Source of the DNA: an uncultured Eubacteriales bacterium
Lineage (GTDB): Bacteria > Bacillota > Clostridia > Oscillospirales > CAG-272
Assembly (NCBI GenBank): GCA_934525675.1
Contig: CAKSZH010000004.1
Location: 91,905 to 155,904 of the forward strand
Length of the DNA: 64,000 nt
Direction: 5' to 3'
Below, piece after piece: positions 1 through 64,000 of the stretch. How positions within the stretch are numbered: position 1 is the stretch's first letter; every line of letters starts with the position of its first letter. The translations under genes were made by a program, and so were the position numbers. Below the pieces are notes generated by a model. That model did no database searches. It was not told the DNA's origin and worked only from the letters and a program-made list of their open reading frames with translations.

Positions 1-419
1 TTCTGTCCGATGGCCGCGTTATGCTCACCATCCGAAACGGCTTGCCCGGCTTCCGGGGGTACGCATACAGCGACGACGGCATTCATTTCTCCATGCCGAC
101 ACTGGACGAAAATGTCAAGGACCCCTGCAATTTCGGTGCGGTCGCTTCCTTGGAAACCCCGGACGGCAAACACGTCCTGCTCCTCGTCAACAGCGATTGG
201 AACGAAAACGATGACCGCATTCATATGACGCTCCGCGCGTCGTTCGACGACGGAAAGACCTGGAGCGTCAAACGCGAATTCGACGCGGATAACGGAGGCT
301 ATCCCGATATTGCCGTCGGCGCGGACGGAACCATCTTCATTCTGTACGAGCACGCATACGGCGAGAAAATGTTTCTCGTCCGTACCGATCTCTCATGGCT
401 TATGGAAGGGAACCGATAA
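1..419 (+). CDS. exo-alpha-sialidase (GH33), C-terminal fragment; the 5' end lies left of the window
   Basis: Frame is open from the window edge to TAA 417-419. Translation carries Asp-box/BNR motifs (YSDDGIHF, SFDDGKTW) and a sialidase-like terminal propeller blade. Confidence 0.75.
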   Translation, partial: LSDGRVMLTIRNGLPGFRGYAYSDDGIHFSMPTLDENVKDPCNFGAVASLETPDGKHVLLLVNSDWNENDDRIHMTLRASFDDGKTWSVKREFDADNGGYPDIAVGADGTIFILYEHAYGEKMFLVRTDLSWLMEGNR

Positions 420-420
420 A

Positions 421-1242
421 ATGAAGTTTTTCAGGATTCCGCTCCGCCCGGATGACGAAACCGTTTATCTGGACGCTTATCTCCCCGACCTTTCCGAGCC
501 TTGCCGCGATGCCATGCTTGTCATCCCCGGCGGCGGATATGAATTCGTGTGCGCCGACCGTGAGGGCGAACCCATTGCGCTTTCGTATCTTTCCCGCGGC
601 TTTGCTTCGTTTGTCCTGCATTATTCAGTCGGCGCCAAGGCAAAGTACCCAAGACCCCTCGCGGACGCTTCGCTCGCCATGTGCCACATCCGGCGGCACA
701 GGGAGGAATATCATCTCTCCGACCGCGTGTTTGCCGCCGGCTTTTCCGCAGGCGGACACCTCGCAGGTGCGCTCGGAACGCTCTGGCATCTGCCGGAACT
801 GCTTTCGGATATTCCCGACATGAAGCCGGGAGAAAACCGCCCCGACGGAATGATACTTTGTTATCCCGTGATCACGGGCGGGGAATTCTCGCATCCCGGT
901 TCCTTCCGGATGATGCTCGGAAAAGAGCATCCGAAAGAGGAGGAGCTTGCCCGGTATTCGCTGGAAAAACACGTGGACGGAAGGACCGCTCCCGCGTTTC
1001 TCATGCATACCGCAAATGACGAATGTGTCCCGGTGGAGAACACGCTTCTGATGGCATCGGCGCTCTCATGCGCGGGGGTGCCGTTTGAGGTGCACGTGTA
1101 TCCCACGGCACCCCACGGTTGCGCGCTTGCCTGCGAAATGACTTCGGGCGGGTGGGACGCATGGAACGACCCGGAGCTTGCCAAATGGCTGGAGCAGTCG
1201 GTCGCGTGGACAAAACGCCGCTTCGGTTGCGCGGCGGAATAA
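421..1242 (+). CDS. alpha/beta-hydrolase fold esterase (Aes/BD-FAE-like; possibly a glycan or sialate O-acetylesterase)
   Basis: ATG 421 sits directly after the sialidase stop. Motifs: VIPGGGY oxyanion motif, GFSAGGH nucleophile elbow, C-terminal HG. The ORF-track start at 310 overlaps the upstream gene and was trimmed. Confidence 0.8.
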   Translation: MKFFRIPLRPDDETVYLDAYLPDLSEPCRDAMLVIPGGGYEFVCADREGEPIALSYLSRGFASFVLHYSVGAKAKYPRPLADASLAMCHIRRHREEYHLSDRVFAAGFSAGGHLAGALGTLWHLPELLSDIPDMKPGENRPDGMILCYPVITGGEFSHPGSFRMMLGKEHPKEEELARYSLEKHVDGRTAPAFLMHTANDECVPVENTLLMASALSCAGVPFEVHVYPTAPHGCALACEMTSGGWDAWNDPELAKWLEQSVAWTKRRFGCAAE

Positions 1243-1274
1243 ACGGCTCCCGGCAGCCGGAAATGCCGGGATAT

Positions 1275-1359
1275 GCGGGTATGGCGGAATTGGCAGACGC
1301 GCAAGATTTAGGATCTTGTGTCCCACGACGTGCAGGTTCAAGCCCTGTTACCCGTACCA
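1275..1359 (+). tRNA. tRNA-Leu (anticodon UAG)
   Basis: Hand-folded cloverleaf: acceptor GCGGGTA/TACCCGT, anticodon stem CAAGA/TCTTG with loop TTTAGGA, long variable arm, GGTTCAAGCCC T-arm, encoded CCA. Confidence 0.92.
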
Positions 1360-1361
1360 AA

Positions 1362-1399
1362 AGCAAGGCAGTCCCCCAAAAGGGGACTGCCTTGCTTTT
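1362..1399 (+). terminator. intrinsic terminator after tRNA-Leu
   Basis: Perfect 15-bp stem AGCAAGGCAGTCCCC/GGGGACTGCCTTGCT, 5-nt loop, TTTT tail. Confidence 0.85.
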
Positions 1400-1457
1400 G
1401 GTACTGTTTTCCCGGTGCAGAACCTCTCCCCCGCCGCACAGCGGCGGGGGAAATGTT

Positions 1458-2447
1458 TTACATCATATCATTTCCCACCGGTGTGAGGAACAGCTCGCGG
1501 AATTGTGCCGCCGTCTCCGTGCGGGGAAGCGCCCACATGACCTTTGCCACGACCGCTTCGGTTGTCATGTCGTATGCCTCCGGCAATTCGTATTTTTCCT
1601 TAATCCGGAGTCCGACCTGATACACCGTCATGTCGCTGCCCTCGTGCGGCACCTGTGTGGTGATGACCACCCTCACGCCGTGCCGGATGAGCAGCTCGAT
1701 TTTGTCGGCAAAGTCCGCCGTGTCGTAGTAGGGGATCCCGCCGACTCCGAAACTCTCAATGATGACCGCGTGCGTGTGCTCTGCAAGATAGTCGAATATG
1801 CCCGCGTCCATGCCGGGGATCAGCTTGATTACCGTAACAGATGAATCAATTTTGTCAAAAAACTCCGGGGTTCCCGTGACCGCCTCGTGAATATAGTACC
1901 GTACCCGATCGCCGCGGAGAAAGCCGATCTCGGGGTAATCGATGCTCGAGAATGCGTTGAAGCTCTTGGTGTGGGTCTTGCGGGCACGGGTCGCGGCAAT
2001 GATTTTGCCGTCAAACACGATGTGAACGCCGCACGCGCCGTCGTCCGTGGCATAACGGAATGCGTCGACAAGATTTTCTCTTGCATCGGTATCGCGCATA
2101 TTGATCGGAATCTGCGCTCCCGTCAGAACAACGGGTTTTCTGTTGTTTTGAATGAGGTAGTAGAGAAGTGCCGCGGCATATGCCATGGTGTCTGTTCCGT
2201 GGGTGATGACGAACCCGTCATAGCGGTCGTATTCCTCCCGGATGCGCCGGGCGATCAGAAGCCAGTTTTCCGGACGCATATTGGTGCTGTCCAGCCGGAA
2301 CATGGCTGCTGACGAGACGCGGCAGATCTCCCCGATCTCCGGAACGTATTCCAGCAACTCGTCTGAAGAAAGCTCGGGACAAAGTCCCTTGTCGGTCCGG
2401 GCGGAGGCAATGGTGCCGCCCGTCGTGATGAGCAGAATGTGTTTCAT
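1458..2447 (-). CDS. ansA: L-asparaginase, type I
   Basis: N-terminus MKHILLITTGGTIA carries the TGGTIA catalytic motif, with HGTDTM further in. Start moved to ATG 2447, inside ORF 1458..2483. Confidence 0.9.
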   Translation of the reverse strand: MKHILLITTGGTIASARTDKGLCPELSSDELLEYVPEIGEICRVSSAAMFRLDSTNMRPENWLLIARRIREEYDRYDGFVITHGTDTMAYAAALLYYLIQNNRKPVVLTGAQIPINMRDTDARENLVDAFRYATDDGACGVHIVFDGKIIAATRARKTHTKSFNAFSSIDYPEIGFLRGDRVRYYIHEAVTGTPEFFDKIDSSVTVIKLIPGMDAGIFDYLAEHTHAVIIESFGVGGIPYYDTADFADKIELLIRHGVRVVITTQVPHEGSDMTVYQVGLRIKEKYELPEAYDMTTEAVVAKVMWALPRTETAAQFRELFLTPVGNDMM

Positions 2448-2616
2448 GGTTTCCGTGTACCTCCCGCGGCAGTCCGCATACACTTTCTGTGCGGTGCTTT
2501 CCGTATTCTACGTTAGTGTAACACATTTTTGCGCGAAATACAACTGTTAAACGTTTTTCGGGGTGTATTTTGGGATGATTGGATAAAAATTTGCAAAAAA
2601 AGTAAAGAATTTTTCC

Positions 2617-2645
2617 TTTCAGTCCGACAAAAAGTGTGATATAAT
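2617..2645 (+). promoter_or_regulatory. candidate sigma-A promoter for galT (extended -10)
   Basis: TTTCAG, 17-nt spacer, then TGaTATAAT at 2637-2645, about 55 nt upstream of the galT start. Confidence 0.45.
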
Positions 2646-2698
2646 AGTACCGTATCAGATGCGGCTTTGCCGTATTGCAACTTTTGGGGGAGGACAGT

Positions 2699-4192
2699 AT
2701 GTCAAACATTTGCGGAACCATCAAAAAACTGGCGGATTATGCCGTCTCTCGCGGACTTGCGGAACAATCCGACCGCGACTATCTCATCAACGGCATTCTT
2801 GCCGCCCTCCGGTTGGGCGAGCTGACGGACGACGTCCGTGACGACGACCTTGATCTGGAAACCATGCTCGGCGACCTGTGTACATATGCCTATGAGGCGG
2901 GACTGATTGAATCCGACAGTGTGGCATACCGCGATCTGTTCGACACCTCTCTGATGGGGATTCTGACTCCCCGTCCGAGCGAGGTCATCGCGCGCTTTAC
3001 GGCTCTTTACAAGGAGTCTCCCGAGGCGGCGACCGATTATTTCTACAAGCTGTGCCGCGACTGCGATTATATCCGTACTTATCGCGTGAAGAAGGACCTC
3101 AAGTGGGTCTATGAAAGCGATTTCGGTCCGATCGATATTACCGTGAACCTGTCCAAGCCCGAAAAGGATCCCAAGGCGATCGCCGCCGCGAAATCCATGC
3201 CGCAGAGCGGGTACCCCAAGTGCCTTCTGTGCCACGAGAATGTCGGATATGCCGGTAACCCCGGACGTCCCGCACGTCAGAATCTCCGCCAGATTCCTCT
3301 GACCCTGGACGGCGAGGCGTGGTATCTGCAATATTCCCCGTATGTCTATTACAACGAGCACTGCATTGTCCTCTGCGGCGAGCATGTGCCCATGCGGATC
3401 ACCCGTTCCACCTTTGAAAACCAGCTTTCCTTCGTGGAGCAGTTCCCGCATTATTTTCTCGGCTCCAACGCCGATCTGCCCATCGTCGGCGGGTCGATCC
3501 TGACCCACGACCATATGCAGGGCGGACGCTACACCTTTGCCATGACCAAGGCACCGATTGAGAAGAGCATCACCTTCCGTGGCTTTGAGGACGTGGAGGC
3601 GGGGATCGTGCATTGGCCGCTTTCCACCATCCGCCTGCGCAGCGAGAAGAAGGAGCGCCTTGTGGAGCTTGCCGACAGGATTCTTGCGGCTTGGAGAGGG
3701 TATACCGATGAGAGCGCGTTTGTTTTTGCCGAGACGAACGGCGAGCCGCACAACACCATCACGCCCATCGCGCGTTATCAGAACGGAAAGCTGGAGCTTG
3801 ATCTGGTGCTCCGCAACAATATCACGACCGAGGAGTACCCCCTCGGCGTGTATCATCCGCATCCCGATAAGCACAATATCAAGAAAGAGAACATCGGACT
3901 GATTGAGGTCATGGGACTTGCCGTGCTTCCCTCCAGACTCAAGAAAGAGATCGGAATCATGAAGGAGTATATTCTCGCAGGCAAGGATTTCTCCGGAAAC
4001 GCGGACATCGCCAAGCACAAAGTGTGGTTTGAAGCGTTCCGCGACAAGTATCGGTTTACCGCGGACAACACGGAAGAGATTCTCAGACAGGAGATCGGCA
4101 AAACCTTTGCCGCCGTGCTGGAAGACGCGGGCGTGTACAAGTGCACCGAAGAGGGAAGAGCGGCGTTTATGCGCTTTGTCGCTTCGGTTTGA
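2699..4192 (+). CDS. galT: UDP-glucose--hexose-1-phosphate uridylyltransferase (type 2 GalT)
   Basis: About 500-aa Gram-positive type GalT. GGAGG RBS lies before ATG 2699 (MSNICGTIKKL). Motifs: CLLCHENVGYAG, SILTHDHMQGG. Confidence 0.9.
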   Translation: MSNICGTIKKLADYAVSRGLAEQSDRDYLINGILAALRLGELTDDVRDDDLDLETMLGDLCTYAYEAGLIESDSVAYRDLFDTSLMGILTPRPSEVIARFTALYKESPEAATDYFYKLCRDCDYIRTYRVKKDLKWVYESDFGPIDITVNLSKPEKDPKAIAAAKSMPQSGYPKCLLCHENVGYAGNPGRPARQNLRQIPLTLDGEAWYLQYSPYVYYNEHCIVLCGEHVPMRITRSTFENQLSFVEQFPHYFLGSNADLPIVGGSILTHDHMQGGRYTFAMTKAPIEKSITFRGFEDVEAGIVHWPLSTIRLRSEKKERLVELADRILAAWRGYTDESAFVFAETNGEPHNTITPIARYQNGKLELDLVLRNNITTEEYPLGVYHPHPDKHNIKKENIGLIEVMGLAVLPSRLKKEIGIMKEYILAGKDFSGNADIAKHKVWFEAFRDKYRFTADNTEEILRQEIGKTFAAVLEDAGVYKCTEEGRAAFMRFVASV

Positions 4193-4351
4193 ATCCCCGT
4201 AAAGTGATTCTTGCGCCGCCGGTGTAGCGGCAGTTCAGTCAAACGTTTTGTGCCGCCTGCATGGCGGCAGACCTGACAAACGGCGACGGTCCGGCAGTTC
4301 ATTTTGTCCGAGCGGTTGCCGTTTTGATATTTGAATGATAAGGAACCGACT

Positions 4352-4903
4352 ATGCTTCAAGAACAGCACACTGACAAAAACAATCTCATCCTCGTCGGAA
4401 TGCCCGGCGCGGGAAAATCAACGATCGGACGCGCGCTTGCAGAGCGGCTGGGGCTTTCCTTCTGCGACACGGACGACCTGCTCCGCGCTGCGACCGGCAT
4501 GACGCTGATCGAAATCCTCGATACATACGGCGTGGACGGCTTTATTGAACGCGAGAACCGACTCTGCGCGTCGCTTGATCTTCACGATACCGTGATTGCG
4601 ACGGGCGGAAGCGTGGTTTACGGTGCGGAAGCGATGGCGCACCTCGGCAAAATCGGGCGGGTGATCTATCTCTCCGTGTCCGAGGAGATCAACCTGTCCC
4701 ATCTGTCGGACCTGCCGACCCGCGGCGTGGTCATGCGAGCGGGGCAGACGTTTGCAGATCTTTACCGGGAACGCACGCCGCTTTATGAAAAGTACGCCGA
4801 CCTGATTGTGGATTGCGACGGTTTTACGCCGGAGGACGGTGGGGCGTCGGTGTGCGCCATTGTCGGAACGATCGAAAAGGAGTTGTCGGGCGCGCGCGTC
4901 TGA
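4352..4903 (+). CDS. aroK: shikimate kinase
   Basis: P-loop LILVGMPGAGKSTIGRALA and shikimate kinase architecture. ATG 4352 is preferred over the in-frame TTG 4331 used by the ORF track. Confidence 0.85.
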   Translation: MLQEQHTDKNNLILVGMPGAGKSTIGRALAERLGLSFCDTDDLLRAATGMTLIEILDTYGVDGFIERENRLCASLDLHDTVIATGGSVVYGAEAMAHLGKIGRVIYLSVSEEINLSHLSDLPTRGVVMRAGQTFADLYRERTPLYEKYADLIVDCDGFTPEDGGASVCAIVGTIEKELSGARV

Positions 4904-4915
4904 CGGCGGTGAGCG

Positions 4916-5121
4916 ACGGGAATCGGGGGATCCGGTAACGGAAAATCCACGGCAACAGAAGCTTACCACGGTGACGGGAAATCCCACGATAGCAGACAAT
5001 CGCTACGTTGACGGGAAATCTTACAGCAACAGGGAATCGCCGCGGCTACGAAGAATCTCACGGTATCAGACAATCATCACGGCTACGGGAAAACGCACGA
5101 TAGCAGAGGATCGCCGCGGCA
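4916..5121 (+). repeat. tandem array of five 36-37-nt units plus one truncated unit, non-coding
   Basis: Units at 4938-4973, 4974-5010, 5011-5047, 5048-5084 and 5085-5121. Consensus ACGGGAAATCNCACGRTAGCAGACAATCGCCGCGGCT. The units are contiguous, with no spacers. Confidence 0.85.
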
Positions 5122-5311
5122 AGTGGAAGTCCCCCGGCGGCAGGCAAACGTTATGCAAAGGGGAGCCCCGGCGGCGGGACATCGCGTGGCATTGCCCGGT
5201 GAGCGGGGGAGCATTTGCTCCCGCGTACACGCCCGTCTGATCCGGATTTACGGCCGCGAGCGGTTTTCTGAAGTTCCCGCAGCCACGGCAGTTTCCCGGC
5301 AAAAAGTGCAG

Positions 5312-5340
5312 AAAACCACCCACCTGACGGGTGGTTTTTT
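5312..5340 (+). terminator. intrinsic terminator closing the aroK tail
   Basis: AAAACCACCC / 7-nt loop / GGGTGGTTTTTT. Confidence 0.8.
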
Positions 5341-5400
5341 GATCTGCGGAAACGCCTTTGCCGGTTTCCGCGCAAAAGTCCGTCTTACCCGGACGGAAAA

Positions 5401-5436
5401 GGGGCACAGGGGATCCGTCCGGATCCCCTGTGCCCC
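5401..5436 (-). terminator. hairpin terminator downstream of the YhgE/Pip-like gene
   Basis: 17-nt perfect inverted repeat GGGGCACAGGGGATCCG/CGGATCCCCTGTGCCCC. A TTTT tail follows on the minus strand. Confidence 0.7.
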
Positions 5437-5454
5437 TCGTTGATGGACGGGAGT

Positions 5455-7551
5455 TTATTTCACCGCGTCGGTGCGGTAAATGAATTTGACCTTTCCGTCC
5501 ATGCCGTCCGCGATTCCCGAGAAGGACTTGTAATCACGGGACACATCGATGGTCGCACGCAGGCGCGTCACCGTTACGGAAAGACCGCCTTCCAGCGCCT
5601 CCGTGAGCTTGCTGATGCCTTCTTCATACAGTGTCGCAAGACCGTCGCGGAGCTGCATGGAGCCGTCGCGGAGCTGTTCCACGCCGGTGATGAGGGCGGG
5701 CGCGCCGTCCTTCATGGTCAGGATACCGTCAAGCAGTTCCTGCATTCCGGCATCCAGCGCGAGACTTCCGTCCTTCAGCTGTTCCGCACCGGTGGCGGCG
5801 TCCTTGACACCGTTTGTATAATCCTTCAATCCGGTGTAGAACTCATTGTAGCTGTCCAGCCCGGCAACCAGGGTATTGAGGCTTTCAAGACCGGGAGCCG
5901 CTTTTTTGATTGCTTCCTCAATCTGCGCCTTGACGCTGTCGGATTCCATGTTTTCTTCAATCAGGAGCGCAATCTGTTCTTCGGTCTTTTCTGCAATGAG
6001 AGCGGAGGTTTCTTCTTTCTCCATCACTGCCGTGACGTTCGCGCTGATGAGCGCCTGCACGTCGGCACTCTTCATCTGGTTGTCCACGGCGCTTCCCACA
6101 GCCGCCTGCCGGGCGGAAGTGATACTGCCGTCGGCAATCCCTGCGCGGTATGCTTCAGGGGTCAGCCCCATTGCGGCAAGTACTTTTTCCTCCACGCCTG
6201 CGCGGACGCTCGCCGTGACCTGTTCCGTGACCTGCGCCTGCACGGCGTTCTTCACGTTTGCCGCGATCAGGGAACGGTTGGCTTCCACCTGCGCGGTGAC
6301 GTTCTTTCTCGCCGTCTCGCGGATTCCCTCCTCCGAGAGAGAAGCAATGACGGCTTCCAGGGTGTCATGATAATTTTCAATGGTCAGAGTGGGGACGTCG
6401 GTCAGCCCGCCTGCCGCAAGCTGTGCGTTTGCCGTTGCAAGCAATGTATGGAAGACCGAAGCGGCGCCGCCGTTCAGACGGTCGTTGTTCGAGACGAGCG
6501 TTCCGAGTCCGTCGGAAAGTTGTCCCGCACCGGTGGCAAGATCGGCACTGCCGGCTTTGAGCTTTGCGGCACCCTCCGCCAGTTGATTGATACCCGCAAC
6601 CAGCTCATTGGATTTTTCCAGAAGCGTGCAGACGCCGTCGTACAGCGCGGAAGAACCGTCCACGAGTTTGGTCACACCATCCGTCAGTTCCGCCAGCTTT
6701 CCGGAAAGCTCGTCGAGATTGTCGAAGACGGAGGGATCCAGTTGGTTGAAGAGATCGTTGGTCGCAACGGTCACGGTACCCGCGAGTCTGAATTCCTTTG
6801 CGTCTGCGGCGATCTCCACATAGGAGGGAATCTCAAACCGATCGTCGGTGAGGGCAAGGTTGTCGGAAAGTCCGGGGAATGCCAGCCCGACGACGGCAAT
6901 GCGGTCGCCGTCATTGATGAGTTTGCCGTTGGTCACCGTCACGTTGGTGAATACGTCGTTGTCAAGGAGAACGCCGGTCAGCATGGCGAAGGGAACGTAG
7001 ATCTTCTGCTTCTCTCCGTCGATTTCGACGGTCTCATACTGGCGGTTTTCATACTCCACACGGATGGTCACTTTACCGCTCTTGCCGGCAATTTCCGCGG
7101 CGGAGAGTTCCTTGCCGTCAAGCAGGTAGGTGATCTTCATGCCGACGGGCAGTTCTTTGTCAAGATTACCGCGGTAGTAGATGTCCTTGCCGTCGGCGTC
7201 CCAGATCACGGCGCCGTCGGAGCCGGTGGTGTAGGATTCGTCGCCCTTGACATTTTCAGGATTCTGCAATTCACTCTTGTCGGCGAGGCTGCCTTCCTTC
7301 AGGGAGTTCTTCAGCCAGTCGCTGACGATCAGCTTTTTGATACTGCCGTCGGCGGACGCGATGACATAAACGGTCTCGTTCTTTTCGGGAACGGAGGCGT
7401 CCGTGTTGCCGATAGCGGGAGCATCCTCCCGGGGAGCAGAGTCGGACTCCCTGGTCTGACCGGTTACGGCAAACACCGTCGCCGTTGCGCCGCCGCAGAT
7501 GAGAACGGCGGAAAGAATGATGCAAAGGATTCTCAGTTTTTTCTGTTTCAT
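5455..7551 (-). CDS. membrane-anchored YhgE/Pip-like protein with LxxG heptad-repeat coiled coil
   Basis: N-terminal signal anchor (MKQKKLRILCIILSAVLICGG), a beta-rich domain, then long runs of L-x-x-G type heptads (LVDGSSALYDG, LAEGAAKLKAG, LKDGSLALDAG). GAGGAGG RBS. Confidence 0.75.
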   Translation of the reverse strand: MKQKKLRILCIILSAVLICGGATATVFAVTGQTRESDSAPREDAPAIGNTDASVPEKNETVYVIASADGSIKKLIVSDWLKNSLKEGSLADKSELQNPENVKGDESYTTGSDGAVIWDADGKDIYYRGNLDKELPVGMKITYLLDGKELSAAEIAGKSGKVTIRVEYENRQYETVEIDGEKQKIYVPFAMLTGVLLDNDVFTNVTVTNGKLINDGDRIAVVGLAFPGLSDNLALTDDRFEIPSYVEIAADAKEFRLAGTVTVATNDLFNQLDPSVFDNLDELSGKLAELTDGVTKLVDGSSALYDGVCTLLEKSNELVAGINQLAEGAAKLKAGSADLATGAGQLSDGLGTLVSNNDRLNGGAASVFHTLLATANAQLAAGGLTDVPTLTIENYHDTLEAVIASLSEEGIRETARKNVTAQVEANRSLIAANVKNAVQAQVTEQVTASVRAGVEEKVLAAMGLTPEAYRAGIADGSITSARQAAVGSAVDNQMKSADVQALISANVTAVMEKEETSALIAEKTEEQIALLIEENMESDSVKAQIEEAIKKAAPGLESLNTLVAGLDSYNEFYTGLKDYTNGVKDAATGAEQLKDGSLALDAGMQELLDGILTMKDGAPALITGVEQLRDGSMQLRDGLATLYEEGISKLTEALEGGLSVTVTRLRATIDVSRDYKSFSGIADGMDGKVKFIYRTDAVK

Positions 7552-7554
7552 GGT

Positions 7555-7785
7555 TTATTCCTCCTCATCCGACGCCCCGTCGGATTCCTTGGTTTCTTCC
7601 GCCCCGCAATCCGGGCAATCGCTGCCGGGTACCGGCTCTGCGACCCCGTCGGCGGATCCGGCTTCTGCAAGTGGGGCTTTCTTTGCGGCGGAACGGTGCA
7701 GTTTCGCGCACAGCATTCCGGCGATACCTCCCACGGCGCACACAGCGCCGGCGGCGATGAACAGTTTCTTATAACAGGATTTCAT
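7555..7785 (-). CDS. small single-TM protein with an acidic C-terminal tail
   Basis: Strong AAGGAGG RBS 8 nt upstream. Hydrophobic helix FIAAGAVCAVGGIAGMLCA. Its stop is 3 nt from the next start, suggesting operon coupling. Confidence 0.6.
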   Translation of the reverse strand: MKSCYKKLFIAAGAVCAVGGIAGMLCAKLHRSAAKKAPLAEAGSADGVAEPVPGSDCPDCGAEETKESDGASDEEE

Positions 7786-7824
7786 GATTCGGTTCCTCCT
7801 TGAATAACGGTTGTAATGGTTGCG

Positions 7825-9933
7825 TTAAGTGCCGGAGTCTTGCGGCGTTTCCTTTTGCTTTCTGCATTTCTTCATGCCGAAGGTGGTTGCACAGACGATC
7901 GGGTCACACAGAAGCAGGAGCGCAGGCAGAATGAAAATGACGCACAGCATACTGATAACGGCGCCTCTTGCCATCAGCATACACATGGAGCTGATGATGT
8001 CGATATCGGAATACACGGCGACGCCGAAGGTTGCGGCGAACAGTCCCATGCCCGAGACGATGATGGACGGGAAGGACGAGGAGAGCGCCGTTGTGACGGC
8101 GGAGCGTTTGTCCGCGCCGAGCATCCGCTCGGATTTGTAACGGGTGGTCATGAGGATCGCGTAGTCCACCGTTGCGCCGAGCTGAATGGTGCTGATACAG
8201 ATGGGAGCGATGAAGGGAAGCGACTGACCGAGGTAGTGCGGAATGCCGAGGTTGATGAAGATGGCAAGCTCGATCACGGCAATGAGGATGAAGGGCAGGC
8301 TGAAGCTCTTTTCCACAAACGCGATGATGAGGAAGATCGCCACAATGGAGATGGCGTTGACAACCTGGAAGTCATGTCCCGTCGTTTCGATCATGTCCTT
8401 CATGCAGGGCGCTTCGCCGATCAGCATTCCCGAGGGATCGTATTTCTTGACGATCTGATTGAGCGAGGTGATCTGGTCGTTGACCTTGTCGCTTGCGACT
8501 TTGTATTCCGAGTTGATGAGGAGCAGTTCCCACTTGTCGCTCTTCAGAATGGAGGTGATGCTCTCGGGCAGAATCTCCTCCGGCACCAGAGAACCGACGA
8601 CGGATTCCAGCCCCAGTACGTATTTGACGCCGTCCACCTGTTCCATTTCCTTTATCATGGACCGCACCGCCTTCCCGGACAGGTGAGAGTCCACAAGAAC
8701 CATGTGGGTGGACGCAATGTTGAATTCTTCGGACAGCTTGGAGTTTGCAATGACGTATTCCATGTCCTCCGGCAGGCACTGTCCCATGTCGTAGTAGACC
8801 TCGTCGTTGGTCTTCTGATAGCCGTAAAGCGCGGGGGTAATCAGAAGCGCGAAGATCACAAGGAAGATGGGGAAGCACCTGACCACTCCTCCGGCAAATT
8901 TCTTCATGTCCGGAATGATGGAGCGGTGCTTGGTCTTTTGCAGGGGCTTGTCGAAAATGAGGATCATGGACGGAAGAACCGTTACGCAACCGAGCACGCC
9001 GAGCAGGACACCCTTTGCCATGACCAGTCCGAGGTCACGTCCCAGCGTGAAGCTCATGAAGCACAGCGCCGCAAAGCCCGCGATGGTGGTGACGGACGAG
9101 CCGACGACCGAGGTCAGGGTCTTGTGAATGGCGTTTGCCATGGCTTCGTACTTGTCGCTTGTCAGGTTGCGTTCCTCATTGTAACTGTGCCAGAGGAAGA
9201 TGGAGTAGTCCATGGTGACCGCAAGCTGAAGCACGGCGGAGAGCGCCTTGGTAATATAGGAAATCTCCCCGAAGAAATAGTTGGTGCCGAGGTTCAGAAG
9301 AATCATCATGCCGATGGAGGCAAGGAAGACGAACGGAACCAGCCAGCCGTCGAGGAAAAGCAGCATGGCGACCAGTGCCAGCACAACAGCGATGGCAACG
9401 TAGATCGGTTCCTCTTTTTCACACAGGTCCTTGAGGTCGGTGACGAGCGCGGACATGCCGGAAACAAAGCACTGCTTGCCGGTGATGGAACGGATTTCGC
9501 GGATCGCGTCCATCGTGACCTCCTCGGAGGTCGCGCTGTCAAAGAAGACGGCAATCATGGTGGAGTGGTCGGTGTTGAATTCCCGGTAAATTTCTTCCGG
9601 CAGGATCTCCATGGGGATGGAGATATCCGCGAGCGAGTTGTACCAGAGAACCGTTTCCACGTGATCCACAGTCTTGATCTTTTCGGTCAGGGCGGCGACA
9701 TCACGCTCGGACATGTCCTCCACGATGATGAAGGAAAACGCCCCCTTGCCGAACTCCTGCATGAGTACGTCCTGTCCGATGACGGTGTCCATGTCGGACG
9801 GCAGGTAATCGAGCATGTCGTAGTTGATGCGGGTGCCGATCATGCCGAATGCCGACGGAATGATGAGCAGAAGGGCAAGGATCAGAATGGGGATGCGGTA
9901 CTTGACGACCGCTTTGGCAAATCGCATGGTCAT
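7825..9933 (-). CDS. MMPL-family (RND superfamily) transporter
   Basis: 702 aa with two 6-TM bundles and two extracytoplasmic loops. MMPL-like N-terminus (RIPILILALLLIIPSAFG ... YDMLDYLP). Confidence 0.85.
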   Translation of the reverse strand: MTMRFAKAVVKYRIPILILALLLIIPSAFGMIGTRINYDMLDYLPSDMDTVIGQDVLMQEFGKGAFSFIIVEDMSERDVAALTEKIKTVDHVETVLWYNSLADISIPMEILPEEIYREFNTDHSTMIAVFFDSATSEEVTMDAIREIRSITGKQCFVSGMSALVTDLKDLCEKEEPIYVAIAVVLALVAMLLFLDGWLVPFVFLASIGMMILLNLGTNYFFGEISYITKALSAVLQLAVTMDYSIFLWHSYNEERNLTSDKYEAMANAIHKTLTSVVGSSVTTIAGFAALCFMSFTLGRDLGLVMAKGVLLGVLGCVTVLPSMILIFDKPLQKTKHRSIIPDMKKFAGGVVRCFPIFLVIFALLITPALYGYQKTNDEVYYDMGQCLPEDMEYVIANSKLSEEFNIASTHMVLVDSHLSGKAVRSMIKEMEQVDGVKYVLGLESVVGSLVPEEILPESITSILKSDKWELLLINSEYKVASDKVNDQITSLNQIVKKYDPSGMLIGEAPCMKDMIETTGHDFQVVNAISIVAIFLIIAFVEKSFSLPFILIAVIELAIFINLGIPHYLGQSLPFIAPICISTIQLGATVDYAILMTTRYKSERMLGADKRSAVTTALSSSFPSIIVSGMGLFAATFGVAVYSDIDIISSMCMLMARGAVISMLCVIFILPALLLLCDPIVCATTFGMKKCRKQKETPQDSGT

Positions 9934-10526
9934 GGGTCCTCTCTTTCTTTGGATTCGCCCTCGATGACATCGGGTCTCTGATGGCGAATGATTTTGACGG
10001 TGATGAGCATGGTGCAGATGTTGAGCAGTCCCTCCCAGAGGAGGGTGATGCCGTACAGGACCGTCATGACCTGTACGCTTTCATCCGGGCGGAGAATGAG
10101 CAAAAATCCGAACACCCCGGTTAGGATTGCGGAGGCAAGGATCAGCCACCATTGACGGACCCCAAAGGTTCTCGCGTCGATGGAGATCTGCGTTTTGAAC
10201 AGACTGTCCGCCAGCACCAGAATGCCGATGAGACTGCACATCAGGGTCATTGCACGGACGGGACGGATGAGGAGCGCGGTTCCGATGAGAACCGTCAGGA
10301 TCCCGCTGGCAAGGTCGTACTGAAACGCAAGCCGGAACAGATCTCTTGAGAAATACCCCACCAGCTTGACGATACCGAAGACGATGAGGGTCACTCCGCA
10401 GACGATCCCGACCACGCGGACGGAAATGTCCGGCACGCAGATGAGGCAGATGCCGAGCGCGGTCAGCAGAACCGAAATACCGATGTATCCGATTTTTGCA
10501 ATCCGCATGGGAGCGGTGGAACGCAT
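9930..10526 (-). CDS. HdeD/DUF308-family membrane protein
   Basis: Six predicted TM helices. AGGAAG RBS before ATG 10526. ATGA stop/start overlap with the MMPL gene. The ORF-track start 10721 was trimmed. Confidence 0.65.
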   Translation of the reverse strand: MRSTAPMRIAKIGYIGISVLLTALGICLICVPDISVRVVGIVCGVTLIVFGIVKLVGYFSRDLFRLAFQYDLASGILTVLIGTALLIRPVRAMTLMCSLIGILVLADSLFKTQISIDARTFGVRQWWLILASAILTGVFGFLLILRPDESVQVMTVLYGITLLWEGLLNICTMLITVKIIRHQRPDVIEGESKEREDP

Positions 10527-10626
10527 CTTTGTCACTTCCTTTCTTTTTCCGTTCCCCAGTATAGCAGTCGGCGGGGGACCTGAAAACGGGCAATCGGGAG
10601 GCGAATGCCGCAAATTCGGGCAGAGC

Positions 10627-10661
10627 GGGGGCGATTGTACAAAAACCATACAATTGCCCCC
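10627..10661. promoter_or_regulatory. 13-bp imperfect inverted repeat upstream of the MMPL operon (candidate operator or leader hairpin)
   Basis: GGGGGCGATTGTA, 9-nt spacer, TACAATTGCCCCC (12 of 13 positions complementary), about 100 nt upstream of the DUF308 start. Confidence 0.35.
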
Positions 10662-10749
10662 TGTTTGTCTGAATCCGCGGGGGATGTTCCGGCATAGGTC
10701 ATTCCGGAAGTCCCCTCCCACCGGGAAACGACAAAAGAGCGGCTGTAAA

Positions 10750-10788
10750 ACAACCGTTTTACAGCCGCCCGAAGGCGTTTCTGTGTGG
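10750..10788 (-). terminator. intrinsic terminator of the TetR gene
   Basis: 13-bp stem GCGGCTGTAAAAC/GTTTTACAGCCGC, 4-nt loop, CTCTTTTGT tail on the minus strand. Confidence 0.75.
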
Positions 10789-10922
10789 AATTGCGGACAA
10801 TCTGTCGCACGGAACAGAGAAACCCGAAAAGCGTACTACGCCGCACGTGGAATCATGCCGTACTAAACAGCCTCTTCCGGATCAAAACAGCGAGCATATT
10901 CCGCGCCCGTGCACGGATGGGA

Positions 10923-11492
10923 TCACGGATGATCGTTGCTTTCCCGGATCCTGCGGATGATGTCATCGGACAGTCCGTGACAGACCCCGATGATCCGGTG
11001 GATCCCGGTCATGGACTCTTCCTTCATGCCGTTCATGATCCATTCAAAGGACAGCCCGAAAATCTCGCATTTGATGAAACGGATGGTGACCTCCAGATCT
11101 TCCGGCGGAATGACGATTCCCTCGAAAGCCGTGGTCAGGTACGTGGTGGCAATGTATTCGCTGATCTTCATGAGATACCGCTCGTAGATGTCGCGGTTGA
11201 CGGAGTTATAGATATGCAGGACGGCTTTCCGGTTGGCGACCAGCTCACGGATGACCACGGTGATACATTCGTCGAGGGATTCCACGGTCGGATAATCCGC
11301 AACCAGCGCGTCCACCCGGTCCTTGACAATCTCCTCGATCAGTGCGGGAATGTCCTGATAATGATAATAGAAGGAATTGCGGTTGATCCCGCAGTCTTCG
11401 ACGATCATGCGGACGCTGATCTGCGAAAGCGGTTTTTCATTGAGTAATTTGAGAAAGGATGCTTTGATCGCCTGTTTGGTGAATCCCGCCAT
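10923..11492 (-). CDS. TetR/AcrR-family transcriptional regulator (DhaS-like)
   Basis: N-terminal HTH (LSQISVRMIVEDCGINRNSFYYHY). GGGAGG RBS before ATG 11492. The ORF-track start 11666 was trimmed. Confidence 0.85.
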   Translation of the reverse strand: MAGFTKQAIKASFLKLLNEKPLSQISVRMIVEDCGINRNSFYYHYQDIPALIEEIVKDRVDALVADYPTVESLDECITVVIRELVANRKAVLHIYNSVNRDIYERYLMKISEYIATTYLTTAFEGIVIPPEDLEVTIRFIKCEIFGLSFEWIMNGMKEESMTGIHRIIGVCHGLSDDIIRRIRESNDHP

Positions 11493-11766
11493 GACAGCCT
11501 CCCGTTTGATTTTCCGACTGTGCCGAAACAAGCCGGATGAAAAAAGTGTAGCATAAACCGGGACGGATGTCAAGGGCAGGGGACAAAAGGAACAGAGCGG
11601 TTTGTACCGGGGAACGGGGAAACTTCCTGCCGGTTTGTCGGAGCCGGACGGGGTATCTTGCGTCACAAGAGAAGAGCAAAAAAGAACGGGACGATTCGCC
11701 TTCGCTCAATGTGGCTCCGTTGTTAGAATAACGGACGTGTGCCGAAATTGTACCTAAACAAAATTG

Positions 11767-11815
11767 GCACAATATATTGCGATAATTTGGTCGATTTATA
11801 CGCAATATATTGTGC
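11767..11815 (-). terminator. hairpin downstream of tRNA-Gly, terminator-like in both directions
   Basis: 15-nt perfect arms GCACAATATATTGCG/CGCAATATATTGTGC, 19-nt loop, T-rich flanks on both strands. Each arm contains the 10-bp palindrome CAATATATTG. Confidence 0.55.
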
Positions 11816-11825
11816 TTTTTTACTG

Positions 11826-11899
11826 TGGAGCAGGTAACGGGAATCGAACCCGCCGCTCCGGCTTGGGAAGCCGGGGTTTTACCACTAGACTATACCTGC
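11826..11899 (-). tRNA. tRNA-Gly (anticodon CCC)
   Basis: Reverse complement is GCAGGTATAGTCTAGTGGTAAAACCCCGGCTTCCCAAGCCGGAGCGGCGGGTTCGATTCCCGTTACCTGCTCCA. Anticodon loop TTCCCAA, encoded CCA. Confidence 0.92.
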
Positions 11900-11931
11900 G
11901 TACCGCGTCCCGCTTTGTACGGAACGATATT

Positions 11932-11960
11932 ATTTTAACCTATTTCTTCCGTCTTGTCAA
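11932..11960 (-). promoter_or_regulatory. sigma-A promoter of tRNA-Gly
   Basis: On the minus strand: TTGACA, 17-nt spacer, TAAAAT. The -10 hexamer ends 32 nt upstream of the mature tRNA 5' end. Confidence 0.75.
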
Positions 11961-12341
11961 CACCAAACGGGGAATTTCTTTTACGGATTTTCACGGGGGA
12001 AGCGGGCGGGGATCGGAAAAGCGCGAAAACCGGATCCATCCGGAGTAACGGTGCCGTGGGAGTCCCCCGGTTTTTGGGATAATCCCTGTGCGGGGAGCTG
12101 CCGGCAACCGTGGCACGCTGTTGCGGTGTGCCGGTGAAGATTGTGCCGGAGGATACGGGATGAACGGGAAAGGCTGTGCAAAACGAGCGGAAGCTTCCCA
12201 CGAAAAATGCACCGTGGTTTAACGGAAAATACGGTACCGGTACGGGATTCCCGCGCGGATACGGAATTACTGCCGGATACGTGCCGCACGGGGGGCGACA
12301 TTGTTACCGGACACCTGCTGCCGCTCCGCATTGAAATCAAA

Positions 12342-12372
12342 CTCCCCGCCGGGCAAACGCCGCGGCGGGGAG
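12342..12372 (-). terminator. intrinsic terminator of pfkA
   Basis: CTCCCCGCCG/CGGCGGGGAG stem with a TTTGATTTCAA tail on the minus strand, 17 nt after the pfkA stop. Confidence 0.7.
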
Positions 12373-12388
12373 CCGATGATTCTGAACT

Positions 12389-13465
12389 TTATTTTGCGAC
12401 AATGTTTGCGATGCGGTTATAATCCGCGATCTCTTTCTTACGCTTTTCAACCAGCGCTTTCATGTCTTCCAGCTGTTCGGGAGTGAAGGCGTACAGATCT
12501 CCGGGCTTCAGTTTGTTTTTGTACATCCGGTCGGAAATCAGCGCAAAGTTGATGTCCACCGGCGTGGTCTTTCCGTCGATCTCGCACATGACAAGATCCG
12601 ACTTGCCCGCGAGCAGAAGATCCACTGCCATGACGCCCATCTGCGCGCCCGCAAGGCGGTCATGCAGGGTGGGATCGCCGCCGCGCACAACATGCGCAAA
12701 GCGTGCAAACCGCGTTTCCACTTCCGCCTCGGTGTTGATTCTGTGCGCGAGATGCTCACCGAAGGATACGCCGCCGACAGGGTCCATGCCTTCGCTGACC
12801 ACAACAATCATGCCGCGCTTTCCGTTTTGACGCGCTTCACGGATGCGTTCCAGCATTGCGTCTTCGTCAAAGGGAACCTCCGGAATGGCAACCGCGATCG
12901 CACCGGTGGCAATACCGGCAAGAAGCGCGATCTGTCCGCATTCGCGTCCCATGACCTCCACGACGTTGCAGCGGCTGTGGGAATCACAGGTGTCGCACAG
13001 TTTGTCGATCATTTCAATGGTGGTATTGGTGGCGGTGTCAAGACCGATGGTATAGTCGCTTGCGGTAATGTCATTGTCGATGGAGCCGGGAATGCCGACA
13101 GCGGGGAAGCCAAGTCTCGACATATCGGTCGCGCCGCGGAAGGTTCCGTCGCCGCCGATGGCGATGATTGCGTCAATCTGATGCTCCTTACAGGTTGCAA
13201 TCGCGCGCTTCATGCCCTCTTCGGTTTTGAACTCCGGGCAACGGCTGGAGCCGAGAATGGTGCCGCCTTTCTTCCAGATGCCTGCGACTTTTTTGCGGTC
13301 AAGTACCGTAATATTTCCGTTAATCAGTCCGGTGTAACCTTCATTGATGCCTACCACTTCGATGTTTTCATCCAGTGCATGCAGGGTAATCGCCGCAATT
13401 GCGGCATTCATGCCGGGCGCGTCACCGCCGGAGGTCAGGACACCGATTCTTCTGAATTTTGCCAT
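12389..13465 (-). CDS. pfkA: ATP-dependent 6-phosphofructokinase
   Basis: Motifs: GVLTSGGDAPGMNAA, GGDGT, PGSIDND. Start at ATG 13465 (MAKFRRIG) with a GAGGTG RBS. Confidence 0.92.
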   Translation of the reverse strand: MAKFRRIGVLTSGGDAPGMNAAIAAITLHALDENIEVVGINEGYTGLINGNITVLDRKKVAGIWKKGGTILGSSRCPEFKTEEGMKRAIATCKEHQIDAIIAIGGDGTFRGATDMSRLGFPAVGIPGSIDNDITASDYTIGLDTATNTTIEMIDKLCDTCDSHSRCNVVEVMGRECGQIALLAGIATGAIAVAIPEVPFDEDAMLERIREARQNGKRGMIVVVSEGMDPVGGVSFGEHLAHRINTEAEVETRFARFAHVVRGGDPTLHDRLAGAQMGVMAVDLLLAGKSDLVMCEIDGKTTPVDINFALISDRMYKNKLKPGDLYAFTPEQLEDMKALVEKRKKEIADYNRIANIVAK

Positions 13466-13767
13466 AACAGTCACCTCGTTGAAAGGGGGAAATATTTCCC
13501 GCCGCATTATATCATAATCAATATATCATTATAATAGATTTTTTTGCGGAAATCAAGCATTTGTCTGAAATTTATCAAAAAAATGCGGAGAATTTTCCAA
13601 AACTTCACACAGCGCACAGCTGCCCGTCAAAATCGGATTACCCAACCGTGTAAAAACGCAGTACATGGTTTTGTGTTTCCCGGTGTGACGAGCTTGCCGC
13701 CGACTGTATTCTCCGGTTTTTCGGGAGCTTCACGGGGATGGGGACCTTTCTTCCGCGCCCGCGGCGG

Positions 13768-13840
13768 GGCGACTACGCCTTCCGCTCCCCGCCTCCGGCG
13801 GCAAGCGGAAGATTCCGCCGCCCCCGCTTCCGCGGGCTTG
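13768..13840 (+). repeat. degenerate, truncated copy of the GC-rich intergenic repeat family
   Basis: GGCGACTACGCCTTCCGC and GATTCCGCCGCCCCCGCTTCCGCGGGC resemble both ends of the units at 18715-18860 and 40144-40288. Confidence 0.45.
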
Positions 13841-13845
13841 TCCCG

Positions 13846-14328
13846 TCAGTCCCCGACCAGTTGCTCCAAAACGCCCGTGAGAATTTCTGATACCGCCTCG
13901 TACCGGATCTCCTCCCGCGTCGCATCGGGGGACAGGTGAAGCAGAACCGCGCTCGTCCCGCGGGGACCCGCGATCGCCGTCCAGACCGTGCCGACCGGCT
14001 GCTCCGGTGTTCCTCCGCCGGGACCGGCAATCCCCGTGGCGGATACGCCGAAATCGGTTCCCAGTACCCGGCGGACTCCCTCCGCCATCTCTTTCGCCGT
14101 TTGCTCGCTGACCGCACCGAACCGCACCAGTGTCCCATGCGATACCCCGACCAGTTTTTCCTTCGCGTCACACGTGTAGGTCACACACGCGCCTGCAAAT
14201 ACCTCGGATGCACCCGGCACGTCGGTCAGCCGCTTGGCGATGTATCCGCCCGTGCAGGATTCCGCCGCCGCTATGGTCATGTGACGCGCCGCAAGCTCCC
14301 CGACAAGCAGTTCTTCGGGTTTTGCCAT
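13846..14328 (-). CDS. pncC: CinA-family nicotinamide-nucleotide amidohydrolase (PncC domain)
   Basis: Motifs: AAAESCTGG, TGIAGPGGGTPEQPVGTV. AAGGAG RBS. Confidence 0.85.
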   Translation of the reverse strand: MAKPEELLVGELAARHMTIAAAESCTGGYIAKRLTDVPGASEVFAGACVTYTCDAKEKLVGVSHGTLVRFGAVSEQTAKEMAEGVRRVLGTDFGVSATGIAGPGGGTPEQPVGTVWTAIAGPRGTSAVLLHLSPDATREEIRYEAVSEILTGVLEQLVGD

Positions 14329-14361
14329 ACGAATCTCTCCTTGCTGTCCGGTTTTCCCGGA

Positions 14362-15174
14362 TCACTGATTTTTGACGTGAACGTCCACCTGCGGGAAGGG
14401 AATCTCAATGCCCGCACGGTTGAGCTCCTTGTAAATGCCCTCGGTCAGATCAAACTTCACACCCCAGAAATCGGCATTCTTACACCAGACGCGAAGCGTG
14501 AAATTGATGGAGGAATCCGCCATCTCGGTCATGCGGAGAAAGGGCGCCGGATCCTTGGCAACCTTGTCGTGCGAGGCGGCAAGCGCGAGAACCACTTCTT
14601 TGACCTTCTCCACATCGGTGCCGTATGCCACACTGCAGGTCACTTCCACCCGGCGGGTCTTTTCCACGGAATAGTTGGTAATGACGGAAGAGGTCAGCGT
14701 GCCGTTCGGAATGACGACGTGCTTGTTGTCCGGGGTCACAAGACCGGTGTAGAACAGCCCGATCTCCTCCACGGTGCCGCCCTGACCGTCCGCTTCAATG
14801 TACTGCCCGATCTTGAACGGGTGAAAGATCAGCAGCATAATGCCGCTTGCCAGATTGGAAAGCGAACCCTGAAGTGCTAAGGCAATCGCCGCGCCGGCGG
14901 CGGCAATCACGGTGACAACCGATGCCATCGGGACGCCGAGAATGCCGATGACCATGACAATCATCAGAACATTCAGTCCGGCTTTGACAAAGGTCCGGAC
15001 ATAGCTTTTGACGGTCGGGTCGAGCTTTTCACTGCGTTTTCCCACCAGAAAGTGCTTCATGAAGAAGCGGATGAGAAAACTCCCGACGACCAGCACCAGC
15101 ACTGCCGCAAGCAGCTTCCACGCGATGTTCACACATCCGTTGACAAGATTGTTCCAGAATTCTTCCCAGGTCAT
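14362..15174 (-). CDS. small-conductance mechanosensitive channel (MscS family)
   Basis: Three N-terminal TM helices followed by an MscS beta-domain (PFKIGQYIEADGQGGTVEEIGLFYT). AAGGAG RBS. Confidence 0.88.
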   Translation of the reverse strand: MTWEEFWNNLVNGCVNIAWKLLAAVLVLVVGSFLIRFFMKHFLVGKRSEKLDPTVKSYVRTFVKAGLNVLMIVMVIGILGVPMASVVTVIAAAGAAIALALQGSLSNLASGIMLLIFHPFKIGQYIEADGQGGTVEEIGLFYTGLVTPDNKHVVIPNGTLTSSVITNYSVEKTRRVEVTCSVAYGTDVEKVKEVVLALAASHDKVAKDPAPFLRMTEMADSSINFTLRVWCKNADFWGVKFDLTEGIYKELNRAGIEIPFPQVDVHVKNQ

Positions 15175-15301
15175 TTTTTGAGTTCTCCTTTTTGTTCCTC
15201 AGTGATAGTCTGTCCCCCGGAAATCGGGGCGATTCTGGGATTATTATAACACCGGTAAAAAGAGAATTCAAGGGAAAAATCCGCAAAGACGGCAACGGGA
15301 C

Positions 15302-15330
15302 TTGAAAAGACGGTAAAAATGAATTATAAT
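15302..15330 (+). promoter_or_regulatory. sigma-A promoter of the radical-SAM gene pair
   Basis: TTGAAA, 17-nt spacer, TATAAT. Confidence 0.75.
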
Positions 15331-15400
15331 ATTGAAAAAGATTGTTTTTTGCCGCGGACGGACGGAAATCCTGCCCGGCATGACGGAAGGAGGCGGGAAT

Positions 15401-16330
15401 ATGCCGGAATGCAGGATCTGTCCGCGCGGATGCCGGGCTGACCGCACCGCCGGGGGAACAGGATACTGCGGGGAGACCTCCGCGCTCCGTGTCGCCCGCA
15501 TCGCGCTCCATCCGTGGGAGGAGCCGCCGATCAGCGGAAAGTCCGGTTCGGGGACCGTTTTCTTTTCCGGTTGCAACCTCGGTTGCGTATTCTGCCAGAA
15601 TTACCGCGTCAGCCATGAAGGACTCGGGCGGGAGATTACGGAGGACAAGCTCGCAGAGGAGATGCTCCGCCTGCGCGACGAGGGTGCCGCAAATATCAAT
15701 CTCGTGACCCCGACGCACTTCACGGAGCAGATAATCCGCATTCTTGAAAAGGTCCGTCCGACGCTCGGGATTCCCGTCGTCTGGAACAGCGGCGGGTATG
15801 AATTGCCCGAAACGCTGGAACGGCTTGCGGGACTTGTCGATATTTTTCTGCCGGATTTCAAGTACGCGTCGGGAGTCTTGGCAAAACAGTATTCCGACGC
15901 TCCCGATTACCCGGAGGTCGCCGCGGCGGCGCTCCGGACCATGTACCGTCTCGTCGGAGACGCACAATTCGGTTCCGACGGCATGATGAAGAAGGGAATC
16001 ATTGTCCGCCACCTCGTGCTTCCCGGCGGAAGGCGGGATTCCCAAGAGGTGCTTCACTGTATTGCGGAAACGGTTCCGGTTTCCGGAATCCGCCTCAGCC
16101 TTATGAGCCAGTACACGCCGGAATTCGCCATGCAGTGCCCCTATCCGGAGCTGCACCGCCGCGTGACCACATTTGAGTATGAGTCGGTGGTGAAGGAAGC
16201 CGAACGGCTCGGCTTTGACGGATATTTTCAGAGACGTTCCTCCGCCGATGCGTGTTACACGCCCCCGTTCGAGGGGACGGTCAGAGTGACGCGCAAAACA
16301 GACCGCGGAAATCCCGTGCAAAAGATCTGA
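15401..16330 (+). CDS. radical SAM protein (PflX-like activase family)
   Basis: [10 protein letters not shown] (CxxxCxxC) cluster motif. GGAAGGAGG RBS before ATG 15401. The ORF-track start 15332 lies at or upstream of the predicted TSS. Confidence 0.8.
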
Positions 16331-16406
16331 CGACCGCCGGGCGAAAGAATTCAGAAGAAAGGGCGCTTCCTTCTCCTTTGAGGGGACAGAAGCAACGGTA
16401 AGGTAT

Positions 16407-18698
16407 ATGAAAACAACGACTGTCGGGGTGTCCCCGGAGGTAAACGGCTTTCTGCCGCTTTCCCGCGCCGAAATGGAGGCACGGGGGTGGGATCGCCCCG
16501 ACTTTGTATATGTGACGGGCGACGCGTATGTCGATCACCCGTCCTTCGGCGTTGCCATCATTTCCCGAGTGCTGGAGGACGCGGGATACCGCGTCGCCAT
16601 CCTCGCCCAGCCGGATTACACCTACTGTGAGGCATTCCGGGAATACGGCAAGCCCCGCCTCGGGTTTCTTGTGACCGCAGGCAACATCGACTCCATGGTC
16701 GCGCATTACACCGCGTCAAAGAAGCGCCGCAGCGAGGACTATTATTCCCCCGGCTGCAAGGCTGGGAAGCGTCCCGACCGCGCCTGCATTGTTTACTGCA
16801 ACCGTATCCGCGAGGCATACGGCGATGTGCCGATCATCCTCGGCGGACTGGAAGCCTCCCTCCGCCGCTTCGCACATTACGATTACTGGGATGACCGCGT
16901 GAGGCGTTCGGTTCTCGTCGATTCCCGTGCCGACCTTCTGACCTACGGTATGGGAGAAAATATCCTGCTCCGCATTGCGGAACTGCTCGACCGCGGTGTG
17001 CCCGTCAAAAAGATCCGCGATGTCAGAGGCTCCGTCTGGATGGGTAAGGCGGGAGACGCGATTCATTTTCCCGTCGCCGCGGAATTTGATTTCAATGAAC
17101 TCAAGACCGACAAACGTAAGTACGCTGAGGCGTTCGGTGTGCAGTACCGCAACCAGGACGCAATCAACGGGCGTGCGCTCGTTGAGCATTACGACGACAA
17201 AATCTTAGTACAGAACCCACCCATGCCGCCCCTGGAGCGCGAGGAGCTGGATCATGTGTACGCGCTTCCGTATATGCGGACCTATCATCCGTCCTATGAG
17301 AAGGAAGGCGGCGTTCCGGCGATTGAAGAGGTGCGTTTCTCCGTGACGCATAACCGCGGGTGTTTCGGCGGCTGTAACTTCTGCGCGCTCGCGTTTCATC
17401 AGGGGCGCACCGTCCGTTCGAGAAGCGAGGAAAGCGTTCTTGCCGAGGTCCGGAAGATCACCGAGCTGCCCGGCTTCAAGGGATATATCCACGATGTCGG
17501 CGGTCCCACCGCGAACTTCCGCGAGCCTGCCTGCGAAGAGCAACTGAAGGACGGCGTTTGCGCCGGGCGCAAATGCCTCGCTCCCACGCCCTGCAAAAAC
17601 GTGCGGGTCGATCACAGCGAGTATCTGCACCTGATCGAGGAGATCGAAAAGATCCCCAAGGTCAAAAAGGTGTTCATCCGTTCCGGTATCCGTTTCGATT
17701 ACCTCATGCTTGACCCCGACGATTCTTTCTTCCGCCACTTAGTCAGAAACAACGTGTCGGGTCAGCTTAAGGTCGCGCCCGAGCACTGCTCGGACAATGT
17801 TCTCCGTTGCATGGGAAAACCGGATTTTTCGGTGTACGAGGCGTTTCGTAAAAAGTATTTCGGGCTTTGCCGCGAAATCGGAAAAGAACAGTATCTCGTG
17901 CCGTACCTCATGTCGAGCCACCCCGGTTCCACGCTGAATGACGCGGTGGAGCTTGCGCTCTGTCTCAAGCGTGATCATTACGCGCCCGAGCAGGTGCAGG
18001 ACTATTATCCCACGCCCGGTACCGCCTCCACGGTCATGTACTATACCGGCATCAACCCGCTTGACATGAAGCCCGTATACGTTGCAACGGATTACCACGA
18101 AAAACAGCTTCAGCGCGCGCTTCTGCAATTCAACCGCCCTCAGAACGCAAAGCTCGTGCGCGAGGCGCTCATCAAAGCTGGGAGAGAAGACCTCATCGGC
18201 TACGGTCCCGAATGCCTGGTCCGTCCCGAGCGCGAGTTTGGCGGACATCCCGACGGAAATCGTTACGCAAGCGGCGGTCGCGGAGGCCATGGCGATCACA
18301 GTAGCCGCGGCGGCAGAGCCGGCCGGGACGGCGCATCCCGCAACGGAACCGGTGACCTCGCACGTGACGGCGACAATCATACTTCCGGCGACCGTAAAGG
18401 GAATTCCAAAGCACAGGGGGGCGGTTCTTCGTATCGTCCCGCCGACGACGCCCGCCGCGACGGCAGAAAATCGTGGGGAAGCGGTCGCGGAAAGGGCTTT
18501 GCGGAGAAGGGAAAGCCGCAGTCCGACGGGAAACGGAACGGGGAACGCCCGGTCGGTCAAAACCGCTCCGCAGGGTACGAAAAATCCGCCCGGAAAACCA
18601 ACAGTTACGGGCAGGCTCCCCGGAAAGAGCTTTCCGCACGCATGAATCCCGCAAACAGCGGGGGCAAAAAGAAAACCGGAAATCCGAAGAAAAAGTAA
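16407..18698 (+). CDS. ygiQ: YgiQ-family radical SAM protein (UPF0313) with an Arg/Gly-rich C-terminal tail
   Basis: N-terminus [33 protein letters not shown] and [10 protein letters not shown] motif. About 155 aa of low-complexity R/G/K/S tail starts near nt 18231. Confidence 0.88.
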
Positions 18699-18714
18699 TC
18701 GTTTGTCCGCCGTG

Positions 18715-18860
18715 GGCGACTTCCGCCCGCGCCGCAGTCGCTTTGTCCGCAGAAACCCGGCACCCCGCCGGCATTTCCGCGCCGCATCGCGGACTTCCGC
18801 CGCCCGGTTCGCCCCGCCGTCGGATCCCCACTCCGTGGGTGCCCGCCGACAGGCGGGGCT
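18715..18860 (+). repeat. about 146-nt GC-rich intergenic repeat unit ending in an extended hairpin (18811-18859)
   Basis: Alignable end to end with 40144-40288. The ends (GGCGACTTCCGCCCGC; ATCGCGGACTTCCGCCGCC...CAGGCGGGGCT) are shared and the middle has diverged. Confidence 0.75.
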
Positions 18861-18903
18861 CGTTGCCCCTTGCTTCCACTCTTGCAGCCCCGATTCCAAA
18901 TAC

Positions 18904-18948
18904 ACAGTAACGGCGCGGGATCCTTTCGGGACCCCGCGCCGTTACTGT
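18904..18948. terminator. long hairpin between convergent ygiQ and the GH36 gene
   Basis: 16-bp stem ACAGTAACGGCGCGGG/CCCGCGCCGTTACTGT. Weak U-tails on both strands. Confidence 0.5.
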
Positions 18949-18974
18949 ATTGATGATTGCGCGGCAGAGCGCTC

Positions 18975-20936
18975 TTACTTCTTCAAAAGGCTGTCAAACG
19001 GCACCGGCTCCGCTTTTTTTGTAATGGCAGCGCAATAGACCGAGCTGTCGCCGACCGCGACCTTGCCGTCCCGGATGGGGTACAGGTTCCATGCTGCCGT
19101 TCTGGTATAAGAGACCGAGTAGGAAATCTCGTGCCAGATTGCAAGTACTTCATACTCCTTGGTGAAAACATTCTGCGCCAGATACATGGTGAATTCGTCC
19201 GCGCCGGGAATGTCGAAGATGCGGAGCTTGCCCGCCTTTTCTTCGTGATCCGTTCCGAATGCGGCAACCGTCAGAGCACCGTCCGTCGCGCGGTTGAAGA
19301 GTTTGATCGGCAGCTTGTCCGCCTCCGGGTCCACGTACAGACAGTCGGGCGTGGGAAGCGCGGCTCCCGGGAACCGCCCCTCAAAGGAACCGTCCTGCCG
19401 GAACAGGGGAGCGAGGCAACCCGCTTCGGTGCCTCCCACCGGATCGCTCGTGTAAACGGGTCCGCCGCTCATCGCGCGGAGCAGACAGTTCGCCTCCGCC
19501 GTGATATGGCGTGTCCAGAACATGTCGTAGTCACAGACGTTGATCTTTTCGTGGAACATCGCCGTCCACGCGTTCTGCAGAATGAAATGCCGGATGACGT
19601 CGATCGGATAATCCGGGAAAAAATCGTTGGAATTGCGGTCGATCGCCGAGGCCGGTCGCGTCAGAATGTCCTGATTGACAGCGCCCATGCAGTTGATGAG
19701 CGCGCCGCCGAAATGAGTCTCTGCCGAGCGGTCAAGCGCACGGTGCAGTGCCGCAACACCTGCGGTGCTGTATGTCATCTCTTCCACAAGGTAGCTGTAC
19801 GACGACTGATTGTCCACCTTGATGAAGTCCACGCCCTGCGCGGCAAGATAGGTGTGCCACGCGTCATAGAAACGGAACGCCTTCTCTTCGTCGGGCGCTA
19901 TGTGCAGATCCCCGCCGGGAAGCGTGATCAGCGTGTCCGCAAAGTCGCGGGCAAGGGGGCCGTCCGGGTGGACCCCCGTCCAGTACCCGTTCAAGGCGTG
20001 CCAGACACCGACGTATCTGACTCCGTATTCCGTTTTGAGCCGCCGGATGGTGCCGGCAAGCCCGTCCGGGAATTTTTTAAAGTCCTCTTCAAACGACCAG
20101 AGCCGGTCGTCCCGGTACTGCGACCAGCCGTCGTCGATGAGCAGCCAGTCGATCTTCACGTTCTTTTCGCGGAATTCTTCCATTTTTTCGAAGAGCTTTT
20201 CTTCGGTCACGTCCTTGTAGAACGCGTTCCAGGTACACCAGCCGAAGCCTTCCAGCTGTTCCGGATATTTGCGCTCTTGCCTCAGCGGAACCCCGATCCA
20301 TCCCGCCTTGCGGCAGTCGCGGAAGAGTGTTTCCACCGCCGTGTACGGGTCGCTGTCATCGGTGACGGCAAAGGCAAGCCCGCTCATCTCCGTGTCTCCG
20401 TTCATGCCGGAGGAGAGTACGACGCTCTCGCCGTCGATCTCTGCACGGATGCGGTCGGAAACCAGCGGGAGAAGCGCAACGTGACGGTTTTTGTCCTTTG
20501 CGAGCAGACTCTGGGTCTCAGCGGGCAGATCCGCCATGCTCTCCGCAAAGATCGGGTACTGCCACCAGACGTGTCCCTTGACAGTACAGCCCACGTATTG
20601 CGCCCGATCCGCGGCAACGCGCGCGTGCAGGATCATGCCCCCATGCGCGTCAAAGCGGGGGTGCAGATACTTTTCGTGGCAGGAGAGCTTCGCACTGACC
20701 GAAACACAGCCGGTCCCCTCCTCTTCGGATAGCGTCAGTTCGACGGTTTCCACGTGTTCTCCGTGGAAGGTAAGAACGGTTTTTTTGTCCGAGACCGTGA
20801 TGGCGGGATCGGTGAGCGCGATCTTCACCCCGCGGGAGACGCAAAGCTCCACCCACATCTCTTCGAGAAGTGCCCGTCCGTCCTTGGTGATCACGCATTT
20901 TCCGCGTGAAGAATAAGCGCCGAAACGATTCTGCAT
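18975..20936 (-). CDS. GH36-family alpha-galactosidase (raffinose synthase/Sip1-like)
   Basis: Motifs: GWCTWNAFY, WLLIDDGW, FIKVDNQ. Confidence 0.8.
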   Translation of the reverse strand: MQNRFGAYSSRGKCVITKDGRALLEEMWVELCVSRGVKIALTDPAITVSDKKTVLTFHGEHVETVELTLSEEEGTGCVSVSAKLSCHEKYLHPRFDAHGGMILHARVAADRAQYVGCTVKGHVWWQYPIFAESMADLPAETQSLLAKDKNRHVALLPLVSDRIRAEIDGESVVLSSGMNGDTEMSGLAFAVTDDSDPYTAVETLFRDCRKAGWIGVPLRQERKYPEQLEGFGWCTWNAFYKDVTEEKLFEKMEEFREKNVKIDWLLIDDGWSQYRDDRLWSFEEDFKKFPDGLAGTIRRLKTEYGVRYVGVWHALNGYWTGVHPDGPLARDFADTLITLPGGDLHIAPDEEKAFRFYDAWHTYLAAQGVDFIKVDNQSSYSYLVEEMTYSTAGVAALHRALDRSAETHFGGALINCMGAVNQDILTRPASAIDRNSNDFFPDYPIDVIRHFILQNAWTAMFHEKINVCDYDMFWTRHITAEANCLLRAMSGGPVYTSDPVGGTEAGCLAPLFRQDGSFEGRFPGAALPTPDCLYVDPEADKLPIKLFNRATDGALTVAAFGTDHEEKAGKLRIFDIPGADEFTMYLAQNVFTKEYEVLAIWHEISYSVSYTRTAAWNLYPIRDGKVAVGDSSVYCAAITKKAEPVPFDSLLKK

Positions 20937-21052
20937 AGCGTTTCTGTTTCCTTTCCGGTTTGGTTTGGATGTCGTTTGTTTTCAGTTGCCGATTGCCCGG
21001 CACTTTGGTACGCGGTGTCACAGCCGCCGCCCGAGCGAGTTTGCCTGCGTGT

Positions 21053-22339
21053 TCAGGTACCGGGGCGCGGCGTGGCGCTCTCCGGCATTCCTTCGTAAAC
21101 GGGAATGAGGAAGCGGTAATTCTCCTCCGTTGCTCCCGCCGTGGCAAAAGCGCGGGCAAGCGTGCGCCCTTCGGCATACGCGGCGACGATGTTCTGCGCG
21201 TGCTGTCCCCAGAAATTGCGGGACTTGCCCGTTGCCGTGACGCTCCGCACGTCCACGTTGAATTTGAGCAGATACGGGGTGTCCTGATGGTTGGTGACAA
21301 ACCGGTCGGCGAGCACGGCGGCTCCGCCGGCAATGGACTTTTCAAGCGTGTCCCAGACGATGCCGTCCCGTCCCTTCATGGCGTAATTCACGGCGTTCCG
21401 CAGAATCTCCTCCGCGCCGTTTCCGGACGCGCCGATGTTGAAGAAGTTGTAGTAACCGTCCAGATTCGATTCGTCCCTCCCGGAATACCTGGAGATTACG
21501 GTTCCGCAGGTGCCGAGCGCGGTCGGGGAACCGATGGCGCCGTGCTCCATTCTGCCGCGAACGGCAAGATATGCCGCGCTGATGCCGTACTGCGCGCCCA
21601 CGCGGGTGAACAGCGCCGTGTAGGTTTCGTCCGTGCCGGGAAGTGTCCCGTCCATAAAGGTCCCATGGAGCACCGCTCTGACGGTTTCTTCCGTAGCAGG
21701 ACAGGAGACGTCAAAGAACTGGAAAATATCCGTTTCGTTGAAGAAGTTGCGGGGATCCATGTAGTACGCGACCGCGTCGCGCGATGCGGCACGGTAGCCG
21801 GAATCGTAGATGGTGGTGTCGTCCTCGCGGAACATGGCGGCGTACAGCTTGTCGTTCGGGACAAGGTTGTTGTTCGGCGCGTAGACCTCCATGTCAAGCA
21901 CATAGTTCCAGGTGTATCTTGCGCAGAGTCCCGTCACGTCCAGCGGGACAAATTCCCATGTGGGGTGCGCCTGCAGAAGGCGCGAAAGGGGCAGGGCATA
22001 GCTGTCCGGGAATCCGGCAGACAAAAGCGACCGGTATTCCTTGCTTTCGCGGATTTCTGTTTCGGTTTCCGTCCCGGTTTCGGAGCCGGTTTCGGAATCT
22101 GTTTCCGGATCGGTTTCGGGATCGGTTTCAGAATCGGTGTCAGAGCCGGAAACTGTTTCGAATCCGGTCTCGGAATCGGGTTCTGTTTCGAGCCCGGTCT
22201 CGGAATCGGGATCTGTTTCAGAGGCAGTCTCCGTTTCGGTTCCCGGGTGATCCGGCTTCGGAACGTCAGGGTGGGAGGGGAAACGCCACGCAAACAACAG
22301 GATCAGGATACTGAGGATCAGACTGATGAGCTTCTGCAT
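21053..22339 (-). CDS. secreted peptidoglycan hydrolase, N-acetylglucosaminidase (GH73-like), with an acidic repeat linker
   Basis: Signal anchor. Motifs: YYMDPRNFFNE..IFQFF, YNFFNIGASG, TPYLLKFNV, all recalled from glucosaminidase-domain autolysins. Confidence 0.6.
   Translation of the reverse strand: MQKLISLILSILILLFAWRFPSHPDVPKPDHPGTETETASETDPDSETGLETEPDSETGFETVSGSDTDSETDPETDPETDSETGSETGTETETEIRESKEYRSLLSAGFPDSYALPLSRLLQAHPTWEFVPLDVTGLCARYTWNYVLDMEVYAPNNNLVPNDKLYAAMFREDDTTIYDSGYRAASRDAVAYYMDPRNFFNETDIFQFFDVSCPATEETVRAVLHGTFMDGTLPGTDETYTALFTRVGAQYGISAAYLAVRGRMEHGAIGSPTALGTCGTVISRYSGRDESNLDGYYNFFNIGASGNGAEEILRNAVNYAMKGRDGIVWDTLEKSIAGGAAVLADRFVTNHQDTPYLLKFNVDVRSVTATGKSRNFWGQHAQNIVAAYAEGRTLARAFATAGATEENYRFLIPVYEGMPESATPRPGT
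22052..22243 (-). repeat. in-frame Thr/Glu/Ser/Asp/Pro/Gly low-complexity repeat inside the hydrolase gene
   Basis: Encodes ETETASETDPDSETGLETEPDSETGFET...DSETDPETDPETDSETGSETGTETETE. The DNA shows reiterated GTTTCGG(A/G)(A/T)TC-type units. Confidence 0.85.
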
Positions 22340-22507
22340 ATCGGCTCCTTTCCGCGATGCTTCGCGGTGATACGTAATGAATTTATTTTACCATAGTTTC
22401 CACCCGAAATCAAGTGCCGCGTACATTTCCCGCTTGGCTATCTCACCAAAAAACAGGAGTTTTATTGTGAAGATATGACAAATTGGAAAAATCCCGCGGG
22501 GAAGCCC

Positions 22508-22536
22508 TTGCAAAGATTTCCTGTGAGTGATATAAT
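22508..22536 (+). promoter_or_regulatory. sigma-A promoter (extended -10) for the hydrolase/fucose genes
   Basis: TTGCAA, 17-nt spacer, TGaTATAAT. Confidence 0.75.
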
Positions 22537-22573
22537 GATTACGACTGAAAATCAGAAGATTTTTGAGGTTTGT

Positions 22574-23326
22574 ATGTGGAAGATTAATTTTGATTACAAG
22601 AAGGATCAGTGGTACGGCAGACTCATGATCGAGTTCCCGTTTGAGGACCGTACCGCATGGATCGTGTTTCCCGATGAGGACAAGGCGACCGACCGGATCG
22701 CCATGAAAATGGAGTACTGGGGCGCGTTCCCGGCGACCGAGCAGCGTCTTGTGGATGAGGGGTATTTTCTCGTGTTTCTCACCAACAAGAACCGTTGGGG
22801 ACAGGATGTCGATCATGACGCGAAGGTGCGCTTCATCGACTTCATGAACCGTGAGTTCGGCACCCGCAAGAAGATTGTCTGCGTCGGCATGAGCTGCGGC
22901 GGATTTCATTCCGTCAATTTCGTGTCCCGTCACCCGGACTACGTGTCCGCTCTGTACCTGGACGCGCCGCTGCTCAATATGCTTTCCTACCCGATGGGCT
23001 ACGGTGTCGGCACCCAGCATCTTTACGTCTTTGATGAGGAGATCGCGCCGGCATACGGCTTCACGCTCTCTGACCTCATCAATTACCGGGATATGCCCTA
23101 TGACCGCATCCACACGCTGGTGGAAAACCGCATCCCCGTCGCCATGACGGCAGGGGACAGCGACAAGACCGTGCCTTACGTGGAAAACGGCAGGTACATT
23201 GAAGAGGCGTACCGGGGGACGGATATCCCGTTCTTCCTTACCATCGTCCCCGGCAGAGACCATCACCCCCACGGGCTGGAGGATCCCGCGCCCGTGATCG
23301 AATTTATCCGGAAGTACGCGCTCTGA
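22574..23326 (+). CDS. alpha/beta hydrolase (serine hydrolase, unknown substrate)
   Basis: GMSCGG nucleophile elbow, with late D and H residues. GAGG RBS before ATG 22574. The ORF-track starts 22475 and 22535 lie upstream of the predicted TSS. Confidence 0.7.
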   Translation: MWKINFDYKKDQWYGRLMIEFPFEDRTAWIVFPDEDKATDRIAMKMEYWGAFPATEQRLVDEGYFLVFLTNKNRWGQDVDHDAKVRFIDFMNREFGTRKKIVCVGMSCGGFHSVNFVSRHPDYVSALYLDAPLLNMLSYPMGYGVGTQHLYVFDEEIAPAYGFTLSDLINYRDMPYDRIHTLVENRIPVAMTAGDSDKTVPYVENGRYIEEAYRGTDIPFFLTIVPGRDHHPHGLEDPAPVIEFIRKYAL

Positions 23327-23440
23327 CGCCGCGCCGCGGAACAAAACGGAAATACGCGCCGGGCGGACAGGGAAGCCCCCGAAGGCTCCGCGCATATTGA
23401 TAAAAAGAAAGTGCAAAACATATTTTTGGAGGGAATATCA

Positions 23441-25282
23441 ATGGCAGAAAACAGAATGATCGGCGATTATCCGGTAATCGGTATCCGCCCCATCATCGAC
23501 GGCAGACGCGGACCCATGAGACTGCGCGAGAGCCTCGAGGATCAGGTCATGGCAATGGCGGAAGCCGCAAAGAAGCTCTTTGAAGAGAACCTGACCTATT
23601 CGAACGGCGAGCCGGTCAAGGTCATCCTTGCCGACACGTCCATCGGACGCGTGCCCGAATCCGCAGCCTGCGCGGAGAAGTTCCGCAAGGCGGGCGTTTC
23701 CATCACGCTGTCCGTCACCCCCTGCTGGTGCTACGGCTCCGAGACCATGGACATGGATCCCATGACCATCAAGGGCGTCTGGGGCTTCAACGGTACCGAG
23801 CGTCCCGGCGCGGTCTATCTTGCGTCGGTCCTTGCAACCCATGCACAGAAGGGTCTTCCCGCATTCGGCATCTACGGACATGAGGTGCAGGATCGCGACG
23901 ACGTGACCAAGATTCCGGACGATGTCAAGGAAAAACTGCTCCGCTTCGGCAGAGCCGCAGTCGCGGTCGCTACCATGCGCGGCAAGTCCTATCTCCAGAT
24001 CGGCTCCGTGACCATGGGCATCGGCGGCTCCATCATGGATCAGGCATTCATGGAGGAGTACCTCGGTATGCGCGTGGAATCGGTGGACGAGGTGGAAATC
24101 CTCCGCCGTATGGAAGAGGGCATCTACAACCACGAGGATTACGAAAAGGCACTTGCGTGGACCAAGGAACACTGCAAGGAAGGCAGGGACGATAACCCCG
24201 AATCCGTGGAATTCCTCGGAGAGACCCGCCGCATCCGCTTCACCAAGGAAGAGAAGGAGAAGCAGTGGGAGTTCACCGTCAAGATGTACTGCATCATCAA
24301 GGACCTGATCGCGGGCAACAAGAATCTTCCCGCAGGCTTTGAGGAAGAGACGGTCGGGCACAACGCCATTGCGGCAGGCTTCCAGGGTCAGAGACAGTGG
24401 ACCGACCACTGGCCGAACTGCGATTATCCCGAAGCTCTGCTCAACTCCACCTTTGATTTCACCGGCGCACGCGAGCCGATGACCTTTGCAACCGAAAACG
24501 ATATTCTGAACGGTCTCGGTATGCTCTTTATGAGACTGCTGACCAACCGCGCGCAGATCTTTGCGGATGTGCGTACCTTCTGGTCGCCCGAAGCGACCAA
24601 GCGCGTCACCGGTTACGACCTGGAGGGTAAGGCGAAGGAGAACGGCGGTATCATCCACCTGCTCAACTCCGGCGCGGCTTGCCTGGACGCCTGCGGCGAA
24701 TGCACCGATGAGAACGGCAATGCCGTCATGAAGAAGTGGTACGAGGTCACCGACGAGGACATTAAGAAGATGACCGATGCGACCGTCTGGTGCGAAGCCG
24801 GCTTTGATAACTTCCGCGGCGGCGGATTCTCCAGTCACTTTGTCACCCGTGCCGAAATGCCCGCAACCATGATCCGTCTGAATCTCGTCAAGGGACTCGG
24901 ACCGGTGCTTCAGATCGCAGAAGGCTGGACGGTCAAACTGCCCGACGAGGTGACCGATACCCTGATGGAGCGCACCAACCCGACCTGGCCCTGCACCTGG
25001 TTCACGCCTCGCTGCGACGGCAAGGAGGGCAGCCCCTTCAAGTCCGCGTATGACGTGATGAACAACTGGGGCGCCAACCACGGTGCCATCAGCTACGGTC
25101 ATGTCGGTGCCGACCTGATTACGCTCTGCTCCATGCTCCGCATCCCGGTCTGCATGCACAACGTGCCCGAGAGCGAGATCTTCCGTCCTGCCGCATGGAA
25201 TGCATTCGGCATGGATAAGGAGGGCGCGGATTTCCGTGCCTGCGACACTTACGGTCCCCTGTACAAGAATATGCGCGGCTGA
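23441..25282 (+). CDS. fucI: L-fucose isomerase
   Basis: About 610 aa. N-terminus [21 protein letters not shown] is typical of FucI. GGAGGG RBS before ATG 23441. Confidence 0.92.
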
Positions 25283-25296
25283 TCGGAGGAACTGAC

Positions 25297-25737
25297 ATGT
25301 TAAAAGGAATTCCGAAGATCCTGTCCCCCGAGCTTCTGAAGGTTCTTTGCGAAATGGGTCACAGCGACCGCCTCGTCATCGGCGACGGCAACTTCCCGGC
25401 AGAGACCATGGGCAAAAACGGCATCGTCATCCGCATGGACGGACACGGCGTGCCGGAGATTCTTGACGCAATTCTTCAGGTTTTCCCGCTCGATACCTAC
25501 GTGGAACACCCGGTCAACCTCATGGAGGTTATGAAGGGAGACACGGTGGAAACGCCGATCTGGAAGACCTACGAGGAGATTGTCGCAAAGCACGACCCGC
25601 GCGGAGCCAAAGCGATCGGACAGATCGAACGCTTCAAGTTCTATGATGATACCAAGACCGCGTTCTGCGTCATCGCGACGAGCGAAGCGGCGCTTTACGC
25701 GAACATCATGCTCCAGAAGGGCGTTGTGGTGGACTGA
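25297..25737 (+). CDS. fucU: L-fucose mutarotase (RbsD/FucU family)
   Basis: MLKGIPKILSPELLKVLCEMGHSDRLVIGDGNFP. Lies immediately downstream of fucI. Confidence 0.9.
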   Translation: MLKGIPKILSPELLKVLCEMGHSDRLVIGDGNFPAETMGKNGIVIRMDGHGVPEILDAILQVFPLDTYVEHPVNLMEVMKGDTVETPIWKTYEEIVAKHDPRGAKAIGQIERFKFYDDTKTAFCVIATSEAALYANIMLQKGVVVD

Positions 25738-25760
25738 TCCGCCGCAAAACCCGAAAAGAG

Positions 25761-25798
25761 ACGCGCCCGACCCCCACATGGGGGTCGGGCGCGTTTTT
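25761..25798. terminator. bidirectional intrinsic terminator
   Basis: 15-bp stem ACGCGCCCGACCCCC/GGGGGTCGGGCGCGT, 4-nt loop, TTTTT tail. Confidence 0.85.
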
Positions 25799-25807
25799 AT
25801 ATGGCGC

Positions 25808-26134
25808 TCACCTGTAATACACGTAATGCACCGTCACGGTGCGAACGGCACCGCCGTGCTCTGCGTCGGGGCCCGTCAGCACCACACCGTCGCCGGAAAG
25901 CAGATCCCACGCCTGAAGCTCTTCGGCGCGGCAACGGAATACCACGTCCGCGGAGGAAAAGACAATTACCTCGCCGTCCCGGAAGGAAACGGCGCCGCCC
26001 TTGCCGATTACCGCATCATTGTCGTTCTTTCGCTCTGTGACATACTTGATTGCGTGCCCGTTCAGCTCCTTCGCCTTGGCGAGGCGATAGCGCGGGCTGT
26101 CCGGATCCTTGGAACGGAACAGGTTTTTAAACAT
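25808..26134 (-). CDS. hypothetical 108-aa protein (no family recognised)
   Basis: AAGGAG RBS 8 nt upstream. 8-nt overlap with the upstream methyltransferase gene. Composition looks coding. Confidence 0.6.
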   Translation of the reverse strand: MFKNLFRSKDPDSPRYRLAKAKELNGHAIKYVTERKNDNDAVIGKGGAVSFRDGEVIVFSSADVVFRCRAEELQAWDLLSGDGVVLTGPDAEHGGAVRTVTVHYVYYR

Positions 26135-27473
26135 AAAACCGACTCCTTACAAGAAAACGCTTTGCCGCTTCGTATTCGTCGCGGAGCGCCTTTGCTTCTT
26201 CCGATTCTTTGTCGAAGTGCTTTTTTTTCACTGCACGGAGCATGATGTTCTTGGGCGTTTCCTCCGGGTCGATCAGCTCCAGCGCTGCCACCGCGTATCC
26301 TTCGGATTCCAGCAGCTTCAGACGGAGTGCGTCGGTTGCCGCGTCGCAGAATTTCTGGCGGAGCATGGAGTGCTCGGCGATGAAGGAAAGCTCGGGGCAT
26401 TGCAGCGTGTGGTTGAGTTCATGGTGACAGCAGGGCGTGGACAGAATGACTTCCGCCCCCCACGCCACTGCTTTGGCAAGCACGAGATCGGTCGCCGTGT
26501 CGCAGGCGTGCAGGGAAACAACCAGATGCACGTGTTCTTCCGCATCGTATTTCCCGATATCGCCGTGCCGGAACGTCAGTCCGTCAAAGTGCAGTTTTTC
26601 TGCTACGTCGTTGCAGTATGCGATGACATCCGGCTTGAGATCGACGCCCGTCATGCGGACCTCGCGTCCTCTGATGTGCGCGAAATAGTGGTAGACCGCG
26701 AAGGAGAGATAGCTTTTGCCGCAGCAGAGGTCGCAGATGCGGAGCGTGCCGTCTTCCGGTAACTTGTCCTCCACGTCGCGGAGCAGTTCGAGGAAACGGT
26801 TGATCTGACGGAATTTCGCCTGCTTTTTGTCGTATACCCGTCCGTTTTTGTCGGAGACACCGAGCAGCTTCAGAAACGGCTCGTCGCCCGTAAGGATGCG
26901 CGCCTTCTGCCGGTCGTTCCCGTCATAGGAAAGGGAAGATGTCACTCCCGCACGGAGCGCCTTTTCCAGCGCGTCGCCGTGAAGCAGTGTTTCGGTGCCG
27001 GATTTTGAGCGCTTGCGCTCGCAGTTTCCCGCGGTCGTGAGAAGATTGGCTTCGCCAAAACCGGAAACAATCTCCGCGATCCGCTCTTCGCTGCTTCCGT
27101 CCATCGGGATGTTTTCGTGGGTTGCCTTGTTGTCGGAAAGGAAGGTTTCCGCCTGTAAAACCTGCTTTTTACCGATGACTTTGGGCGTGATGACCGTGCG
27201 GACGACCGACTTGTCATCGGGCTTGGACAGCACGGCTTTTTTCAGCGTTTGTTTTGCGGCGGCAAGCAGAACGAGCGATGCAAAGCGCCCGGTCGGCGTG
27301 CCGGCGGGGGCGGTCGGCGCGGTTTTGCCGCAGGGCACGGAGCCGGTTGCGGGGACGGGATTTTCTTTGCCCTGTCCGATCATTTCTGCCTTGTACCCAT
27401 TGTGCTCCGGGGCATCCGGAAGGATTCCTGCCGGTGCTGCGGGGAACACGGTCTGCTCTGTTTTTTTCGTCAT
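26127..27473 (-). CDS. class I SAM-dependent methyltransferase with a long N-terminal extension
   Basis: Motif I-like LRICDLCCGKSYLS and a VSLHACDTATD segment. ATGA overlap with the plsY stop. Confidence 0.7.
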   Translation of the reverse strand: MTKKTEQTVFPAAPAGILPDAPEHNGYKAEMIGQGKENPVPATGSVPCGKTAPTAPAGTPTGRFASLVLLAAAKQTLKKAVLSKPDDKSVVRTVITPKVIGKKQVLQAETFLSDNKATHENIPMDGSSEERIAEIVSGFGEANLLTTAGNCERKRSKSGTETLLHGDALEKALRAGVTSSLSYDGNDRQKARILTGDEPFLKLLGVSDKNGRVYDKKQAKFRQINRFLELLRDVEDKLPEDGTLRICDLCCGKSYLSFAVYHYFAHIRGREVRMTGVDLKPDVIAYCNDVAEKLHFDGLTFRHGDIGKYDAEEHVHLVVSLHACDTATDLVLAKAVAWGAEVILSTPCCHHELNHTLQCPELSFIAEHSMLRQKFCDAATDALRLKLLESEGYAVAALELIDPEETPKNIMLRAVKKKHFDKESEEAKALRDEYEAAKRFLVRSRFYV

Positions 27474-28249
27474 TGGTCAGACTCTCCGTTTCCGGAATCC
27501 TGATCAGACGCCGGCTTTTTGCGGAAGGACAGTTTGGATTCCTCCCCCCGGCGCAGACGCTGAATGTTTCCGCGGTGCATGAAGATGACGAGTGCGGCAA
27601 TGAGAATCGCCATGATGGTGCCGATCCCGACCGACTGCATCCGGACGGCTGCTACCGCCGCGGTACATGCGCCCTTTTCAAGATTCTGATTGATGACCCA
27701 TGTTTCGATCCGGTTGTAGAGAAGCGGATAGATCAGCATGCACATGACCGAACCGAGCGAGACATATTTGGTAAAGGCGATGATGAGGATGAAAATGAGG
27801 AACAGAATTCCCGCCGTCGGAGGGCTGGAAATGAGAATGACCACACCGGTGGAGGCAACGCCCTTGCCGCCCTTGAAGTGGAAATACAGCGGAAAGACGT
27901 GACCGAGAATGACGAAAAGTCCCGCGATGACCTTGCTGCCGCCCGCTACGAAAAACGGGAGGCAGAGATACCCGATGAACACACCGAGCGCCGCCTTTGC
28001 CATGTCGCAGAGGATGGTAATCAGTCCCGCCTTCTTGCCGTAGGTGCGGAGCATATTGGTGCCGCCGGCGTTGCCGCTTCCGTATTCACGGACATCGTGG
28101 TGATACATCTTTTCGGAAAAGATGATGGCAAAGTTCAGGCTGCCGATCAGGTAGGGAACAATGATGGAAAGGAGAATTCCCAAAATCGAGATGGCAAACC
28201 ATCCGAAACTGCCTTCGGCGAAGTTTTCAAGTAATTTCAAGAACAGCAT
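27470..28249 (-). CDS. plsY: glycerol-3-phosphate acyltransferase PlsY
   Basis: Motifs: GSGNAGGTN, HFKGGKGVAS. Multi-TM protein with a charged C-terminal tail. Confidence 0.9.
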   Translation of the reverse strand: MLFLKLLENFAEGSFGWFAISILGILLSIIVPYLIGSLNFAIIFSEKMYHHDVREYGSGNAGGTNMLRTYGKKAGLITILCDMAKAALGVFIGYLCLPFFVAGGSKVIAGLFVILGHVFPLYFHFKGGKGVASTGVVILISSPPTAGILFLIFILIIAFTKYVSLGSVMCMLIYPLLYNRIETWVINQNLEKGACTAAVAAVRMQSVGIGTIMAILIAALVIFMHRGNIQRLRRGEESKLSFRKKPASDQDSGNGESDQ

Positions 28250-28270
28250 GGACAGCGTCTCCTTGTGGTA

Positions 28271-29368
28271 TCAGCAGAGTTCGATCAGTTCCTTGGGGCT
28301 GTGCGTGAAATCGTACAGACTGCCGTCGGGAAGCACGGTTGCCATGTCTTCAATGCGGCAGCCGTATTTGCCGGAGAGGTAGATGCCCGGTTCAAAGGTG
28401 ACCACGTGACCCGGTTCCAGAACCGATGCCTCGTCCGCTCTTGCGGAAAGTCTCGGCGACTCGTGAATGAACATTCCGACGCCGTGACCGAGACTGTGCC
28501 CGAAGGTGCCGGCATACCCCGCGCCGTCGATGATGTTCCGTGCGACGGAATCCAGGTAGCGACAGCCGATACCCGCGTGCGCCGCTTCAATGGCGGAGAG
28601 CTGTGCGTGCTTCACGGTCTCATAGAGCCGTTTCATCTCCGCGTCCGCCTTGCCGATGACGACAGTACGCGTCATATCCGAGCAGTAGCCGTCCACGCGT
28701 GCGCCGAAGTCCATGGTGAGGAACCCCTTTTCCAGCTTGACGGGGCGCGGAACGCCGTGGGGCATGGAGGAAGCGGTTCCGGAAACGGCAATGGTCTCAA
28801 ATGCCGTTCCCTCGGAGCCCATGGAACGCATGAAGAATTCCAGCTCCAGAGCCACGTCCAGTTCGGTGCGGTCGGGGTTGATGTAGCCGAGAATGTGGGT
28901 GAATGCCGCGTCGGTGATCGCCTGCGCGCGCTTCATGATCTCAATTTCGCCCTCGTCCTTGCGCATCCGGAGCGCAACGATCTCGCGCGACGCGCCGGGG
29001 ACCAGCGTGACGGGCAGTTTCCCGAAGGCTTCCCGGAACGCGTCAAGTCCCGCAACGGAAAGCTCCTCTTCTTCAATTGCAACGACCGCTTTGCCGAGGG
29101 GCGCGAGAAGCTCCGCGAGGCACTCCGTCATGGAGCCCTCCGGCATGAGGATCTCAAACTCTTCTTTGTTGACCTTTGCGTTTGCTGCCTCAATGTAGCG
29201 GAAATCGGTAATCAGATACGCCTTGCTCTGAAGCACCAGAACGTATCCGTCGGTGTAGTTGAAGCCGGAGAGATACCGCTGATTGAGCTCGGATGTGACG
29301 AGCACCGCGTCAAAACCGACCTTTTTCATAACGTCCTGTAAACGGGACAGATGAGAAGTGACCATCAT
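28271..29368 (-). CDS. pepP: Xaa-Pro aminopeptidase (M24B)
   Basis: Creatinase-like N-domain plus M24 metal ligands (DFGARVDGYCSDMTRT, HSLGHGVG, EPG, RIED). Start trimmed to ATGATG 29368 from ORF-track 29881. Confidence 0.88.
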   Translation of the reverse strand: MMVTSHLSRLQDVMKKVGFDAVLVTSELNQRYLSGFNYTDGYVLVLQSKAYLITDFRYIEAANAKVNKEEFEILMPEGSMTECLAELLAPLGKAVVAIEEEELSVAGLDAFREAFGKLPVTLVPGASREIVALRMRKDEGEIEIMKRAQAITDAAFTHILGYINPDRTELDVALELEFFMRSMGSEGTAFETIAVSGTASSMPHGVPRPVKLEKGFLTMDFGARVDGYCSDMTRTVVIGKADAEMKRLYETVKHAQLSAIEAAHAGIGCRYLDSVARNIIDGAGYAGTFGHSLGHGVGMFIHESPRLSARADEASVLEPGHVVTFEPGIYLSGKYGCRIEDMATVLPDGSLYDFTHSPKELIELC

Positions 29369-29520
29369 AGTATATAAATACCTTAGCCTTTCCTGGTGGA
29401 TTTTCTGTTTATGAAGATTCCGGAGACGTGCCCGTTCCGGAAAAACGCCTGACCGACCGGGGAATACAAACCCGGCGCTTTCTTTGACAGACCGCGGCAG
29501 GGGTGCGCGGTACAGAAGCG

Positions 29521-30387
29521 TCAGCCCCGTGCGGCAAGCCACATCTCTTTCATGGCAAGCGCGTCCTCCGCCTGTGTTCCGGCGGATTCCGAAATGATAC
29601 GGGGGGACACGCCTTCCTTGACGATCGCCTCGGCGAGCGGCTCGAATTCGGGACCGTACACCGTGTCTGCGAAGGTCAGGTGGCACTTTTCGCCGCCGTC
29701 GGAAAATTCGATTTTCGAGAAGTGGCAGTGCAGATGCTCTGCAACCCCGTCTCCGAGCGCCGTGCCGATGCGGTCGAACACGCGGCGGTAGCTGTCGGAA
29801 TCGGGGAACAGTCCGCCGTGCTCGCGGGCATTCATGTGTCCGAAGTCCACGACGGGGACAAAGCGCGGGCTGACGCGGCATTGTCCGATGACCTCGTCCA
29901 GTGTGCCGAGCTGATTGATTTTGCCCATGGTTTCAATCCCGAGGCGGATGTCCGCGTATTTGTCGCCGATGGACTCCAGCAGTTTCTCAAGCGTGTCGCA
30001 GGACAGGCGCATGGCTTCCTCACGGGAGATTTTGCCCGCGCTGCCGCTGTGAATGACGATGGTGTCCGCGCCGAGCAGGGTTGCCGCGTCGAGCGACTTG
30101 GTGATATAATCAATGCTCTTGAGCCGTTTCTCCGGATCGGTGCCGGACAGGGAAATGAAATAGGGCGTGTGGAAGGACATGAGAATTCCCTCGGCGCGCG
30201 CCGCTTCGCCGATCGCCGAAAGGACTTCCGGCTTTGCGGTGATTCCGCGCCCCGCCTCGTATTCGTAGGCGTCCAGTCCTTTGCTTTTCAGCCACGCGGG
30301 GGCTTCCGCGGTGGATTTGTGTCCCTCGCGGGCAAACAGCTCGCCGTTCCCGCCGGGACCGAATGTCGGATGATCGGGGAAAATCAT
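29521..30387 (-). CDS. TIM-barrel AP endonuclease family 2 protein (endonuclease IV-like)
   Basis: Xylose-isomerase-like barrel with His/Glu/Asp metal-ligand positions (HTPYF, IVIHSG, LGIET, FGH, HCHFS). Confidence 0.65.
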   Translation of the reverse strand: MIFPDHPTFGPGGNGELFAREGHKSTAEAPAWLKSKGLDAYEYEAGRGITAKPEVLSAIGEAARAEGILMSFHTPYFISLSGTDPEKRLKSIDYITKSLDAATLLGADTIVIHSGSAGKISREEAMRLSCDTLEKLLESIGDKYADIRLGIETMGKINQLGTLDEVIGQCRVSPRFVPVVDFGHMNAREHGGLFPDSDSYRRVFDRIGTALGDGVAEHLHCHFSKIEFSDGGEKCHLTFADTVYGPEFEPLAEAIVKEGVSPRIISESAGTQAEDALAMKEMWLAARG

Positions 30388-30550
30388 AATGTATCACCTT
30401 GCTTTCGCCGTGGCGAAAGTGTCCTTTCTTTCGGGGGTACCGGACTCTCGCCGGGTTGCCCGGGCGGGGCGCCCTGTTATCTGCGGACGGGTTCTTGAAA
30501 ACGATGTTTTGCCCGGCTTCGGAAGCTGCCTGCCGTCCTCTGACCGACCG

Positions 30551-31111
30551 TCAGCTGTTCTTTCCGACGATTGCCTTCTGCCAGTCTTCCCGGTAAATAT
30601 CCGGATAGCGGAACTCCGGGTGTTTTTTCATGTATGCGCGGTTGAAGGGACGCTCCAGAAACCGCTTGAAGCGGAAGAACGCATCGGTACGGTCCTTGAT
30701 GGGCGGCACGATAAGGGTGCGTGCACCCGCACGCTTGCCGGCGAGCGCGTCGGTGAGAAGCTGATCGCCGAGTACCGCGGTTTCCTCCGGTGTGACACCG
30801 AGTTCGCGCATGGCAAGCAGCAGTTTTTTCTTCTTCGGCTTTCCGCACTCGGTAAAGAAGGGAAGCCCGATCTTCCGATTAAAACGCTCCACGCGCGGCG
30901 CGTGGTTGTTTGAGAGGATCGCCATGCGGATCCCTGCCTTTTGCATATCTGAAAACCAGTCCAGGTTTTTCTCGTCCGGCTCGGGCTGCTCATAGGGCGC
31001 CAGCGTGTTGTCAATGTCGATGAGCAGGGCGCGGATGCCAATAGAGGAGAGAAACGCGGGCGTCACCTCGCGGTAGGAATAAAACATATAATCCGGGACC
31101 AGCCGTGACAC
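30551..31111 (-). CDS. yqeG: YqeG-family HAD-IIIA phosphatase
   Basis: DIDNTL motif I, SNN and GDQLLTD motifs. GTG 31111 follows an AAGGAGG RBS and restores the conserved N-terminal (M)SRLVPDY. Confidence 0.8.
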   Translation of the reverse strand: MSRLVPDYMFYSYREVTPAFLSSIGIRALLIDIDNTLAPYEQPEPDEKNLDWFSDMQKAGIRMAILSNNHAPRVERFNRKIGLPFFTECGKPKKKKLLLAMRELGVTPEETAVLGDQLLTDALAGKRAGARTLIVPPIKDRTDAFFRFKRFLERPFNRAYMKKHPEFRYPDIYREDWQKAIVGKNS

Positions 31112-31258
31112 GCGCACACCTCCTTTATGTCTTTTCTGCCGAAAAGGCAGATTTGCATACGAATACATCTAATCATATCACAAAAGGGGCGGCAATATCA
31201 AGTATTTTGTGTGAAAAAGCCAAATTTGCGTTCTCCGAAAAAAATATTCGGAATTCTC

Positions 31259-31287
31259 TTGACAAAAATCTTTGGGTATGCTATGAT
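31259..31287 (+). promoter_or_regulatory. sigma-A promoter of the tRNA cluster
   Basis: TTGACA, 17-nt spacer, TGcTATGAT. The -10 hexamer ends 26 nt upstream of the first tRNA. Confidence 0.8.
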
Positions 31288-31313
31288 AGTAAAGCGGTTT
31301 TCAAGACGCATAT

Positions 31314-31387
<74 letters not shown>

Positions 31388-31391
31388 ATAC

Positions 31392-31468
<77 letters not shown>

Positions 31469-31483
31469 CTGTTTTCTTTATAT

Positions 31484-31561
31484 GGTGGGATTAGCGCAGT
31501 TGGTTAGCGCGCCAGGTTGTGGCCCTGGAGGTCATGGGTTCAATTCCCATATCTCACCCCA
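31484..31561 (+). tRNA. tRNA-His (anticodon GUG) with encoded G-1
   Basis: The extra 5' G pairs with discriminator C. Anticodon loop TTGTGGC, GGTTCAATTCC T-arm, encoded CCA. Confidence 0.9.
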
Positions 31562-31564
31562 GTC

Positions 31565-31594
31565 AAAAATCCGAGGTAAAAACCTCGGATTTTT
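31565..31594 (+). terminator. intrinsic terminator of the tRNA cluster
   Basis: AAAAATCCGAGG / 6-nt loop / CCTCGGATTTTT. Confidence 0.85.
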
Positions 31595-31811
31595 GTGTTG
31601 CGTGCACAATTTGAGTACCGCGTTTATGTATAATCTGAACAATTCCGCCGGTGAATTTCACTCGAAAAAGAAGGCTTTCAAATTTTTGTTCCTGATTTTG
31701 TTCCCGATTGAACCCACGAGTGAACCCTCATTTTGCGCCGTTTTTTGCCTCTGTTTTGGCACCCGATTCCGGGGAGAAACCGGCAGCGCTCCCGGTCGCT
31801 TTGCGGGGGAA

Positions 31812-32798
31812 TCACCCCTGTGCCCGTCGGACGTCCGCAAGGTGCTTGCGGAACCCCTCGACTACCGGGGCGGGGGAGAGGATCCGCATTTTGCCGCCGA
31901 AGCCGAACACCCACGAATAGAACTGCGAGCTGACCATCACGCGCTGATGAATTTCAAAGGAATTCTGCTTTTTGATGATCGTCAGATCTTCGCCGAAACG
32001 GTCGATCACCACGCCGATGAGACTGTTGTCGCAGTCAAGCGTTACGATCTCCTGCCTTCCGCCGAACATTCCGAACACCTCGCGGGAGTAGAGCGCCATG
32101 TCGAAATCGTCGAACAGCTCCTTCCCCTCGCGCGGGGTATCCGTCACGGTGATCCGCAGCATTTTGTCCACCCGGTAGTGGTGGATCATTTTTTTCATGT
32201 GGTCATAGGCGACGAGGTAATAATTCTCATTGTCCCATGTGAGTGCAAAGGGACTGACCGTGTACAGCGCTCCGCCGTGCCGGAGAATCTTTTCCTTGTC
32301 CGTGTTCCATTCAAAGTACTGAAAGGTGACCGCGCGGTTGGAGGAAATGGCGCGGTGGAGGTTGTCTACATTATAATACACCTGTTCGTTGTCGGTCTTG
32401 ACCCGCCCCGTGACAAACACCTGCCGGTCAAGCTGACGCGCCTCGTAAGTACTGGTGAATGACGCAATTTTTGCGATCAGCTCGGTACTTTTTTTCTTTG
32501 TGATGAATTTGGAGGACTGTACCGCGTCCACGAGCAACTTAAGCTCGGGGAGCTGGAAGGTACGCTCCGCGATGTAGTACCCGCCGTCCTTGCCGCCGCG
32601 CCGCTCCACGGGGATTCCGAAGGTGCGGAGCGCCTCCATGTCGTCGTACAGGCTCTTGCGCTCCGCGCTGATCCCGAGCGAGGCGAGCGACTCCTGAATT
32701 TCGGCAAGCGTCAGAACGTGCGCGTCGTCGGTACGTTCCTCCAGCATCCGCATGAGGTAGAGGATCTTCAGCTTCTGGTTGGTGGATTTCGGCATCAT
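31812..32798 (-). CDS. WYL-domain transcriptional regulator (wHTH-WYL-WCX; YafY/BrxR/CapW-like architecture)
   Basis: N-terminal wHTH (KLKILYLMRMLEERTDDAHVLTLAEIQESL). Central WYL-type SH3 barrel (AVTFQYF...LYTVSPFALTWDNENYYLVAYD). C-terminal extension domain. Confidence 0.85.
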   Translation of the reverse strand: MMPKSTNQKLKILYLMRMLEERTDDAHVLTLAEIQESLASLGISAERKSLYDDMEALRTFGIPVERRGGKDGGYYIAERTFQLPELKLLVDAVQSSKFITKKKSTELIAKIASFTSTYEARQLDRQVFVTGRVKTDNEQVYYNVDNLHRAISSNRAVTFQYFEWNTDKEKILRHGGALYTVSPFALTWDNENYYLVAYDHMKKMIHHYRVDKMLRITVTDTPREGKELFDDFDMALYSREVFGMFGGRQEIVTLDCDNSLIGVVIDRFGEDLTIIKKQNSFEIHQRVMVSSQFYSWVFGFGGKMRILSPAPVVEGFRKHLADVRRAQG

Positions 32799-32823
32799 TC
32801 GTCACTCCTTTCCGTTCCTCTTC

Positions 32824-32852
32824 ATTTTAACACACTTTTTTCCGAAAGTAAA
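32824..32852 (-). promoter_or_regulatory. candidate promoter of the WYL regulator
   Basis: On the minus strand: TTTACT, 17-nt spacer, TGtTAAAAT, about 25 nt upstream of ATG 32798. Confidence 0.55.
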
Positions 32853-32882
32853 GAGAATTGACCGTTTTATCGGACATATCTC

Positions 32883-32899
32883 CGGGTATACTGTATCCG
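32883..32899. promoter_or_regulatory. imperfect palindrome over the only -10-like hexamer of the divergent cassette (candidate WYL operator)
   Basis: CGGGTATA-c-TGTATCCG (6 of 8 arm positions symmetric) spans TATACT at 32887-32892. No good -35 lies at 17 nt. Confidence 0.3.
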
Positions 32900-32939
32900 T
32901 AACCAAAAGAAAAGAACGGAAAGAAAAGGAGTAAGCGGT

Positions 32940-33152
32940 ATGGTAAACAAAAAAGCGGTACGGAGGAAAAATAAGAAGATTTTGCTGATTGCACTGTCGG
33001 TACTCGGACTGGCGGTTGCGGCAAACCTGGTCGCCGTCGGGTACGGAGTGTCTTTCGGTGCGGGGCTTTTGCTCGTCATCACGGTCGGACTGCTGACGCT
33101 CTGCGTAATCGGCGGGGTGCGCCGGAAGGAGGTGGCATACAATGAGAAATGA
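32940..33152 (+). CDS. 70-aa two-TM membrane microprotein with a basic N-terminus
   Basis: AAGGAG RBS. MVNKKAVRRKNKK followed by two hydrophobic helices. 11-nt overlap with the next gene. Confidence 0.6.
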   Translation: MVNKKAVRRKNKKILLIALSVLGLAVAANLVAVGYGVSFGAGLLLVITVGLLTLCVIGGVRRKEVAYNEK

Positions 33153-33495
33153 TCTCATCTACATATGCTCCCCCTATTCCGGGAACACCGAAGCCAACAC
33201 GCTCCGCGCAAGAGAATACTGCCGTGCGGCGATGGAGGAGGGCTTTTTGCCCGTTGCTCCGCACCTGTATTTTCCGCAGTTTCTGGACGACGGGCTTCCC
33301 GAAGAGCGGGAAACGGGTCTTCGTATCTGCGAGCGTCTGCTTTGCCGTTGCCGGGAGGTCTGGGTGTTCGGCGGGCGGATTTCGGCGGGGATGAAGCGGG
33401 AGATGGCGTGTGCCGAGGCAAACGGCATTCCTGTCCGCTATTTCAACGATGTGAGCAGCGTCCACCCGCGCCTGGACGGGTGCCGGGCAATCTGA
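33142..33495 (+). CDS. nucleoside 2-deoxyribosyltransferase-like (DUF4406/DUF1937-type flavodoxin-fold) protein
   Basis: N-terminus LIYICSPYSG, then PVAPHLYFPQFLDD..EER..GL and a VWVFGGRISAGM segment, as recalled for NDT/Rcl-like small proteins. The exact family needs an HMM. Confidence 0.55.
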   Translation: MRNDLIYICSPYSGNTEANTLRAREYCRAAMEEGFLPVAPHLYFPQFLDDGLPEERETGLRICERLLCRCREVWVFGGRISAGMKREMACAEANGIPVRYFNDVSSVHPRLDGCRAI

Positions 33496-33516
33496 GCCTT
33501 TATCCGGGGAGGCGGC

Positions 33517-33551
33517 AAAAAGGGACTGAAATCGGTCCCTTTTTCTTTTTT
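33517..33551 (+). terminator. intrinsic terminator of the two-gene cassette
   Basis: AAAAAGGGAC / 8-nt loop / GTCCCTTTTTCTTTTTT. Confidence 0.85.
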
Positions 33552-33571
33552 GAAAATATTTCAAATACCTC

Positions 33572-33600
33572 TTGACACACAATACTATGCGTAATATAAT
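33572..33600 (+). promoter_or_regulatory. sigma-A promoter of the padR operon, flanked by a TATGCGT direct repeat
   Basis: TTGACA, 17-nt spacer, TATAAT. TATGCGTAA and TATGCGTCA bracket the -10. Confidence 0.8.
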
Positions 33601-33623
33601 ATTATGCGTCAGGGGGTGACCTC

Positions 33624-33956
33624 ATGGATGTACAACTCAAGCGCGGCATTCTGGATGTCTGTGTGCTCGCGGCGCTTCTGCAGGGAGAGTCCTACGGATA
33701 CCAGATCGTTCAGGACCTTGCAGGGCACGGGATTGAGATCTCGGAATCCACGCTGTATCCGATCCTTCGTCGGCTGGAGTCGGCGGGATGCCTCTCGGAG
33801 GACAGCCGCGCGCACAACGGCAGGCTCCGCAAGTATTACCGGATGACGGACGCCGGCAGGGAAAGAATCAACGGCTTCCTCGAAGAATGGAAAACGGTCA
33901 TGAATGTCTATACTTTTATTGAAACGGAGATGGGAAGCCATGAAGCAGATGAATAA
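33624..33956 (+). CDS. padR: PadR-family transcriptional regulator
   Basis: LDVCVLAALLQGESYGYQIVQDL...STLYPILRRLE...RKYYRMTDAG. Confidence 0.9.
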   Translation: MDVQLKRGILDVCVLAALLQGESYGYQIVQDLAGHGIEISESTLYPILRRLESAGCLSEDSRAHNGRLRKYYRMTDAGRERINGFLEEWKTVMNVYTFIETEMGSHEADE

Positions 33957-34563
33957 GCGGGAGTTTTCGGACGCGCTCCGACGTGAGCTGAACGGGTACC
34001 CGACAGAAGAAGTCGAGCGGTCGGTTTCGTTTTATGAGGAAATGATCGATGACCGCGTGGAAAACGGAATGACGGAGGAAGCGGCGGTCGTGTCGCTCGG
34101 CTCCGTGGAAGAGATTGCAAAGAAAATCCGGGAGGAGATGCCGATCACGGCGATCGTCCGGAGCCGGGTGCAGAATACCTATGAAAAGCAGAAGAAAAAG
34201 ACAGGCGGATCGGCGCTTCCGTGGATCCTCCTTGCCGTGGTGCTCAGCCCGGTCTGGATCCCGCTTGCGATTACTGTGCTTGCTGTCTGGTTTGCGATTC
34301 TCGTTGCGGCGGTTGCTATTGTTGTTGCCGTATTCTGTACCGTGGTCGGATTACTGTTTGCCGCGGGGGCTTGCCTTGTCGCTCTCATCATGGCGGCGGG
34401 GACGGTCGGTCCCGGCGGGACCCTGTTCGGGGTAGGCTCGGTGCTGGTCTGCATCGGTTTGTCCATTCTTTTGTTCTGGGCGGCGATCGGAATCGGGAAA
34501 GCCCTGTATACAGGCATCCGCGCCCTGTTCCGTGCCATCAAGCGCGGGCTGTCGCGCAAATGA
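33940..34563 (+). CDS. DUF1700-family membrane protein (PadR-operon partner)
   Basis: MNKREFSDALRRELNGYPTEEVERSVSFYEEMIDD, followed by TM helices. Overlaps the padR stop. Confidence 0.8.
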   Translation: MKQMNKREFSDALRRELNGYPTEEVERSVSFYEEMIDDRVENGMTEEAAVVSLGSVEEIAKKIREEMPITAIVRSRVQNTYEKQKKKTGGSALPWILLAVVLSPVWIPLAITVLAVWFAILVAAVAIVVAVFCTVVGLLFAAGACLVALIMAAGTVGPGGTLFGVGSVLVCIGLSILLFWAAIGIGKALYTGIRALFRAIKRGLSRK

Positions 34564-34608
34564 CGGGGAAATGCGGTTCTATGATATGACAGAAAGGGAG
34601 AAAATACT

Positions 34609-35679
34609 ATGAAAAAAGCATTGTGTATCTGTCTCATCATTGCGGCAGTTCTGCTGGTCGCGGGTGGGGTGTGTATGACGGTCGGATTCTTCCGGAACGG
34701 CGGATTTCCGTCGCTGTCCGGAAAAGAGTTTGAGGAGAAAACATTGACCTTCCCCAAAGAAACCAAAGAGATCCGGACAGATCTCGGGGTTCAGGACATC
34801 CTTGTCCGGCCGGGCGAGGACGATGAGATCCGCGTCCGTTGGTTCGAGGCAGAGAACGAACCGCTGCACGTTGCCTCCTCGGACGGGGTCGTGTCGGTCA
34901 CCAATCCGGAAAAGAACGGGTTTCATTTCTTTTGGGATTGGTTCTGGTATAAGGAAAAGAAACTGCTTGTGACCATTGAGCTTCCGGCAGAGTTTGCGGG
35001 TAGCCTGACGCTTGTTACCGATATCGGCAACATTGAAGTGCTGGCTGTGCAGGTTCCCGGCGGGGGACTGACGGTCCGGGTATCGACCGGCTCGGTAAAG
35101 ATCGCGGATTGTGCATTTGCGTCGGCGGAAATCCGGGCGACGACCGGCGGAACGGAACTGGAAAACGTGACCGTCGGCGCGAGGGAGGGAACGACCGGTT
35201 CTCTCCGGATTGCGGCGGAGACCGGGGTGATCTTATGCCGGAACGTCGCGGCAAAAGACACGGAACTTTCCGCGTCCACCGGCAAAACGGAAACGGAGAA
35301 CCTCAGCTGTACCGCGTTTTCCTCCGTGACCTCGACCGGAGAACAGTCGCATACCCGCCTTACGGCGTCGGGAGACGCGGAGATCCGGGTAACGACCGGA
35401 GTCGTGGAGACGGACACCCTGACCGCCGGCGGCGCGCTCCGCGTCACCTCCACGACGGGGTCGCAGTCGCTTCATGGCATCCGCGCGGGCGTGTCGATCT
35501 GGCTGGAGGCAACGACCGGCAGCATCCGCGGCTCGCTCCGCGGAACGGAAAATTACTATGCAAAAGACTGTTCCTCCGGGACCGGCAATGTGCGTCTGCC
35601 GCAGTTTGCAGCAGGGGGAACGGTTCCCCTGACCGCCCGTACCACAACCGGCAGCATCCGGCTGGATGCCGCAGACTGA
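34609..35679 (+). CDS. DUF4097-family beta-strand-repeat protein (putative adhesin fold), N-terminally anchored
   Basis: TM anchor followed by a reiterated G-S/T-V/I-x-V/I right-handed beta-helix-like pattern (STGSVKIAD, TTGGTELEN, ETGVILCRN, STGKTETEN, TTGVVETDT, TTGSIRG). Confidence 0.8.
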   Translation: MKKALCICLIIAAVLLVAGGVCMTVGFFRNGGFPSLSGKEFEEKTLTFPKETKEIRTDLGVQDILVRPGEDDEIRVRWFEAENEPLHVASSDGVVSVTNPEKNGFHFFWDWFWYKEKKLLVTIELPAEFAGSLTLVTDIGNIEVLAVQVPGGGLTVRVSTGSVKIADCAFASAEIRATTGGTELENVTVGAREGTTGSLRIAAETGVILCRNVAAKDTELSASTGKTETENLSCTAFSSVTSTGEQSHTRLTASGDAEIRVTTGVVETDTLTAGGALRVTSTTGSQSLHGIRAGVSIWLEATTGSIRGSLRGTENYYAKDCSSGTGNVRLPQFAAGGTVPLTARTTTGSIRLDAAD

Positions 35680-35892
35680 CGGGAATGGAACCTCATCGCC
35701 CGTAGAACCGGAACGGTGTTACCGATGTCCCCGCGGAGGCGAGGGATTTTGACCGTCCGCGGAAATCGGGCAGTGTGACCGGCGGCTGCACTTGCGTCCT
35801 GAGATCACGGACGACTGCCCCCGACAATTGCCGGCGGTATTCTGCCCGAGTGCCCGAAAAAAACGGGGAACCGGGCTCCCTCAATCGAAAAA

Positions 35893-35923
35893 AGAGCCGT
35901 CCCCGCGGGCGGCTCTTTCCGTT
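35893..35923 (+). terminator. hairpin terminator about 210 nt after the DUF4097 gene
   Basis: 10-bp stem AGAGCCGTCC/GGGCGGCTCT (one G-U pair), CCGC loop, TTCCGTT tail. Confidence 0.55.
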
Positions 35924-36117
35924 CGGACCGGATCCGGGTTCCGGAGAGCCCTTTCGCGGGTGCCGCAAAAATATTTTTCAAATTTCGGAAAAAAGTCTGG
36001 GAAATTCCGCCGGGATATGGTATACTATATTCAGTTGCCGGAAAACGGGGAAGTACCCCCGCCGGCGTTACACGGCGCGTGTCCGGGAAGCGGTGCGCGC
36101 GGATTTCGGAGGCGGAT

Positions 36118-37317
36118 ATGAAACGGATCATTTCGGGTATTCTGGCGATCGCCATGTGTCTTCTTTCCCTGCTTGCGTTGACCTTTTGCGCGCCAAAGGA
36201 CAAGCCGCTCACGCTCGGTGCGGGACAGATGGTCAACGGGATTCTGAAGGTCGGCGGGTACGCCTCCCCCGACTGCCTTGCCGTCAAGGGCGACGGTGTG
36301 TGGGAGCGCCAGTTTGACGCGTATTACGGGATTTCGCCCGATCTCGTCTCGGACGGCGCACTCGCGTATGCGTCCGGGCTTTCCGCCGATGAGATCTCCT
36401 GCCTTGTCGCAAAGGACGCAAAGGACGTGGCGACTCTGGAAAAGGCGCTCACCGATCACGTGGACCGTGAGTATCAGAATTACGTCAAATACGACGCGCA
36501 CGAGGCAAGCAAACTGAAAAGCGCAAAAACGGCTACATACGGCAGGTATGTGTTTCTCATTGTCTCCGACGATGTGTCGGAGATGCTGGAAACGCTGAAA
36601 AAGCTCGTCAAGGATCCCGCGACGGTACCCGCATACACCCCTGTGACCGACACCGGATCGGACCAGCCGACTGAAACCGAAACGGCGGTAAGCGGTTACG
36701 ACTACTCAAAGCCTGTTCCGGAAAACAAAAAGGCGGAGCTTGCCGCATGGGAAGCGGGAACGCTTTTTATCGGCGACTCCCGGCTGTATGGTCTGACCTA
36801 CTACCTCGGACTCGATCTCTATCGCTCCTACGCGTTTGAGAGCCTCAGCATCAACGGCATCGAAACCAAGAAGCTCGTCAAGGGGGACGGCGGCGACATC
36901 ACCATCGCCGAGGCGGTGAAAAAGAACAACGGATTTACCCGTTGCTATCTCATGTTCGGCATCAACGAGCTGAGCTGGGCGAACTCCGAGAGCTTCCGCA
37001 ATTATTACCGCGCCCTGATCGACACGGTGCGTGCGGCGAACCCCGACGCGGAGATTTACCTGATGGCGGTCTATCCCGTGGAGGAAGCCGCCGTGAAGAA
37101 TTACAAGGACGTGTTCACCAACGCAAACGTCCGTGCGGTCAACAAGACGCTCCTCGATCTTGCCGAAGAAAAGCAAGTCTATTACCTTGACAGCTTTGAG
37201 GCGCTGGAGGAAAACGGCGGGCTTCCGTCAGGGTCTACCAACGACGGCATTCATGTCGGCAAGGGACTTTGCCGGCAATTCCTCAATTATATTTTGTCGC
37301 ATACCGTAAAACACTGA
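36118..37317 (+). CDS. secreted SGNH/GDSL hydrolase (AlgX/AlgJ-like acyl-transfer partner)
   Basis: Signal peptide with Cys (LLALTFC). Block I FIGDSR, block III GINE, block V NDGIH. GGAGG RBS before ATG 36118. Confidence 0.8.
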   Translation: MKRIISGILAIAMCLLSLLALTFCAPKDKPLTLGAGQMVNGILKVGGYASPDCLAVKGDGVWERQFDAYYGISPDLVSDGALAYASGLSADEISCLVAKDAKDVATLEKALTDHVDREYQNYVKYDAHEASKLKSAKTATYGRYVFLIVSDDVSEMLETLKKLVKDPATVPAYTPVTDTGSDQPTETETAVSGYDYSKPVPENKKAELAAWEAGTLFIGDSRLYGLTYYLGLDLYRSYAFESLSINGIETKKLVKGDGGDITIAEAVKKNNGFTRCYLMFGINELSWANSESFRNYYRALIDTVRAANPDAEIYLMAVYPVEEAAVKNYKDVFTNANVRAVNKTLLDLAEEKQVYYLDSFEALEENGGLPSGSTNDGIHVGKGLCRQFLNYILSHTVKH

Positions 37318-37364
37318 TCGGAATACGCGAAGGGAAGTGATGTACTATCGTATTCAGCAGTCTG

Positions 37365-38765
37365 TTGTTCCTTTGCGTATTTCTGCCTGCGGTGCTGATC
37401 CTTTATTACCTCTGTCCGAGAAAGTTCCGCAATCTATTGCTCCTTGCCGTCAGCCTTTTGTTTTACGCGTGGGGCGAGCCGGTCTATATTCTGCTCATGC
37501 TCTTCACCATCGCGGTGGACTATGCGTCGGGGCTTCTCATTGATTTATTCAAAAGACGGGAAAAGCAGGGGCTTGCCCGGGCGACCCTCATTGTGACGGT
37601 CGTCATCAATCTCGGGCTGCTCGGTTTCTTCAAGTACACGGATTTTCTGATCGGTGCCATTGATTCCCTGACAGGGCTTGGACTGGGACTGCTCCGCATC
37701 GCTCTGCCGATCGGAATTTCCTTCTACACCTTCCAGACGCTTTCCTATACGATCGACGTCTATTGGGGCAATGTCCGTGTGCAGAAGAATCCCATTGATT
37801 TTGCCATGTTCGTGACTTTCTTCCCTCAGCTCATCGCGGGACCGATCGTCCGCTACTCTGACATTGAAAACGAGCTTTCCGGAAGAAAAGAGAACCCCGA
37901 ACAGTTCGTCCACGGCGTGTTCCGCTTCCTGGTGGGGCTTGGCAAAAAAGTGATTCTTGCCGACCGCATCGGTGCGGTGTTTGAAGCAATTTCAAAGTAC
38001 GACGCGGGAGAGCTTACCACTGTCATGGCGTGGACGGGTGCGCTTGCCTTCATGTTCCAGATCTATTTTGACTTTTCCGGTTATTCGGATATGGCGATCG
38101 GCATGGGGCAGATGTTTGGCTTTACCTTCCCCGAAAACTTCGATTACCCGTATGAAGCAACCAGCATCACGGATTTCTGGCGGCGCTGGCACATGACGCT
38201 CTCCGGCTGGTTCCGCGAATACCTGTATATCCCGCTCGGCGGTAACCGCAAAGGGAAGGCGCGGCAGATCCTCAATCTGTTCATCGTCTGGGCGCTGACG
38301 GGACTCTGGCACGGCGCTGACTGGAATTTTCTCCTCTGGGGGCTGTATTTCTTCTTCATTCTGTTCCTTGAGAAGACCTTCCTGCTTAAATTGCTTGACA
38401 AATGCCCGAAGTTTGTCCGACATCTCTACTCTCTCTTGCTGATTCTGTTCGGCTGGGTGATTTTCTCGGTTTCCGATTTGTCCGGGATGGGTGCGTGGTT
38501 TGCCGCAATGTTCGGCTTCGGCGCGGGCTTCTCTTCGGGAATGTCGTGGTACTATCTTGTGACAAGGTTGCCACTGTTCGTCCTGCTGGCGATCGGCTCG
38601 ACGCATTATCCGGCAAAATTCGCGGAATGGCTTGCGGATCGCATGAAACTGTCCGGAAATGCAAAGGTGATCGTCCGCGCTGTCTTTTCCTTCGCGCTTC
38701 TTTTCCCCTCTGTGATGCTCCTCGTGTCGGACAGTTACAGCCCGTTCCTGTATTTCCGGTTTTAA
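37365..38765 (+). CDS. MBOAT-family O-acyltransferase (AlgI/DltB-like); 5' end uncertain
   Basis: FYTFQTLSYTIDVY, catalytic-His region WRRWHMTLSGW, GLWHG. The first in-frame canonical start is TTG 37365, but conserved N-terminal residues are encoded upstream of it (see finding). Confidence 0.85.
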   Translation: MFLCVFLPAVLILYYLCPRKFRNLLLLAVSLLFYAWGEPVYILLMLFTIAVDYASGLLIDLFKRREKQGLARATLIVTVVINLGLLGFFKYTDFLIGAIDSLTGLGLGLLRIALPIGISFYTFQTLSYTIDVYWGNVRVQKNPIDFAMFVTFFPQLIAGPIVRYSDIENELSGRKENPEQFVHGVFRFLVGLGKKVILADRIGAVFEAISKYDAGELTTVMAWTGALAFMFQIYFDFSGYSDMAIGMGQMFGFTFPENFDYPYEATSITDFWRRWHMTLSGWFREYLYIPLGGNRKGKARQILNLFIVWALTGLWHGADWNFLLWGLYFFFILFLEKTFLLKLLDKCPKFVRHLYSLLLILFGWVIFSVSDLSGMGAWFAAMFGFGAGFSSGMSWYYLVTRLPLFVLLAIGSTHYPAKFAEWLADRMKLSGNAKVIVRAVFSFALLFPSVMLLVSDSYSPFLYFRF

Positions 38766-38780
38766 GGGGGTGACGAAGAT

Positions 38781-40001
38781 ATGGATGAAAAGCAAAAAAT
38801 GCCGAAAAAAGACGAAAACGCCCCCGCCATGGGAAACAAGCCTTTGTCAAACCGGACCGGACGAATTTATCTGTGCGTCGCCGTCCTGTTTGTCTTGGTG
38901 CTCACCGTCATGGGAACACTCATTTTCGCGCTCCCGCACAAAACGTATTCCGAAAACGAAAACAGGGAACTGAAGCAGTTTCCCGCTCCCAAATGGAGCA
39001 CCATCCTCTCCGGCGAATGGCAGGGAAAGCTTGCTGATTTCCTGACCGATCAGTTTCCGGGGCGGGACTATCTGACCGCCGCATCGTCCGCTGTCCTCCG
39101 CGGGGCGGGCATCCGAGATATTTCCGGCGCGTTTGTCGGGAAAGACGGATACTACTTTGAAATGACCACCGAACAGGCGTTTGACCGGGAGCGGTTCCGC
39201 ATGAATCTGCTGTCGATCGAGCGGTTTGCCAAGGCGTACCCGGAGATCGACGTGACGGTTCTGCTCGCGCCCGATGCAGGTGTGATCCTGCCAGAAAAGC
39301 TGCCGACGTTTGCCGAGATGTACGATGCGGACAAGAGCTACCGCACGGCGGAAGAGCTTCTTCCGGATGCGACCGTCATTGATCTGCGCGACGCCCTGAT
39401 CGGCGCCAAGAACGAGGGTCAGCTTTACTACCGTACCGATCACCACTGGACGACGCTCGGCGCGTACTACGCCTACCGTGCCTACATGATCTCGCGGGGA
39501 GAGACGCCCGACAGCTACGAGTCTTTTTCTCCCGAAACCGTCACAGAGGAGTTCCTCGGAACGCTTTATTCCAAGGTGCTCGACGCGTCAACGACTCCGG
39601 ATCCCATTGAGATCATCCGCCTGCCCGATACACTGACGGTAACGGAAAACGGCGGGGAGGCATCGGTCTATCACATGGACGCGCTGGAAAAGAAGGACAA
39701 ATATACGGTGTTCTTCGGCGGTAACCCGGGCAAGGTCGTCATCCGCAATTCCGCGGTGAAGAACGGCAAGACCCTGCTTGTCTTCAAGGATTCCTTCGCA
39801 AACAGTATGGTCCCGTTCCTCACGGGCGAGTACGAGAAGATCGTGATGATCGACCTGCGTTACTTCCGCCCGACGGGGAAGGAGGATCCCGTCACGGCGC
39901 TGATGCGTGACGAGGGCGTGACCGAGGTGCTGTTCCTCTATCAGCTTTCCGGCTTTTCCACCTTCGATAAACTGATATCCGCGCTGAAGGAGAGCCGTTG
40001 A
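38781..40001 (+). CDS. DHHW-family protein (MBOAT-associated, extracytoplasmic)
   Basis: N-terminal TM anchor and the eponymous motif YYRTDHHWTTLGAYYAY. Confidence 0.85.
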   Translation: MDEKQKMPKKDENAPAMGNKPLSNRTGRIYLCVAVLFVLVLTVMGTLIFALPHKTYSENENRELKQFPAPKWSTILSGEWQGKLADFLTDQFPGRDYLTAASSAVLRGAGIRDISGAFVGKDGYYFEMTTEQAFDRERFRMNLLSIERFAKAYPEIDVTVLLAPDAGVILPEKLPTFAEMYDADKSYRTAEELLPDATVIDLRDALIGAKNEGQLYYRTDHHWTTLGAYYAYRAYMISRGETPDSYESFSPETVTEEFLGTLYSKVLDASTTPDPIEIIRLPDTLTVTENGGEASVYHMDALEKKDKYTVFFGGNPGKVVIRNSAVKNGKTLLVFKDSFANSMVPFLTGEYEKIVMIDLRYFRPTGKEDPVTALMRDEGVTEVLFLYQLSGFSTFDKLISALKESR

Positions 40002-40010
40002 ATTTCAAAC

Positions 40011-40050
40011 AAAACTCCGGGACGACCGCATGCGACCGTCCCGGAGTTTT
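40011..40050 (+). terminator. intrinsic terminator of the O-acylation operon
   Basis: AAAACTCCGGGACG / loop / CGTCCCGGAGTTTT, followed by a T-rich tail. Confidence 0.85.
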
Positions 40051-40074
40051 GTATTCGGTTTTGTTTTCCCGTTC

Positions 40075-40123
40075 GCCCCGCCGCCGGATCCCCGCTTCGC
40101 GGGTGCCCGCCGGCAGGCGGGGC
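40075..40123 (+). repeat. solo copy of the GC-rich extended hairpin module
   Basis: GCCCCGCCGCCGGATCCCCGCTTCGCGGGTGCCCGCCGGCAGGCGGGGC. Same fold as 18811-18859 and 40238-40287. Confidence 0.75.
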
Positions 40124-40143
40124 GGTATTGTTCCTTTGCGACT

Positions 40144-40288
40144 GGCGACTTCCGCCCGCACCACGGGCACTTTGTTTCAAAGATTTCAAGCCCTCGCGCA
40201 AATTTCCGTGCCGGATCGCGGACTTCCGCCGCCTGTCGCCCCGCCGCCGGATCCCCGCTCCGCGGGTGCCCCGCCGGCAGGCGGGGCT
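40144..40288 (+). repeat. about 145-nt GC-rich intergenic repeat unit ending in the extended hairpin (40238-40287)
   Basis: Homologous to 18715-18860 with nearly identical termini and the same length to within 1 nt. Confidence 0.75.
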
Positions 40289-40293
40289 TCCGT

Positions 40294-41439
40294 TTATTTT
40301 CCCGGTTCCGCGATCTCCGCCGGAAGCGGCTCCTCCGGCACCTTGGTGACAGGAAGTATCACCCGAAACGTCGAACCCTCGCCGGGCCTGGAATCCACTT
40401 CGATCTTCCCGCCGCACAGGTCCAGGATCCGTGCGACCAGCGTCAGCCCGATGCCGTTTCCTTCGGAGGCGTGCGAGCGGTCGCCCTGATAAAACTTGTC
40501 GAAAATGTGGGCGCGTACCTCGTCCGTCATGCCGCAACCCGTGTCGGTCACCGTGACGGTGATAAATTCCGGCGTCGTCCGGAGCCGGACGCTGACACTC
40601 CCGCCGCGCGGGGTAAACTTGATCGCGTTTCCGAGCAGATTGATCCACACGCGGGACAGCATCTCCTCGTCAAAATAGTATTTCGCCTCGTCCAGCTCCA
40701 CGTCGAGCTGAATCTCCTTGCGCTCCCAGTCGCGTTCCAGAAGCAGAATGCACTCACGGATCTGCTCGTCAAGAAAGAATTCGGTCTTTCCCGTCACGAT
40801 CTGCTGATTCTCCAGCTTGGTCAGAAGCAGAACGTTGGTCGCCATCTTGGCAAGCCGGTCGGATTCCTGTACAATAATGTTCAGGTATTCCTTCTCCTGC
40901 TCCGGAGTCAGCCCGCCTGCCTGCAACTGCTTTGCAAAACCGCGTACCGAAACGATCGGCGTCTTGAATTCATGGGAGAAATTGTTGATGAAATCGTTGC
41001 GGAACATTTCAATGCCGTCCAGCTCCTTTGCCATTTGATTGAAGCTGCGCGTCAGCTCCGCCACCTCGCCGTTCCATTCCTCGCTCGGTTCCTCAATACG
41101 TACCGAAAAGTTGCCCTTGGCAATCTCCTCCGTGCCGTATTTCAGCTCGCGGAGCGGCTGGAGGAACTTCTTGCTGAGCAGCGCCGACAGACAGGTTCCG
41201 ACGATAATACTGGACAGAAGTACGGCAATGACCGGTGCCGCCGGATCGAGCAGCAGGTGAAAGGACCCGGTCCCCCTCAGCGTCAGAATCAGAAACGCGG
41301 AAAACAGTCCCGCCGTCAGAAACAGAAACAGCACAAACAAAATCAGATTGATCCGGAGACTGCCGAGGTGAGAATGCTTTTTGCCGCACTCTTTCGCGTT
41401 GTTTTTAGCTTCTCTGTCCGCTTTGTCGCTTTTTTTCAT
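40294..41439 (-). CDS. sensor histidine kinase (2 TM, HAMP, HisKA, HATPase_c)
   Basis: H-box FINNFSHEFKTPI, N-box LLGNAIKFT, G-boxes DTGCGM and GNGIGL. Confidence 0.9.
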   Translation of the reverse strand: MKKSDKADREAKNNAKECGKKHSHLGSLRINLILFVLFLFLTAGLFSAFLILTLRGTGSFHLLLDPAAPVIAVLLSSIIVGTCLSALLSKKFLQPLRELKYGTEEIAKGNFSVRIEEPSEEWNGEVAELTRSFNQMAKELDGIEMFRNDFINNFSHEFKTPIVSVRGFAKQLQAGGLTPEQEKEYLNIIVQESDRLAKMATNVLLLTKLENQQIVTGKTEFFLDEQIRECILLLERDWERKEIQLDVELDEAKYYFDEEMLSRVWINLLGNAIKFTPRGGSVSVRLRTTPEFITVTVTDTGCGMTDEVRAHIFDKFYQGDRSHASEGNGIGLTLVARILDLCGGKIEVDSRPGEGSTFRVILPVTKVPEEPLPAEIAEPGK

Positions 41440-42110
41440 GCAAGCGCCACCGCCTTGTATCCGAGTCCGCGCACGGTGATGATCTGAAAATCTGTGCTGT
41501 CGCGGAAACGCTCGCGCACGCGGGAAATGTGAACGTCCACCGTGCGCTCGTCGCTTTCGCTGTCCATGTCCCAGATCTCATCCATCAGCTGGCGGCGGGT
41601 AAAGATTTTGTTCTGATAGGATAAGAGCTTGAACAAAAGAAGAAATTCCTTTTGCGGAAGCTCCTGCGTTTTGTCTTCGGTCTTCACGGTGAAGGAATCA
41701 TAAAGAAGCGTGGTCTTGCCGACCGTCAGCTTGCGCTCGTTGGCAATGCGTGCCCGGCGGAGCAGGGCGGCAATCCGGAGCACCATTTCTTCCTCGTCCA
41801 CAGGCTTGACCATGTAATCGTCTGTGCCTGCGATGAAGCCCCGGTGCTTGTCCGCGGGAGCTTCCTTTGCCGTGACCATGAGGATCGGCAGATTGCACCC
41901 GCAGCTGCGGAGCGTGCTTGTGAATTCATAGCCGTCCATCCGCGGCATCATCACGTCAAGCACGATCAGGTCAATGTGGTGCTTGTCCAGCGCTTCAAGC
42001 GCTTCCAGACCGTCTGCGGCGGTCGAGACCTCGTAATCGTGCCTTGTCAGGACGGCGGACATGAGTTTTCTCGTATTGGGGTCGTCTTCGACCACAAGAA
42101 TCTGAAACAT
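41436..42110 (-). CDS. OmpR-family response regulator
   Basis: MFQILVVEDD...DLIVLDVMMPRMDG receiver domain plus a winged-helix domain (VDVHISRVRERF...TVRGLGYK). ATGA overlap with the kinase gene. ORF-track start trimmed. Confidence 0.9.
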   Translation of the reverse strand: MFQILVVEDDPNTRKLMSAVLTRHDYEVSTAADGLEALEALDKHHIDLIVLDVMMPRMDGYEFTSTLRSCGCNLPILMVTAKEAPADKHRGFIAGTDDYMVKPVDEEEMVLRIAALLRRARIANERKLTVGKTTLLYDSFTVKTEDKTQELPQKEFLLLFKLLSYQNKIFTRRQLMDEIWDMDSESDERTVDVHISRVRERFRDSTDFQIITVRGLGYKAVALA

Positions 42111-42334
42111 AGATCGGTTTCCTCCGTTTCTGCTTCGGTTTACTGCTCCTATTATATCTGAACTCCGTGAACTAAATGTTAACGGTCGGAAGGAGGTAGC
42201 CTCCGTAAAAAAACATACATCGGGCAGGAACAATTCCGGGACTGTATCGTCAGAAAGTATGGAATGACAGGATCGTTCCGTATGTAAGCCCCGGAGAGCC
42301 CGGCTGTATCATCCACAAGAAAAGGAGATTGACT

Positions 42335-43582
42335 ATGAAAAAACTGCTGATTTCGGTATCCTGTATCTGGCTTGCCCTCCTGCTTTGCCTCGGGCTTGCT
42401 TCCTGTACGCTTCAGGTTCACGCAGAGAACCTTGCCGAAGGGTACAGCCGGCAGACGGACGACGCGGGAGCGGTCACAGAGGACGGATCGCGCGCCCTCA
42501 TCGACTATTCCTTTGACCTTTTCCGCAAGACGGGCGGGGAACACCTGAATGCCGGGAAGAACGAGCTTTTGTCGCCTCTGTCTGCCGCGGCGGTGCTTGC
42601 CATGATTGCAAACGGCGCGGAGGGAGAGACGCTTGCCCAGCTTGAAACGCTGCTCGGCGCCGACCGTGACGCGCTCAACCGGTATTACTACGCCTTTTTC
42701 GGCGGGCTTTCCTCCACGGACAAATGCAAGGTGACCTATGCGGATTCCGTCTGGTTCCGCGAGGGACAGATCAATGTCCGCCCGGAATTTTTGCAGGCGA
42801 ACGCCGATTGGTTCGGTGCAGACGCCTATGCCGCTCCTTTCGATGCGTCCACCGTGAAGGATATCAATACCTGGGTGAAAAAGAACACGGACGGCATGAT
42901 CGACTCGATCCTCGATCGCATTGACGCGGATTCGGTCATGTATCTCATCAATACGCTGGTGTTCGACGCAAAGTGGGAAACGCTGTACGAAAAGAACCAG
43001 ATTTCGGACGGGGAATTCACCTCTTCTGACGGCATCCGGCGGACGGTGACCTATCTTTCCTCCACCGAAAACAAATACCTGTCCGGCGACGGCTTTGTCG
43101 GCTTTGCCAAGAATTACGACGGCGGGAAATACAGCTTCTGCGCCCTGCTCCCCGACGAGGGGACGGAGATCGGAGAGTTTGTTTCGTCGCTTTCGGGAGA
43201 AAAATTCCTTGATGCATGGCAGGGGAAGACCTCGGAGAGCGTTCTTGTCCGTCTGCCGGAGTTCAGATTTGAAGGCGGCGGGGAACTGAACGACGCGCTG
43301 AAATCCCTCGGTGTGACCGACCTGTTTGCGCCGGGCATCGCGGATCTTTCCGGAATCAACACGGCGGGCGGACTGTATTGTGCAAAGATTGCGCAGAAGA
43401 CGGTCATTGATGTCAGCCGCAACGGGACCAAAGCGGCGGCGGTCACGTGGGGAGGTATAAAAGAACAGGGCGCACCGATGGGACAGCACGAGGTGTACCT
43501 CACCCGTCCCTTTGTGTTCGCAATTGTGGACAACGCGACAGGCGTGCCGCTCTTCCTCGGCGCGGTGACCCGGCTCGGATAA
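42335..43582 (+). CDS. serpin-family serine protease inhibitor, predicted lipoprotein
   Basis: Lipobox LGLASC. Serpin core and an inhibitory-type hinge GTKAAAVT before the ...RPFVFAIVD C-terminus. AAGGAG RBS 7 nt before ATG 42335. Confidence 0.85.
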   Translation: MKKLLISVSCIWLALLLCLGLASCTLQVHAENLAEGYSRQTDDAGAVTEDGSRALIDYSFDLFRKTGGEHLNAGKNELLSPLSAAAVLAMIANGAEGETLAQLETLLGADRDALNRYYYAFFGGLSSTDKCKVTYADSVWFREGQINVRPEFLQANADWFGADAYAAPFDASTVKDINTWVKKNTDGMIDSILDRIDADSVMYLINTLVFDAKWETLYEKNQISDGEFTSSDGIRRTVTYLSSTENKYLSGDGFVGFAKNYDGGKYSFCALLPDEGTEIGEFVSSLSGEKFLDAWQGKTSESVLVRLPEFRFEGGGELNDALKSLGVTDLFAPGIADLSGINTAGGLYCAKIAQKTVIDVSRNGTKAAAVTWGGIKEQGAPMGQHEVYLTRPFVFAIVDNATGVPLFLGAVTRLG

Positions 43583-43593
43583 CATGAAATCTC

Positions 43594-43629
43594 AAAACGA
43601 GCGCCGCCCTTGCGGGCGGCGCTCGTTTT
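43594..43629. terminator. bidirectional intrinsic terminator between the serpin gene and tepA
   Basis: 16-bp stem AAAACGAGCGCCGCCC/GGGCGGCGCTCGTTTT, TTGC loop. Confidence 0.85.
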
Positions 43630-43634
43630 ACAAT

Positions 43635-44444
43635 TCATTTTCCCCGCTTTTCATGGATCATCCTGCGGAGCGCGTCCAGCGCACGGTCCAGTCCGCCCAC
43701 CTCGTCGATGATCCCGTATTCCACCGCCTGCTTGCCCTCAAGGATCGACCCCACGTCGGTCGCCAGCTCGTCCGGGCGCATCATCAGCTCTTCAATCACG
43801 CGCCGGTCGGCGTGCGAATGGTCGCAGATGAAGCCGACAATGCGCTTCTGCATTTCCCCGAAATAGCGGAAGGTCTGCGGAACGCCGACGACCAGTCCGT
43901 TGATCCGGACAGGGTGCAGGGTCATGGTCGCCGACGGCACGATGAAGGAACGCCTTGCCGCCGTTGCGAGCGGTACCCCGATGGAATGTCCTCCGCCGAG
44001 TACAAGGGATACCGTCGGCTTGGTCATGGAGGCGATCATCTCCGAGAGCGCAAGTCCCGCTTCCACGTCGCCGCCCATGGTGTTGAGCACGATGAGTACC
44101 CCCTCGGTTGCGTCGTCCTCCTCCAGTGCGACGAGCAGCGGAATGAGGTGCTCGTATTTGGTCGCCTTCTGGGTGTCGCCGAGCGGAAAGTGCCCCTCGA
44201 TCTGCCCGATCACCGACAGGCAGTAGATGGACTCCCGCGCATTTTTCGCGGCGACACTGCCCGTTTTCTCGATCTCTTCCAGCCGTGTGTTCCCGGGGGC
44301 GTCTCCCCGGTCGTTTCCGCCGCTTCCGCCGGTTGTACCGTTCCCGCCGGTTGTACCGCTTCCGTCATTCGTGTCGTTTGAGTTGTTTGCACCGCTTCCG
44401 CCGTTTTGCCCGCTTATCCCGTAACCGTTCCGTGTGTCAGACAT
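43635..44444 (-). CDS. tepA: ClpP-family protease homologue (TepA-like) with a G/N/T-rich N-terminal tail
   Basis: ClpP-fold segment IVLNTMGGDVEAGLALSEMI...GGGHSIGVPLA...MTLHPVR, as in TepA/ClpP-like proteins of Firmicutes. Confidence 0.75.
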   Translation of the reverse strand: MSDTRNGYGISGQNGGSGANNSNDTNDGSGTTGGNGTTGGSGGNDRGDAPGNTRLEEIEKTGSVAAKNARESIYCLSVIGQIEGHFPLGDTQKATKYEHLIPLLVALEEDDATEGVLIVLNTMGGDVEAGLALSEMIASMTKPTVSLVLGGGHSIGVPLATAARRSFIVPSATMTLHPVRINGLVVGVPQTFRYFGEMQKRIVGFICDHSHADRRVIEELMMRPDELATDVGSILEGKQAVEYGIIDEVGGLDRALDALRRMIHEKRGK

Positions 44445-44544
44445 TCTCTCGCCCTCCGCTCTCCGGCACTCCGCCGTTTGTTGGTCTCTTCACGATTATT
44501 GCCGAAAAAAATATCTTCCATGCGGAAAAAACATAAAATCGGCA

Positions 44545-44573
44545 TTTACAAACCGAAAAGTTTGTGATATAAT
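44545..44573 (+). promoter_or_regulatory. sigma-A promoter (extended -10) of the pduL operon
   Basis: TTTACA, 17-nt spacer, TGaTATAAT. Leaves a leader of about 146 nt before ATG 44726. Confidence 0.75.
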
Positions 44574-44725
44574 CAATTTATGAATGCCCGGAAAGCAGAC
44601 GCTCTTCCGGCTTTCCGATGTCTGCGGATTCCCCGGTGCCTGTTTCCGGCACGGTGGTCCGCAGGCGGAATGATGTGCGGGTGACCGCAGGAGAATCTGA
44701 AAACAGATAGAAAGAGGCTTTCGTT

Positions 44726-45301
44726 ATGGAAAACAAGGTTCTTGTCGAAACTTCCGCAAGACACATTCATCTGACCGCCGAAGCCGTCGAAGCATTGTAC
44801 GGCAAGGGCGCAAAGCTGGAAGTGAGGAAGATGCTCAGCCAGCCCGGTCAGTTTGCCAGCGCAAACGAGAAGATCAAGCTGGTCGGTCCCAAGGGTGAGA
44901 TGCTCGTCAGCGTTCTGGGTCCGGAACGCAAGGCAAATCAGGTCGAGCTGTCCTATTCCGACGCGCGTGCGCTCGGTCTTCGCGACGTTCCCGTCCGTGA
45001 GAGCGGCGACGTTGCCGGTACGCCCGGTCTGCACCTCGTCGGACCCGCAGGCGAGCTTGATATCGCCGAGGGCGTTATCATCGCAAAGAGACATATCCAC
45101 ATGACCCCTGCCGACGCGGAAGCATTCGGCGTTACCAACGGCGAGATCGTCAAGGTGAAGCTCGACACCGAGCGCCCCCTGATTTTCGACGGTGTGGTCA
45201 TCCGTGTCAGCCCCAGTTATGCGCTCGCAATGCACATCGACACCGATGAGTGCAACGCGGCATCCGCATTCGGCACCGTTTACGGTGAGATCGTGAAGTA
45301 A
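44726..45301 (+). CDS. pduL: phosphate propanoyltransferase / phosphotransacylase PduL
   Basis: Duplicated PduL signature (ETSARHIHLT ... IAKRHIHMTP ... AMHIDTDE). Confidence 0.9.
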   Translation: MENKVLVETSARHIHLTAEAVEALYGKGAKLEVRKMLSQPGQFASANEKIKLVGPKGEMLVSVLGPERKANQVELSYSDARALGLRDVPVRESGDVAGTPGLHLVGPAGELDIAEGVIIAKRHIHMTPADAEAFGVTNGEIVKVKLDTERPLIFDGVVIRVSPSYALAMHIDTDECNAASAFGTVYGEIVK

Positions 45302-45306
45302 AGCAT

Positions 45307-45891
45307 ATGAAGATTTTGTTTCAGGGCGACGGCTCCTCCGACGATCCCGGCCGATTGTGCCCCGGTGCGACCGGGGAAGAAACGACCGACTGCCACGATC
45401 TGGGGGAAGGGTATCCGAGATATGCCGCGGTGATGTTCACCGATACATACCCGGATACGGAATTTACATTTTATCGGGATACCGCAAACGGCGACGTGCC
45501 GGATCTTGTCTGCTTCATGCCCGATTTTTCGGGCGGGGAGAGCGACGAGGCATACGAAGCCGCTCTTGCCGGGCGTCTGTCTCTTTTCGGGGACAACGAA
45601 AAGACGCGCGTGCTTCTGTTTGAACCTTTCCTTGCGGGAGAGGATCATCCGGAAAAGCGCGACTTTATCGACGGCAGAATCGCCGCGACCAGAAGCGCCG
45701 CCGCACAGCGTGCGGACGTACTGGTTCCGCTGGACGGACTGTTTGCCGCCGCGAGAATCGCACATCCCGACATTGTCTACGCGGACGAGAACGGGCTGAC
45801 GCCGGAGGGGCTTTGTTTCCTCGGCGAATGCTGCCTGCGCGCCGCGGCTCCCATCGTGGAAGCGTATCTTAAGAATCAGGAAACCACCTGA
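45307..45891 (+). CDS. SGNH/GDSL-fold protein with substituted catalytic residues (probable pseudoenzyme)
   Basis: MKILFQGDGSSDDPGR versus the family's ILFQGDSITDAGR. Block V reads DENGLTPEG where DGVHPTxxG is expected. Intact 194-codon ORF 5 nt after pduL. Confidence 0.6.
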   Translation: MKILFQGDGSSDDPGRLCPGATGEETTDCHDLGEGYPRYAAVMFTDTYPDTEFTFYRDTANGDVPDLVCFMPDFSGGESDEAYEAALAGRLSLFGDNEKTRVLLFEPFLAGEDHPEKRDFIDGRIAATRSAAAQRADVLVPLDGLFAAARIAHPDIVYADENGLTPEGLCFLGECCLRAAAPIVEAYLKNQETT

Positions 45892-46003
45892 ACCAAGCCG
45901 GGGACGGGATACCGGTCAAGTCGTCCCGCGCCTGCCGGCACCGGCGGGATCCGGCATGAGCCGGAATTCATATTCGTCAAATAATTCCAAAGGAGATAAA
46001 AAC

Positions 46004-46729
46004 ATGAGCAAAGTCAGCGAATGCCCCTATGCAATGAGTTCTGAAGTTCAGAACGAATGCAAGGTTCAAAAGGGCTGCGATCACGGTCCTGCTCCCATTC
46101 CCGAAGAGGGCAAGTGGATCCAGGCAAAACAGATTACGGATATTTCCGCATATACCCACGGTGTGGGCTGGTGCGCACCTCAGCAGGGCGCCTGCAAGCT
46201 CTCGCTCAATGTCAAAAACGGCGTGATCGAGGAAGCGCTCGTGGAGACCATCGGCTGCTCCGGCATGACCCATTCCGCGGCAATGGCTGCGGAGATCCTG
46301 CCCGGCAAGACCATTCTGGAAGCGCTCAACACCGACCTTGTCTGCGACGCGATCAATACCGCAATGCGTGAATTGTTCCTCCAGATCGTCTACGGCAGAA
46401 GCCAGTCCGCGTTCTCCGAAAACGGACTTGTCATCGGCGCAGGCCTTGAGGACCTCGGCAAGGGAACCCGTTCTATGGTCGGCACTATGTACGGCACCAA
46501 GGAAAAGGGTGTCCGTTACCTCGAAATGACCGAGGGCTACTGCACGAGAATGGCGCTCGATGACAATAACGAAGTCATCGGCTACGAGTTTGTTTCCCTC
46601 GGCAAGATGACCGACTTCATCAAGAAGGGCATGGAGCCGAACGAAGCATATGAGAAATCCAAGGGCACTTACGGACGCTTCAAACCGGAAGACGGCGCCG
46701 TCAAGTACATCGACCCCCGCAAGGAATGA
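46004..46729 (+). CDS. NifU/IscU-N-terminal-like Fe-S scaffold-domain protein with a Cys-rich N-terminal extension
   Basis: GVGWCAPQQGAC ... ETIGCSGMTHSAAMAAEILPGKT resembles the IscU Cys scaffold. AAGGAG RBS before ATG 46004. ORF-track start 45956 trimmed. Confidence 0.65.
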   Translation: MSKVSECPYAMSSEVQNECKVQKGCDHGPAPIPEEGKWIQAKQITDISAYTHGVGWCAPQQGACKLSLNVKNGVIEEALVETIGCSGMTHSAAMAAEILPGKTILEALNTDLVCDAINTAMRELFLQIVYGRSQSAFSENGLVIGAGLEDLGKGTRSMVGTMYGTKEKGVRYLEMTEGYCTRMALDDNNEVIGYEFVSLGKMTDFIKKGMEPNEAYEKSKGTYGRFKPEDGAVKYIDPRKE

Positions 46730-46747
46730 TGAAGGAGGGTGTGAAAA

Positions 46748-47758
46748 ATGGCACAGTTTGAAGGTTATGAAAGACGCGAGGCGAAGATCCTCGGCGTTCT
46801 GAAGGAATACGGAATCAACTCGATCGACGAGTGCAAGGAGATCTGCGACAAGTACGGCATTGATCCCTACACCACGGTTCAGGAAACCCAGCCGATCTGC
46901 TTTGAGAACGCGAAGTGGGCGTACACCGTCGGCTCCGCAATCGCACTGAAGGAGGCGGAAAAGACGGGCGACAAGTCCGCAGCAACCGCTGCCGCAAATA
47001 TCGGTATCGGACTCCAGAGCTTCTGCATTCCCGGCTCCGTTGCGGAAAACCGCAAGGTGGGTCTCGGTCACGGCAACCTCGGCAAGATGCTTCTCTCCGA
47101 GGAAACCGATTGCTTCTGCTTCCTCGCAGGTCACGAGTCCTTCGCGGCTGCTGAGGGTGCAATCAAGATCGCGCTCAACGCGAACAAGGTCCGTAAGAAC
47201 CCCCTGCGCGTCATTCTGAACGGTCTCGGCAAGGACGCGGCTTACATCATCTCCCGTATCAACGGCTTTACCTACTGCAAGACCGTGTTCGATCCGTACA
47301 CGGAAACCGTCAAGGTCGTCGAGGAGAAGGCATTCTCCAAGGGACCCCGTGCCGCAGTCAAGTGCTACGGCGCAGACAACGTTCCAGAAGGCGTTGCGAT
47401 TATGCAGCTTGAGAAGGTCGGCGTTTCCATCACCGGTAACTCCACCAACCCGACCAGATTCCAGCATCCCGTTGCCGGCACCTACAAGAAGTGGTGCATC
47501 GAGAACGGCAAGAAGTACTTCTCCGTGGCATCGGGCGGCGGCACGGGCAGAACCCTGCACCCCGATAACATGGCAGCAGGTCCTTCCTCCTACGGCATGA
47601 CCGATACCATGGGCAGAATGCATTCCGACGCACAGTTCGCAGGTTCCTCCTCGGTTCCCGCGCACGTCGAAATGATGGGCCTCATCGGCATGGGCAACAA
47701 CCCGATGGTCGGTGCGACCGTCGCCTGCGCTGTCGCTGTCGCGGAAGCGCTGAAGTAA
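46748..47758 (+). CDS. GGGtGRT-family protein (conserved, function unknown)
   Basis: Contains the family-naming motif SGGGTGRTLHPDN. Begins 19 nt after the NifU-like gene. Confidence 0.8.
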   Translation: MAQFEGYERREAKILGVLKEYGINSIDECKEICDKYGIDPYTTVQETQPICFENAKWAYTVGSAIALKEAEKTGDKSAATAAANIGIGLQSFCIPGSVAENRKVGLGHGNLGKMLLSEETDCFCFLAGHESFAAAEGAIKIALNANKVRKNPLRVILNGLGKDAAYIISRINGFTYCKTVFDPYTETVKVVEEKAFSKGPRAAVKCYGADNVPEGVAIMQLEKVGVSITGNSTNPTRFQHPVAGTYKKWCIENGKKYFSVASGGGTGRTLHPDNMAAGPSSYGMTDTMGRMHSDAQFAGSSSVPAHVEMMGLIGMGNNPMVGATVACAVAVAEALK

Positions 47759-47772
47759 TAAAAAACAAGAAG

Positions 47773-47809
47773 AAAACCGGCTCCGGGCATTTGCCCGGAG
47801 CCGGTTTTT
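47773..47809 (+). terminator. intrinsic terminator of the pduL-GGGtGRT operon
   Basis: 17-bp stem AAAACCGGCTCCGGGCA/TGCCCGGAGCCGGTTTT with a T tail. Confidence 0.88.
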
Positions 47810-47870
47810 GAAGATAACGGAGATTTTCTTCGATTTTCGCCGGATTCCGCAAAATATCTCATGGATGATA

Positions 47871-47899
47871 TTGACAATTGCCCCGATCCGGTATAAAAT
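47871..47899 (+). promoter_or_regulatory. sigma-A promoter of the lipoprotein gene
   Basis: TTGACA, 17-nt spacer, TAAAAT. Confidence 0.8.
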
Positions 47900-47939
47900 G
47901 GAATTATGAATCCAAACGGAATAAAGGAGCTTCAATGAT

Positions 47940-49031
47940 ATGAAAAACATCTTCAAACGGGTTCTTCTGATCGCCGTCGGCGTTCTTTTGGTCTGCGTTC
48001 TGTCCTCCTGTGCTCTCTCAAAACTTTTCGAGCCGAAGGATGCGGATGCGCTGATCAAAAAAATCGACAAGACCATGGATCAGTATTCTTCTTATGAATC
48101 CGACATGGATTTTGAAGCCAAGATCGGAAGCGGTCCTGCGTTGACCAAGGTTTATCTGTTCACCAAAAACGTGGTCATCAATGATAAAAACGAAGCGTAT
48201 TACTTTTATCAGAAGATGGAAACCACGGCAGCGCTCGTGGATGCATCCGGCGAAGAAAAAGTAGTTTCGGAGGGAGAAGATCTCATTGCATTTGATCGCG
48301 GAAACGCGTTTTACATGAGCCAAAAAGACGACAAAACCGTCAGGCTGTATTCGGAATCGACCAAAAACGACTTTGGTGCGTATCTGGAAAAATCCGGCGG
48401 CAATCTGGATACTGATGTGTTGTTTGGCGGTTGCTCCAAAAAACAAATGACACATGAAAAGGACGGCACCTGGACACTGAAGCTCGGAGAGTATTCGAAG
48501 GAATCCATGAATAAAATCTGGGAATCCCTTGGACTTGACGCGGTCTCGGAGCTGACAGAGAGCAGTAACCTTTCCCTGAAGATTAAGGCGGATAAGGAAT
48601 ACCGCATGACTTCCTGTGAAATGCACCTCGTGATTTCCGGAAAAGAAGACAACGAATCAGATTACGATTCCATTCTGGAAGGGACGTTTACCTTTGGCTC
48701 TTTCGGTGAGGCAAAGCGCGTGGAAAATGAACTTTCCACCGACGCGTACACCAAGGTGGACAATGCCCTGATCCTTCCCGACGCGGTCAGACAGCTGAGT
48801 GGCTGGTGCAATCTGAAAAACGGGGAATTCAGCATGGTATCCAGTCAGAATGTGAAATATCCGGGTTCCGAGGTCTCGGTCACCGTGACCGATGAAATCA
48901 AATTTTCAACAAGCAAAGAAGACGGGTTCAACTATTCTATCAAGGAACATTCTACCGATGCAAGTACCCCGGACATTACGCTGAAATATTCCGGTGGTAC
49001 CCTGTATACCCCCAAGCCGGCTCACAGATGA
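47940..49031 (+). CDS. lipoprotein of unknown function
   Basis: Signal peptide with lipobox VLSSC. AAGGAG RBS. No family recognised. Confidence 0.7.
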   Translation: MKNIFKRVLLIAVGVLLVCVLSSCALSKLFEPKDADALIKKIDKTMDQYSSYESDMDFEAKIGSGPALTKVYLFTKNVVINDKNEAYYFYQKMETTAALVDASGEEKVVSEGEDLIAFDRGNAFYMSQKDDKTVRLYSESTKNDFGAYLEKSGGNLDTDVLFGGCSKKQMTHEKDGTWTLKLGEYSKESMNKIWESLGLDAVSELTESSNLSLKIKADKEYRMTSCEMHLVISGKEDNESDYDSILEGTFTFGSFGEAKRVENELSTDAYTKVDNALILPDAVRQLSGWCNLKNGEFSMVSSQNVKYPGSEVSVTVTDEIKFSTSKEDGFNYSIKEHSTDASTPDITLKYSGGTLYTPKPAHR

Positions 49032-49327
49032 ACAGACAAAGTATGGATGAAAGCCAGGCAAAACAGTCAATCCGGAAAGTATTGGGGACCGTTTCCGTGG
49101 ACCCGGTCTTTGTCACCTCGATCGAAGACAATGGCAACGGCGTGTACGAGATCCGCGCGGACGGGGCTCTGGACGAACAGTATAAGGGCGTGTATAAGGA
49201 GTGCACCTATGTCGTCCGTCTGACCTTCCGCGACGATAAACTTGTTGCCACTGCCAGTGAGATCACGCTGGTCGGCAATAACGGAACGAAGATCGTGACA
49301 CGGACTGAACTGACGCAAAAGAACTGA
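49028..49327 (+). CDS. hypothetical 99-aa protein, translationally coupled (ATGA) to the lipoprotein gene
   Basis: 4-nt overlap and a beta-rich, coding-like composition. No family recognised. Confidence 0.5.
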   Translation: MNRQSMDESQAKQSIRKVLGTVSVDPVFVTSIEDNGNGVYEIRADGALDEQYKGVYKECTYVVRLTFRDDKLVATASEITLVGNNGTKIVTRTELTQKN

Positions 49328-49339
49328 TTCGAAACTGAC

Positions 49340-49381
49340 AAAGCCGGACGGCTGACGCTTTCGCGTCAGCCGTCCGGCTTT
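49340..49381. terminator. bidirectional intrinsic terminator
   Basis: 19-bp stem AAAGCCGGACGGCTGACGC/GCGTCAGCCGTCCGGCTTT, TTTC loop. Confidence 0.88.
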
Positions 49382-49405
49382 GAAGTAACATTTTTTCTGC
49401 GGCGG

Positions 49406-50215
49406 TTAACCGATATACCCGGAAAGCCGCGGAAACGCATCAAGGCAGTTGTTGAAGAAGATGTTCTCCCACTGCTCGGGCGGGAAGATCAGCCGCACCG
49501 TTTCCTCGTATTCCGTAATCTGCGGCATATGAAGCGGCGGGCAGAAGTCGGTTCCGAAGAGAATTCTGCTCCCGGCATCCGGAAACGCATCGATCGCTTC
49601 CTTGAGCCGTCTGGCTTCCGTGTCCACGTCCGCGACCGTGCCTTCCTCATAGATCCCGCAGAAGTCGGTGAACACGTTTTGATGTGTTGTCACGACACGG
49701 AGGCATTCGTGGAAGCGTGGATCGTTCATATGCGCCAGAATGAAGTGGCAGTCCGGATACTTTTCCGCCGCGACCGCAACGTATTCCGCGTCGGAGCCGG
49801 ACTGGTCATTGTCGGAAGGCAGTTCGGCGGCACCGATGCCGGTATGGAAGATGACAGCGAGACGGTGGCGCGCGGCAAATTCATAAATGGGGAAGAGCGC
49901 GGGATCCGAAGCGCGCCCCTTCTGATAGGTCAGATAGATCTTGATACCGACGATTCTGAGTGCCGTCAGGTTTTCTTCAATCCATGCAAATTGGGGCGCG
50001 AGCGGCAGGGTAATGTCCACTCCGGCACACAGAAAAAGCCGGTCGTCCGCCTTTACGGTCTCCTCACAGACATCCTCCGGGGAACGCAGGCGGTCGATGA
50101 ACTGCATGACGATGGCATAGCCGTCGGTAACGGAAAAATATCTGTTCCGAAGGGCTTGATTATAAATATGGGTATGGCAATCGATTTTTTGGGGACAGGC
50201 TGTTTTGCTCGCCAT
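49406..50215 (-). CDS. amidohydrolase-2 family metal-dependent hydrolase (TIM barrel)
   Basis: N-terminal IDCHTH metal motif, internal HTG and AH residues, C-terminal FGTDF. Confidence 0.7.
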   Translation of the reverse strand: MASKTACPQKIDCHTHIYNQALRNRYFSVTDGYAIVMQFIDRLRSPEDVCEETVKADDRLFLCAGVDITLPLAPQFAWIEENLTALRIVGIKIYLTYQKGRASDPALFPIYEFAARHRLAVIFHTGIGAAELPSDNDQSGSDAEYVAVAAEKYPDCHFILAHMNDPRFHECLRVVTTHQNVFTDFCGIYEEGTVADVDTEARRLKEAIDAFPDAGSRILFGTDFCPPLHMPQITEYEETVRLIFPPEQWENIFFNNCLDAFPRLSGYIG

Positions 50216-50260
50216 TTCTGCCGCCTCTCTTTCCGTAATACTTACCCGTTCAGCCGGGAA

Positions 50261-50303
50261 GCAAAAAACGCAAACCGCACCGTCCCATAAACGGGCGGTG
50301 CGG
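50261..50303 (-). terminator. intrinsic terminator of the zinc-ribbon gene
   Basis: CCGCACCG.CCC / loop / GGG.CGGTGCGG, with a TTTGCGTTTTTTGC tail on the minus strand. Confidence 0.75.
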
Positions 50304-50356
50304 GGAAGCCCGGATCTCCGATTCCCGGATCAACACACGGAAATGCCGTGCACGAT

Positions 50357-50704
50357 TCAGAGCGGCGAAGGGATCGAGGCAAGTGCAATGATAAGATTGA
50401 TGATTCCCAATCCGACACCGACACAGAAACCGATCAGCGCCATTTTTCCGTAAGCCTTTGCGGAAACGGGCTTGGTGCTTTGATTGACACAGAACAGAAT
50501 CAGACCGACGATCGGGAAGAAGAAACAAAGAACCTTGAGCCCGCCTGACGGGACGTCGGAGGTTTGGGAAGCGGAAGAGTAGTCCGCACTCTCGCTTCTC
50601 ATTCCGGAAAAGGAATCTCCGCCGGGAGTAAGCTGCGCTCCGCAGTTGGGGCAGAAATTCGTGGAATCGTCAACGCGAGAACCGCAATTCGGACAATATG
50701 CCAT
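50357..50704 (-). CDS. zinc-ribbon domain membrane protein
   Basis: MAYCPNCGSRVDDSTNFCPNCG followed by two TM helices. GGGGGA RBS before ATG 50704. ORF-track start trimmed. Confidence 0.75.
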   Translation of the reverse strand: MAYCPNCGSRVDDSTNFCPNCGAQLTPGGDSFSGMRSESADYSSASQTSDVPSGGLKVLCFFFPIVGLILFCVNQSTKPVSAKAYGKMALIGFCVGVGLGIINLIIALASIPSPL

Positions 50705-50893
50705 ATGGATTCCCCCTTTTGATTTTGATACCGTTTCACCGGCTCGCAATTATGATAACACATATTTTCCGTAAAATCAAGGGGTGGTGTGCCAAAAACA
50801 ACTTTCTCGACAGATTACGTGCACATTCGTCCCGCTTGTGCATATTATGATAACGGGGAAACCCCAATGATCTGAATGGAGGATATATCTGAT

Positions 50894-50983
50894 ATGAATA
50901 ACTGTCTTTGTAACCTGCTCGACAACAATTGCATCTGGCTCATCATCCTTGCGCTGATTTTCTTCAGCTGCTGCAACGGCTGA
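50894..50983 (+). CDS. 29-aa Cys-rich hydrophobic micro-protein (below the ORF-track length cutoff)
   Basis: GGAGGA RBS 9 nt before ATG. Encodes MNNCLCNLLDNNCIWLIILALIFFSCCNG, then TGA. A GC-rich hairpin follows. Confidence 0.5.
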   Translation: MNNCLCNLLDNNCIWLIILALIFFSCCNG

Positions 50984-51006
50984 TCTTTCGGGCAAATACC
51001 CTTTTT

Positions 51007-51037
51007 CCGTCCCCCGGCAATCCCTGCCGGGGGACGG
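51007..51037 (+). terminator. GC-rich hairpin after the micro-ORF (weak U-tail)
   Basis: 13-bp stem CCGTCCCCCGGCA/TGCCGGGGGACGG, 5-nt loop, TTGT tail. Confidence 0.4.
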
Positions 51038-51202
51038 TTGTACGCGGACAAAGCGGCAAACGCGAAGGAGAGGAGCGGCTATTAGGGGGATGACAAACGC
51101 AAAACAGAGAGTGGTTGTACGCGGGAACGCGAAACAGGTATCGGAGCCGCGGCACAGATCCCCCTGTGCGAACCGATATGCCGCGCAATCGGACAAGCTG
51201 AA

Positions 51203-51242
51203 ATTGAATATTTATTCCAACCTGGATGAATATTTATGTACA
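51203..51242. promoter_or_regulatory. distal pair of ARG boxes (ArgR/AhrC operator)
   Basis: ATTGAATATTTATTCCAA and GATGAATATTTATGTACA, compared with the consensus WNTGAATWWWWATTCANW. The boxes are 4 bp apart. Confidence 0.65.
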
Positions 51243-51318
51243 ATTGCACAGAATTGATAGCCAAACCTCATTGATTTCTGTTTCTTGCCGATGAAAACCA
51301 TCTTTTTTTGGAAAACCT

Positions 51319-51357
51319 ATTGAAAATATATTCAGAATGATGTATACTGTATTCAGA
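51319..51357 (+). promoter_or_regulatory. argG sigma-A promoter overlapped by a proximal ARG box and a half-box
   Basis: TTGAAA (51320-51325), 17-nt spacer, TATACT (51343-51348). Box ATTGAAAATATATTCAGA matches the consensus well. A second TATTCA lies 21 nt downstream. Confidence 0.7.
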
Positions 51358-51392
51358 AAATCAATTACCGACGCGGAGAAAGGGTAACCGAC

Positions 51393-52628
51393 ATGGATAA
51401 GAAAGAAATCAAGAAAATCGTACTCGCCTATTCGGGAGGACTGGATACCTCCATCATCATCCCGTGGCTGAAGGAAAATTACAACAATCCGGAGATCATC
51501 GCGGTTTCCGGAAATGTCGGACAGGCGGACGAGCTGGAGGGACTGGAAGAGAAGGCGCTGAAGACCGGCGCGTCCAAGCTGTACATTGAGGATCTGACCG
51601 ATGAATTCGTCAACGAGTGCATCATTCCCTGCGTCAAGGCGGGCGCGAAATACGAGGAATATATGCTCGGCACCTCGCTGGCGCGTCCCGTGATTGCAAA
51701 GCGGCTCGCGGAGATCGCCCTCAGAGAGGGCGCCGATGCCATCTGCCACGGTTGTACCGGAAAGGGCAATGACCAGGTGCGGTTTGAACTCACCATCAAG
51801 GCGTTCGCGCCCGATATGAAGATTATCGCGCCGTGGCGGGAGTGGTCCATCAAGTCACGCGAGGAAGAGATTGAATACGCCGAGGCGCATAACGTCCCGC
51901 TCAAGATCAACCGCGAGACCAACTATTCCAAGGACAAGAATCTCTGGCACCTGTCCCATGAGGGACTGGATCTGGAGGACGCGGGCAACGAGCCGCTCTA
52001 TGAGAAGCCCGGCTTCCTTGAAATGGGTGTGTCCCCGATCGACGCGCCGGACGAAGCAACCTATGTGACGCTGGACTTTGAAGCGGGCGTTCCCGTTGCC
52101 ATCGACGGCGAAAAGATGAGCGCGAAGAACATCATTCTGAAGCTCAACGAGCTGGGCGGCAGGAACGGCATCGGTCTTCTGGACATCGTGGAGAACCGTC
52201 TTGTCGGCATGAAGTGCCGCGGCGTGTATGAAACGCCCGGCGGAGCGATCCTGTATTTCGCTCATAATTATCTGGAGACCCTGTGCCTTGACAAGATGAC
52301 GGCACACGAAAAGGAACGCCTTGCCGTAACCTTTGCGGAACTGACCTACAACGGGCAGTGGTACACCCCTCTGCGCGAGGCGTTGTCCGCGTTTGTTGAC
52401 AAAACGCAGGAGCATGTTACGGGAAAGGTTCGGATCAAGCTGTATAAGGGCAATATGATCAAGGCGGGCGCGTGGAGCGACTGGTCGCTGTATTCCGAGG
52501 AAATCGCAACCTTCGGAGAGGATCATGTCTACGATCAGAAGGACGCCGCCGGCTTCATCAATCTTTACGGTCTGCCGATCAAGGTGCAGGCTCAGATTGC
52601 GGCAAAGAACGCGAAGAACAAGCAGTAA
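51393..52628 (+). CDS. argG: argininosuccinate synthase
   Basis: [10 protein letters not shown]-loop-like motif and [14 protein letters not shown]. Confidence 0.95.
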
Positions 52629-52766
52629 TCCCGGCGACCGGGAGACGAAGACGCAGGAATGCGAAGTCTCCGAAGGACGCTTTGCATGAGACATATCGGG
52701 CGGAGCCGCTGATTTCCTTCCGCATCGGCGGGAGAAAGCTGACTTTGCGCAGTGAGTCGAAAATAC

Positions 52767-52790
52767 AAAACCCGGATGCTTCCGGGTTTT
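52767..52790 (+). terminator. intrinsic terminator/attenuator between argG and argC
   Basis: AAAACCCGGA / TGCT / TCCGGGTTTT. Confidence 0.75.
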
Positions 52791-52903
52791 GTCGTTCCGA
52801 GGGAGAGCGGAGGGTTTTCGCCGGAAGAGGGAAACGCAGAAAAAAGTTGACCGGCGTCCGGCTTACTCCCGGATGGGCGGCAAAAAACAACGGAGTAACA
52901 GAT

Positions 52904-53833
52904 ATGAAGATCTTTATTGACGGCAGTGCCGGAACGACGGGACTGCGGATCCACGAGCGGCTCGGCAAGAGAAGTGACCTTTCACTGATCACTCTCGGTG
53001 AGGCGGAGCGCAAGGACGCGTCCGCCCGCCGGGAGGCGCTGAACCGGGCGGATGTGGTGTTTCTTTGCCTGCCGGACGACGCGGCAAGGGAAGCGGTCTC
53101 CATGGTGGAGAATCCGGATACGGTCATTCTCGATACCTCTACGGCGCATCGAACGGCGGACGGCTGGGCATACGGTTTTCCCGAGCTGTCGGCGGCACAC
53201 CGGGAACGCGTCACGCATTCGCGGCGCATCGCGGTACCCGGCTGCCATGCCAGCGGATTCATCGCGCTGGTTTACCCGCTTGTCGAAGCGGGGATCCTTG
53301 CGCCCTCCGTTCCGCTTTCCTGCTTCAGCCTTACCGGATACAGCGGCGGCGGAAAGAAAATGATCGCCGCGTATGAGTCCTCCGACCGGGACCCGCTTCT
53401 CGGTGCGCCGAGAATCTACGGGCTGTCGCAGGTACATAAGCATCTGCCCGAAATGAAGGCGGTGACGGGACTGGATGCGCCGCCCGTATTCTGCCCGACC
53501 GTTGCGGATTTTTACTCCGGAATGCTTGTGACCGTTCCGCTGTCCGCGTCCCTGCTTGCCCCCGGCAAAACGGCGGATGACGTAAGAGCGGCGCTCTCTG
53601 CGAAATACCGGGGAGAGATCGTCCGGTATTGCGAGGACGCGGACGAAACGGGATTTTTGTCCGCCGCGGCGCTTTCCGGGAAGGATTCCATGGAGATTTC
53701 CGTATTCGGAAACGACGAGCGTATCCTGCTCGCGGCAAGATATGACAATCTTGGCAAGGGCGCATCGGGAGCGGCGGTGGAATGCCTTAACCTTTTGCTC
53801 GGTGCCGGGGAAACGACGGGGCTTGTGCTGTAA
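52904..53833 (+). CDS. argC: N-acetyl-gamma-glutamyl-phosphate reductase (short type)
   Basis: MKIFIDGSAGTTGL, active-site PGCHASG. Start trimmed from ORF-track 52472 to ATG 52904 (GGAG RBS). Confidence 0.9.
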   Translation: MKIFIDGSAGTTGLRIHERLGKRSDLSLITLGEAERKDASARREALNRADVVFLCLPDDAAREAVSMVENPDTVILDTSTAHRTADGWAYGFPELSAAHRERVTHSRRIAVPGCHASGFIALVYPLVEAGILAPSVPLSCFSLTGYSGGGKKMIAAYESSDRDPLLGAPRIYGLSQVHKHLPEMKAVTGLDAPPVFCPTVADFYSGMLVTVPLSASLLAPGKTADDVRAALSAKYRGEIVRYCEDADETGFLSAAALSGKDSMEISVFGNDERILLAARYDNLGKGASGAAVECLNLLLGAGETTGLVL

Positions 53834-53948
53834 AACGTTACGCTCCGGTTCCGGTTTCCCGCAGCTTCTGAAAAATCGGCTCGTGCCGTGTGACACCGGA
53901 CCGTCCGGAGAAGAAACGGTCCGAAAACAAACAAGGAGAGATCAATTC

Positions 53949-55163
53949 ATGAATATCATTGAAGGCGGCGTCTGCGCCGCAAAAGGGTTTACGGCAAACG
54001 GGATCCATGCGGGAATCCGCAAGAACAAGGAAAAACGCGACCTGTCGCTCATTCTGAGCGAATGCCGTGCGCACGCTGCCGCTGTTTATACGACCAACCT
54101 TGTCAAGGGCGCACCGCTGACGGTGACGAAAAAGCACCTGTCCGACGGCTTTGCACAGGCGGTCATCTGCAACAGCGGCAACGCCAACACCTGCAACGCA
54201 AACGGCGTTGAGGTCGCCGAGGAAATGAGCGCTCTTGCCGCAAAGCAACTCGGAATCGACCCGTCCGACGTCGTGGTGGCGTCCACCGGCGTCATCGGTC
54301 AGCCGCTTGACATCACGCCCATCCGGGACGGAATTCCCGCGCTGGTCGCGGGGCTGGGCAAGGACAACAGCGGACTTGCCGCCGAGGGCATCATGACGAC
54401 GGATACCAAGAAAAAGGAGATCGCCGTCAGCTTCACCGTGGGCGGCAAGGAATGCCGCATCGGCGGGATCGCAAAGGGCTCCGGCATGATCCACCCCAAC
54501 ATGGCGACCATGCTGGTGTTTCTCACGACCGACTGCGCAATTTCCGCGGAACTGCTCTCCCGTGCGCTTTCCTCCGACGTGCAGAATACCTTCAACATGG
54601 TCAGCGTGGACGGCGATACCTCCACCAACGATATGGTGACGATTCTTGCCAACGGGATGGCGGGGAACCCCGAGATCACCGGCGAGGGAGAGGATTTTTC
54701 CGAATTCATGAAGGCGCTCAACACCGTGACGGTGTACCTCTGCCGCAGGATTGCGGGAGACGGCGAAGGCGCGACCAAGCTGCTGGAATGCCGCGTGGAC
54801 GGCGCGTGCAGTGAGGCAAACGCGAAGGCGGTCGCCAAATCCGTCATCTGCTCGTCGCTCACCAAGGCGGCGATGTTCGGCGCCGACGCCAACTGGGGGC
54901 GCGTGCTTTGCGCCATCGGTTACAGCGGGGTGCTCGTGGACGTTTCCCGCGTGGATGTCAGTTTTTCTTCTGCAAAGGGAGAGATTCTCGTCTGTAAAAA
55001 CGGCGCGGGCGTGGAATTTTCCGAGGAAAAGGCAAAGGAGATTCTTCTGGAAAGTGAGATCTCCATTCTGATCTCGCTCCACATGGGAGAAGCGACCGCC
55101 ACGGCGTGGGGGTGTGATCTGACCTACGATTACGTCCGCATCAACGGCGACTACCGCACCTGA
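53949..55163 (+). CDS. argJ: bifunctional glutamate N-acetyltransferase / amino-acid acetyltransferase
   Basis: GFTANGIHAGI, autoprocessing-site region ATMLVFLTTD. AAGGAG RBS before ATG 53949. Confidence 0.92.
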   Translation: MNIIEGGVCAAKGFTANGIHAGIRKNKEKRDLSLILSECRAHAAAVYTTNLVKGAPLTVTKKHLSDGFAQAVICNSGNANTCNANGVEVAEEMSALAAKQLGIDPSDVVVASTGVIGQPLDITPIRDGIPALVAGLGKDNSGLAAEGIMTTDTKKKEIAVSFTVGGKECRIGGIAKGSGMIHPNMATMLVFLTTDCAISAELLSRALSSDVQNTFNMVSVDGDTSTNDMVTILANGMAGNPEITGEGEDFSEFMKALNTVTVYLCRRIAGDGEGATKLLECRVDGACSEANAKAVAKSVICSSLTKAAMFGADANWGRVLCAIGYSGVLVDVSRVDVSFSSAKGEILVCKNGAGVEFSEEKAKEILLESEISILISLHMGEATATAWGCDLTYDYVRINGDYRT

Positions 55164-55236
55164 CGTGCCGCCGGGTTCCGTCCTGCCGCAGGAAGAAATC
55201 GGGGCTGCAACGAGACAGAGCAAGAAAAGAGGAAAC

Positions 55237-56115
55237 ATGATGGACATTACCAATGCACAGCGCGCCAAAATACTGGTCGAAGCGCTTCCGTATATTCAGA
55301 ATTACACCGGCAAGATCATTGTCATCAAATACGGCGGGAACGCCATGGTCAGCGAAGAACTCAAGAACCAGGTGATGGAGGACATCGTACTTCTGTCGCT
55401 GGTCGGGGTCAAGGTCGTGCTGGTGCACGGCGGCGGTCCGGAGATCACCGATCTGCTGTCCAAGATCGGCAAGAAGAGCGAATTCGTGGACGGACTCCGC
55501 GTGACCGACAAGGAGACGGCGGACGTGGTGCAGATGGTGCTTGCGGGCAAGGTCAACAAGAGCCTTGTCAACCTGATTGGGGTCAAGGGCGGCTCGGCAA
55601 TGGGCATTTCCGGTATCGACGATCACCTCATCGAAGCCGAGTCCAAGGACGAGCGGCTCGGGTACGTCGGACAGATCACCTCGGTCAATGTCCGCCCCGT
55701 GATGGATCTTCTGGAGCACGGATACATCCCCGTCATTTCCACCGTTGCCTGCGACAGAGAGGGAAATGTATACAACATCAACGCCGACACCGCGGCGGCA
55801 TATATCGCGGGAGCGATGCGCGCGGAAAGTCTCATCACCATGACGGACATCGCGGGGATCTTACGCGACCGGGATGACCCTTCGTCGCTCATCCCCTGCA
55901 TCGACCTTGCCGAAGCGGATCAACTGTTTTGTGACAAGGTGATCTCCGGCGGCATGATCCCCAAGGTGGAATGCTGTATCGAGGCAATTCACCGCGGCGT
56001 CAGAAAGGTCGTCATCATGGACGGACGCGTGCCGCACGCGATCCTGATCGAAACGCTGACCGACGAGGGCGCCGGCACGATGGTCGTGGAGGATAAGAAC
56101 AATGGACATTTTTGA
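55237..56115 (+). CDS. argB: acetylglutamate kinase
   Basis: VIKYGGNAM and VLVHGGGPEI motifs. Start trimmed to ATG 55237. Confidence 0.92.
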   Translation: MMDITNAQRAKILVEALPYIQNYTGKIIVIKYGGNAMVSEELKNQVMEDIVLLSLVGVKVVLVHGGGPEITDLLSKIGKKSEFVDGLRVTDKETADVVQMVLAGKVNKSLVNLIGVKGGSAMGISGIDDHLIEAESKDERLGYVGQITSVNVRPVMDLLEHGYIPVISTVACDREGNVYNINADTAAAYIAGAMRAESLITMTDIAGILRDRDDPSSLIPCIDLAEADQLFCDKVISGGMIPKVECCIEAIHRGVRKVVIMDGRVPHAILIETLTDEGAGTMVVEDKNNGHF

Positions 56116-57268
56116 GCGGGATGCGGAATACATCGCCCACACCTATGCGCGGTTTCCCCTGGAGATCGTCGGCGGTAAGGGGTCGCTTGTGTACGGCGCG
56201 GACGGAAAAGAATACATCGACATGGGCGCGGGGATCGCGGTCAATACCTTCGGTATTGCGGACGACGAATGGACCCGGGCGGTAACGGAGCAGCTCGGCA
56301 GGTTCCAGCACACCTCCAATCTCTATTATTCCGAGCCGTGCGTGCGGCTTGCGGAGGCGCTGTGCGGGCGGACCGGTATGAAGCGGGTGTTCTTCTCGAA
56401 TTCCGGAGCCGAGGCAAATGAGTGCGCCATCAAGGCGGCGCGCAAGTACGCCCACGACAAAAAGGGCGCGGACTGCTACTATATTCTGACGCTCCGCAAC
56501 AGCTTCCACGGCAGGACGCTTACCACGCTTGCGGCAACGGGACAGGACGTGTTCCACAAGGACTATCTGCCGCTTACACCGGGCTTTGTTTATGCCGATG
56601 CGAACGACCTTTCCTCTGTCCGGGCGGCGGTGAAGGAGTATCCCGTCGCGGCGATCCTGTTTGAGGCGGTGCAGGGTGAGGGCGGCGTTCTGCCCCTCAC
56701 TGCGGAGTTTGCGCGGGGACTCTCCGACATTGCCGGGGAGGAGGACATTCTGCTCATCGCCGACGAGGTACAGATCGGCAACGGCAGAAGCGGGATGCTT
56801 TACGGCTACATGAATTTCGGAATTACCCCCGACATTGTGACCACCGCCAAGGGAATCGGCGGCGGTCTTCCCATCGGTGTGACCATGCTCGGTGAGAAGG
56901 TCAAAAATATCTTCTCCCCCGGCGACAACGGCTCCACCTTCGGCGGAAACCCTGTTGCCGCGGCGGGAGCGTACAACATTCTGTCAAGACTGGACGACGA
57001 TTGCCTTGCGGGTGTCAGAGAACGCTCGGCATACATCCGGGAAGAACTGACGGGCGCAAAAGGCATCAATCGCGTAACAGGTATGGGGCTGATGCTCGGT
57101 ATCGACGCGTCTCGCGGCGCGTCGGCAGTCGTGGCGGGCTGCATGGAGCGCGGTGTTCTGGTGCTCAGGGCAAAGGACAAGGTCCGTCTTCTGCCGGCGC
57201 TTAATATCCCGACGGAGCTTCTGAAGCGCGCCGTCGCGGTCATCAAAGAAGTTTGCGGAGGATGCTGA
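56102..57268 (+). CDS. argD: acetylornithine aminotransferase
   Basis: Class-III aminotransferase with [18 protein letters not shown] and the PLP-Lys region TTAKGIGGG. Confidence 0.92.
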
Positions 57269-57269
57269 C

Positions 57270-58265
57270 ATGAATCTTGAAGGAAGAGATTTTCTCAAGC
57301 TGCTCGACTATACCCCGGAGGAAATCGCGGGGCTGATTGACCTTGCGGCACAACTCAAGGCAAAGAAAAAGGCGGGCATTCCTCACAGGCTGTGCGAGGG
57401 AAAGAATGTCGCTCTGATTTTCGAGAAGACCAGTACCCGTACCCGGTGCGCCTTTGAGGTCGCTGCACGCGATCTCGGCATGGGAGCGACTTATCTGGAC
57501 CCCTCCGGTTCGCAGATCGGCAAAAAGGAAAGCATTGCCGACACCGCGCGGGTACTTTCCCGGATGTTTGACGGTATCGAGTACCGCGGATTCGGGCAGA
57601 GCATTGTGGAGGAGCTTGCAAAATACGCGACGGTCCCCGTGTGGAACGGACTCACCGACGAGTTTCACCCGACCCAGATTTTAGCGGATTTCCTCACCAT
57701 CCGGGAGCATTTCGGACGCCTTGCGGGAATCAATTTTGTGTACATGGGCGACGCGAGATACAATATGGGCAACTCGCTCATGGTGGGCTGTGCCAAGATG
57801 GGGATGCATTTCACCGCCTGCGCCCCGAAGAAGTATTTCCCCGATCCCGCACTCGTGGAGGAGTGCCGCAGGATTGCCGCGACGACGGGCGCCACGCTGA
57901 CCTTTGAGACCGACCCCGGGAAAGCCGTGCCGGGCGCGGATGTCCTCTATACCGACATCTGGGTCTCCATGGGCGAGCCGGTGGAGGTCTGGGAGGAGCG
58001 CATCCGCGATCTGTCCCCCTATCAGGTCAACTCCGCGTTGATGAAGGCGGCGGGGGAGAATGCCGTATTCATGCACTGCCTGCCGTCCTATCACGATCTG
58101 AAGACAAAGATCGGACGCGAAATGGGCGAGCGGTTCGGACGGGACTCGATGGAAGTGACCGACGAAGTGTTCGAGAGCCCCGCCTCCATCGTATTTGACG
58201 AGGCGGAAAACCGGATGCACACCATCAAGGCGGTCATGGCGGCAACGCTCGGCGCGTCGCTCTGA
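57270..58265 (+). CDS. argF: ornithine carbamoyltransferase
   Basis: [13 protein letters not shown] and HCLP motifs. Confidence 0.93.
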
Positions 58266-58417
58266 CGAACAACATATACGAATCAAGCCGTCGGGAGGCA
58301 CGTACTGACGAGATTTTTTGCGTGTTCCCGGCGGCAGAACTGACTTTCATGGAACCGAGCCGTGTTTTGCGGCACGGCGACGACAGCAAACAGTATGACA
58401 GTGTGACAGGAGAACCT

Positions 58418-59497
58418 ATGAAAAAACGTTATCTGGTATTGGCGGACGGAAGCATCTTTCCCGGCGAGGCGTTCGGCGCGGACGTATCCGCAATCGGCGA
58501 GGCGGTCTTCACCACGGGAATGTGCGGATACCTCGAAACCCTGACCGACCCCAGCTATTACGGGCAGATCGTGCTCCAGACCTTTCCTCTCATCGGCAAC
58601 TATGGCGTGATCCCGGAGGATTTTGAAGGGAAGTGCCATGTGCGGGGTTATGTGGTACGCGAGGTATGCGGCACGCCGTCCAATTTCCGTTCCCGCGGAA
58701 CGCTGGATGCGTTTCTCCGGGAAAACGGTGTTCCCGGCATTTCCGGCGTGGATACCCGCGAAATCACAAGAAAACTCCGCGAGTGCGGCGTGATGAACGC
58801 GTATCTCACCGACGAGGACCCGACGGGCAAGCCGGTCCCTCCGGAGGTACTTTCCTATACCGTACACGACGCGGTGAAGAGTGTGAGTGCGGATGCGGTC
58901 AGGGAATATCCCGCCGTGGGAACGGAAAAGTACCATGTCGTTCTCATGGATTTCGGTGCGAAGAAAAACATTGTCCGCGAGCTTTGCCGCCGCGGTTGCC
59001 GTGTGACGGCGGTTCCGGGTAACACTTCATCCGAAGCGGTGCTGGCGCTTGCCCCCGACGGGGTGATGCTTTCCAACGGTCCCGGCGACCCGGCGGAAAA
59101 TACGGAAATCATCCGGGAGATCGCGGGACTGATCGGGCGCGTCCCCGTGTTCGGCATCTGTCTCGGACATCAGCTTTTTGCGCTGGCGCTCGGCGGAAAG
59201 ACCGTCAAATTGAAATACGGGCACAGAGGTGTCAATCAGCCCGTCCGCTGCCTTTCGGACGGCAGGACCTATATCACCAGCCAGAACCACGGCTATGCGG
59301 TACTGCCGCACACGGTGCCAGTGGGCGAAGAGAGCTTTGTCAACGCAAACGACGGAACGTCCGAGGGAATGGATTACCCGGAGCTGTGCGCCTTCACGGT
59401 GCAGTTTCACCCCGAAGCCGCGGCGGGACCGCACGATACGTGCTTTCTGTTCGACCGCTTTATTTCCATGATGGGAGGGAATACCGATGCCGATTGA
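58418..59497 (+). CDS. carA: carbamoyl-phosphate synthase small (glutaminase) subunit
   Basis: GICLGHQ catalytic Cys and HGYAV...QFHPEA. AGGAG RBS before ATG 58418. ORF-track start trimmed. Confidence 0.93.
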   Translation: MKKRYLVLADGSIFPGEAFGADVSAIGEAVFTTGMCGYLETLTDPSYYGQIVLQTFPLIGNYGVIPEDFEGKCHVRGYVVREVCGTPSNFRSRGTLDAFLRENGVPGISGVDTREITRKLRECGVMNAYLTDEDPTGKPVPPEVLSYTVHDAVKSVSADAVREYPAVGTEKYHVVLMDFGAKKNIVRELCRRGCRVTAVPGNTSSEAVLALAPDGVMLSNGPGDPAENTEIIREIAGLIGRVPVFGICLGHQLFALALGGKTVKLKYGHRGVNQPVRCLSDGRTYITSQNHGYAVLPHTVPVGEESFVNANDGTSEGMDYPELCAFTVQFHPEAAAGPHDTCFLFDRFISMMGGNTDAD

Positions 59498-62400
59498 TAC
59501 ATCTGTGAGAAAAACGCTCGTCATCGGCTCCGGTCCCATTGTGATCGGGCAGGCGGCGGAATTCGACTATGCGGGCGCGCAGGCGTGCCGCGTTCTGAAG
59601 GAGGCGGGGGTCAATGTCGTCCTCGTCAACTCCAACCCCGCGACCATCATGACCGACCGCGTGATGGCGGACGAAATTTACCTGGAACCGCTCACCGAAG
59701 AAACGGTCGGGCGCATCATCGAAAAGGAAAAGCCGGACAGCCTGCTCGCAGGACTCGGCGGGCAGACGGGTCTGACGCTTGCCATGAAGCTCTATGAAAA
59801 AGGCTTTCTGCAATCCCACGGCGTGCGCCTGATCGGTACCAACGTGGACGCAATCGAGCGCGCCGAGGACCGGGAACGTTTCAAGGAAACCATGGAGCAG
59901 ATCGGCGAGCCGGTCATCCCGTCGGACATCGCGGAGGACGTGGAAACGGCGGTACGGGTGGCAGAGCGGATCGGGTATCCCGTTATCATCCGCCCCGCCT
60001 ATACGCTCGGCGGCGCGGGCGGCGGTGTGGCGTACACCGAAGAGGAACTGCGCATCGCCGCGCATACGGGACTGGAAGCGTCGCCGATCACCCAGATCCT
60101 TGTGGAGAAGTACATCTTCGGCTGGAAGGAAATCGAGTTTGAGGTCATGCGCGACGCGATCGGTAACGTCATCGCGGTGTGCAGCATGGAAAACCTTGAT
60201 CCTGTCGGCATTCATACGGGCGACAGCATTGTGGTTGCACCGACGCTCACGCTTTCCGACAAGGAGTATCAGATGCTCCGCAGTGCATCGCTCAACATCA
60301 TTACGGCGCTCGGCATCGTCGGCGGGTGCAACTGTCAGTTTGCGCTGAACCCCGACAGCTTTGAATACGCGGTGATCGAGGTCAACCCCCGCGTGTCGCG
60401 GTCGTCCGCGCTTGCCAGCAAGGCGACGGGCTATCCGATTGCAAAAATGACGGCGAAAATCGCGCTCGGCTATACGCTGGACGAAATCAGAAACGACATC
60501 ACGGGCAAGACCTGTGCCTGCTTTGAACCGACGCTTGACTACGTGGTGGTCAAGGTACCCAAGTGGCCCTTTGACAAGTTTGCCGGCGCGAGCCGCAGGT
60601 TGGGGACCCAGATGAAGGCGACGGGCGAGGTCATGGCGATTGCGCCGTCCTTTGAAGCGGCGCTCCTCAAGGCGATCCGCGGTGCGGAGATCTCACTGGA
60701 CACCCTGAACGCCCCGCCGGTCTCGTCCGCACCGCTTACGGAGCGGCTTGCCACACCGGATGACCGCCGGATCTTTACGGTGTTTGAGGCGATCAGAAGC
60801 GGGATCAGCGTTGAAGAGATTCACGAAATCACACGTATCGACCGCTGGTTCCTCGAAAAGCTGAAGAAACTCGCCGGGTTTGAAGCGAGCCTTGCCGCCG
60901 ACGGGCTGACGGATGTTCTGTACGAAAGAGGGAAGCAGCTCGGTTACCCCGACGCGGCGCTGCTGCGGCTTTCCGGCGCGGAGAAGATTCCGTCCCCCCG
61001 CCACGCGGTCTACAAAATGGTGGACACCTGCGGCGCGGAATTCGACGCGGAAACGCCGTATTTTTATGCGACCTATGACCGCGTCTGTGAGTCGTGTGCT
61101 TTCCCGCGTTCTGGCAAACCCGTCGTTATCGTACTCGGCTCCGGTCCTATCCGGATCGGGCAGGGCATTGAATTCGACTATTCCTCCGTCCATTCGGTCA
61201 TGACGCTCAAGAAGCTTGGCTACGACGTGGTCATCATCAACAATAACCCGGAGACCGTCTCCACCGACTACGACACGGCGGACCGGCTGTATTTCGAGCC
61301 GCTGACCCCGGAGGACGTTATGAACGTCATCCGCGTGGAGCACCCGGTCGGCGTGGTGGTCGCGTTCGGCGGGCAGACGGCAATCAAGCTGACCGGCTAC
61401 CTCGACAAGGCGGGGATCCCGATCCTCGGCACCTCCGCCGACGGCATCGACCTTGCGGAGGACCGCGAACGCTTTGACGAACTGCTCGAAGGATTCGGCA
61501 TCCGCCGCCCGAAGGGCATGGGTGTGAGGACATTGGAGGAAGCGCTCGCGGCGGCGGATACGCTCGGCTATCCCGTGCTCCTGCGCCCGTCCTATGTCAT
61601 CGGCGGGCAGAATATGCAGATCGTACACAACGAACGGGAAGTGCGGCGGTACATGGAGCGTATCCTCGCGGGCGGCATTGAAAACCCCGTGCTGGTCGAT
61701 CAGTACCTGCCCGGCAAGGAGCTGGAGGTCGACGTGATTTCCGACGGGGAGGACGTGCTCATCCCCGGTATCATGCAGCACATTGAACGCGCGGGCGTAC
61801 ACAGCGGGGATTCCATCGCCGTTTATCCGCCGTACAGCATCAATGACCGCATGATCTCGGTGATCGCGGATTCCTCTAAAAAACTCGCGCTGGCGCTCGG
61901 TACCAAGGGACTTGTCAACATCCAGTATCTCATCTACGGCGGCGAGCTTTATGTGATTGAGGTCAATCCCCGCGCGTCGCGTACCGTGCCGTATATCAGC
62001 AAGGTGACGGGCGTTCCCATGGTGGATATCGCCTCCCGCGTCATGCTCGGGGAGAAACTGAGCACGATCGGCTGTGGCACGGGACTGTACCCGGTTCCGC
62101 CGTACTGTGCGGTCAAGGTACCGGTGTTCTCCTTTGAGAAACTGACCGACGCAAACTCGTATCTGGGACCGGAAATGAAGTCCACTGGCGAGGTGTTGGG
62201 AATCGGAAAGGATCTCGGCGAAGCGCTCTTCAAGGGACTGCTTTCCGCCGGTATGATCCTGCCCCCGGCACATAGGGGAGAGAAGGTCGGCTTCTTTGTC
62301 AGTGTGGACGAACACGACATGGGCGAGGTGGTCTCGCTTGCCAAGAAGCTGGACGATCTCGGGTTCCTCCTCTTTGCGACCAGGGACACCGCCGCGGCGA

Positions 62401-63524
62401 TCTCGACACTCGGCATCGACGTGACCGTTACGGACGCGATCGGGGACCGGGAAAGCACCTATGCGCTCCTGGAGAGCGGAAGGATCGGATATATCGTTTA
62501 CACGGGTGCGCTTCAGGATTCGACGCTGGACGATTACATCGCGCTCCATCGCCGCGCACTGCGCCTGTCCATCCCGTGCCTGACCTCGCTCGATACGGCG
62601 AACGCGCTCGCGGATATGCTCGCAAGCCGCTATACACCGTACAACACCGAGCTGATCGACATCAACCGGATGCGGGCGGCGCGCGAGAAACTGCACTTCT
62701 CCAAAATGCAGGGGTGCGGCGATGACTACATCTTCATCGAAAACTTTGACGGGAGAATCACCTCGCCGGAGTCGCTTTGCGTGAATCTTTGCCGCGCACA
62801 TTACGGCGTGGGGGCGGACGGGATCGTATTGATTGAAAAATCGGCGGTCGCAGACGCGAAGATGCGGATCTTCAACCGCGACGGAAGCGAAGGAAAAATG
62901 GCGGGCAACGCCATCCGGTCGGTCGGCAAGTACCTCTATGACAACGGCTATGTGACCTCCGACTGCCTGACGGTGGAAACGGGAAGCGGTATCCGTAACC
63001 TGACGCTATATACGAGCGGCGGCAAGGTCAGCTATGTGACGGTGGACATGGGACGGGTGGAGTTTTCCGCCCGGGCGCTTCCGACCACGCTTGACGGCGA
63101 CCGGATCATCGACCGCCCGCTTACGGTGGGCGGCAGGGAATACCATGTCACCTGCCTTTCGGTCGGCAACCCGCATTGCGTGGTGTTCTGCGACCGTGTG
63201 GATGCTGTGGAGGTCCCCATTGTCGGACCGCTCTTTGAATCGGCGCCCGAATTTCCGGAACGCATCAACACCGAGTTTGTCCGCGTGGTCAATCCGACGA
63301 CGCTCAGGATGCGCGTCTGGGAGAGAGGCAACGGCGAGACCTGGGCGTGCGGAACCGGTGCCTGCGCCGCGGTCGCGGCGGCAATCGCAAACGGGTATTG
63401 CAGGGAGGGAAGCGACGTGACTGTCAAGGTGCGCGGCGGTGATCTGGTCGTCCGCGTGGACGGCGACCGCGTGACGCTCTCGGGCGACACCCACCTCGTC
63501 TATGACGGCGTGCTGGAATACTGA
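59487..63524 (+). CDS. carB: carbamoyl-phosphate synthase large subunit fused in frame to a C-terminal DapF-like (diaminopimelate epimerase fold) domain
   Basis: Residues 1 to about 1061 form a full CarB (two ATP-grasp halves, oligomerisation domain, MGS-like domain). The frame continues without a stop into ...MRAAREKLHFSKMQGCGDDYIFIE...GETWACGTGA..., about 284 aa from nt 62670. Confidence 0.9.
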   Translation: MPIDTSVRKTLVIGSGPIVIGQAAEFDYAGAQACRVLKEAGVNVVLVNSNPATIMTDRVMADEIYLEPLTEETVGRIIEKEKPDSLLAGLGGQTGLTLAMKLYEKGFLQSHGVRLIGTNVDAIERAEDRERFKETMEQIGEPVIPSDIAEDVETAVRVAERIGYPVIIRPAYTLGGAGGGVAYTEEELRIAAHTGLEASPITQILVEKYIFGWKEIEFEVMRDAIGNVIAVCSMENLDPVGIHTGDSIVVAPTLTLSDKEYQMLRSASLNIITALGIVGGCNCQFALNPDSFEYAVIEVNPRVSRSSALASKATGYPIAKMTAKIALGYTLDEIRNDITGKTCACFEPTLDYVVVKVPKWPFDKFAGASRRLGTQMKATGEVMAIAPSFEAALLKAIRGAEISLDTLNAPPVSSAPLTERLATPDDRRIFTVFEAIRSGISVEEIHEITRIDRWFLEKLKKLAGFEASLAADGLTDVLYERGKQLGYPDAALLRLSGAEKIPSPRHAVYKMVDTCGAEFDAETPYFYATYDRVCESCAFPRSGKPVVIVLGSGPIRIGQGIEFDYSSVHSVMTLKKLGYDVVIINNNPETVSTDYDTADRLYFEPLTPEDVMNVIRVEHPVGVVVAFGGQTAIKLTGYLDKAGIPILGTSADGIDLAEDRERFDELLEGFGIRRPKGMGVRTLEEALAAADTLGYPVLLRPSYVIGGQNMQIVHNEREVRRYMERILAGGIENPVLVDQYLPGKELEVDVISDGEDVLIPGIMQHIERAGVHSGDSIAVYPPYSINDRMISVIADSSKKLALALGTKGLVNIQYLIYGGELYVIEVNPRASRTVPYISKVTGVPMVDIASRVMLGEKLSTIGCGTGLYPVPPYCAVKVPVFSFEKLTDANSYLGPEMKSTGEVLGIGKDLGEALFKGLLSAGMILPPAHRGEKVGFFVSVDEHDMGEVVSLAKKLDDLGFLLFATRDTAAAISTLGIDVTVTDAIGDRESTYALLESGRIGYIVYTGALQDSTLDDYIALHRRALRLSIPCLTSLDTANALADMLASRYTPYNTELIDINRMRAAREKLHFSKMQGCGDDYIFIENFDGRITSPESLCVNLCRAHYGVGADGIVLIEKSAVADAKMRIFNRDGSEGKMAGNAIRSVGKYLYDNGYVTSDCLTVETGSGIRNLTLYTSGGKVSYVTVDMGRVEFSARALPTTLDGDRIIDRPLTVGGREYHVTCLSVGNPHCVVFCDRVDAVEVPIVGPLFESAPEFPERINTEFVRVVNPTTLRMRVWERGNGETWACGTGACAAVAAAIANGYCREGSDVTVKVRGGDLVVRVDGDRVTLSGDTHLVYDGVLEY

Positions 63525-63554
63525 CGTGCCGTGTGCGAATTTCGGGGAAACCTA

Positions 63555-63583
63555 TTGCGAAAACGCCCCGGATCAGGTATAAT
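63555..63583 (+). promoter_or_regulatory. sigma-A promoter downstream of carB
   Basis: TTGCGA, 17-nt spacer, TATAAT. Confidence 0.65.
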
Positions 63584-63611
63584 ATAGGCAGAACGACTGC
63601 CGTAAGGAATC

Positions 63612-63637
63612 AACCCCGGCGTCATGCCGGGGTTTTT
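63612..63637 (+). terminator. intrinsic terminator; ends the arg/car operon and/or a short transcript from the adjacent promoter
   Basis: AACCCCGGC / GTCAT / GCCGGGGTTTTT. Confidence 0.8.
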
Positions 63638-63643
63638 CGTAAC

Positions 63644-63700
63644 ATCTCCCGCAAGGGTGGGTGCGAAAACGTATCAGAAGAAATCTCCCGCAAGGGCGGG
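63644..63700 (+). repeat. two copies of an 18-nt hairpin-forming direct repeat in the lepA leader
   Basis: ATCTCCCGCAAGGGTGGG (63644-63661) and ATCTCCCGCAAGGGCGGG (63683-63700). Each folds as a TCCCGC/G(C/T)GGG(A/T) stem. Confidence 0.7.
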
Positions 63701-63719
63701 ATACCAAGGAGAAGATTTC

Positions 63720-64000
63720 ATGCCGAAAACAGAGAGACAGGCGCACATCCGCAACTTTTCCATCATCGCGCACATCGATCACGGAAAATCCACGCTTGCC
63801 GACCGGATCCTGGAAGCGACGCGCACGGTCGAAAAGCGCGAAATGGAGGATCAGGTGCTTGACAATATGGATCTGGAGCGCGAGCGGGGCATCACCATCA
63901 AGGCGCGCGCGGTCAAGATCGACTACACCGCCCCCGACGGGGAAAACTATGTGCTCAACCTGATCGACACCCCCGGTCATGTGGACTTCAATTACGAGGT
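63720..64000 (+). CDS. lepA: elongation factor 4 (LepA), N-terminal fragment running off the window
   Basis: Not in the ORF track because it has no stop in the window. [38 protein letters not shown]...DTPGHVDF (G1 and G3 GTPase motifs). Confidence 0.93.

Follow-up and report, generated by a model that had tools for sequence, protein, structure and literature searches.

A WYL regulator, its candidate operator and a divergent two-gene cassette in an uncultured Eubacteriales bacterium

When a WYL-domain transcription factor lies divergent from two small genes, one for a membrane protein and one for an enzyme-like protein, do the three form a new defense system, or is the arrangement better understood as a regulatory circuit of a known type?

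Layout of the locus and its three genes

In the window, by which we mean the whole 64-kb stretch of DNA that was analyzed, a WYL regulator gene is divergent from a two-gene cassette made up of a 70-aa gene followed by a 117-aa gene. An earlier note on this DNA had given the coordinates and lengths of the three open reading frames and the 11-nt overlap within the cassette, and all of these were borne out. The same is true of the tRNA-Gly/Arg/His cluster (31314-31561, 250 nt from the WYL stop codon) and of the strong intrinsic terminator that closes the cassette (33517..33551, plus strand; 12-bp stem and T-run at 33517-33544; fold of -24.6 kcal/mol, z = -3.2). The DNA that separates tRNA-His from the 3' end of the WYL gene contains a bidirectional terminator hairpin of the form A5-stem-loop-stem-T5 (31565..31594, assigned to neither strand); each strand gives a fold of about -21 kcal/mol (z about -6.2 and -6.6) with a uridine tail after the stem. 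Neighbors of the trio are PadR-HAAS-DUF4097, the tRNAs and a HAD phosphatase; the flanks carry housekeeping genes, base composition around the trio is normal and GC content is host-like. An Rfam scan of 31000-34000 returned three tRNAs above threshold and no riboswitch or leader. DNA after tRNA-His differs among strains, one of which (L002) has a 1.76-kb insertion with an LPD3-domain ORF unrelated to the trio. Integration at the tRNA was considered for the trio and rejected because no integrase was found nearby, no attachment-site repeat was found around it and its GC content matches that of the host.

The regulator (31812..32798, minus strand) comprises 328 aa, or 327 aa from the second ATG, which is the start taken by gene callers, and is a wHTH-3-helix linker-WYL-WCX transcription factor, in agreement with the earlier reading. 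It matched Pfam WYL (PF13280; 45.8 bits, gathering score 21.8, E = 6e-12) and the C-terminal dimerization domain WCX (PF25583; 25.1 bits, gathering score 23.9, E = 2e-5). No Pfam HTH model was matched above threshold (there was a weak FokI_D3 match only); the N-terminal winged helix-turn-helix is present in the AF2 model (H5-21, H30-39, H46-58, beta hairpin 63-75), which has a pLDDT of 74.8 and an alpha/beta C-domain at 247-326. This model aligns full-length to DriD, PafBC, BrxR and CapW, the nearest solved structures being DriD (5e-15) and PafBC (9e-13), then CapW (3e-8) and BrxR (1e-7). Identity to DriD in the structural alignment is about 20%, and phmmer gave no sequence orthology with DriD (E about 0.5-0.6); a family profile of the regulator matched the DriD C-domain at 3e-9. 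In a profile-level alignment, four of the seven mapped DriD ssDNA-contact positions (contacts per PMC9186387) are kept or conservatively replaced in the regulator (Y192 by Y193, W206 by Y207, R207 by R208 and Y240 by F244). The position of DriD R204 holds K in the family consensus and H205 in the window regulator, and the contact arginines R176 and R178 are lost (A176, Y178). With >8000 homologues, the regulator is a member of a large, mainly chromosomal wHTH-WYL-WCX family in Clostridia (Oscillospiraceae and relatives).

The first cassette gene (32940..33152, plus strand) encodes a 70-aa orphan membrane protein with a basic N-terminus, two TM helices and a short charged C-terminus by hydropathy. 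Its retention in a sister species (57% identity, dN/dS 0.29 at dS about 1.07), the two hydrophobic helices and an AGGAG 8 nt before the ATG identify the ORF as a real gene, and the 2-TM protein described earlier thus stands. Among 1.84 billion representatives, the protein occurs in two clusters only. It matched no family in Pfam, NCBIfam or PADLOC and no holin family in Pfam or PHROG, the sole match being phrog_27503 (unknown function; E = 0.024). A holin-like or membrane-damaging peptide could have the same topology.

The second gene (33142..33495, plus strand) overlaps the first by 11 nt, has an AAGGAGG 9 nt before its ATG and is translationally coupled to it. Its 117-aa product matches Pfam DUF7768 (PF24963) over model positions 2-98 of 98 (135.4 bits, gathering score 26, E = 9e-40), DUF4406 at 3e-4 and PHROG 355 ("nucleoside 2-deoxyribosyltransferase") at 2e-32. 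Its match to Nuc_deoxyrib_tr (PF05014) is below the gathering score (14 bits against 28.8, E = 0.059), and searches of NCBIfam and PADLOC returned nothing. Sequence search against the PDB gave spurious matches only (designed kelch repeats, dienelactone hydrolase), so a fold search was required. Foldseek with the AF2 model (pLDDT 87.5) matched the NDT structure 8pqr (E = 9e-5, TM 0.71), and further PDB matches were DNPH1 8rpt, 6evs, 1t1j and BcmB 4jen. By this modeled structure, the protein has the flavodoxin-like NDT/DNPH1 (Rcl) fold, and the NDT/Rcl-like identity proposed earlier holds at the fold level. The protein shares with the NDT/DNPH1/BcmB-MilB superfamily the fold (TM 0.71 to CtNDT) and a glycine-rich first strand motif. 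In the DUF7768 alignment, H41, R56, G83 and M84 are invariant and E87, which sits in an S-x-G-M-x-x-E motif, is at least 90% conserved. A weak hhalign profile alignment (E = 0.089) places this glutamate opposite the one in the "GVGYELG" motif of DNPH1, where it serves as nucleophile; the motifs line up consistently, with a score too weak for proof, and E87 is a candidate for the catalytic glutamate expected after the fourth strand of the fold. DUF7768 is a family separate from PF05014, distinguished by an invariant P-H-x-Y-F-P-Q-F-L-D-D loop and by R56 and C70, and unlike the superfamily at large it is typically phage-encoded next to replication genes. Viral contigs gave at least 599 DUF7768 matches versus 11 for the WYL family, and DUF7768 relatives adjoin PolA, VapE, D5 primase-helicases and Enc34-type SSB. 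The closest homologue outside, at 61% identity, has DUF2800, SSB, PolA, Bro/ANT, VapE and SNF2 as the other members of its module. DUF7768 is normally at home in phage DNA-replication modules and has apparently been recruited here as a lineage-specific add-on.

Distribution of the trio and the case for a defense system

The trio is confined to this species and one sister species. None of 96 other DUF7768 loci (mostly phage replication modules) contained a detectable relative of the window WYL protein, and none of 86 loci with WYL homologues contained DUF7768. The earlier note had treated the three genes as one module; their linkage is limited to the two sister species. Outside this narrow clade, neither a small TM gene nor a WYL regulator is consistently linked to homologues of the 117-aa protein, an outcome that the note had itself named as refuting its reading. 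A new conserved system formed by the trio is not supported. The defense role that the note had suggested found no backing either. PADLOC on the trio returned two generic WYL models for the regulator, nothing for both cargo proteins and no defense system, and neither PADLOC nor the neighbor genes revealed a recognized anti-phage system beside the regulator. The genes beside regulator homologues are mostly non-defense, and the regulator is nearer to DriD and PafBC than to BrxR and CapW. Since the trio is not a new defense system, it should not be catalogued as one.

Between the two species, which stand at a dS of about 1, purifying selection acts on each of the three genes (dN/dS of 0.10 for the WYL gene, 0.29 for the 70-aa gene and 0.11 for the 117-aa gene), and the sister species retains the 11-nt overlap, both ribosome-binding sites and the operator candidate and -10 box described below. 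These observations weigh against the idea that the cassette is a domesticated mobile-element leftover, in which a DUF7768 gene from a phage came by accident to follow a small ORF specific to the lineage, close to a tRNA integration hot spot, with a WYL protein that mainly autoregulates and no coordinated function beyond ordinary nucleoside salvage. Such an origin would fit the overwhelmingly phage-borne distribution of DUF7768, the replication-gene surroundings of its closest outside homologue, the orphan status of the 70-aa protein and the strain variation after tRNA-His. It sits poorly with selection on all three genes, with the features kept in the sister species, and with host-like GC content and the lack of a nearby integrase or attachment-site repeat. 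The operator register, which is the same as at 15 other WYL-linked promoters, is hard to explain by chance adjacency, and we regard this account as quite improbable.

A candidate operator at a fixed distance from the -10 box

The WYL gene has the good promoter that had been described for it (32824..32852, minus strand; -35 TTTACT, 17 nt, extended -10 TGT-TAAAAT; 9/12 consensus matches). It is retained in two sister-species contigs (L027 and L028; TTTACT-17-TAAGAT) and falls in an aligned gap in a third (L033). The cassette promoter has a -10 hexamer, TATACT (32887..32892, plus strand), which is conserved in the sister species and lacks TGn, and, as had also been noted, no usable -35 (best match 2/6); a promoter of this kind is expected to be weak if unaided. 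Upstream of it lies the operator candidate, an inverted repeat TGACCGTTTTATCGGACA = TGACC-GTTTTATC-GGACA (32859..32876, no strand assigned; family consensus wGTCC-N8-GGACA), which is put forward on its conservation in the sister species and its WYL-linked recurrence. In the cassette promoter, the repeat extends from about -40 to about -23, and exactly 10 nt separate it from TATACT; on its other side it stands upstream of the WYL promoter, 6 nt from the -35. In the sister species, the operator candidate and the -10 box are preserved and the intergenic flanks have diverged.

The earlier note had placed the operator around the -10 box, in the palindrome CGGGTATA-c-TGTATCCG. That palindrome exists, with only six of eight positions paired (5/8 in the sister species), and was missed by the repeat search; we reject it as the probable operator, the conserved inverted repeat being found at 32859-32876 instead. 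TTGACC at 32858-32863 was rejected as a -35: its distance from TATACT (23 nt) is excessive, and in fact it forms the left half of the inverted repeat. LexA-type control via the GAACGGAAAG/CTTTCCGTTC repeat was likewise dismissed, both copies being the ribosome-binding regions of the divergent genes. The 64-kb window holds a single strong repeat box, and thus gives no link of the regulator to repair genes in this organism. Second boxes at 58012 (within coding-looking DNA, with no -10 box) and at 2612 (score 8/10, with about 1.5 such matches expected by chance) were discarded.

The same repeat also stands beside WYL homologues (45-60% identity) whose genomic contexts are unrelated. In a histogram of offsets from 39 repeats, a sample that includes the window's own repeat and near-duplicate sister-species copies, 16 -10-like hexamers fell exactly at +10, against five or fewer at every other offset. 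In a control count that left out the window, a -10 hexamer stood at +10 for 15 of 31 repeats where the WYL homologue reached 45% identity or more (221 kb), compared with 0/7 at WYL loci of 40-44% identity (343 kb) and 1/86 at control loci (851 kb). A -35 box is missing from all 16 tabulated family promoters (1-4 of 6 positions matched), and nine of them have an extended -10 (TGn). Some autoregulatory repeats stand at other positions (L023 at 4960, L125), which is consistent with a regulator that requires the fixed geometry only at activation, and in about 40% of WYL-homologue loci (e.g., L021) no repeat box was found beside the gene. The regulatory architecture, in its operator conservation and fixed promoter geometry, is well supported, and a dimer of the regulator most likely binds the wGTCC-N8-GGACA repeat. 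Regulator-gated expression of the cassette, which the note had postulated, gains support here: the promoter looks regulator-dependent, and the WYL protein is its likely regulator.

The same arrangement could be read as that of a BrxR/CapW-type repressor, which would silence a toxic two-gene defense or abortive-infection cassette until phage or DNA damage frees the operator, the 2-TM peptide then damaging the membrane and the NDT-fold enzyme depleting or altering nucleotides. WYL repressors that sense ssDNA and gate defense systems are established (PMC9122601, PMC11662680). A repeat over about -40 to -23 would also block polymerase, and the nine family promoters with TGn, possibly self-sufficient, could fire without a -35; a repressor would account for those just as well. 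The holin-like 2-TM topology and charged termini of the 70-aa protein would suit a toxic cargo, as would the cleavage of N-glycosidic bonds by NDT-fold enzymes. At L023, the same box is followed by an AAA_3 ATPase gene and then a DUF2201 gene, a pair that we take to resemble MoxR-vWA conflict-type pairs. However, the cassette promoter of the window has neither -35 nor TGn and would be weak unaided, an exact 10-nt spacing across lineages is a need of an activator and not of a repressor, and the regulator structure is nearer to activators. PADLOC, moreover, identified no defense protein in the trio except by generic WYL models, the home of DUF7768 is in phage replication modules rather than defense islands, the trio is unconserved, and it lies between housekeeping flanks of normal base composition. 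We consider a repressor-gated toxic cassette unlikely; activation, not repression, is the most likely mode of control.

Relation to known WYL circuits and a proposed role

DriD of Caulobacter crescentus, the regulator of a DNA-damage response independent of SOS, recognizes CGAC-N7-GTCG (PMC13010146), its binding site overlaps the absent -35 position of its promoters at a constant distance from the -10 (PMC13004042), and it induces didA, encoding a 71-aa membrane protein that inhibits division (PMC4211646). The window locus resembles this circuit in a regulator of homodimer-type wHTH/3-helix linker/WYL/WCX architecture and about 327 aa, in a palindromic operator with short half-sites 7-8 nt apart, in the IR-N10-(-10) layout without -35 (in the window and at 15 further sites), in several ssDNA-contact residues that are kept or conservatively replaced, and in a target that is, like DidA, a membrane protein of about 70 aa. 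Of the traits of small membrane division inhibitors (DidA, SidA, SosA, YneA type), which are induced by a DNA-damage regulator and block late divisome proteins, the window protein shows three only: its size, its membrane topology and its position behind a WYL-type promoter. It differs in that the regulators share about 20% identity, belong to different phyla and have different operator sequences. Whereas DidA has one TM helix, the window protein has two, with no detectable family membership, and whereas didA is monocistronic and away from driD, the window target is divergent from its regulator and accompanied by an NDT-fold gene. The window showed no connection of the regulator with recA or repair genes.

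In mycobacteria (PafBC), Acinetobacter (DdaA) and M. smegmatis (SiwR), WYL activators of genes for DNA damage or genotoxic stress have the same domain architecture as the window regulator, and PafBC is its second-best structural match. PafBC and DdaA switch on genes of the DNA-damage response (PMC11804915, PMC13010146), aciT, which encodes a division inhibitor, being among the targets of DdaA (PMC13010146), and SiwR controls adjacent genes (PMC10693628). The differences are that PafBC works as a heterodimer, by way of a -26 element and sigma adaptation, that repair genes, none of which was seen here, dominate the regulons of all three, and that there is no sequence-level orthology. BrxR and CapW, the latter shown to sense ssDNA (PMC11662680), likewise combine wHTH-WYL-WCX architecture with a palindromic operator next to an operon that is divergent or adjacent, but the structural match to them is weaker (1e-7 to 1e-8 versus 5e-15 for DriD), no defense system adjoins the trio, and the fixed-spacing promoter without -35 points to activation. 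The circuit looks like a local variant of a known stress-response circuit type, not a new defense system.

On balance, we think it somewhat more likely than not that the regulator is an activator like DriD, which probably responds to ssDNA and turns on both the orphan membrane protein and a nucleotide enzyme of phage origin. In target promoters the repeat takes the place of the absent -35 box, exactly 10 nt upstream of the -10, and from there the WYL protein would most likely activate in the manner of DriD and PafBC, by assisting RNA polymerase at an intrinsically weak promoter. DriD, PafBC, DdaA and CapW suggest, by analogy, that the trigger is probably ssDNA or another nucleic-acid signal arising from DNA damage or foreign-DNA invasion. 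The promoter would drive a bicistronic, translationally coupled operon, the first gene of which encodes the 70-aa orphan 2-TM protein. Small 2-TM proteins appear to be a recurrent type of target for this regulator family and may be functionally comparable with DidA: the repeat box drives members of three unrelated families (the window 70-aa protein, a 73-aa protein at L023, and an "IIGTAGASD" family at L127, L131, L138 and L141). In sequence, the window protein resembles none of the other small TM proteins that were found linked to WYL genes, and the recurrence is thus one of analogy, not common descent. The 117-aa enzyme would presumably act on deoxynucleosides or deoxynucleotides, cleaving or transferring their N-glycosidic bonds and serving to balance or sanitize the pool. 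The roles of both cargo proteins, and of the circuit in the physiology of the cell, are inferred ones.

WYL activators of DNA-damage responses have already been worked out in Caulobacter, actinobacteria and Acinetobacter, and our literature search found no work on such an activator in Firmicutes or Clostridia. What is new is the operator and promoter rule (wGTCC-N8-GGACA, 10 nt, -10, no -35), a testable handle that can be used for mapping the regulon across gut Clostridia by motif scanning and for designing binding and reporter experiments. DUF7768, an abundant phage protein of unknown function, gains its first non-phage context, probably a stress-regulated one, and three small membrane protein families are flagged as candidate effectors. 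A wider reading, which we offer tentatively and hold to be possible but doubtful, is that gut Clostridia (Oscillospiraceae and relatives) have an undescribed, widespread ssDNA-sensing WYL-activator regulon parallel to LexA and defined by wGTCC-N8-GGACA 10 nt upstream of the -10. Small membrane proteins would be its recurrent outputs, acting to hold up division or to alter the envelope. The cassette in the window would then be one lineage's version of it, with a recruited phage NDT-fold enzyme that may adjust or clean the deoxynucleotide pool.

Layout and reach of the locus

The WYL regulator gene (31812-32798, minus strand; Pfam WYL 6e-12 and WCX 2e-5, both over gathering scores) is divergent from a plus-strand cassette of two ORFs, encoding a 70-aa protein with two transmembrane segments (2-TM; 32940-33152) and a 117-aa protein (33142-33495). 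The two ORFs overlap by 11 nt, and both start codons have a good Shine-Dalgarno match ahead of them (AGGAG at 8 nt for the first ATG, AAGGAGG at 9 nt for the second). The cassette ends in a terminator with a 12-bp stem, while the regulator stop codon lies 250 nt from the end of a tRNA-Gly/Arg/His cluster, with a bidirectional terminator hairpin in between; an Rfam search returned nothing beyond tRNAs. Every feature listed in the earlier note was found in the sequence. The same locus, with identical or almost identical sequence, was found in contigs of human-gut metagenomes and in the MAG of an uncultured Eubacteriales bacterium recovered from Hadza samples. The trio has host-like GC content, no integrase nearby and ordinary chromosomal genes on its flanks (M24 peptidase, AP-endonuclease-2 TIM barrel and YqeG-like HAD phosphatase on one side; a PadR-HAAS-DUF4097 operon, then GDSL and MBOAT genes, on the other). 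Directly 3' of the cassette terminator, a perfect consensus sigma-70 promoter (33572-33600; TTGACA-17-TATAAT, 12/12) drives the operon for PadR, a HAAS-domain membrane protein and a DUF4097 "toastrack" protein (33624-35679), which looks like an envelope-stress module. One same-species strain carries a 1,759-bp insertion just past the tRNA-His terminator (L002:2847-4605, as positions in that strain's locus), replacing 150 bp (window equivalent about 31597-31746) and encoding two ORFs, of 160 aa and 255 aa; the longer one has a weak match to an LPD3 polyvalent-protein domain. The insertion ends in a fragment resembling a tRNA 3' end and, after it, a further copy of the terminator hairpin, which suggests the remnant of an element integrated at a tRNA.

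In a sister species the whole arrangement is kept, with the same 11-nt overlap and divergent layout (identity of 83% for the 117-aa protein, 83% for the regulator and 57% for the 70-aa protein). At dS of about 1, dN/dS values of 0.11, 0.10 and 0.29, respectively, place all three genes under purifying selection, so the 70-aa ORF is a real gene. An orphan by database search, its product turned up in just two clusters out of 1.84 billion representative proteins. As a system the trio is not conserved: its linkage is gone beyond these two species. No relative of the WYL protein or the 70-aa protein was detectable by tblastn in 16 genome and 80 viral loci carrying relatives of the 117-aa protein, and the 117-aa family was absent from all 86 loci of WYL homologues. 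Nor was a recognisable defence system found, as PADLOC reported nothing in the trio except generic WYL models.

A probably phage-derived enzyme in the cassette

Pfam assigns the 117-aa protein over its full length to DUF7768 (135 bits versus a cut-off of 26); DUF4406 and Nuc_deoxyrib_tr match it marginally or below threshold in Pfam, and among PHROGs it strongly matches PHROG 355, "nucleoside 2-deoxyribosyltransferase". Sequence-only searches of the PDB gave no genuine match. The best PDB matches of a confident AlphaFold model (50 homologues, pLDDT 87.5) were a nucleoside 2'-deoxyribosyltransferase (NDT; TM 0.71), human DNPH1 and the CMP N-glycosidase BcmB, in agreement with the NDT/Rcl-like signature read earlier from the sequence, and the protein thus has an N-glycosidase/transferase fold. 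Invariant residues in the family are H41, F47, R56, C70, G83, M84 and A91, and nearly invariant ones are S10, P11, G14, N19, P40, Q46, L48 and E87. The motif S-x-G-M-x-x-E aligns with the DNPH1 nucleophile motif, in a weak profile alignment against an approximate DNPH1 sequence, and a catalytic glutamate is plausible. DUF7768 is a family separate from NDT/DNPH1; it and DUF4406 are barely mentioned in the literature searched.

Viral contigs gave at least 599 confirmed matches to DUF7768 and 11 to the WYL family. Direct neighbours of DUF7768 in 80 sampled loci were family-A DNA polymerase (18), DUF5906/VapE/D5 primase-helicases (14, 9 and 7), Bro/ANT antirepressors and XRE regulators, with no match to a WYL model among them at the threshold used. 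The nearest homologue outside the two-species clade (61% identity) belongs to a module comprising DUF2800 nuclease, Enc34-type SSB, PolA, Bro/ANT, DUF7768, VapE, HNH and SNF2, and a short, 110-aa DUF7768 form occurs in the same type of module. Most phage copies have an N-terminal extension of about 25 aa that the chromosomal gene in the window is missing. Directly upstream of DUF7768, one group of mobile elements encodes a 110-aa HTH_DeoR/HTH_11 protein without WYL (L196:4644-4976; L197:4638-4976); this HTH type also heads many WYL regulators. The simplest history is capture of the window gene from a phage.

A candidate operator and its promoters

Alignment of the intergenic region with that of the sister species left one conserved block, GAATTGACCGwTTTATCGGACA, and the TATACT hexamer of the cassette promoter, with the DNA between and around them diverged. 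The block holds the inverted repeat TGACC-N8-GGACA (32859-32876); the palindrome around the -10 box that was first proposed as operator is probably not the operator. The repeat also adjoins WYL homologues in unrelated contexts (consensus wGTCC-GtTTTATy-GGACA), in most cases with a -10-like hexamer exactly 10 nt downstream: across offsets 0 to 23, 16 such hexamers fell at offset 10 and at most five at every other. In WYL loci of ≥45% identity (221 kb), 15 of 31 repeats show this layout; at 40-44% identity (343 kb of WYL loci) none of seven does, and in 851 kb of control loci one of 86. None of the 16 box promoters has a usable -35 box (1-4/6 matches), and nine have a TGn extension, which is absent from the window's promoter. 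Given the 10-nt spacing, the repeat covers positions from about -40 to -23. On its other side, the window's repeat stands 6 nt upstream of the -35 box that belongs to the regulator promoter, so one site is common to two divergent promoters. Extra copies lie directly before the regulator's ribosome-binding site in one homologous locus (L125) and, in an Oscillospiraceae genome (L023, position 4960, the third copy there), downstream of the regulator's own -10, overlapping the regulator's 5' region; both positions are typical of autorepression. A weak box-like site in the window (2612-2645, plus strand; TTTCCTTTCAGTCCGACA, 8/10) lies 10 nt upstream of an extended -10 TATAAT; chance alone would give the window about 1.5 sites of this grade, so this one is probably just an ordinary promoter.

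In other genomes the box drives small 2-TM proteins of 73-82 aa (L023, L127, L131, L138, L141), VWA-domain proteins (L124, L137) or the regulator gene itself (L025, L122, L130, L136). In L023, two operons stand behind it with 10-nt spacing (2379-4854 and 6048-7298), one encoding an AAA_3 ATPase and DUF2201, the other a 73-aa 2-TM protein and a 273-aa protein that carries a SWIM-like CxCxxxxxCxH motif; the L023 copies of the box make up a small local regulon. The 2-TM proteins form two families that share no relationship with one another or with the 70-aa protein of the window. One, conserved and marked by IIGTAGASD (52-82 aa, basic C-terminus), is encoded directly upstream of, and co-oriented with, WYL homologues of 45-49% identity; its genes are behind the box in L127 (3688-3918), L131 (201-446), L138 (188-415) and L141 (96-344), while none was seen upstream of the member on the short contig L135 (40-198). 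A small membrane protein is thus the recurrent output of the box.

A probable WYL-activator type of circuit

The regulator has more than 8,000 homologues, hundreds of them at about 57-61% identity and about 328 aa in Oscillospiraceae, Ruminococcaceae and Clostridia MAGs, with neighbours that differ between genomes (lipoproteins, small membrane proteins, AAA_3 plus DUF2201, VWA and zinc-ribbon proteins). A more distant clade from the human gut (L142-L193, about 40-42% identity) lacks the wGTCC-N8-GGACA box; the gene before its WYL gene usually encodes a protein of about 142-147 aa, marked by a "DRAAQFAPFAAL" motif and YolD-like in appearance, and in some loci the next ORF seems to encode a transposase, which hints at a mobile or mutagenesis-linked context. 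The regulator model (pLDDT 74.8) comprises a winged HTH, a three-helix linker, a WYL domain and a WCX domain, and its top PDB matches were DriD (5e-15) and PafBC (9e-13), followed by weaker matches to CapW (3e-8) and BrxR (1e-7). DriD and PafBC are transcription activators; CapW and BrxR are repressors. The family profile matches the DriD C-domain at 3e-9. In the profile alignment, the DriD ssDNA-contact positions Y192, W206, R207 and Y240 are kept as Y193, Y207, R208 and F244; R204 corresponds to a basic residue (K) in the family consensus but to H205 in the window regulator, and R176 and R178 are lost (DriD residues from PMC9186387).

DriD promoters show a -10 box and a clear DriD site but nothing recognisable as a -35 box, whose position is overlapped by the site; from site to -10 box the distance is constant (PMC13004042), and the operator is the palindrome CGAC-N7-GTCG (quoted in PMC13010146). 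DriD is switched on by ssDNA (PMC9186387) and induces didA, whose 71-aa membrane protein product blocks division (PMC4211646). Genes induced by the Acinetobacter WYL activator DdaA include recA and that of the division inhibitor AciT (PMC13010146), activation by PafBC goes through a -26 element (PMC11804915), and the repressor CapW, too, senses ssDNA (PMC11662680). The locus matches the DriD system in how its regulator is built, in its style of operator, in the geometry of its promoter and in the kind of gene that is its first target, but the regulator is not a DriD orthologue (about 20% identity; phmmer E of about 0.5).

It is likely that the cassette is controlled by the WYL protein bound to the repeat at 32859-32876, with activation the likelier mode, given the exact spacing, the lack of a -35 and of TGn in the window promoter and the structural closeness to activators. 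The main rival, a repressor-gated toxic or defence cassette, is favoured by no database or neighbourhood evidence; repression is the less probable of the two. Of the earlier interpretation, regulator gating survives, whereas the operator placement and the conserved or recognisable defence system do not. By analogy, the signal would be ssDNA or DNA damage, the 70-aa membrane protein might pause division or change the envelope, and the DUF7768 enzyme may process deoxynucleotide pools.

Circuits with a WYL-activator-type promoter and a small membrane effector are a known kind, and the locus is a variant specific to its lineage; the DUF7768 protein, whose gene is found beside the WYL box in this clade only, is an unusual, apparently phage-derived passenger enzyme. 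For Firmicutes or Clostridia, the literature searched contained no description of a DriD-type WYL-activator regulon. The operator and promoter rule is the main new result of this analysis; it spans the regulator family and is directly testable.

Follow-up and report, generated by a model that had tools for sequence, protein, structure and literature searches.

Diaminopimelate epimerase (DapF), a target for antibiotics, is a textbook example of an enzyme with two catalytic cysteines. In two other racemase families there are enzymes in which a small or non-thiol residue stands in place of one cysteine of the mirror-image catalytic pair and the remaining site is kept, namely trans-3-hydroxy-L-proline dehydratase (proline racemase family) and arylmalonate decarboxylase (Asp/Glu racemase family). 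As for DapF itself, single Cys-to-Ala mutants in the work of Blanchard and Vederas are reportedly inactive as epimerases too. No epimerase activity is detectable in DapF devoid of its catalytic cysteines, and the Escherichia coli enzyme additionally regulates another enzyme, RppH, which it activates by binding through protein contact (PMC6061791). The DapF fold is also reused for other amino acids by paralogues such as the O-ureidoserine racemase DcsC (PDB 7vdy), histidine racemase, and PddB; these enzymes are reported to keep both cysteines and change the pocket. Full-text searches of the literature for a fusion of DapF to CarB, the large subunit of carbamoyl-phosphate synthase (CPSase), found nothing.

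The window, by which we mean the whole 64-kb stretch of DNA that was analyzed, contains an ORF of 1345 aa (59487..63524, plus strand) that joins a complete CarB and a complete DapF-family domain in one frame; the initial annotation had already read an in-frame fusion here. The CarB part (59487..62636, plus strand; aa 1 to ~1050) is composed of two ATP-grasp halves, an oligomerization domain, and an MGS-like allosteric domain. It matches NF003671 over aa 1–1047 with 1426 bits (cut-off 599) and TIGR01369 with 1386 bits, as well as the Pfam models CPSase_L_D1, CPSase_L_D2, CPSase_L_D3, and MGS, the last of these at aa 947–1033. It thus has the full domain set above the equivalog threshold, and carA lies directly 5′ of it. 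The fusion junction (62637..62693, plus strand) consists of the native C-terminal tail of CarB, YNTELIDINR, about eight residues reading MRAAREKL, and then the first DapF strand. In the ORF listing YNTELIDINR|MRAAREKLHFSKMQGCGDDYIFIE is read through without a stop; nt 62670, where the DapF-derived domain begins (62670..63524, plus strand; 284 aa plus stop), is in frame with 59487, and the AlphaFold pLDDT at the junction is ~51.

It is extremely improbable that carB and dapF are in truth two genes that a missed stop codon or an indel, introduced by sequencing or assembly, has falsely joined. The exact 1345-aa protein is recorded on 15 independent contigs in NCBI, ENA, and Logan, and the ORF is uninterrupted over at least 1320 aa in 61 of the best 80 species loci from GTDB. 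The one observation that would favor two genes is a separate 284-aa gene in some database records, and every such record that was checked (L001, L087, and L088) is explained by an N gap or by the beginning of a contig, so that these stand-alone genes were rejected. Together these three lines of evidence refute an artefact. Full-length homologues of 1339–1354 aa with 73–98% identity number 120, and the fusion is a large family and not a single case.

The fused domain resembles DapF (TIGR00652; PDB 2otn, 9mro, 3ejx, and 4ijz) in fold, length, and two-domain closed architecture. It matches the DapF equivalog TIGR00652 at aa 1070–1344 with 259–263.5 bits (cut-off 114.65), has two matches to the Pfam model DAP_epimerase, and matches the DapF structure 2otn with an E value of 1e-64. 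Across the domain the AlphaFold pLDDT is ~90–97, and in a Foldseek search its model, which has the two-domain DapF fold, superposes on closed DapF 9mro with an rmsd of 1.6 Å and a TM score of 0.92. DcsC (7vdy) is matched with an E value of 4e-29, 3-hydroxyproline dehydratases are present among the structural neighbors found by Foldseek, and the model for the bifunctional DapF/glutamate racemase of the Chlamydia type (NF038284) scored 107.6 bits against a cut-off of 350. The substrate-binding residues, the second catalytic thiol, and the dimerization tyrosine of DapF are all found in the domain; what distinguishes it from DapF is the covalent link to CarB, its usual place in an arginine operon and not beside dapL, and the Ala, Gly, or Ser that stands in for the first catalytic cysteine.

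The initial annotation had claimed that the first thiol motif has lost its cysteine and that the second is intact, and alignment to E. coli DapF bears out both points. The first motif reads NRDGSEGKMAGNAIRS, and the position of E. coli Cys73 is taken by Ala78 of the domain (codon GCG, 62901..62903, plus strand). The position of Cys217 is occupied by Cys227 (codon TGC, 63348..63350, plus strand) within the motif GETWACGTGACAA, so only one of the two catalytic cysteines is present.

That the absent first thiol is a conserved, selected trait is well supported by comparison of sequences. In a first survey of 121 sequences, position 73 was Ala in 115, Gly in six, and Cys in none; among the best 80 GTDB species loci it is Ala in 67, Gly in nine, Ser in one, and Cys in three. 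The 77 loci without Cys thus have only small residues at this position, and carriers include the cultured Oscillibacter valericigenes (assembly GCA_021531435.1) and Dysosmobacter. Canonical DapF, on the other hand, has Cys at position 73 in 128 of 128 representatives, and among the positions that are invariant in canonical DapF only Cys73 differs in the non-Cys fusion group. Because the loss is conserved across the group, the earlier suggestion that the domain may not be a classical two-base epimerase is well supported, and the domain has probably ceased to be an ordinary epimerase. A few members depart from the common pattern: P0160 and P0191, which lack Cys217, and L070, which has a premature stop, look decayed, and in one scaffold type (L085) the domain stands alone, carAB apparently having been deleted.

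The remainder of the active site is retained. Equivalents of N64, N157, H159, N190, E208, R209, C217, and Y268 are 98–100% conserved in the non-Cys fusion group, and the Cys217 equivalent is invariant in 131 sequences of the Ala/Gly type and in all non-Cys loci examined. The DAP-binding set (equivalents of N64, N157, N190, E208, R209, and N11) is complete in the window's domain, with Asp at the N11 position, which is Asn or Asp across the group; in solved complexes these residues bind DAP at both its distal and its proximal end (PMC12039745). This conservation bears on whether the domain is an inert relic, retained solely through its attachment to an essential enzyme and as an aid to the folding or assembly of CarB, with ligand binding irrelevant. 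A relic would be expected to drift, yet about 12 pocket residues are 98–100% conserved in sequences that average 59% identity. The relic reading does have in its favor an evolutionary rate slightly relaxed relative to CarB, the decayed sequences mentioned above, and the retained dimerization tyrosine, but we consider it quite improbable.

The same conservation could mean that the domain still serves as the cell's DAP epimerase, with water or another group replacing the thiol, in which case the protein would be a bifunctional CarB/DapF. The DAP pocket and Cys217 are as strictly conserved as in working enzymes, the score lies far above the equivalog cut-off, the model superposes on closed DapF, and tblastn detected no second dapF anywhere in the 64-kb window nor, in 82 loci, at a distance of up to 10 kb. 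Against this stand the Cys found at position 73 in every canonical representative, the inactivity of DapF without catalytic cysteines (PMC6061791), and the lack of any basic residue within 4 Å of the thiols in solved DapF structures (PMC12039745). Nor does a new conserved acid or base appear near the site. Among the group-specific candidates for a replacement base, cysteines and acids, C16 and C32 were rejected as not conserved; N25, E56, and R205, which are switch-linked and newly constrained in the non-Cys group, were rejected as remote from site 73, the inferred geometry placing them at the far ends of strands. With the operon context and the loss of dapL adjacency described below, continued epimerase activity appears unlikely. 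Pfam scans identified no lysine or DAP genes among the ~40 ORFs of the window that were scanned, and the nearest unfused canonical DapF is P0129, whose homology search matches were named only Oscillospiraceae bacterium and Butyricicoccus.

In the window, the fusion gene is the last gene of an arginine operon, argGCJBDF-carA, all on the plus strand. The operon begins with argG (51393..52628), encoding argininosuccinate synthase (Pfam Arginosuc_synth and Arginosuc_syn_C), followed by argC (about 52850–53833, start approximate; Semialdhyde_dh), argJ (about 53991–55163, start approximate; ArgJ), argB (55165–56115; AA_kinase), argD (56102–57268; Aminotran_3), argF for ornithine carbamoyltransferase (57270..58265; OTCace_N and OTCace), and carA for the CPSase small subunit (58421..59497; CPSase_sm_chain and GATase). 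The start of carA was inferred from MKKRYLVLADG, and the gene overlaps the start of carB by 11 nt. Upstream of argG are three ARG-box-like 14-mers on the plus strand (51205–51218, 51227–51240, and 51321–51334, within 51205..51348), the third of which is overlapped by a promoter-like TTGAAA-17-TATACT (51320–51348, plus strand). Three of the four ARG-box-like matches in the whole 64-kb window sit there, and across loci the density of such matches is 1.58 per kb in the region upstream of the operon's first gene compared with 0.022 per kb elsewhere. The operon ends at a terminator-like hairpin, AACCCCGGC-GUCAU-GCCGGGGUU, followed by U5 (63612..63639, plus strand), that has a predicted RNA folding energy of −21.4 kcal/mol (z = −2.9) and was not listed by the terminator scan. 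Rfam matches in the window were tRNAs only, with no riboswitch or other RNA element.

This arrangement is the usual one, as the non-Cys fusion gene is generally terminal in an argC-J-B-D-F-carA operon with ARG-box-like sites; in loci of the Oscillibacter and Dysosmobacter type it lies outside the arg operon and has no ARG boxes. Given the operon and its ARG-box-like sites, repression of arginine synthesis would extend to the domain, which is unusual control for a housekeeping enzyme of the cell wall, and such putative arginine-repressible expression is a poor match to a domain that supplies the cell's epimerase activity.

CarB–DapF fusions that have retained Cys73 also exist: P0125 (1349 aa, from an Oscillospiraceae MAG), P0126, P0123, L072, L076, and L080; GCA_050950425.1 is a genome of this Cys type. 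In a comparison with P0125, L072, L076, and L080, domain order and junction are alike, the junction motif NTEL[VI]D[IL]N.[ML]R being common to Ala-type and Cys-type fusions, and identity in the DapF part is 54%; the Cys-type proteins differ in having the full catalytic pair. Directly downstream of them is dapL in three of four contexts, compared with none of 60 non-Cys loci. With the catalytic pair and dapL adjacent, the Cys-type fusions look truly bifunctional. That these relatives resemble genuine pathway enzymes would agree with an epimerase that still works in the non-Cys group, and the loss of dapL adjacency in that group argues against it.

The Cys73 kept in related fusions and the distribution of dapL suggest that the fusion was bifunctional to begin with and that loss of the thiol followed. 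The base NJ tree, built on the DapF domain, has the non-Cys group as a clade, with bootstrap values of ~50% for this clade and 8% for all fusions together, and the tree gave no supported resolution of Cys-type and non-Cys fusions as sisters; the case for a single fusion therefore comes from the shared junction sequence and not from the tree. We propose that a working epimerase DapF would have been joined to CarB when the stop codon of carB was lost in an ancestor of Oscillospirales that live in gut and rumen, and that the Cys73-type base would have been lost afterwards, probably once, and the resulting state kept through a large radiation. The evolutionary rate of the DapF part relative to CarB is somewhat higher in non-Cys pairs (ratio 1.5) than in Cys pairs (1.2, from three pairs only), a point in favor of the reading below.

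We tentatively favor the reading that the domain is a former epimerase, fused to CarB and later deprived of Cys73, which may now act as a non-epimerizing, DAP-binding regulatory module on CPSase. Because the DAP-recognizing pocket and the second cysteine are fully conserved, the domain would still have DAP, or an amino acid nearly isosteric with it, as its ligand, round which it would close as DapF does, with two-base proton transfer left incomplete, and would tune CPSase activity, or the oligomeric state through a DapF-type dimer contact, without serving the supply of meso-DAP. The intact pocket together with the arginine-operon and ARG-box context makes such a putative regulatory role plausible. 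The RppH system offers a parallel in that DapF acts there on another enzyme, but RppH is a separate partner and DapF remains an active epimerase (PMC6061791), whereas in the present protein any such effect is hypothetical and would fall on the attached CarB. The AlphaFold model of the full protein (pTM 0.69) has a low-confidence, floppy linker and does not dock the DapF part with confidence on the allosteric domain, so no fixed contact between the two is predicted, and a search for co-adaptation in the CarB allosteric domain found no excess of group-specific substitutions. The Oscillibacter and Dysosmobacter loci outside the arg operon, the scaffold type without carAB, and the weak bootstraps sit less easily with a regulatory module. 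The absolute conservation of Cys217, moreover, exceeds what a pure binding role would seem to need and hints at chemistry.

Such chemistry might be a new one-base reaction in which the Cys217-type thiol acts alone, for example an elimination, a dehydration, or a stereospecific protonation. An invariant Cys217 opposite only small residues at position 73 and the new constraint at N25, E56, and R205 would fit, and the trans-3-hydroxy-L-proline dehydratase found among the structural neighbors sets a precedent. Arylmalonate decarboxylase is a further precedent for a one-base derivative. The L085 arrangement, if real, argues for a function independent of CarB. Those derivatives, however, have remodeled pockets and known new substrates, while the pocket here is unchanged and points to DAP, which has no leaving group for elimination; in this respect the domain is also the reverse of DcsC and its kin. 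There is no conserved downstream partner gene, the commonest occurring in eight of 65 loci, and these bacteria have no known candidate substrate. We regard a one-base enzyme as rather unlikely.

Returning to a ligand-binding module on CPSase, a more specific version, possible but doubtful, is that the domain is a dedicated small-molecule sensor whose closure or dimerization would switch carbamoyl-phosphate synthesis. Its putative ligand would be DAP or a near-isosteric amino acid of the arginine pathway, for example citrulline or ornithine, the α-amino-acid end of which fits the conserved distal site. If true, CPSase would be controlled in a way not known before, and nature would have turned an enzyme into a receptor by removing one catalytic atom.

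Public annotation pipelines name the full protein "carbamoyl-phosphate synthase large subunit" and its fragments "diaminopimelate epimerase", and automated reconstructions may therefore miss DapF or wrongly credit it in carrier genomes. The cultured carriers make the question directly testable. Among the abundant bacteria of gut and rumen, a large group has a one-cysteine DapF under strong selection, joined to the enzyme that feeds arginine synthesis. If this domain is the sole DapF of its carriers, it would be a natural exception to the accepted mechanism; if they have another DapF, it would be a clean re-use of an enzyme domain as a binding or regulatory module, and the Cys-type fusion next to dapL would be the working ancestor, still alive for comparison.

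The fusion ORF in the window (59487–63524, plus strand, 1345 codons) joins CarB to a DapF-like domain without a stop codon at the junction, where ...YNTELIDINR runs directly into MRAAREKLHFSKMQGCGDDYIFIE. The CarB equivalog NF003671 covers residues 1–1047 (1426 bits), a region carrying the full CarB Pfam domain set including the MGS-like allosteric domain, and the DapF equivalog TIGR00652 covers residues 1070–1344 (approximately 260 bits versus a cut-off of 115). Alignment to solved DapFs and E. coli DapF places an Ala codon, GCG (62901–62903, plus strand), at the position of Cys73 and a Cys codon, TGC (63348–63350, plus strand), at that of Cys217, so the in-frame fusion, the alanine replacing the first thiol, and the intact second thiol described in the initial annotation are all exact. 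Both its sequence and its fold assign the domain to the DapF family, of whose defining catalytic pair it retains only Cys217. Public annotation names the protein plain CarB, and a full-text literature search found nothing on a CarB-DapF fusion or a natural DapF lacking Cys73.

That the fusion is an assembly or sequencing artefact is exceedingly improbable given that the identical 1345-aa protein is recorded on 15 contigs in three archives and a whole-protein search found 120 full-length relatives (1339–1354 aa, 73–98% identity). A scan of one genome per species identified at least 598 relatives, of which the best 80 loci were analyzed. The CarB tail is joined to a DapF-like domain in all 80; the ORF runs unbroken for 1320 aa or more in 61 and is cut by a contig end in 18. 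The fusion is found in uncultured gut and rumen Oscillospirales as well as other Clostridia, and the 90%-identity clusters include proteins named from Oscillibacter valericigenes and a Dysosmobacter isolate. One species locus (L070, 10181–11023) carries an in-frame stop shortly before the DapF-like domain ends, which may mean that the copy is decaying or that the sequence contains an error. All three free-standing 284-aa "diaminopimelate epimerase" records that we checked were artefacts, created by gaps in the scaffold or by the start of a contig.

In these best 80 of at least 598 relatives, the Cys73 position is occupied by Ala in 67, Gly in 9, Ser in 1, and Cys in 3. When 131 Ala/Gly-type sequences were compared with 128 canonical DapF representatives, it was the only canonically invariant position altered in the Ala/Gly-type group. 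The equivalents of N64, N157, H159, N190, E208, R209, C217, and G218, which in solved complexes grip the distal L-amino-acid end and proximal carboxylate of DAP (PMC12039745), are 98–100% conserved even though mean identity among these domains is just 59%. At the N11 equivalent the window protein carries Asp and the group as a whole either Asn or Asp. Conservation of N25, E56, and R205 (numbered within the domain) was gained together with the Cys73 switch, and strand geometry suggests that they lie far from the catalytic centre. In a divergent CarB-fused lineage (proteins P0138 and P0170), which the tree separates from the main group, Ala again replaces Cys73 and the E202/F203 equivalents are altered as well (RANVSV); an independent cysteine loss or a long branch may explain this. 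The catalytic positions are also unusual in two unfused proteins of DapF length: P0158 has Cys/Ser and P0234 has Ser/Ser.

DapF is inactive when it lacks its catalytic cysteines (PMC6061791), and solved complexes show the two cysteines flanking the carbon that reacts, with all other bases more than 4 Å away (PMC12039745). Because no base compensating for the lost Cys73 was found in the domain either, a classical epimerase is unlikely, as the initial annotation had suspected, and an epimerase using a non-thiol second base is rather doubtful. The invariance of Cys217 favors an enzyme that uses one base for a new reaction, a reading we nevertheless consider unlikely. With the pocket intact, simple decay is ruled out, and an inert relic is quite improbable. 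Our tentative preference is for a CPSase module that binds a ligand without epimerising it and descends from an enzyme that was once bifunctional. Such a module would bind DAP or a look-alike and close in clamshell fashion, and closure would affect CPSase or its assembly. The nearest functional parallels may include other two-base racemase folds that have lost one base and E. coli DapF itself, which acts on RppH by contact. In an AlphaFold model of residues 930–1345 (mean pLDDT 89, pTM 0.69), the DapF domain superposes at 1.6 Å on closed, ligand-bound DapF; with linker pLDDT near 51 and this pTM, fixed docking on the allosteric domain is not predicted.

The fusion is the last gene of an argG-argC-argJ-argB-argD-argF-carA-carB::dapF* operon closed by a strong hairpin and U-run 3' of it. 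Upstream of argG (51205–51348) lie three palindromic ARG-box-like 14-mers, out of four matches in the whole 64-kb window, one overlapping a promoter-like TTGAAA-17-TATACT, and this cluster is likely an ArgR/AhrC operator. Across loci, ARG-box-like density just upstream of the operon is approximately 70 times that elsewhere. The arg-gene order is kept in most loci with enough upstream sequence; in a subgroup including the Oscillibacter and Dysosmobacter types, the unit consists of carA-carB::dapF* alone and lacks ARG boxes. On the tentatively preferred reading, the DapF-like domain would be co-regulated with arginine synthesis in most lineages. Between the fusion stop codon and the terminator hairpin, a promoter-like TTGCGA-17-TATAAT (63555–63583) precedes lepA (start 63721).

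Two records place argF sequence beside the CarB tail. In L085 (4465–5855, an ENA scaffold), argF breaks after ...YNMG directly into the last nine carB codons and an intact Ala-type DapF domain, with no Ns at the join and with the argF 3' half, carA, and nearly all of carB absent. The same arrangement occurs on a second contig, and L085 is either a genuine 5-kb deletion sparing the DapF domain or a misassembly. The 512-aa protein P0122 is a second instance of argF sequence abutting the CarB tail: its OTCase N-terminal domain is joined to a segment of the MGS domain and to a Gly-type DapF domain, perhaps representing a deletion allele or a chimeric sequence.

Elsewhere in the window, a plus-strand bacterial serpin gene (42329–43582; Pfam Serpin, E = 2e-75) lies close to a response regulator and a Clp-protease-family gene, and a plus-strand gene (46748–47758) encodes a GGGtGRT-family protein (PF14057, 634 bits), a family of unknown function. 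Two adjacent plus-strand ORFs of 787 and 721 aa (5440–7803 and 7816–9981) match no Pfam model at E ≤ 1e-5; they are GC-rich with long opposite-strand ORFs as well, leaving their coding strand uncertain.

Among the closest relatives outside the non-Cys group are CarB-DapF fusions with Cys73 retained (P0125, a full-length protein of 1349 aa, P0126, P0123, L072, L076, and L080). The junction motif NTEL[VI]D[IL]N.[ML]R and a few residues after it are common to both types, which argues for a single ancestral loss of the carB stop codon. The non-Cys fusions cluster together in a neighbor-joining tree and no Cys-type fusion falls among them, at a bootstrap of only approximately 50%, and the tree does not settle their sister relation to the Cys-type fusions. 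Relative to CarB, the DapF part evolves faster by a factor of approximately 1.5 in non-Cys pairs and 1.2 in the three Cys-type pairs. In all 60 non-Cys loci where 1.5 kb or more of sequence follows the fusion, dapL (LL-diaminopimelate aminotransferase) is absent downstream, and no other conserved downstream gene was found for non-Cys fusions. A fourth Cys-type genome is without a dapL neighbor. Immediately downstream of the Cys-type fusions in L072 (6985–8157), L076 (11225–12406), and L080 (2626–3801) lies dapL (TIGR03542, 507 bits versus a cut-off of 365), and this carA-carB::dapF-dapL order ties CPSase and DAP synthesis into one transcription unit.
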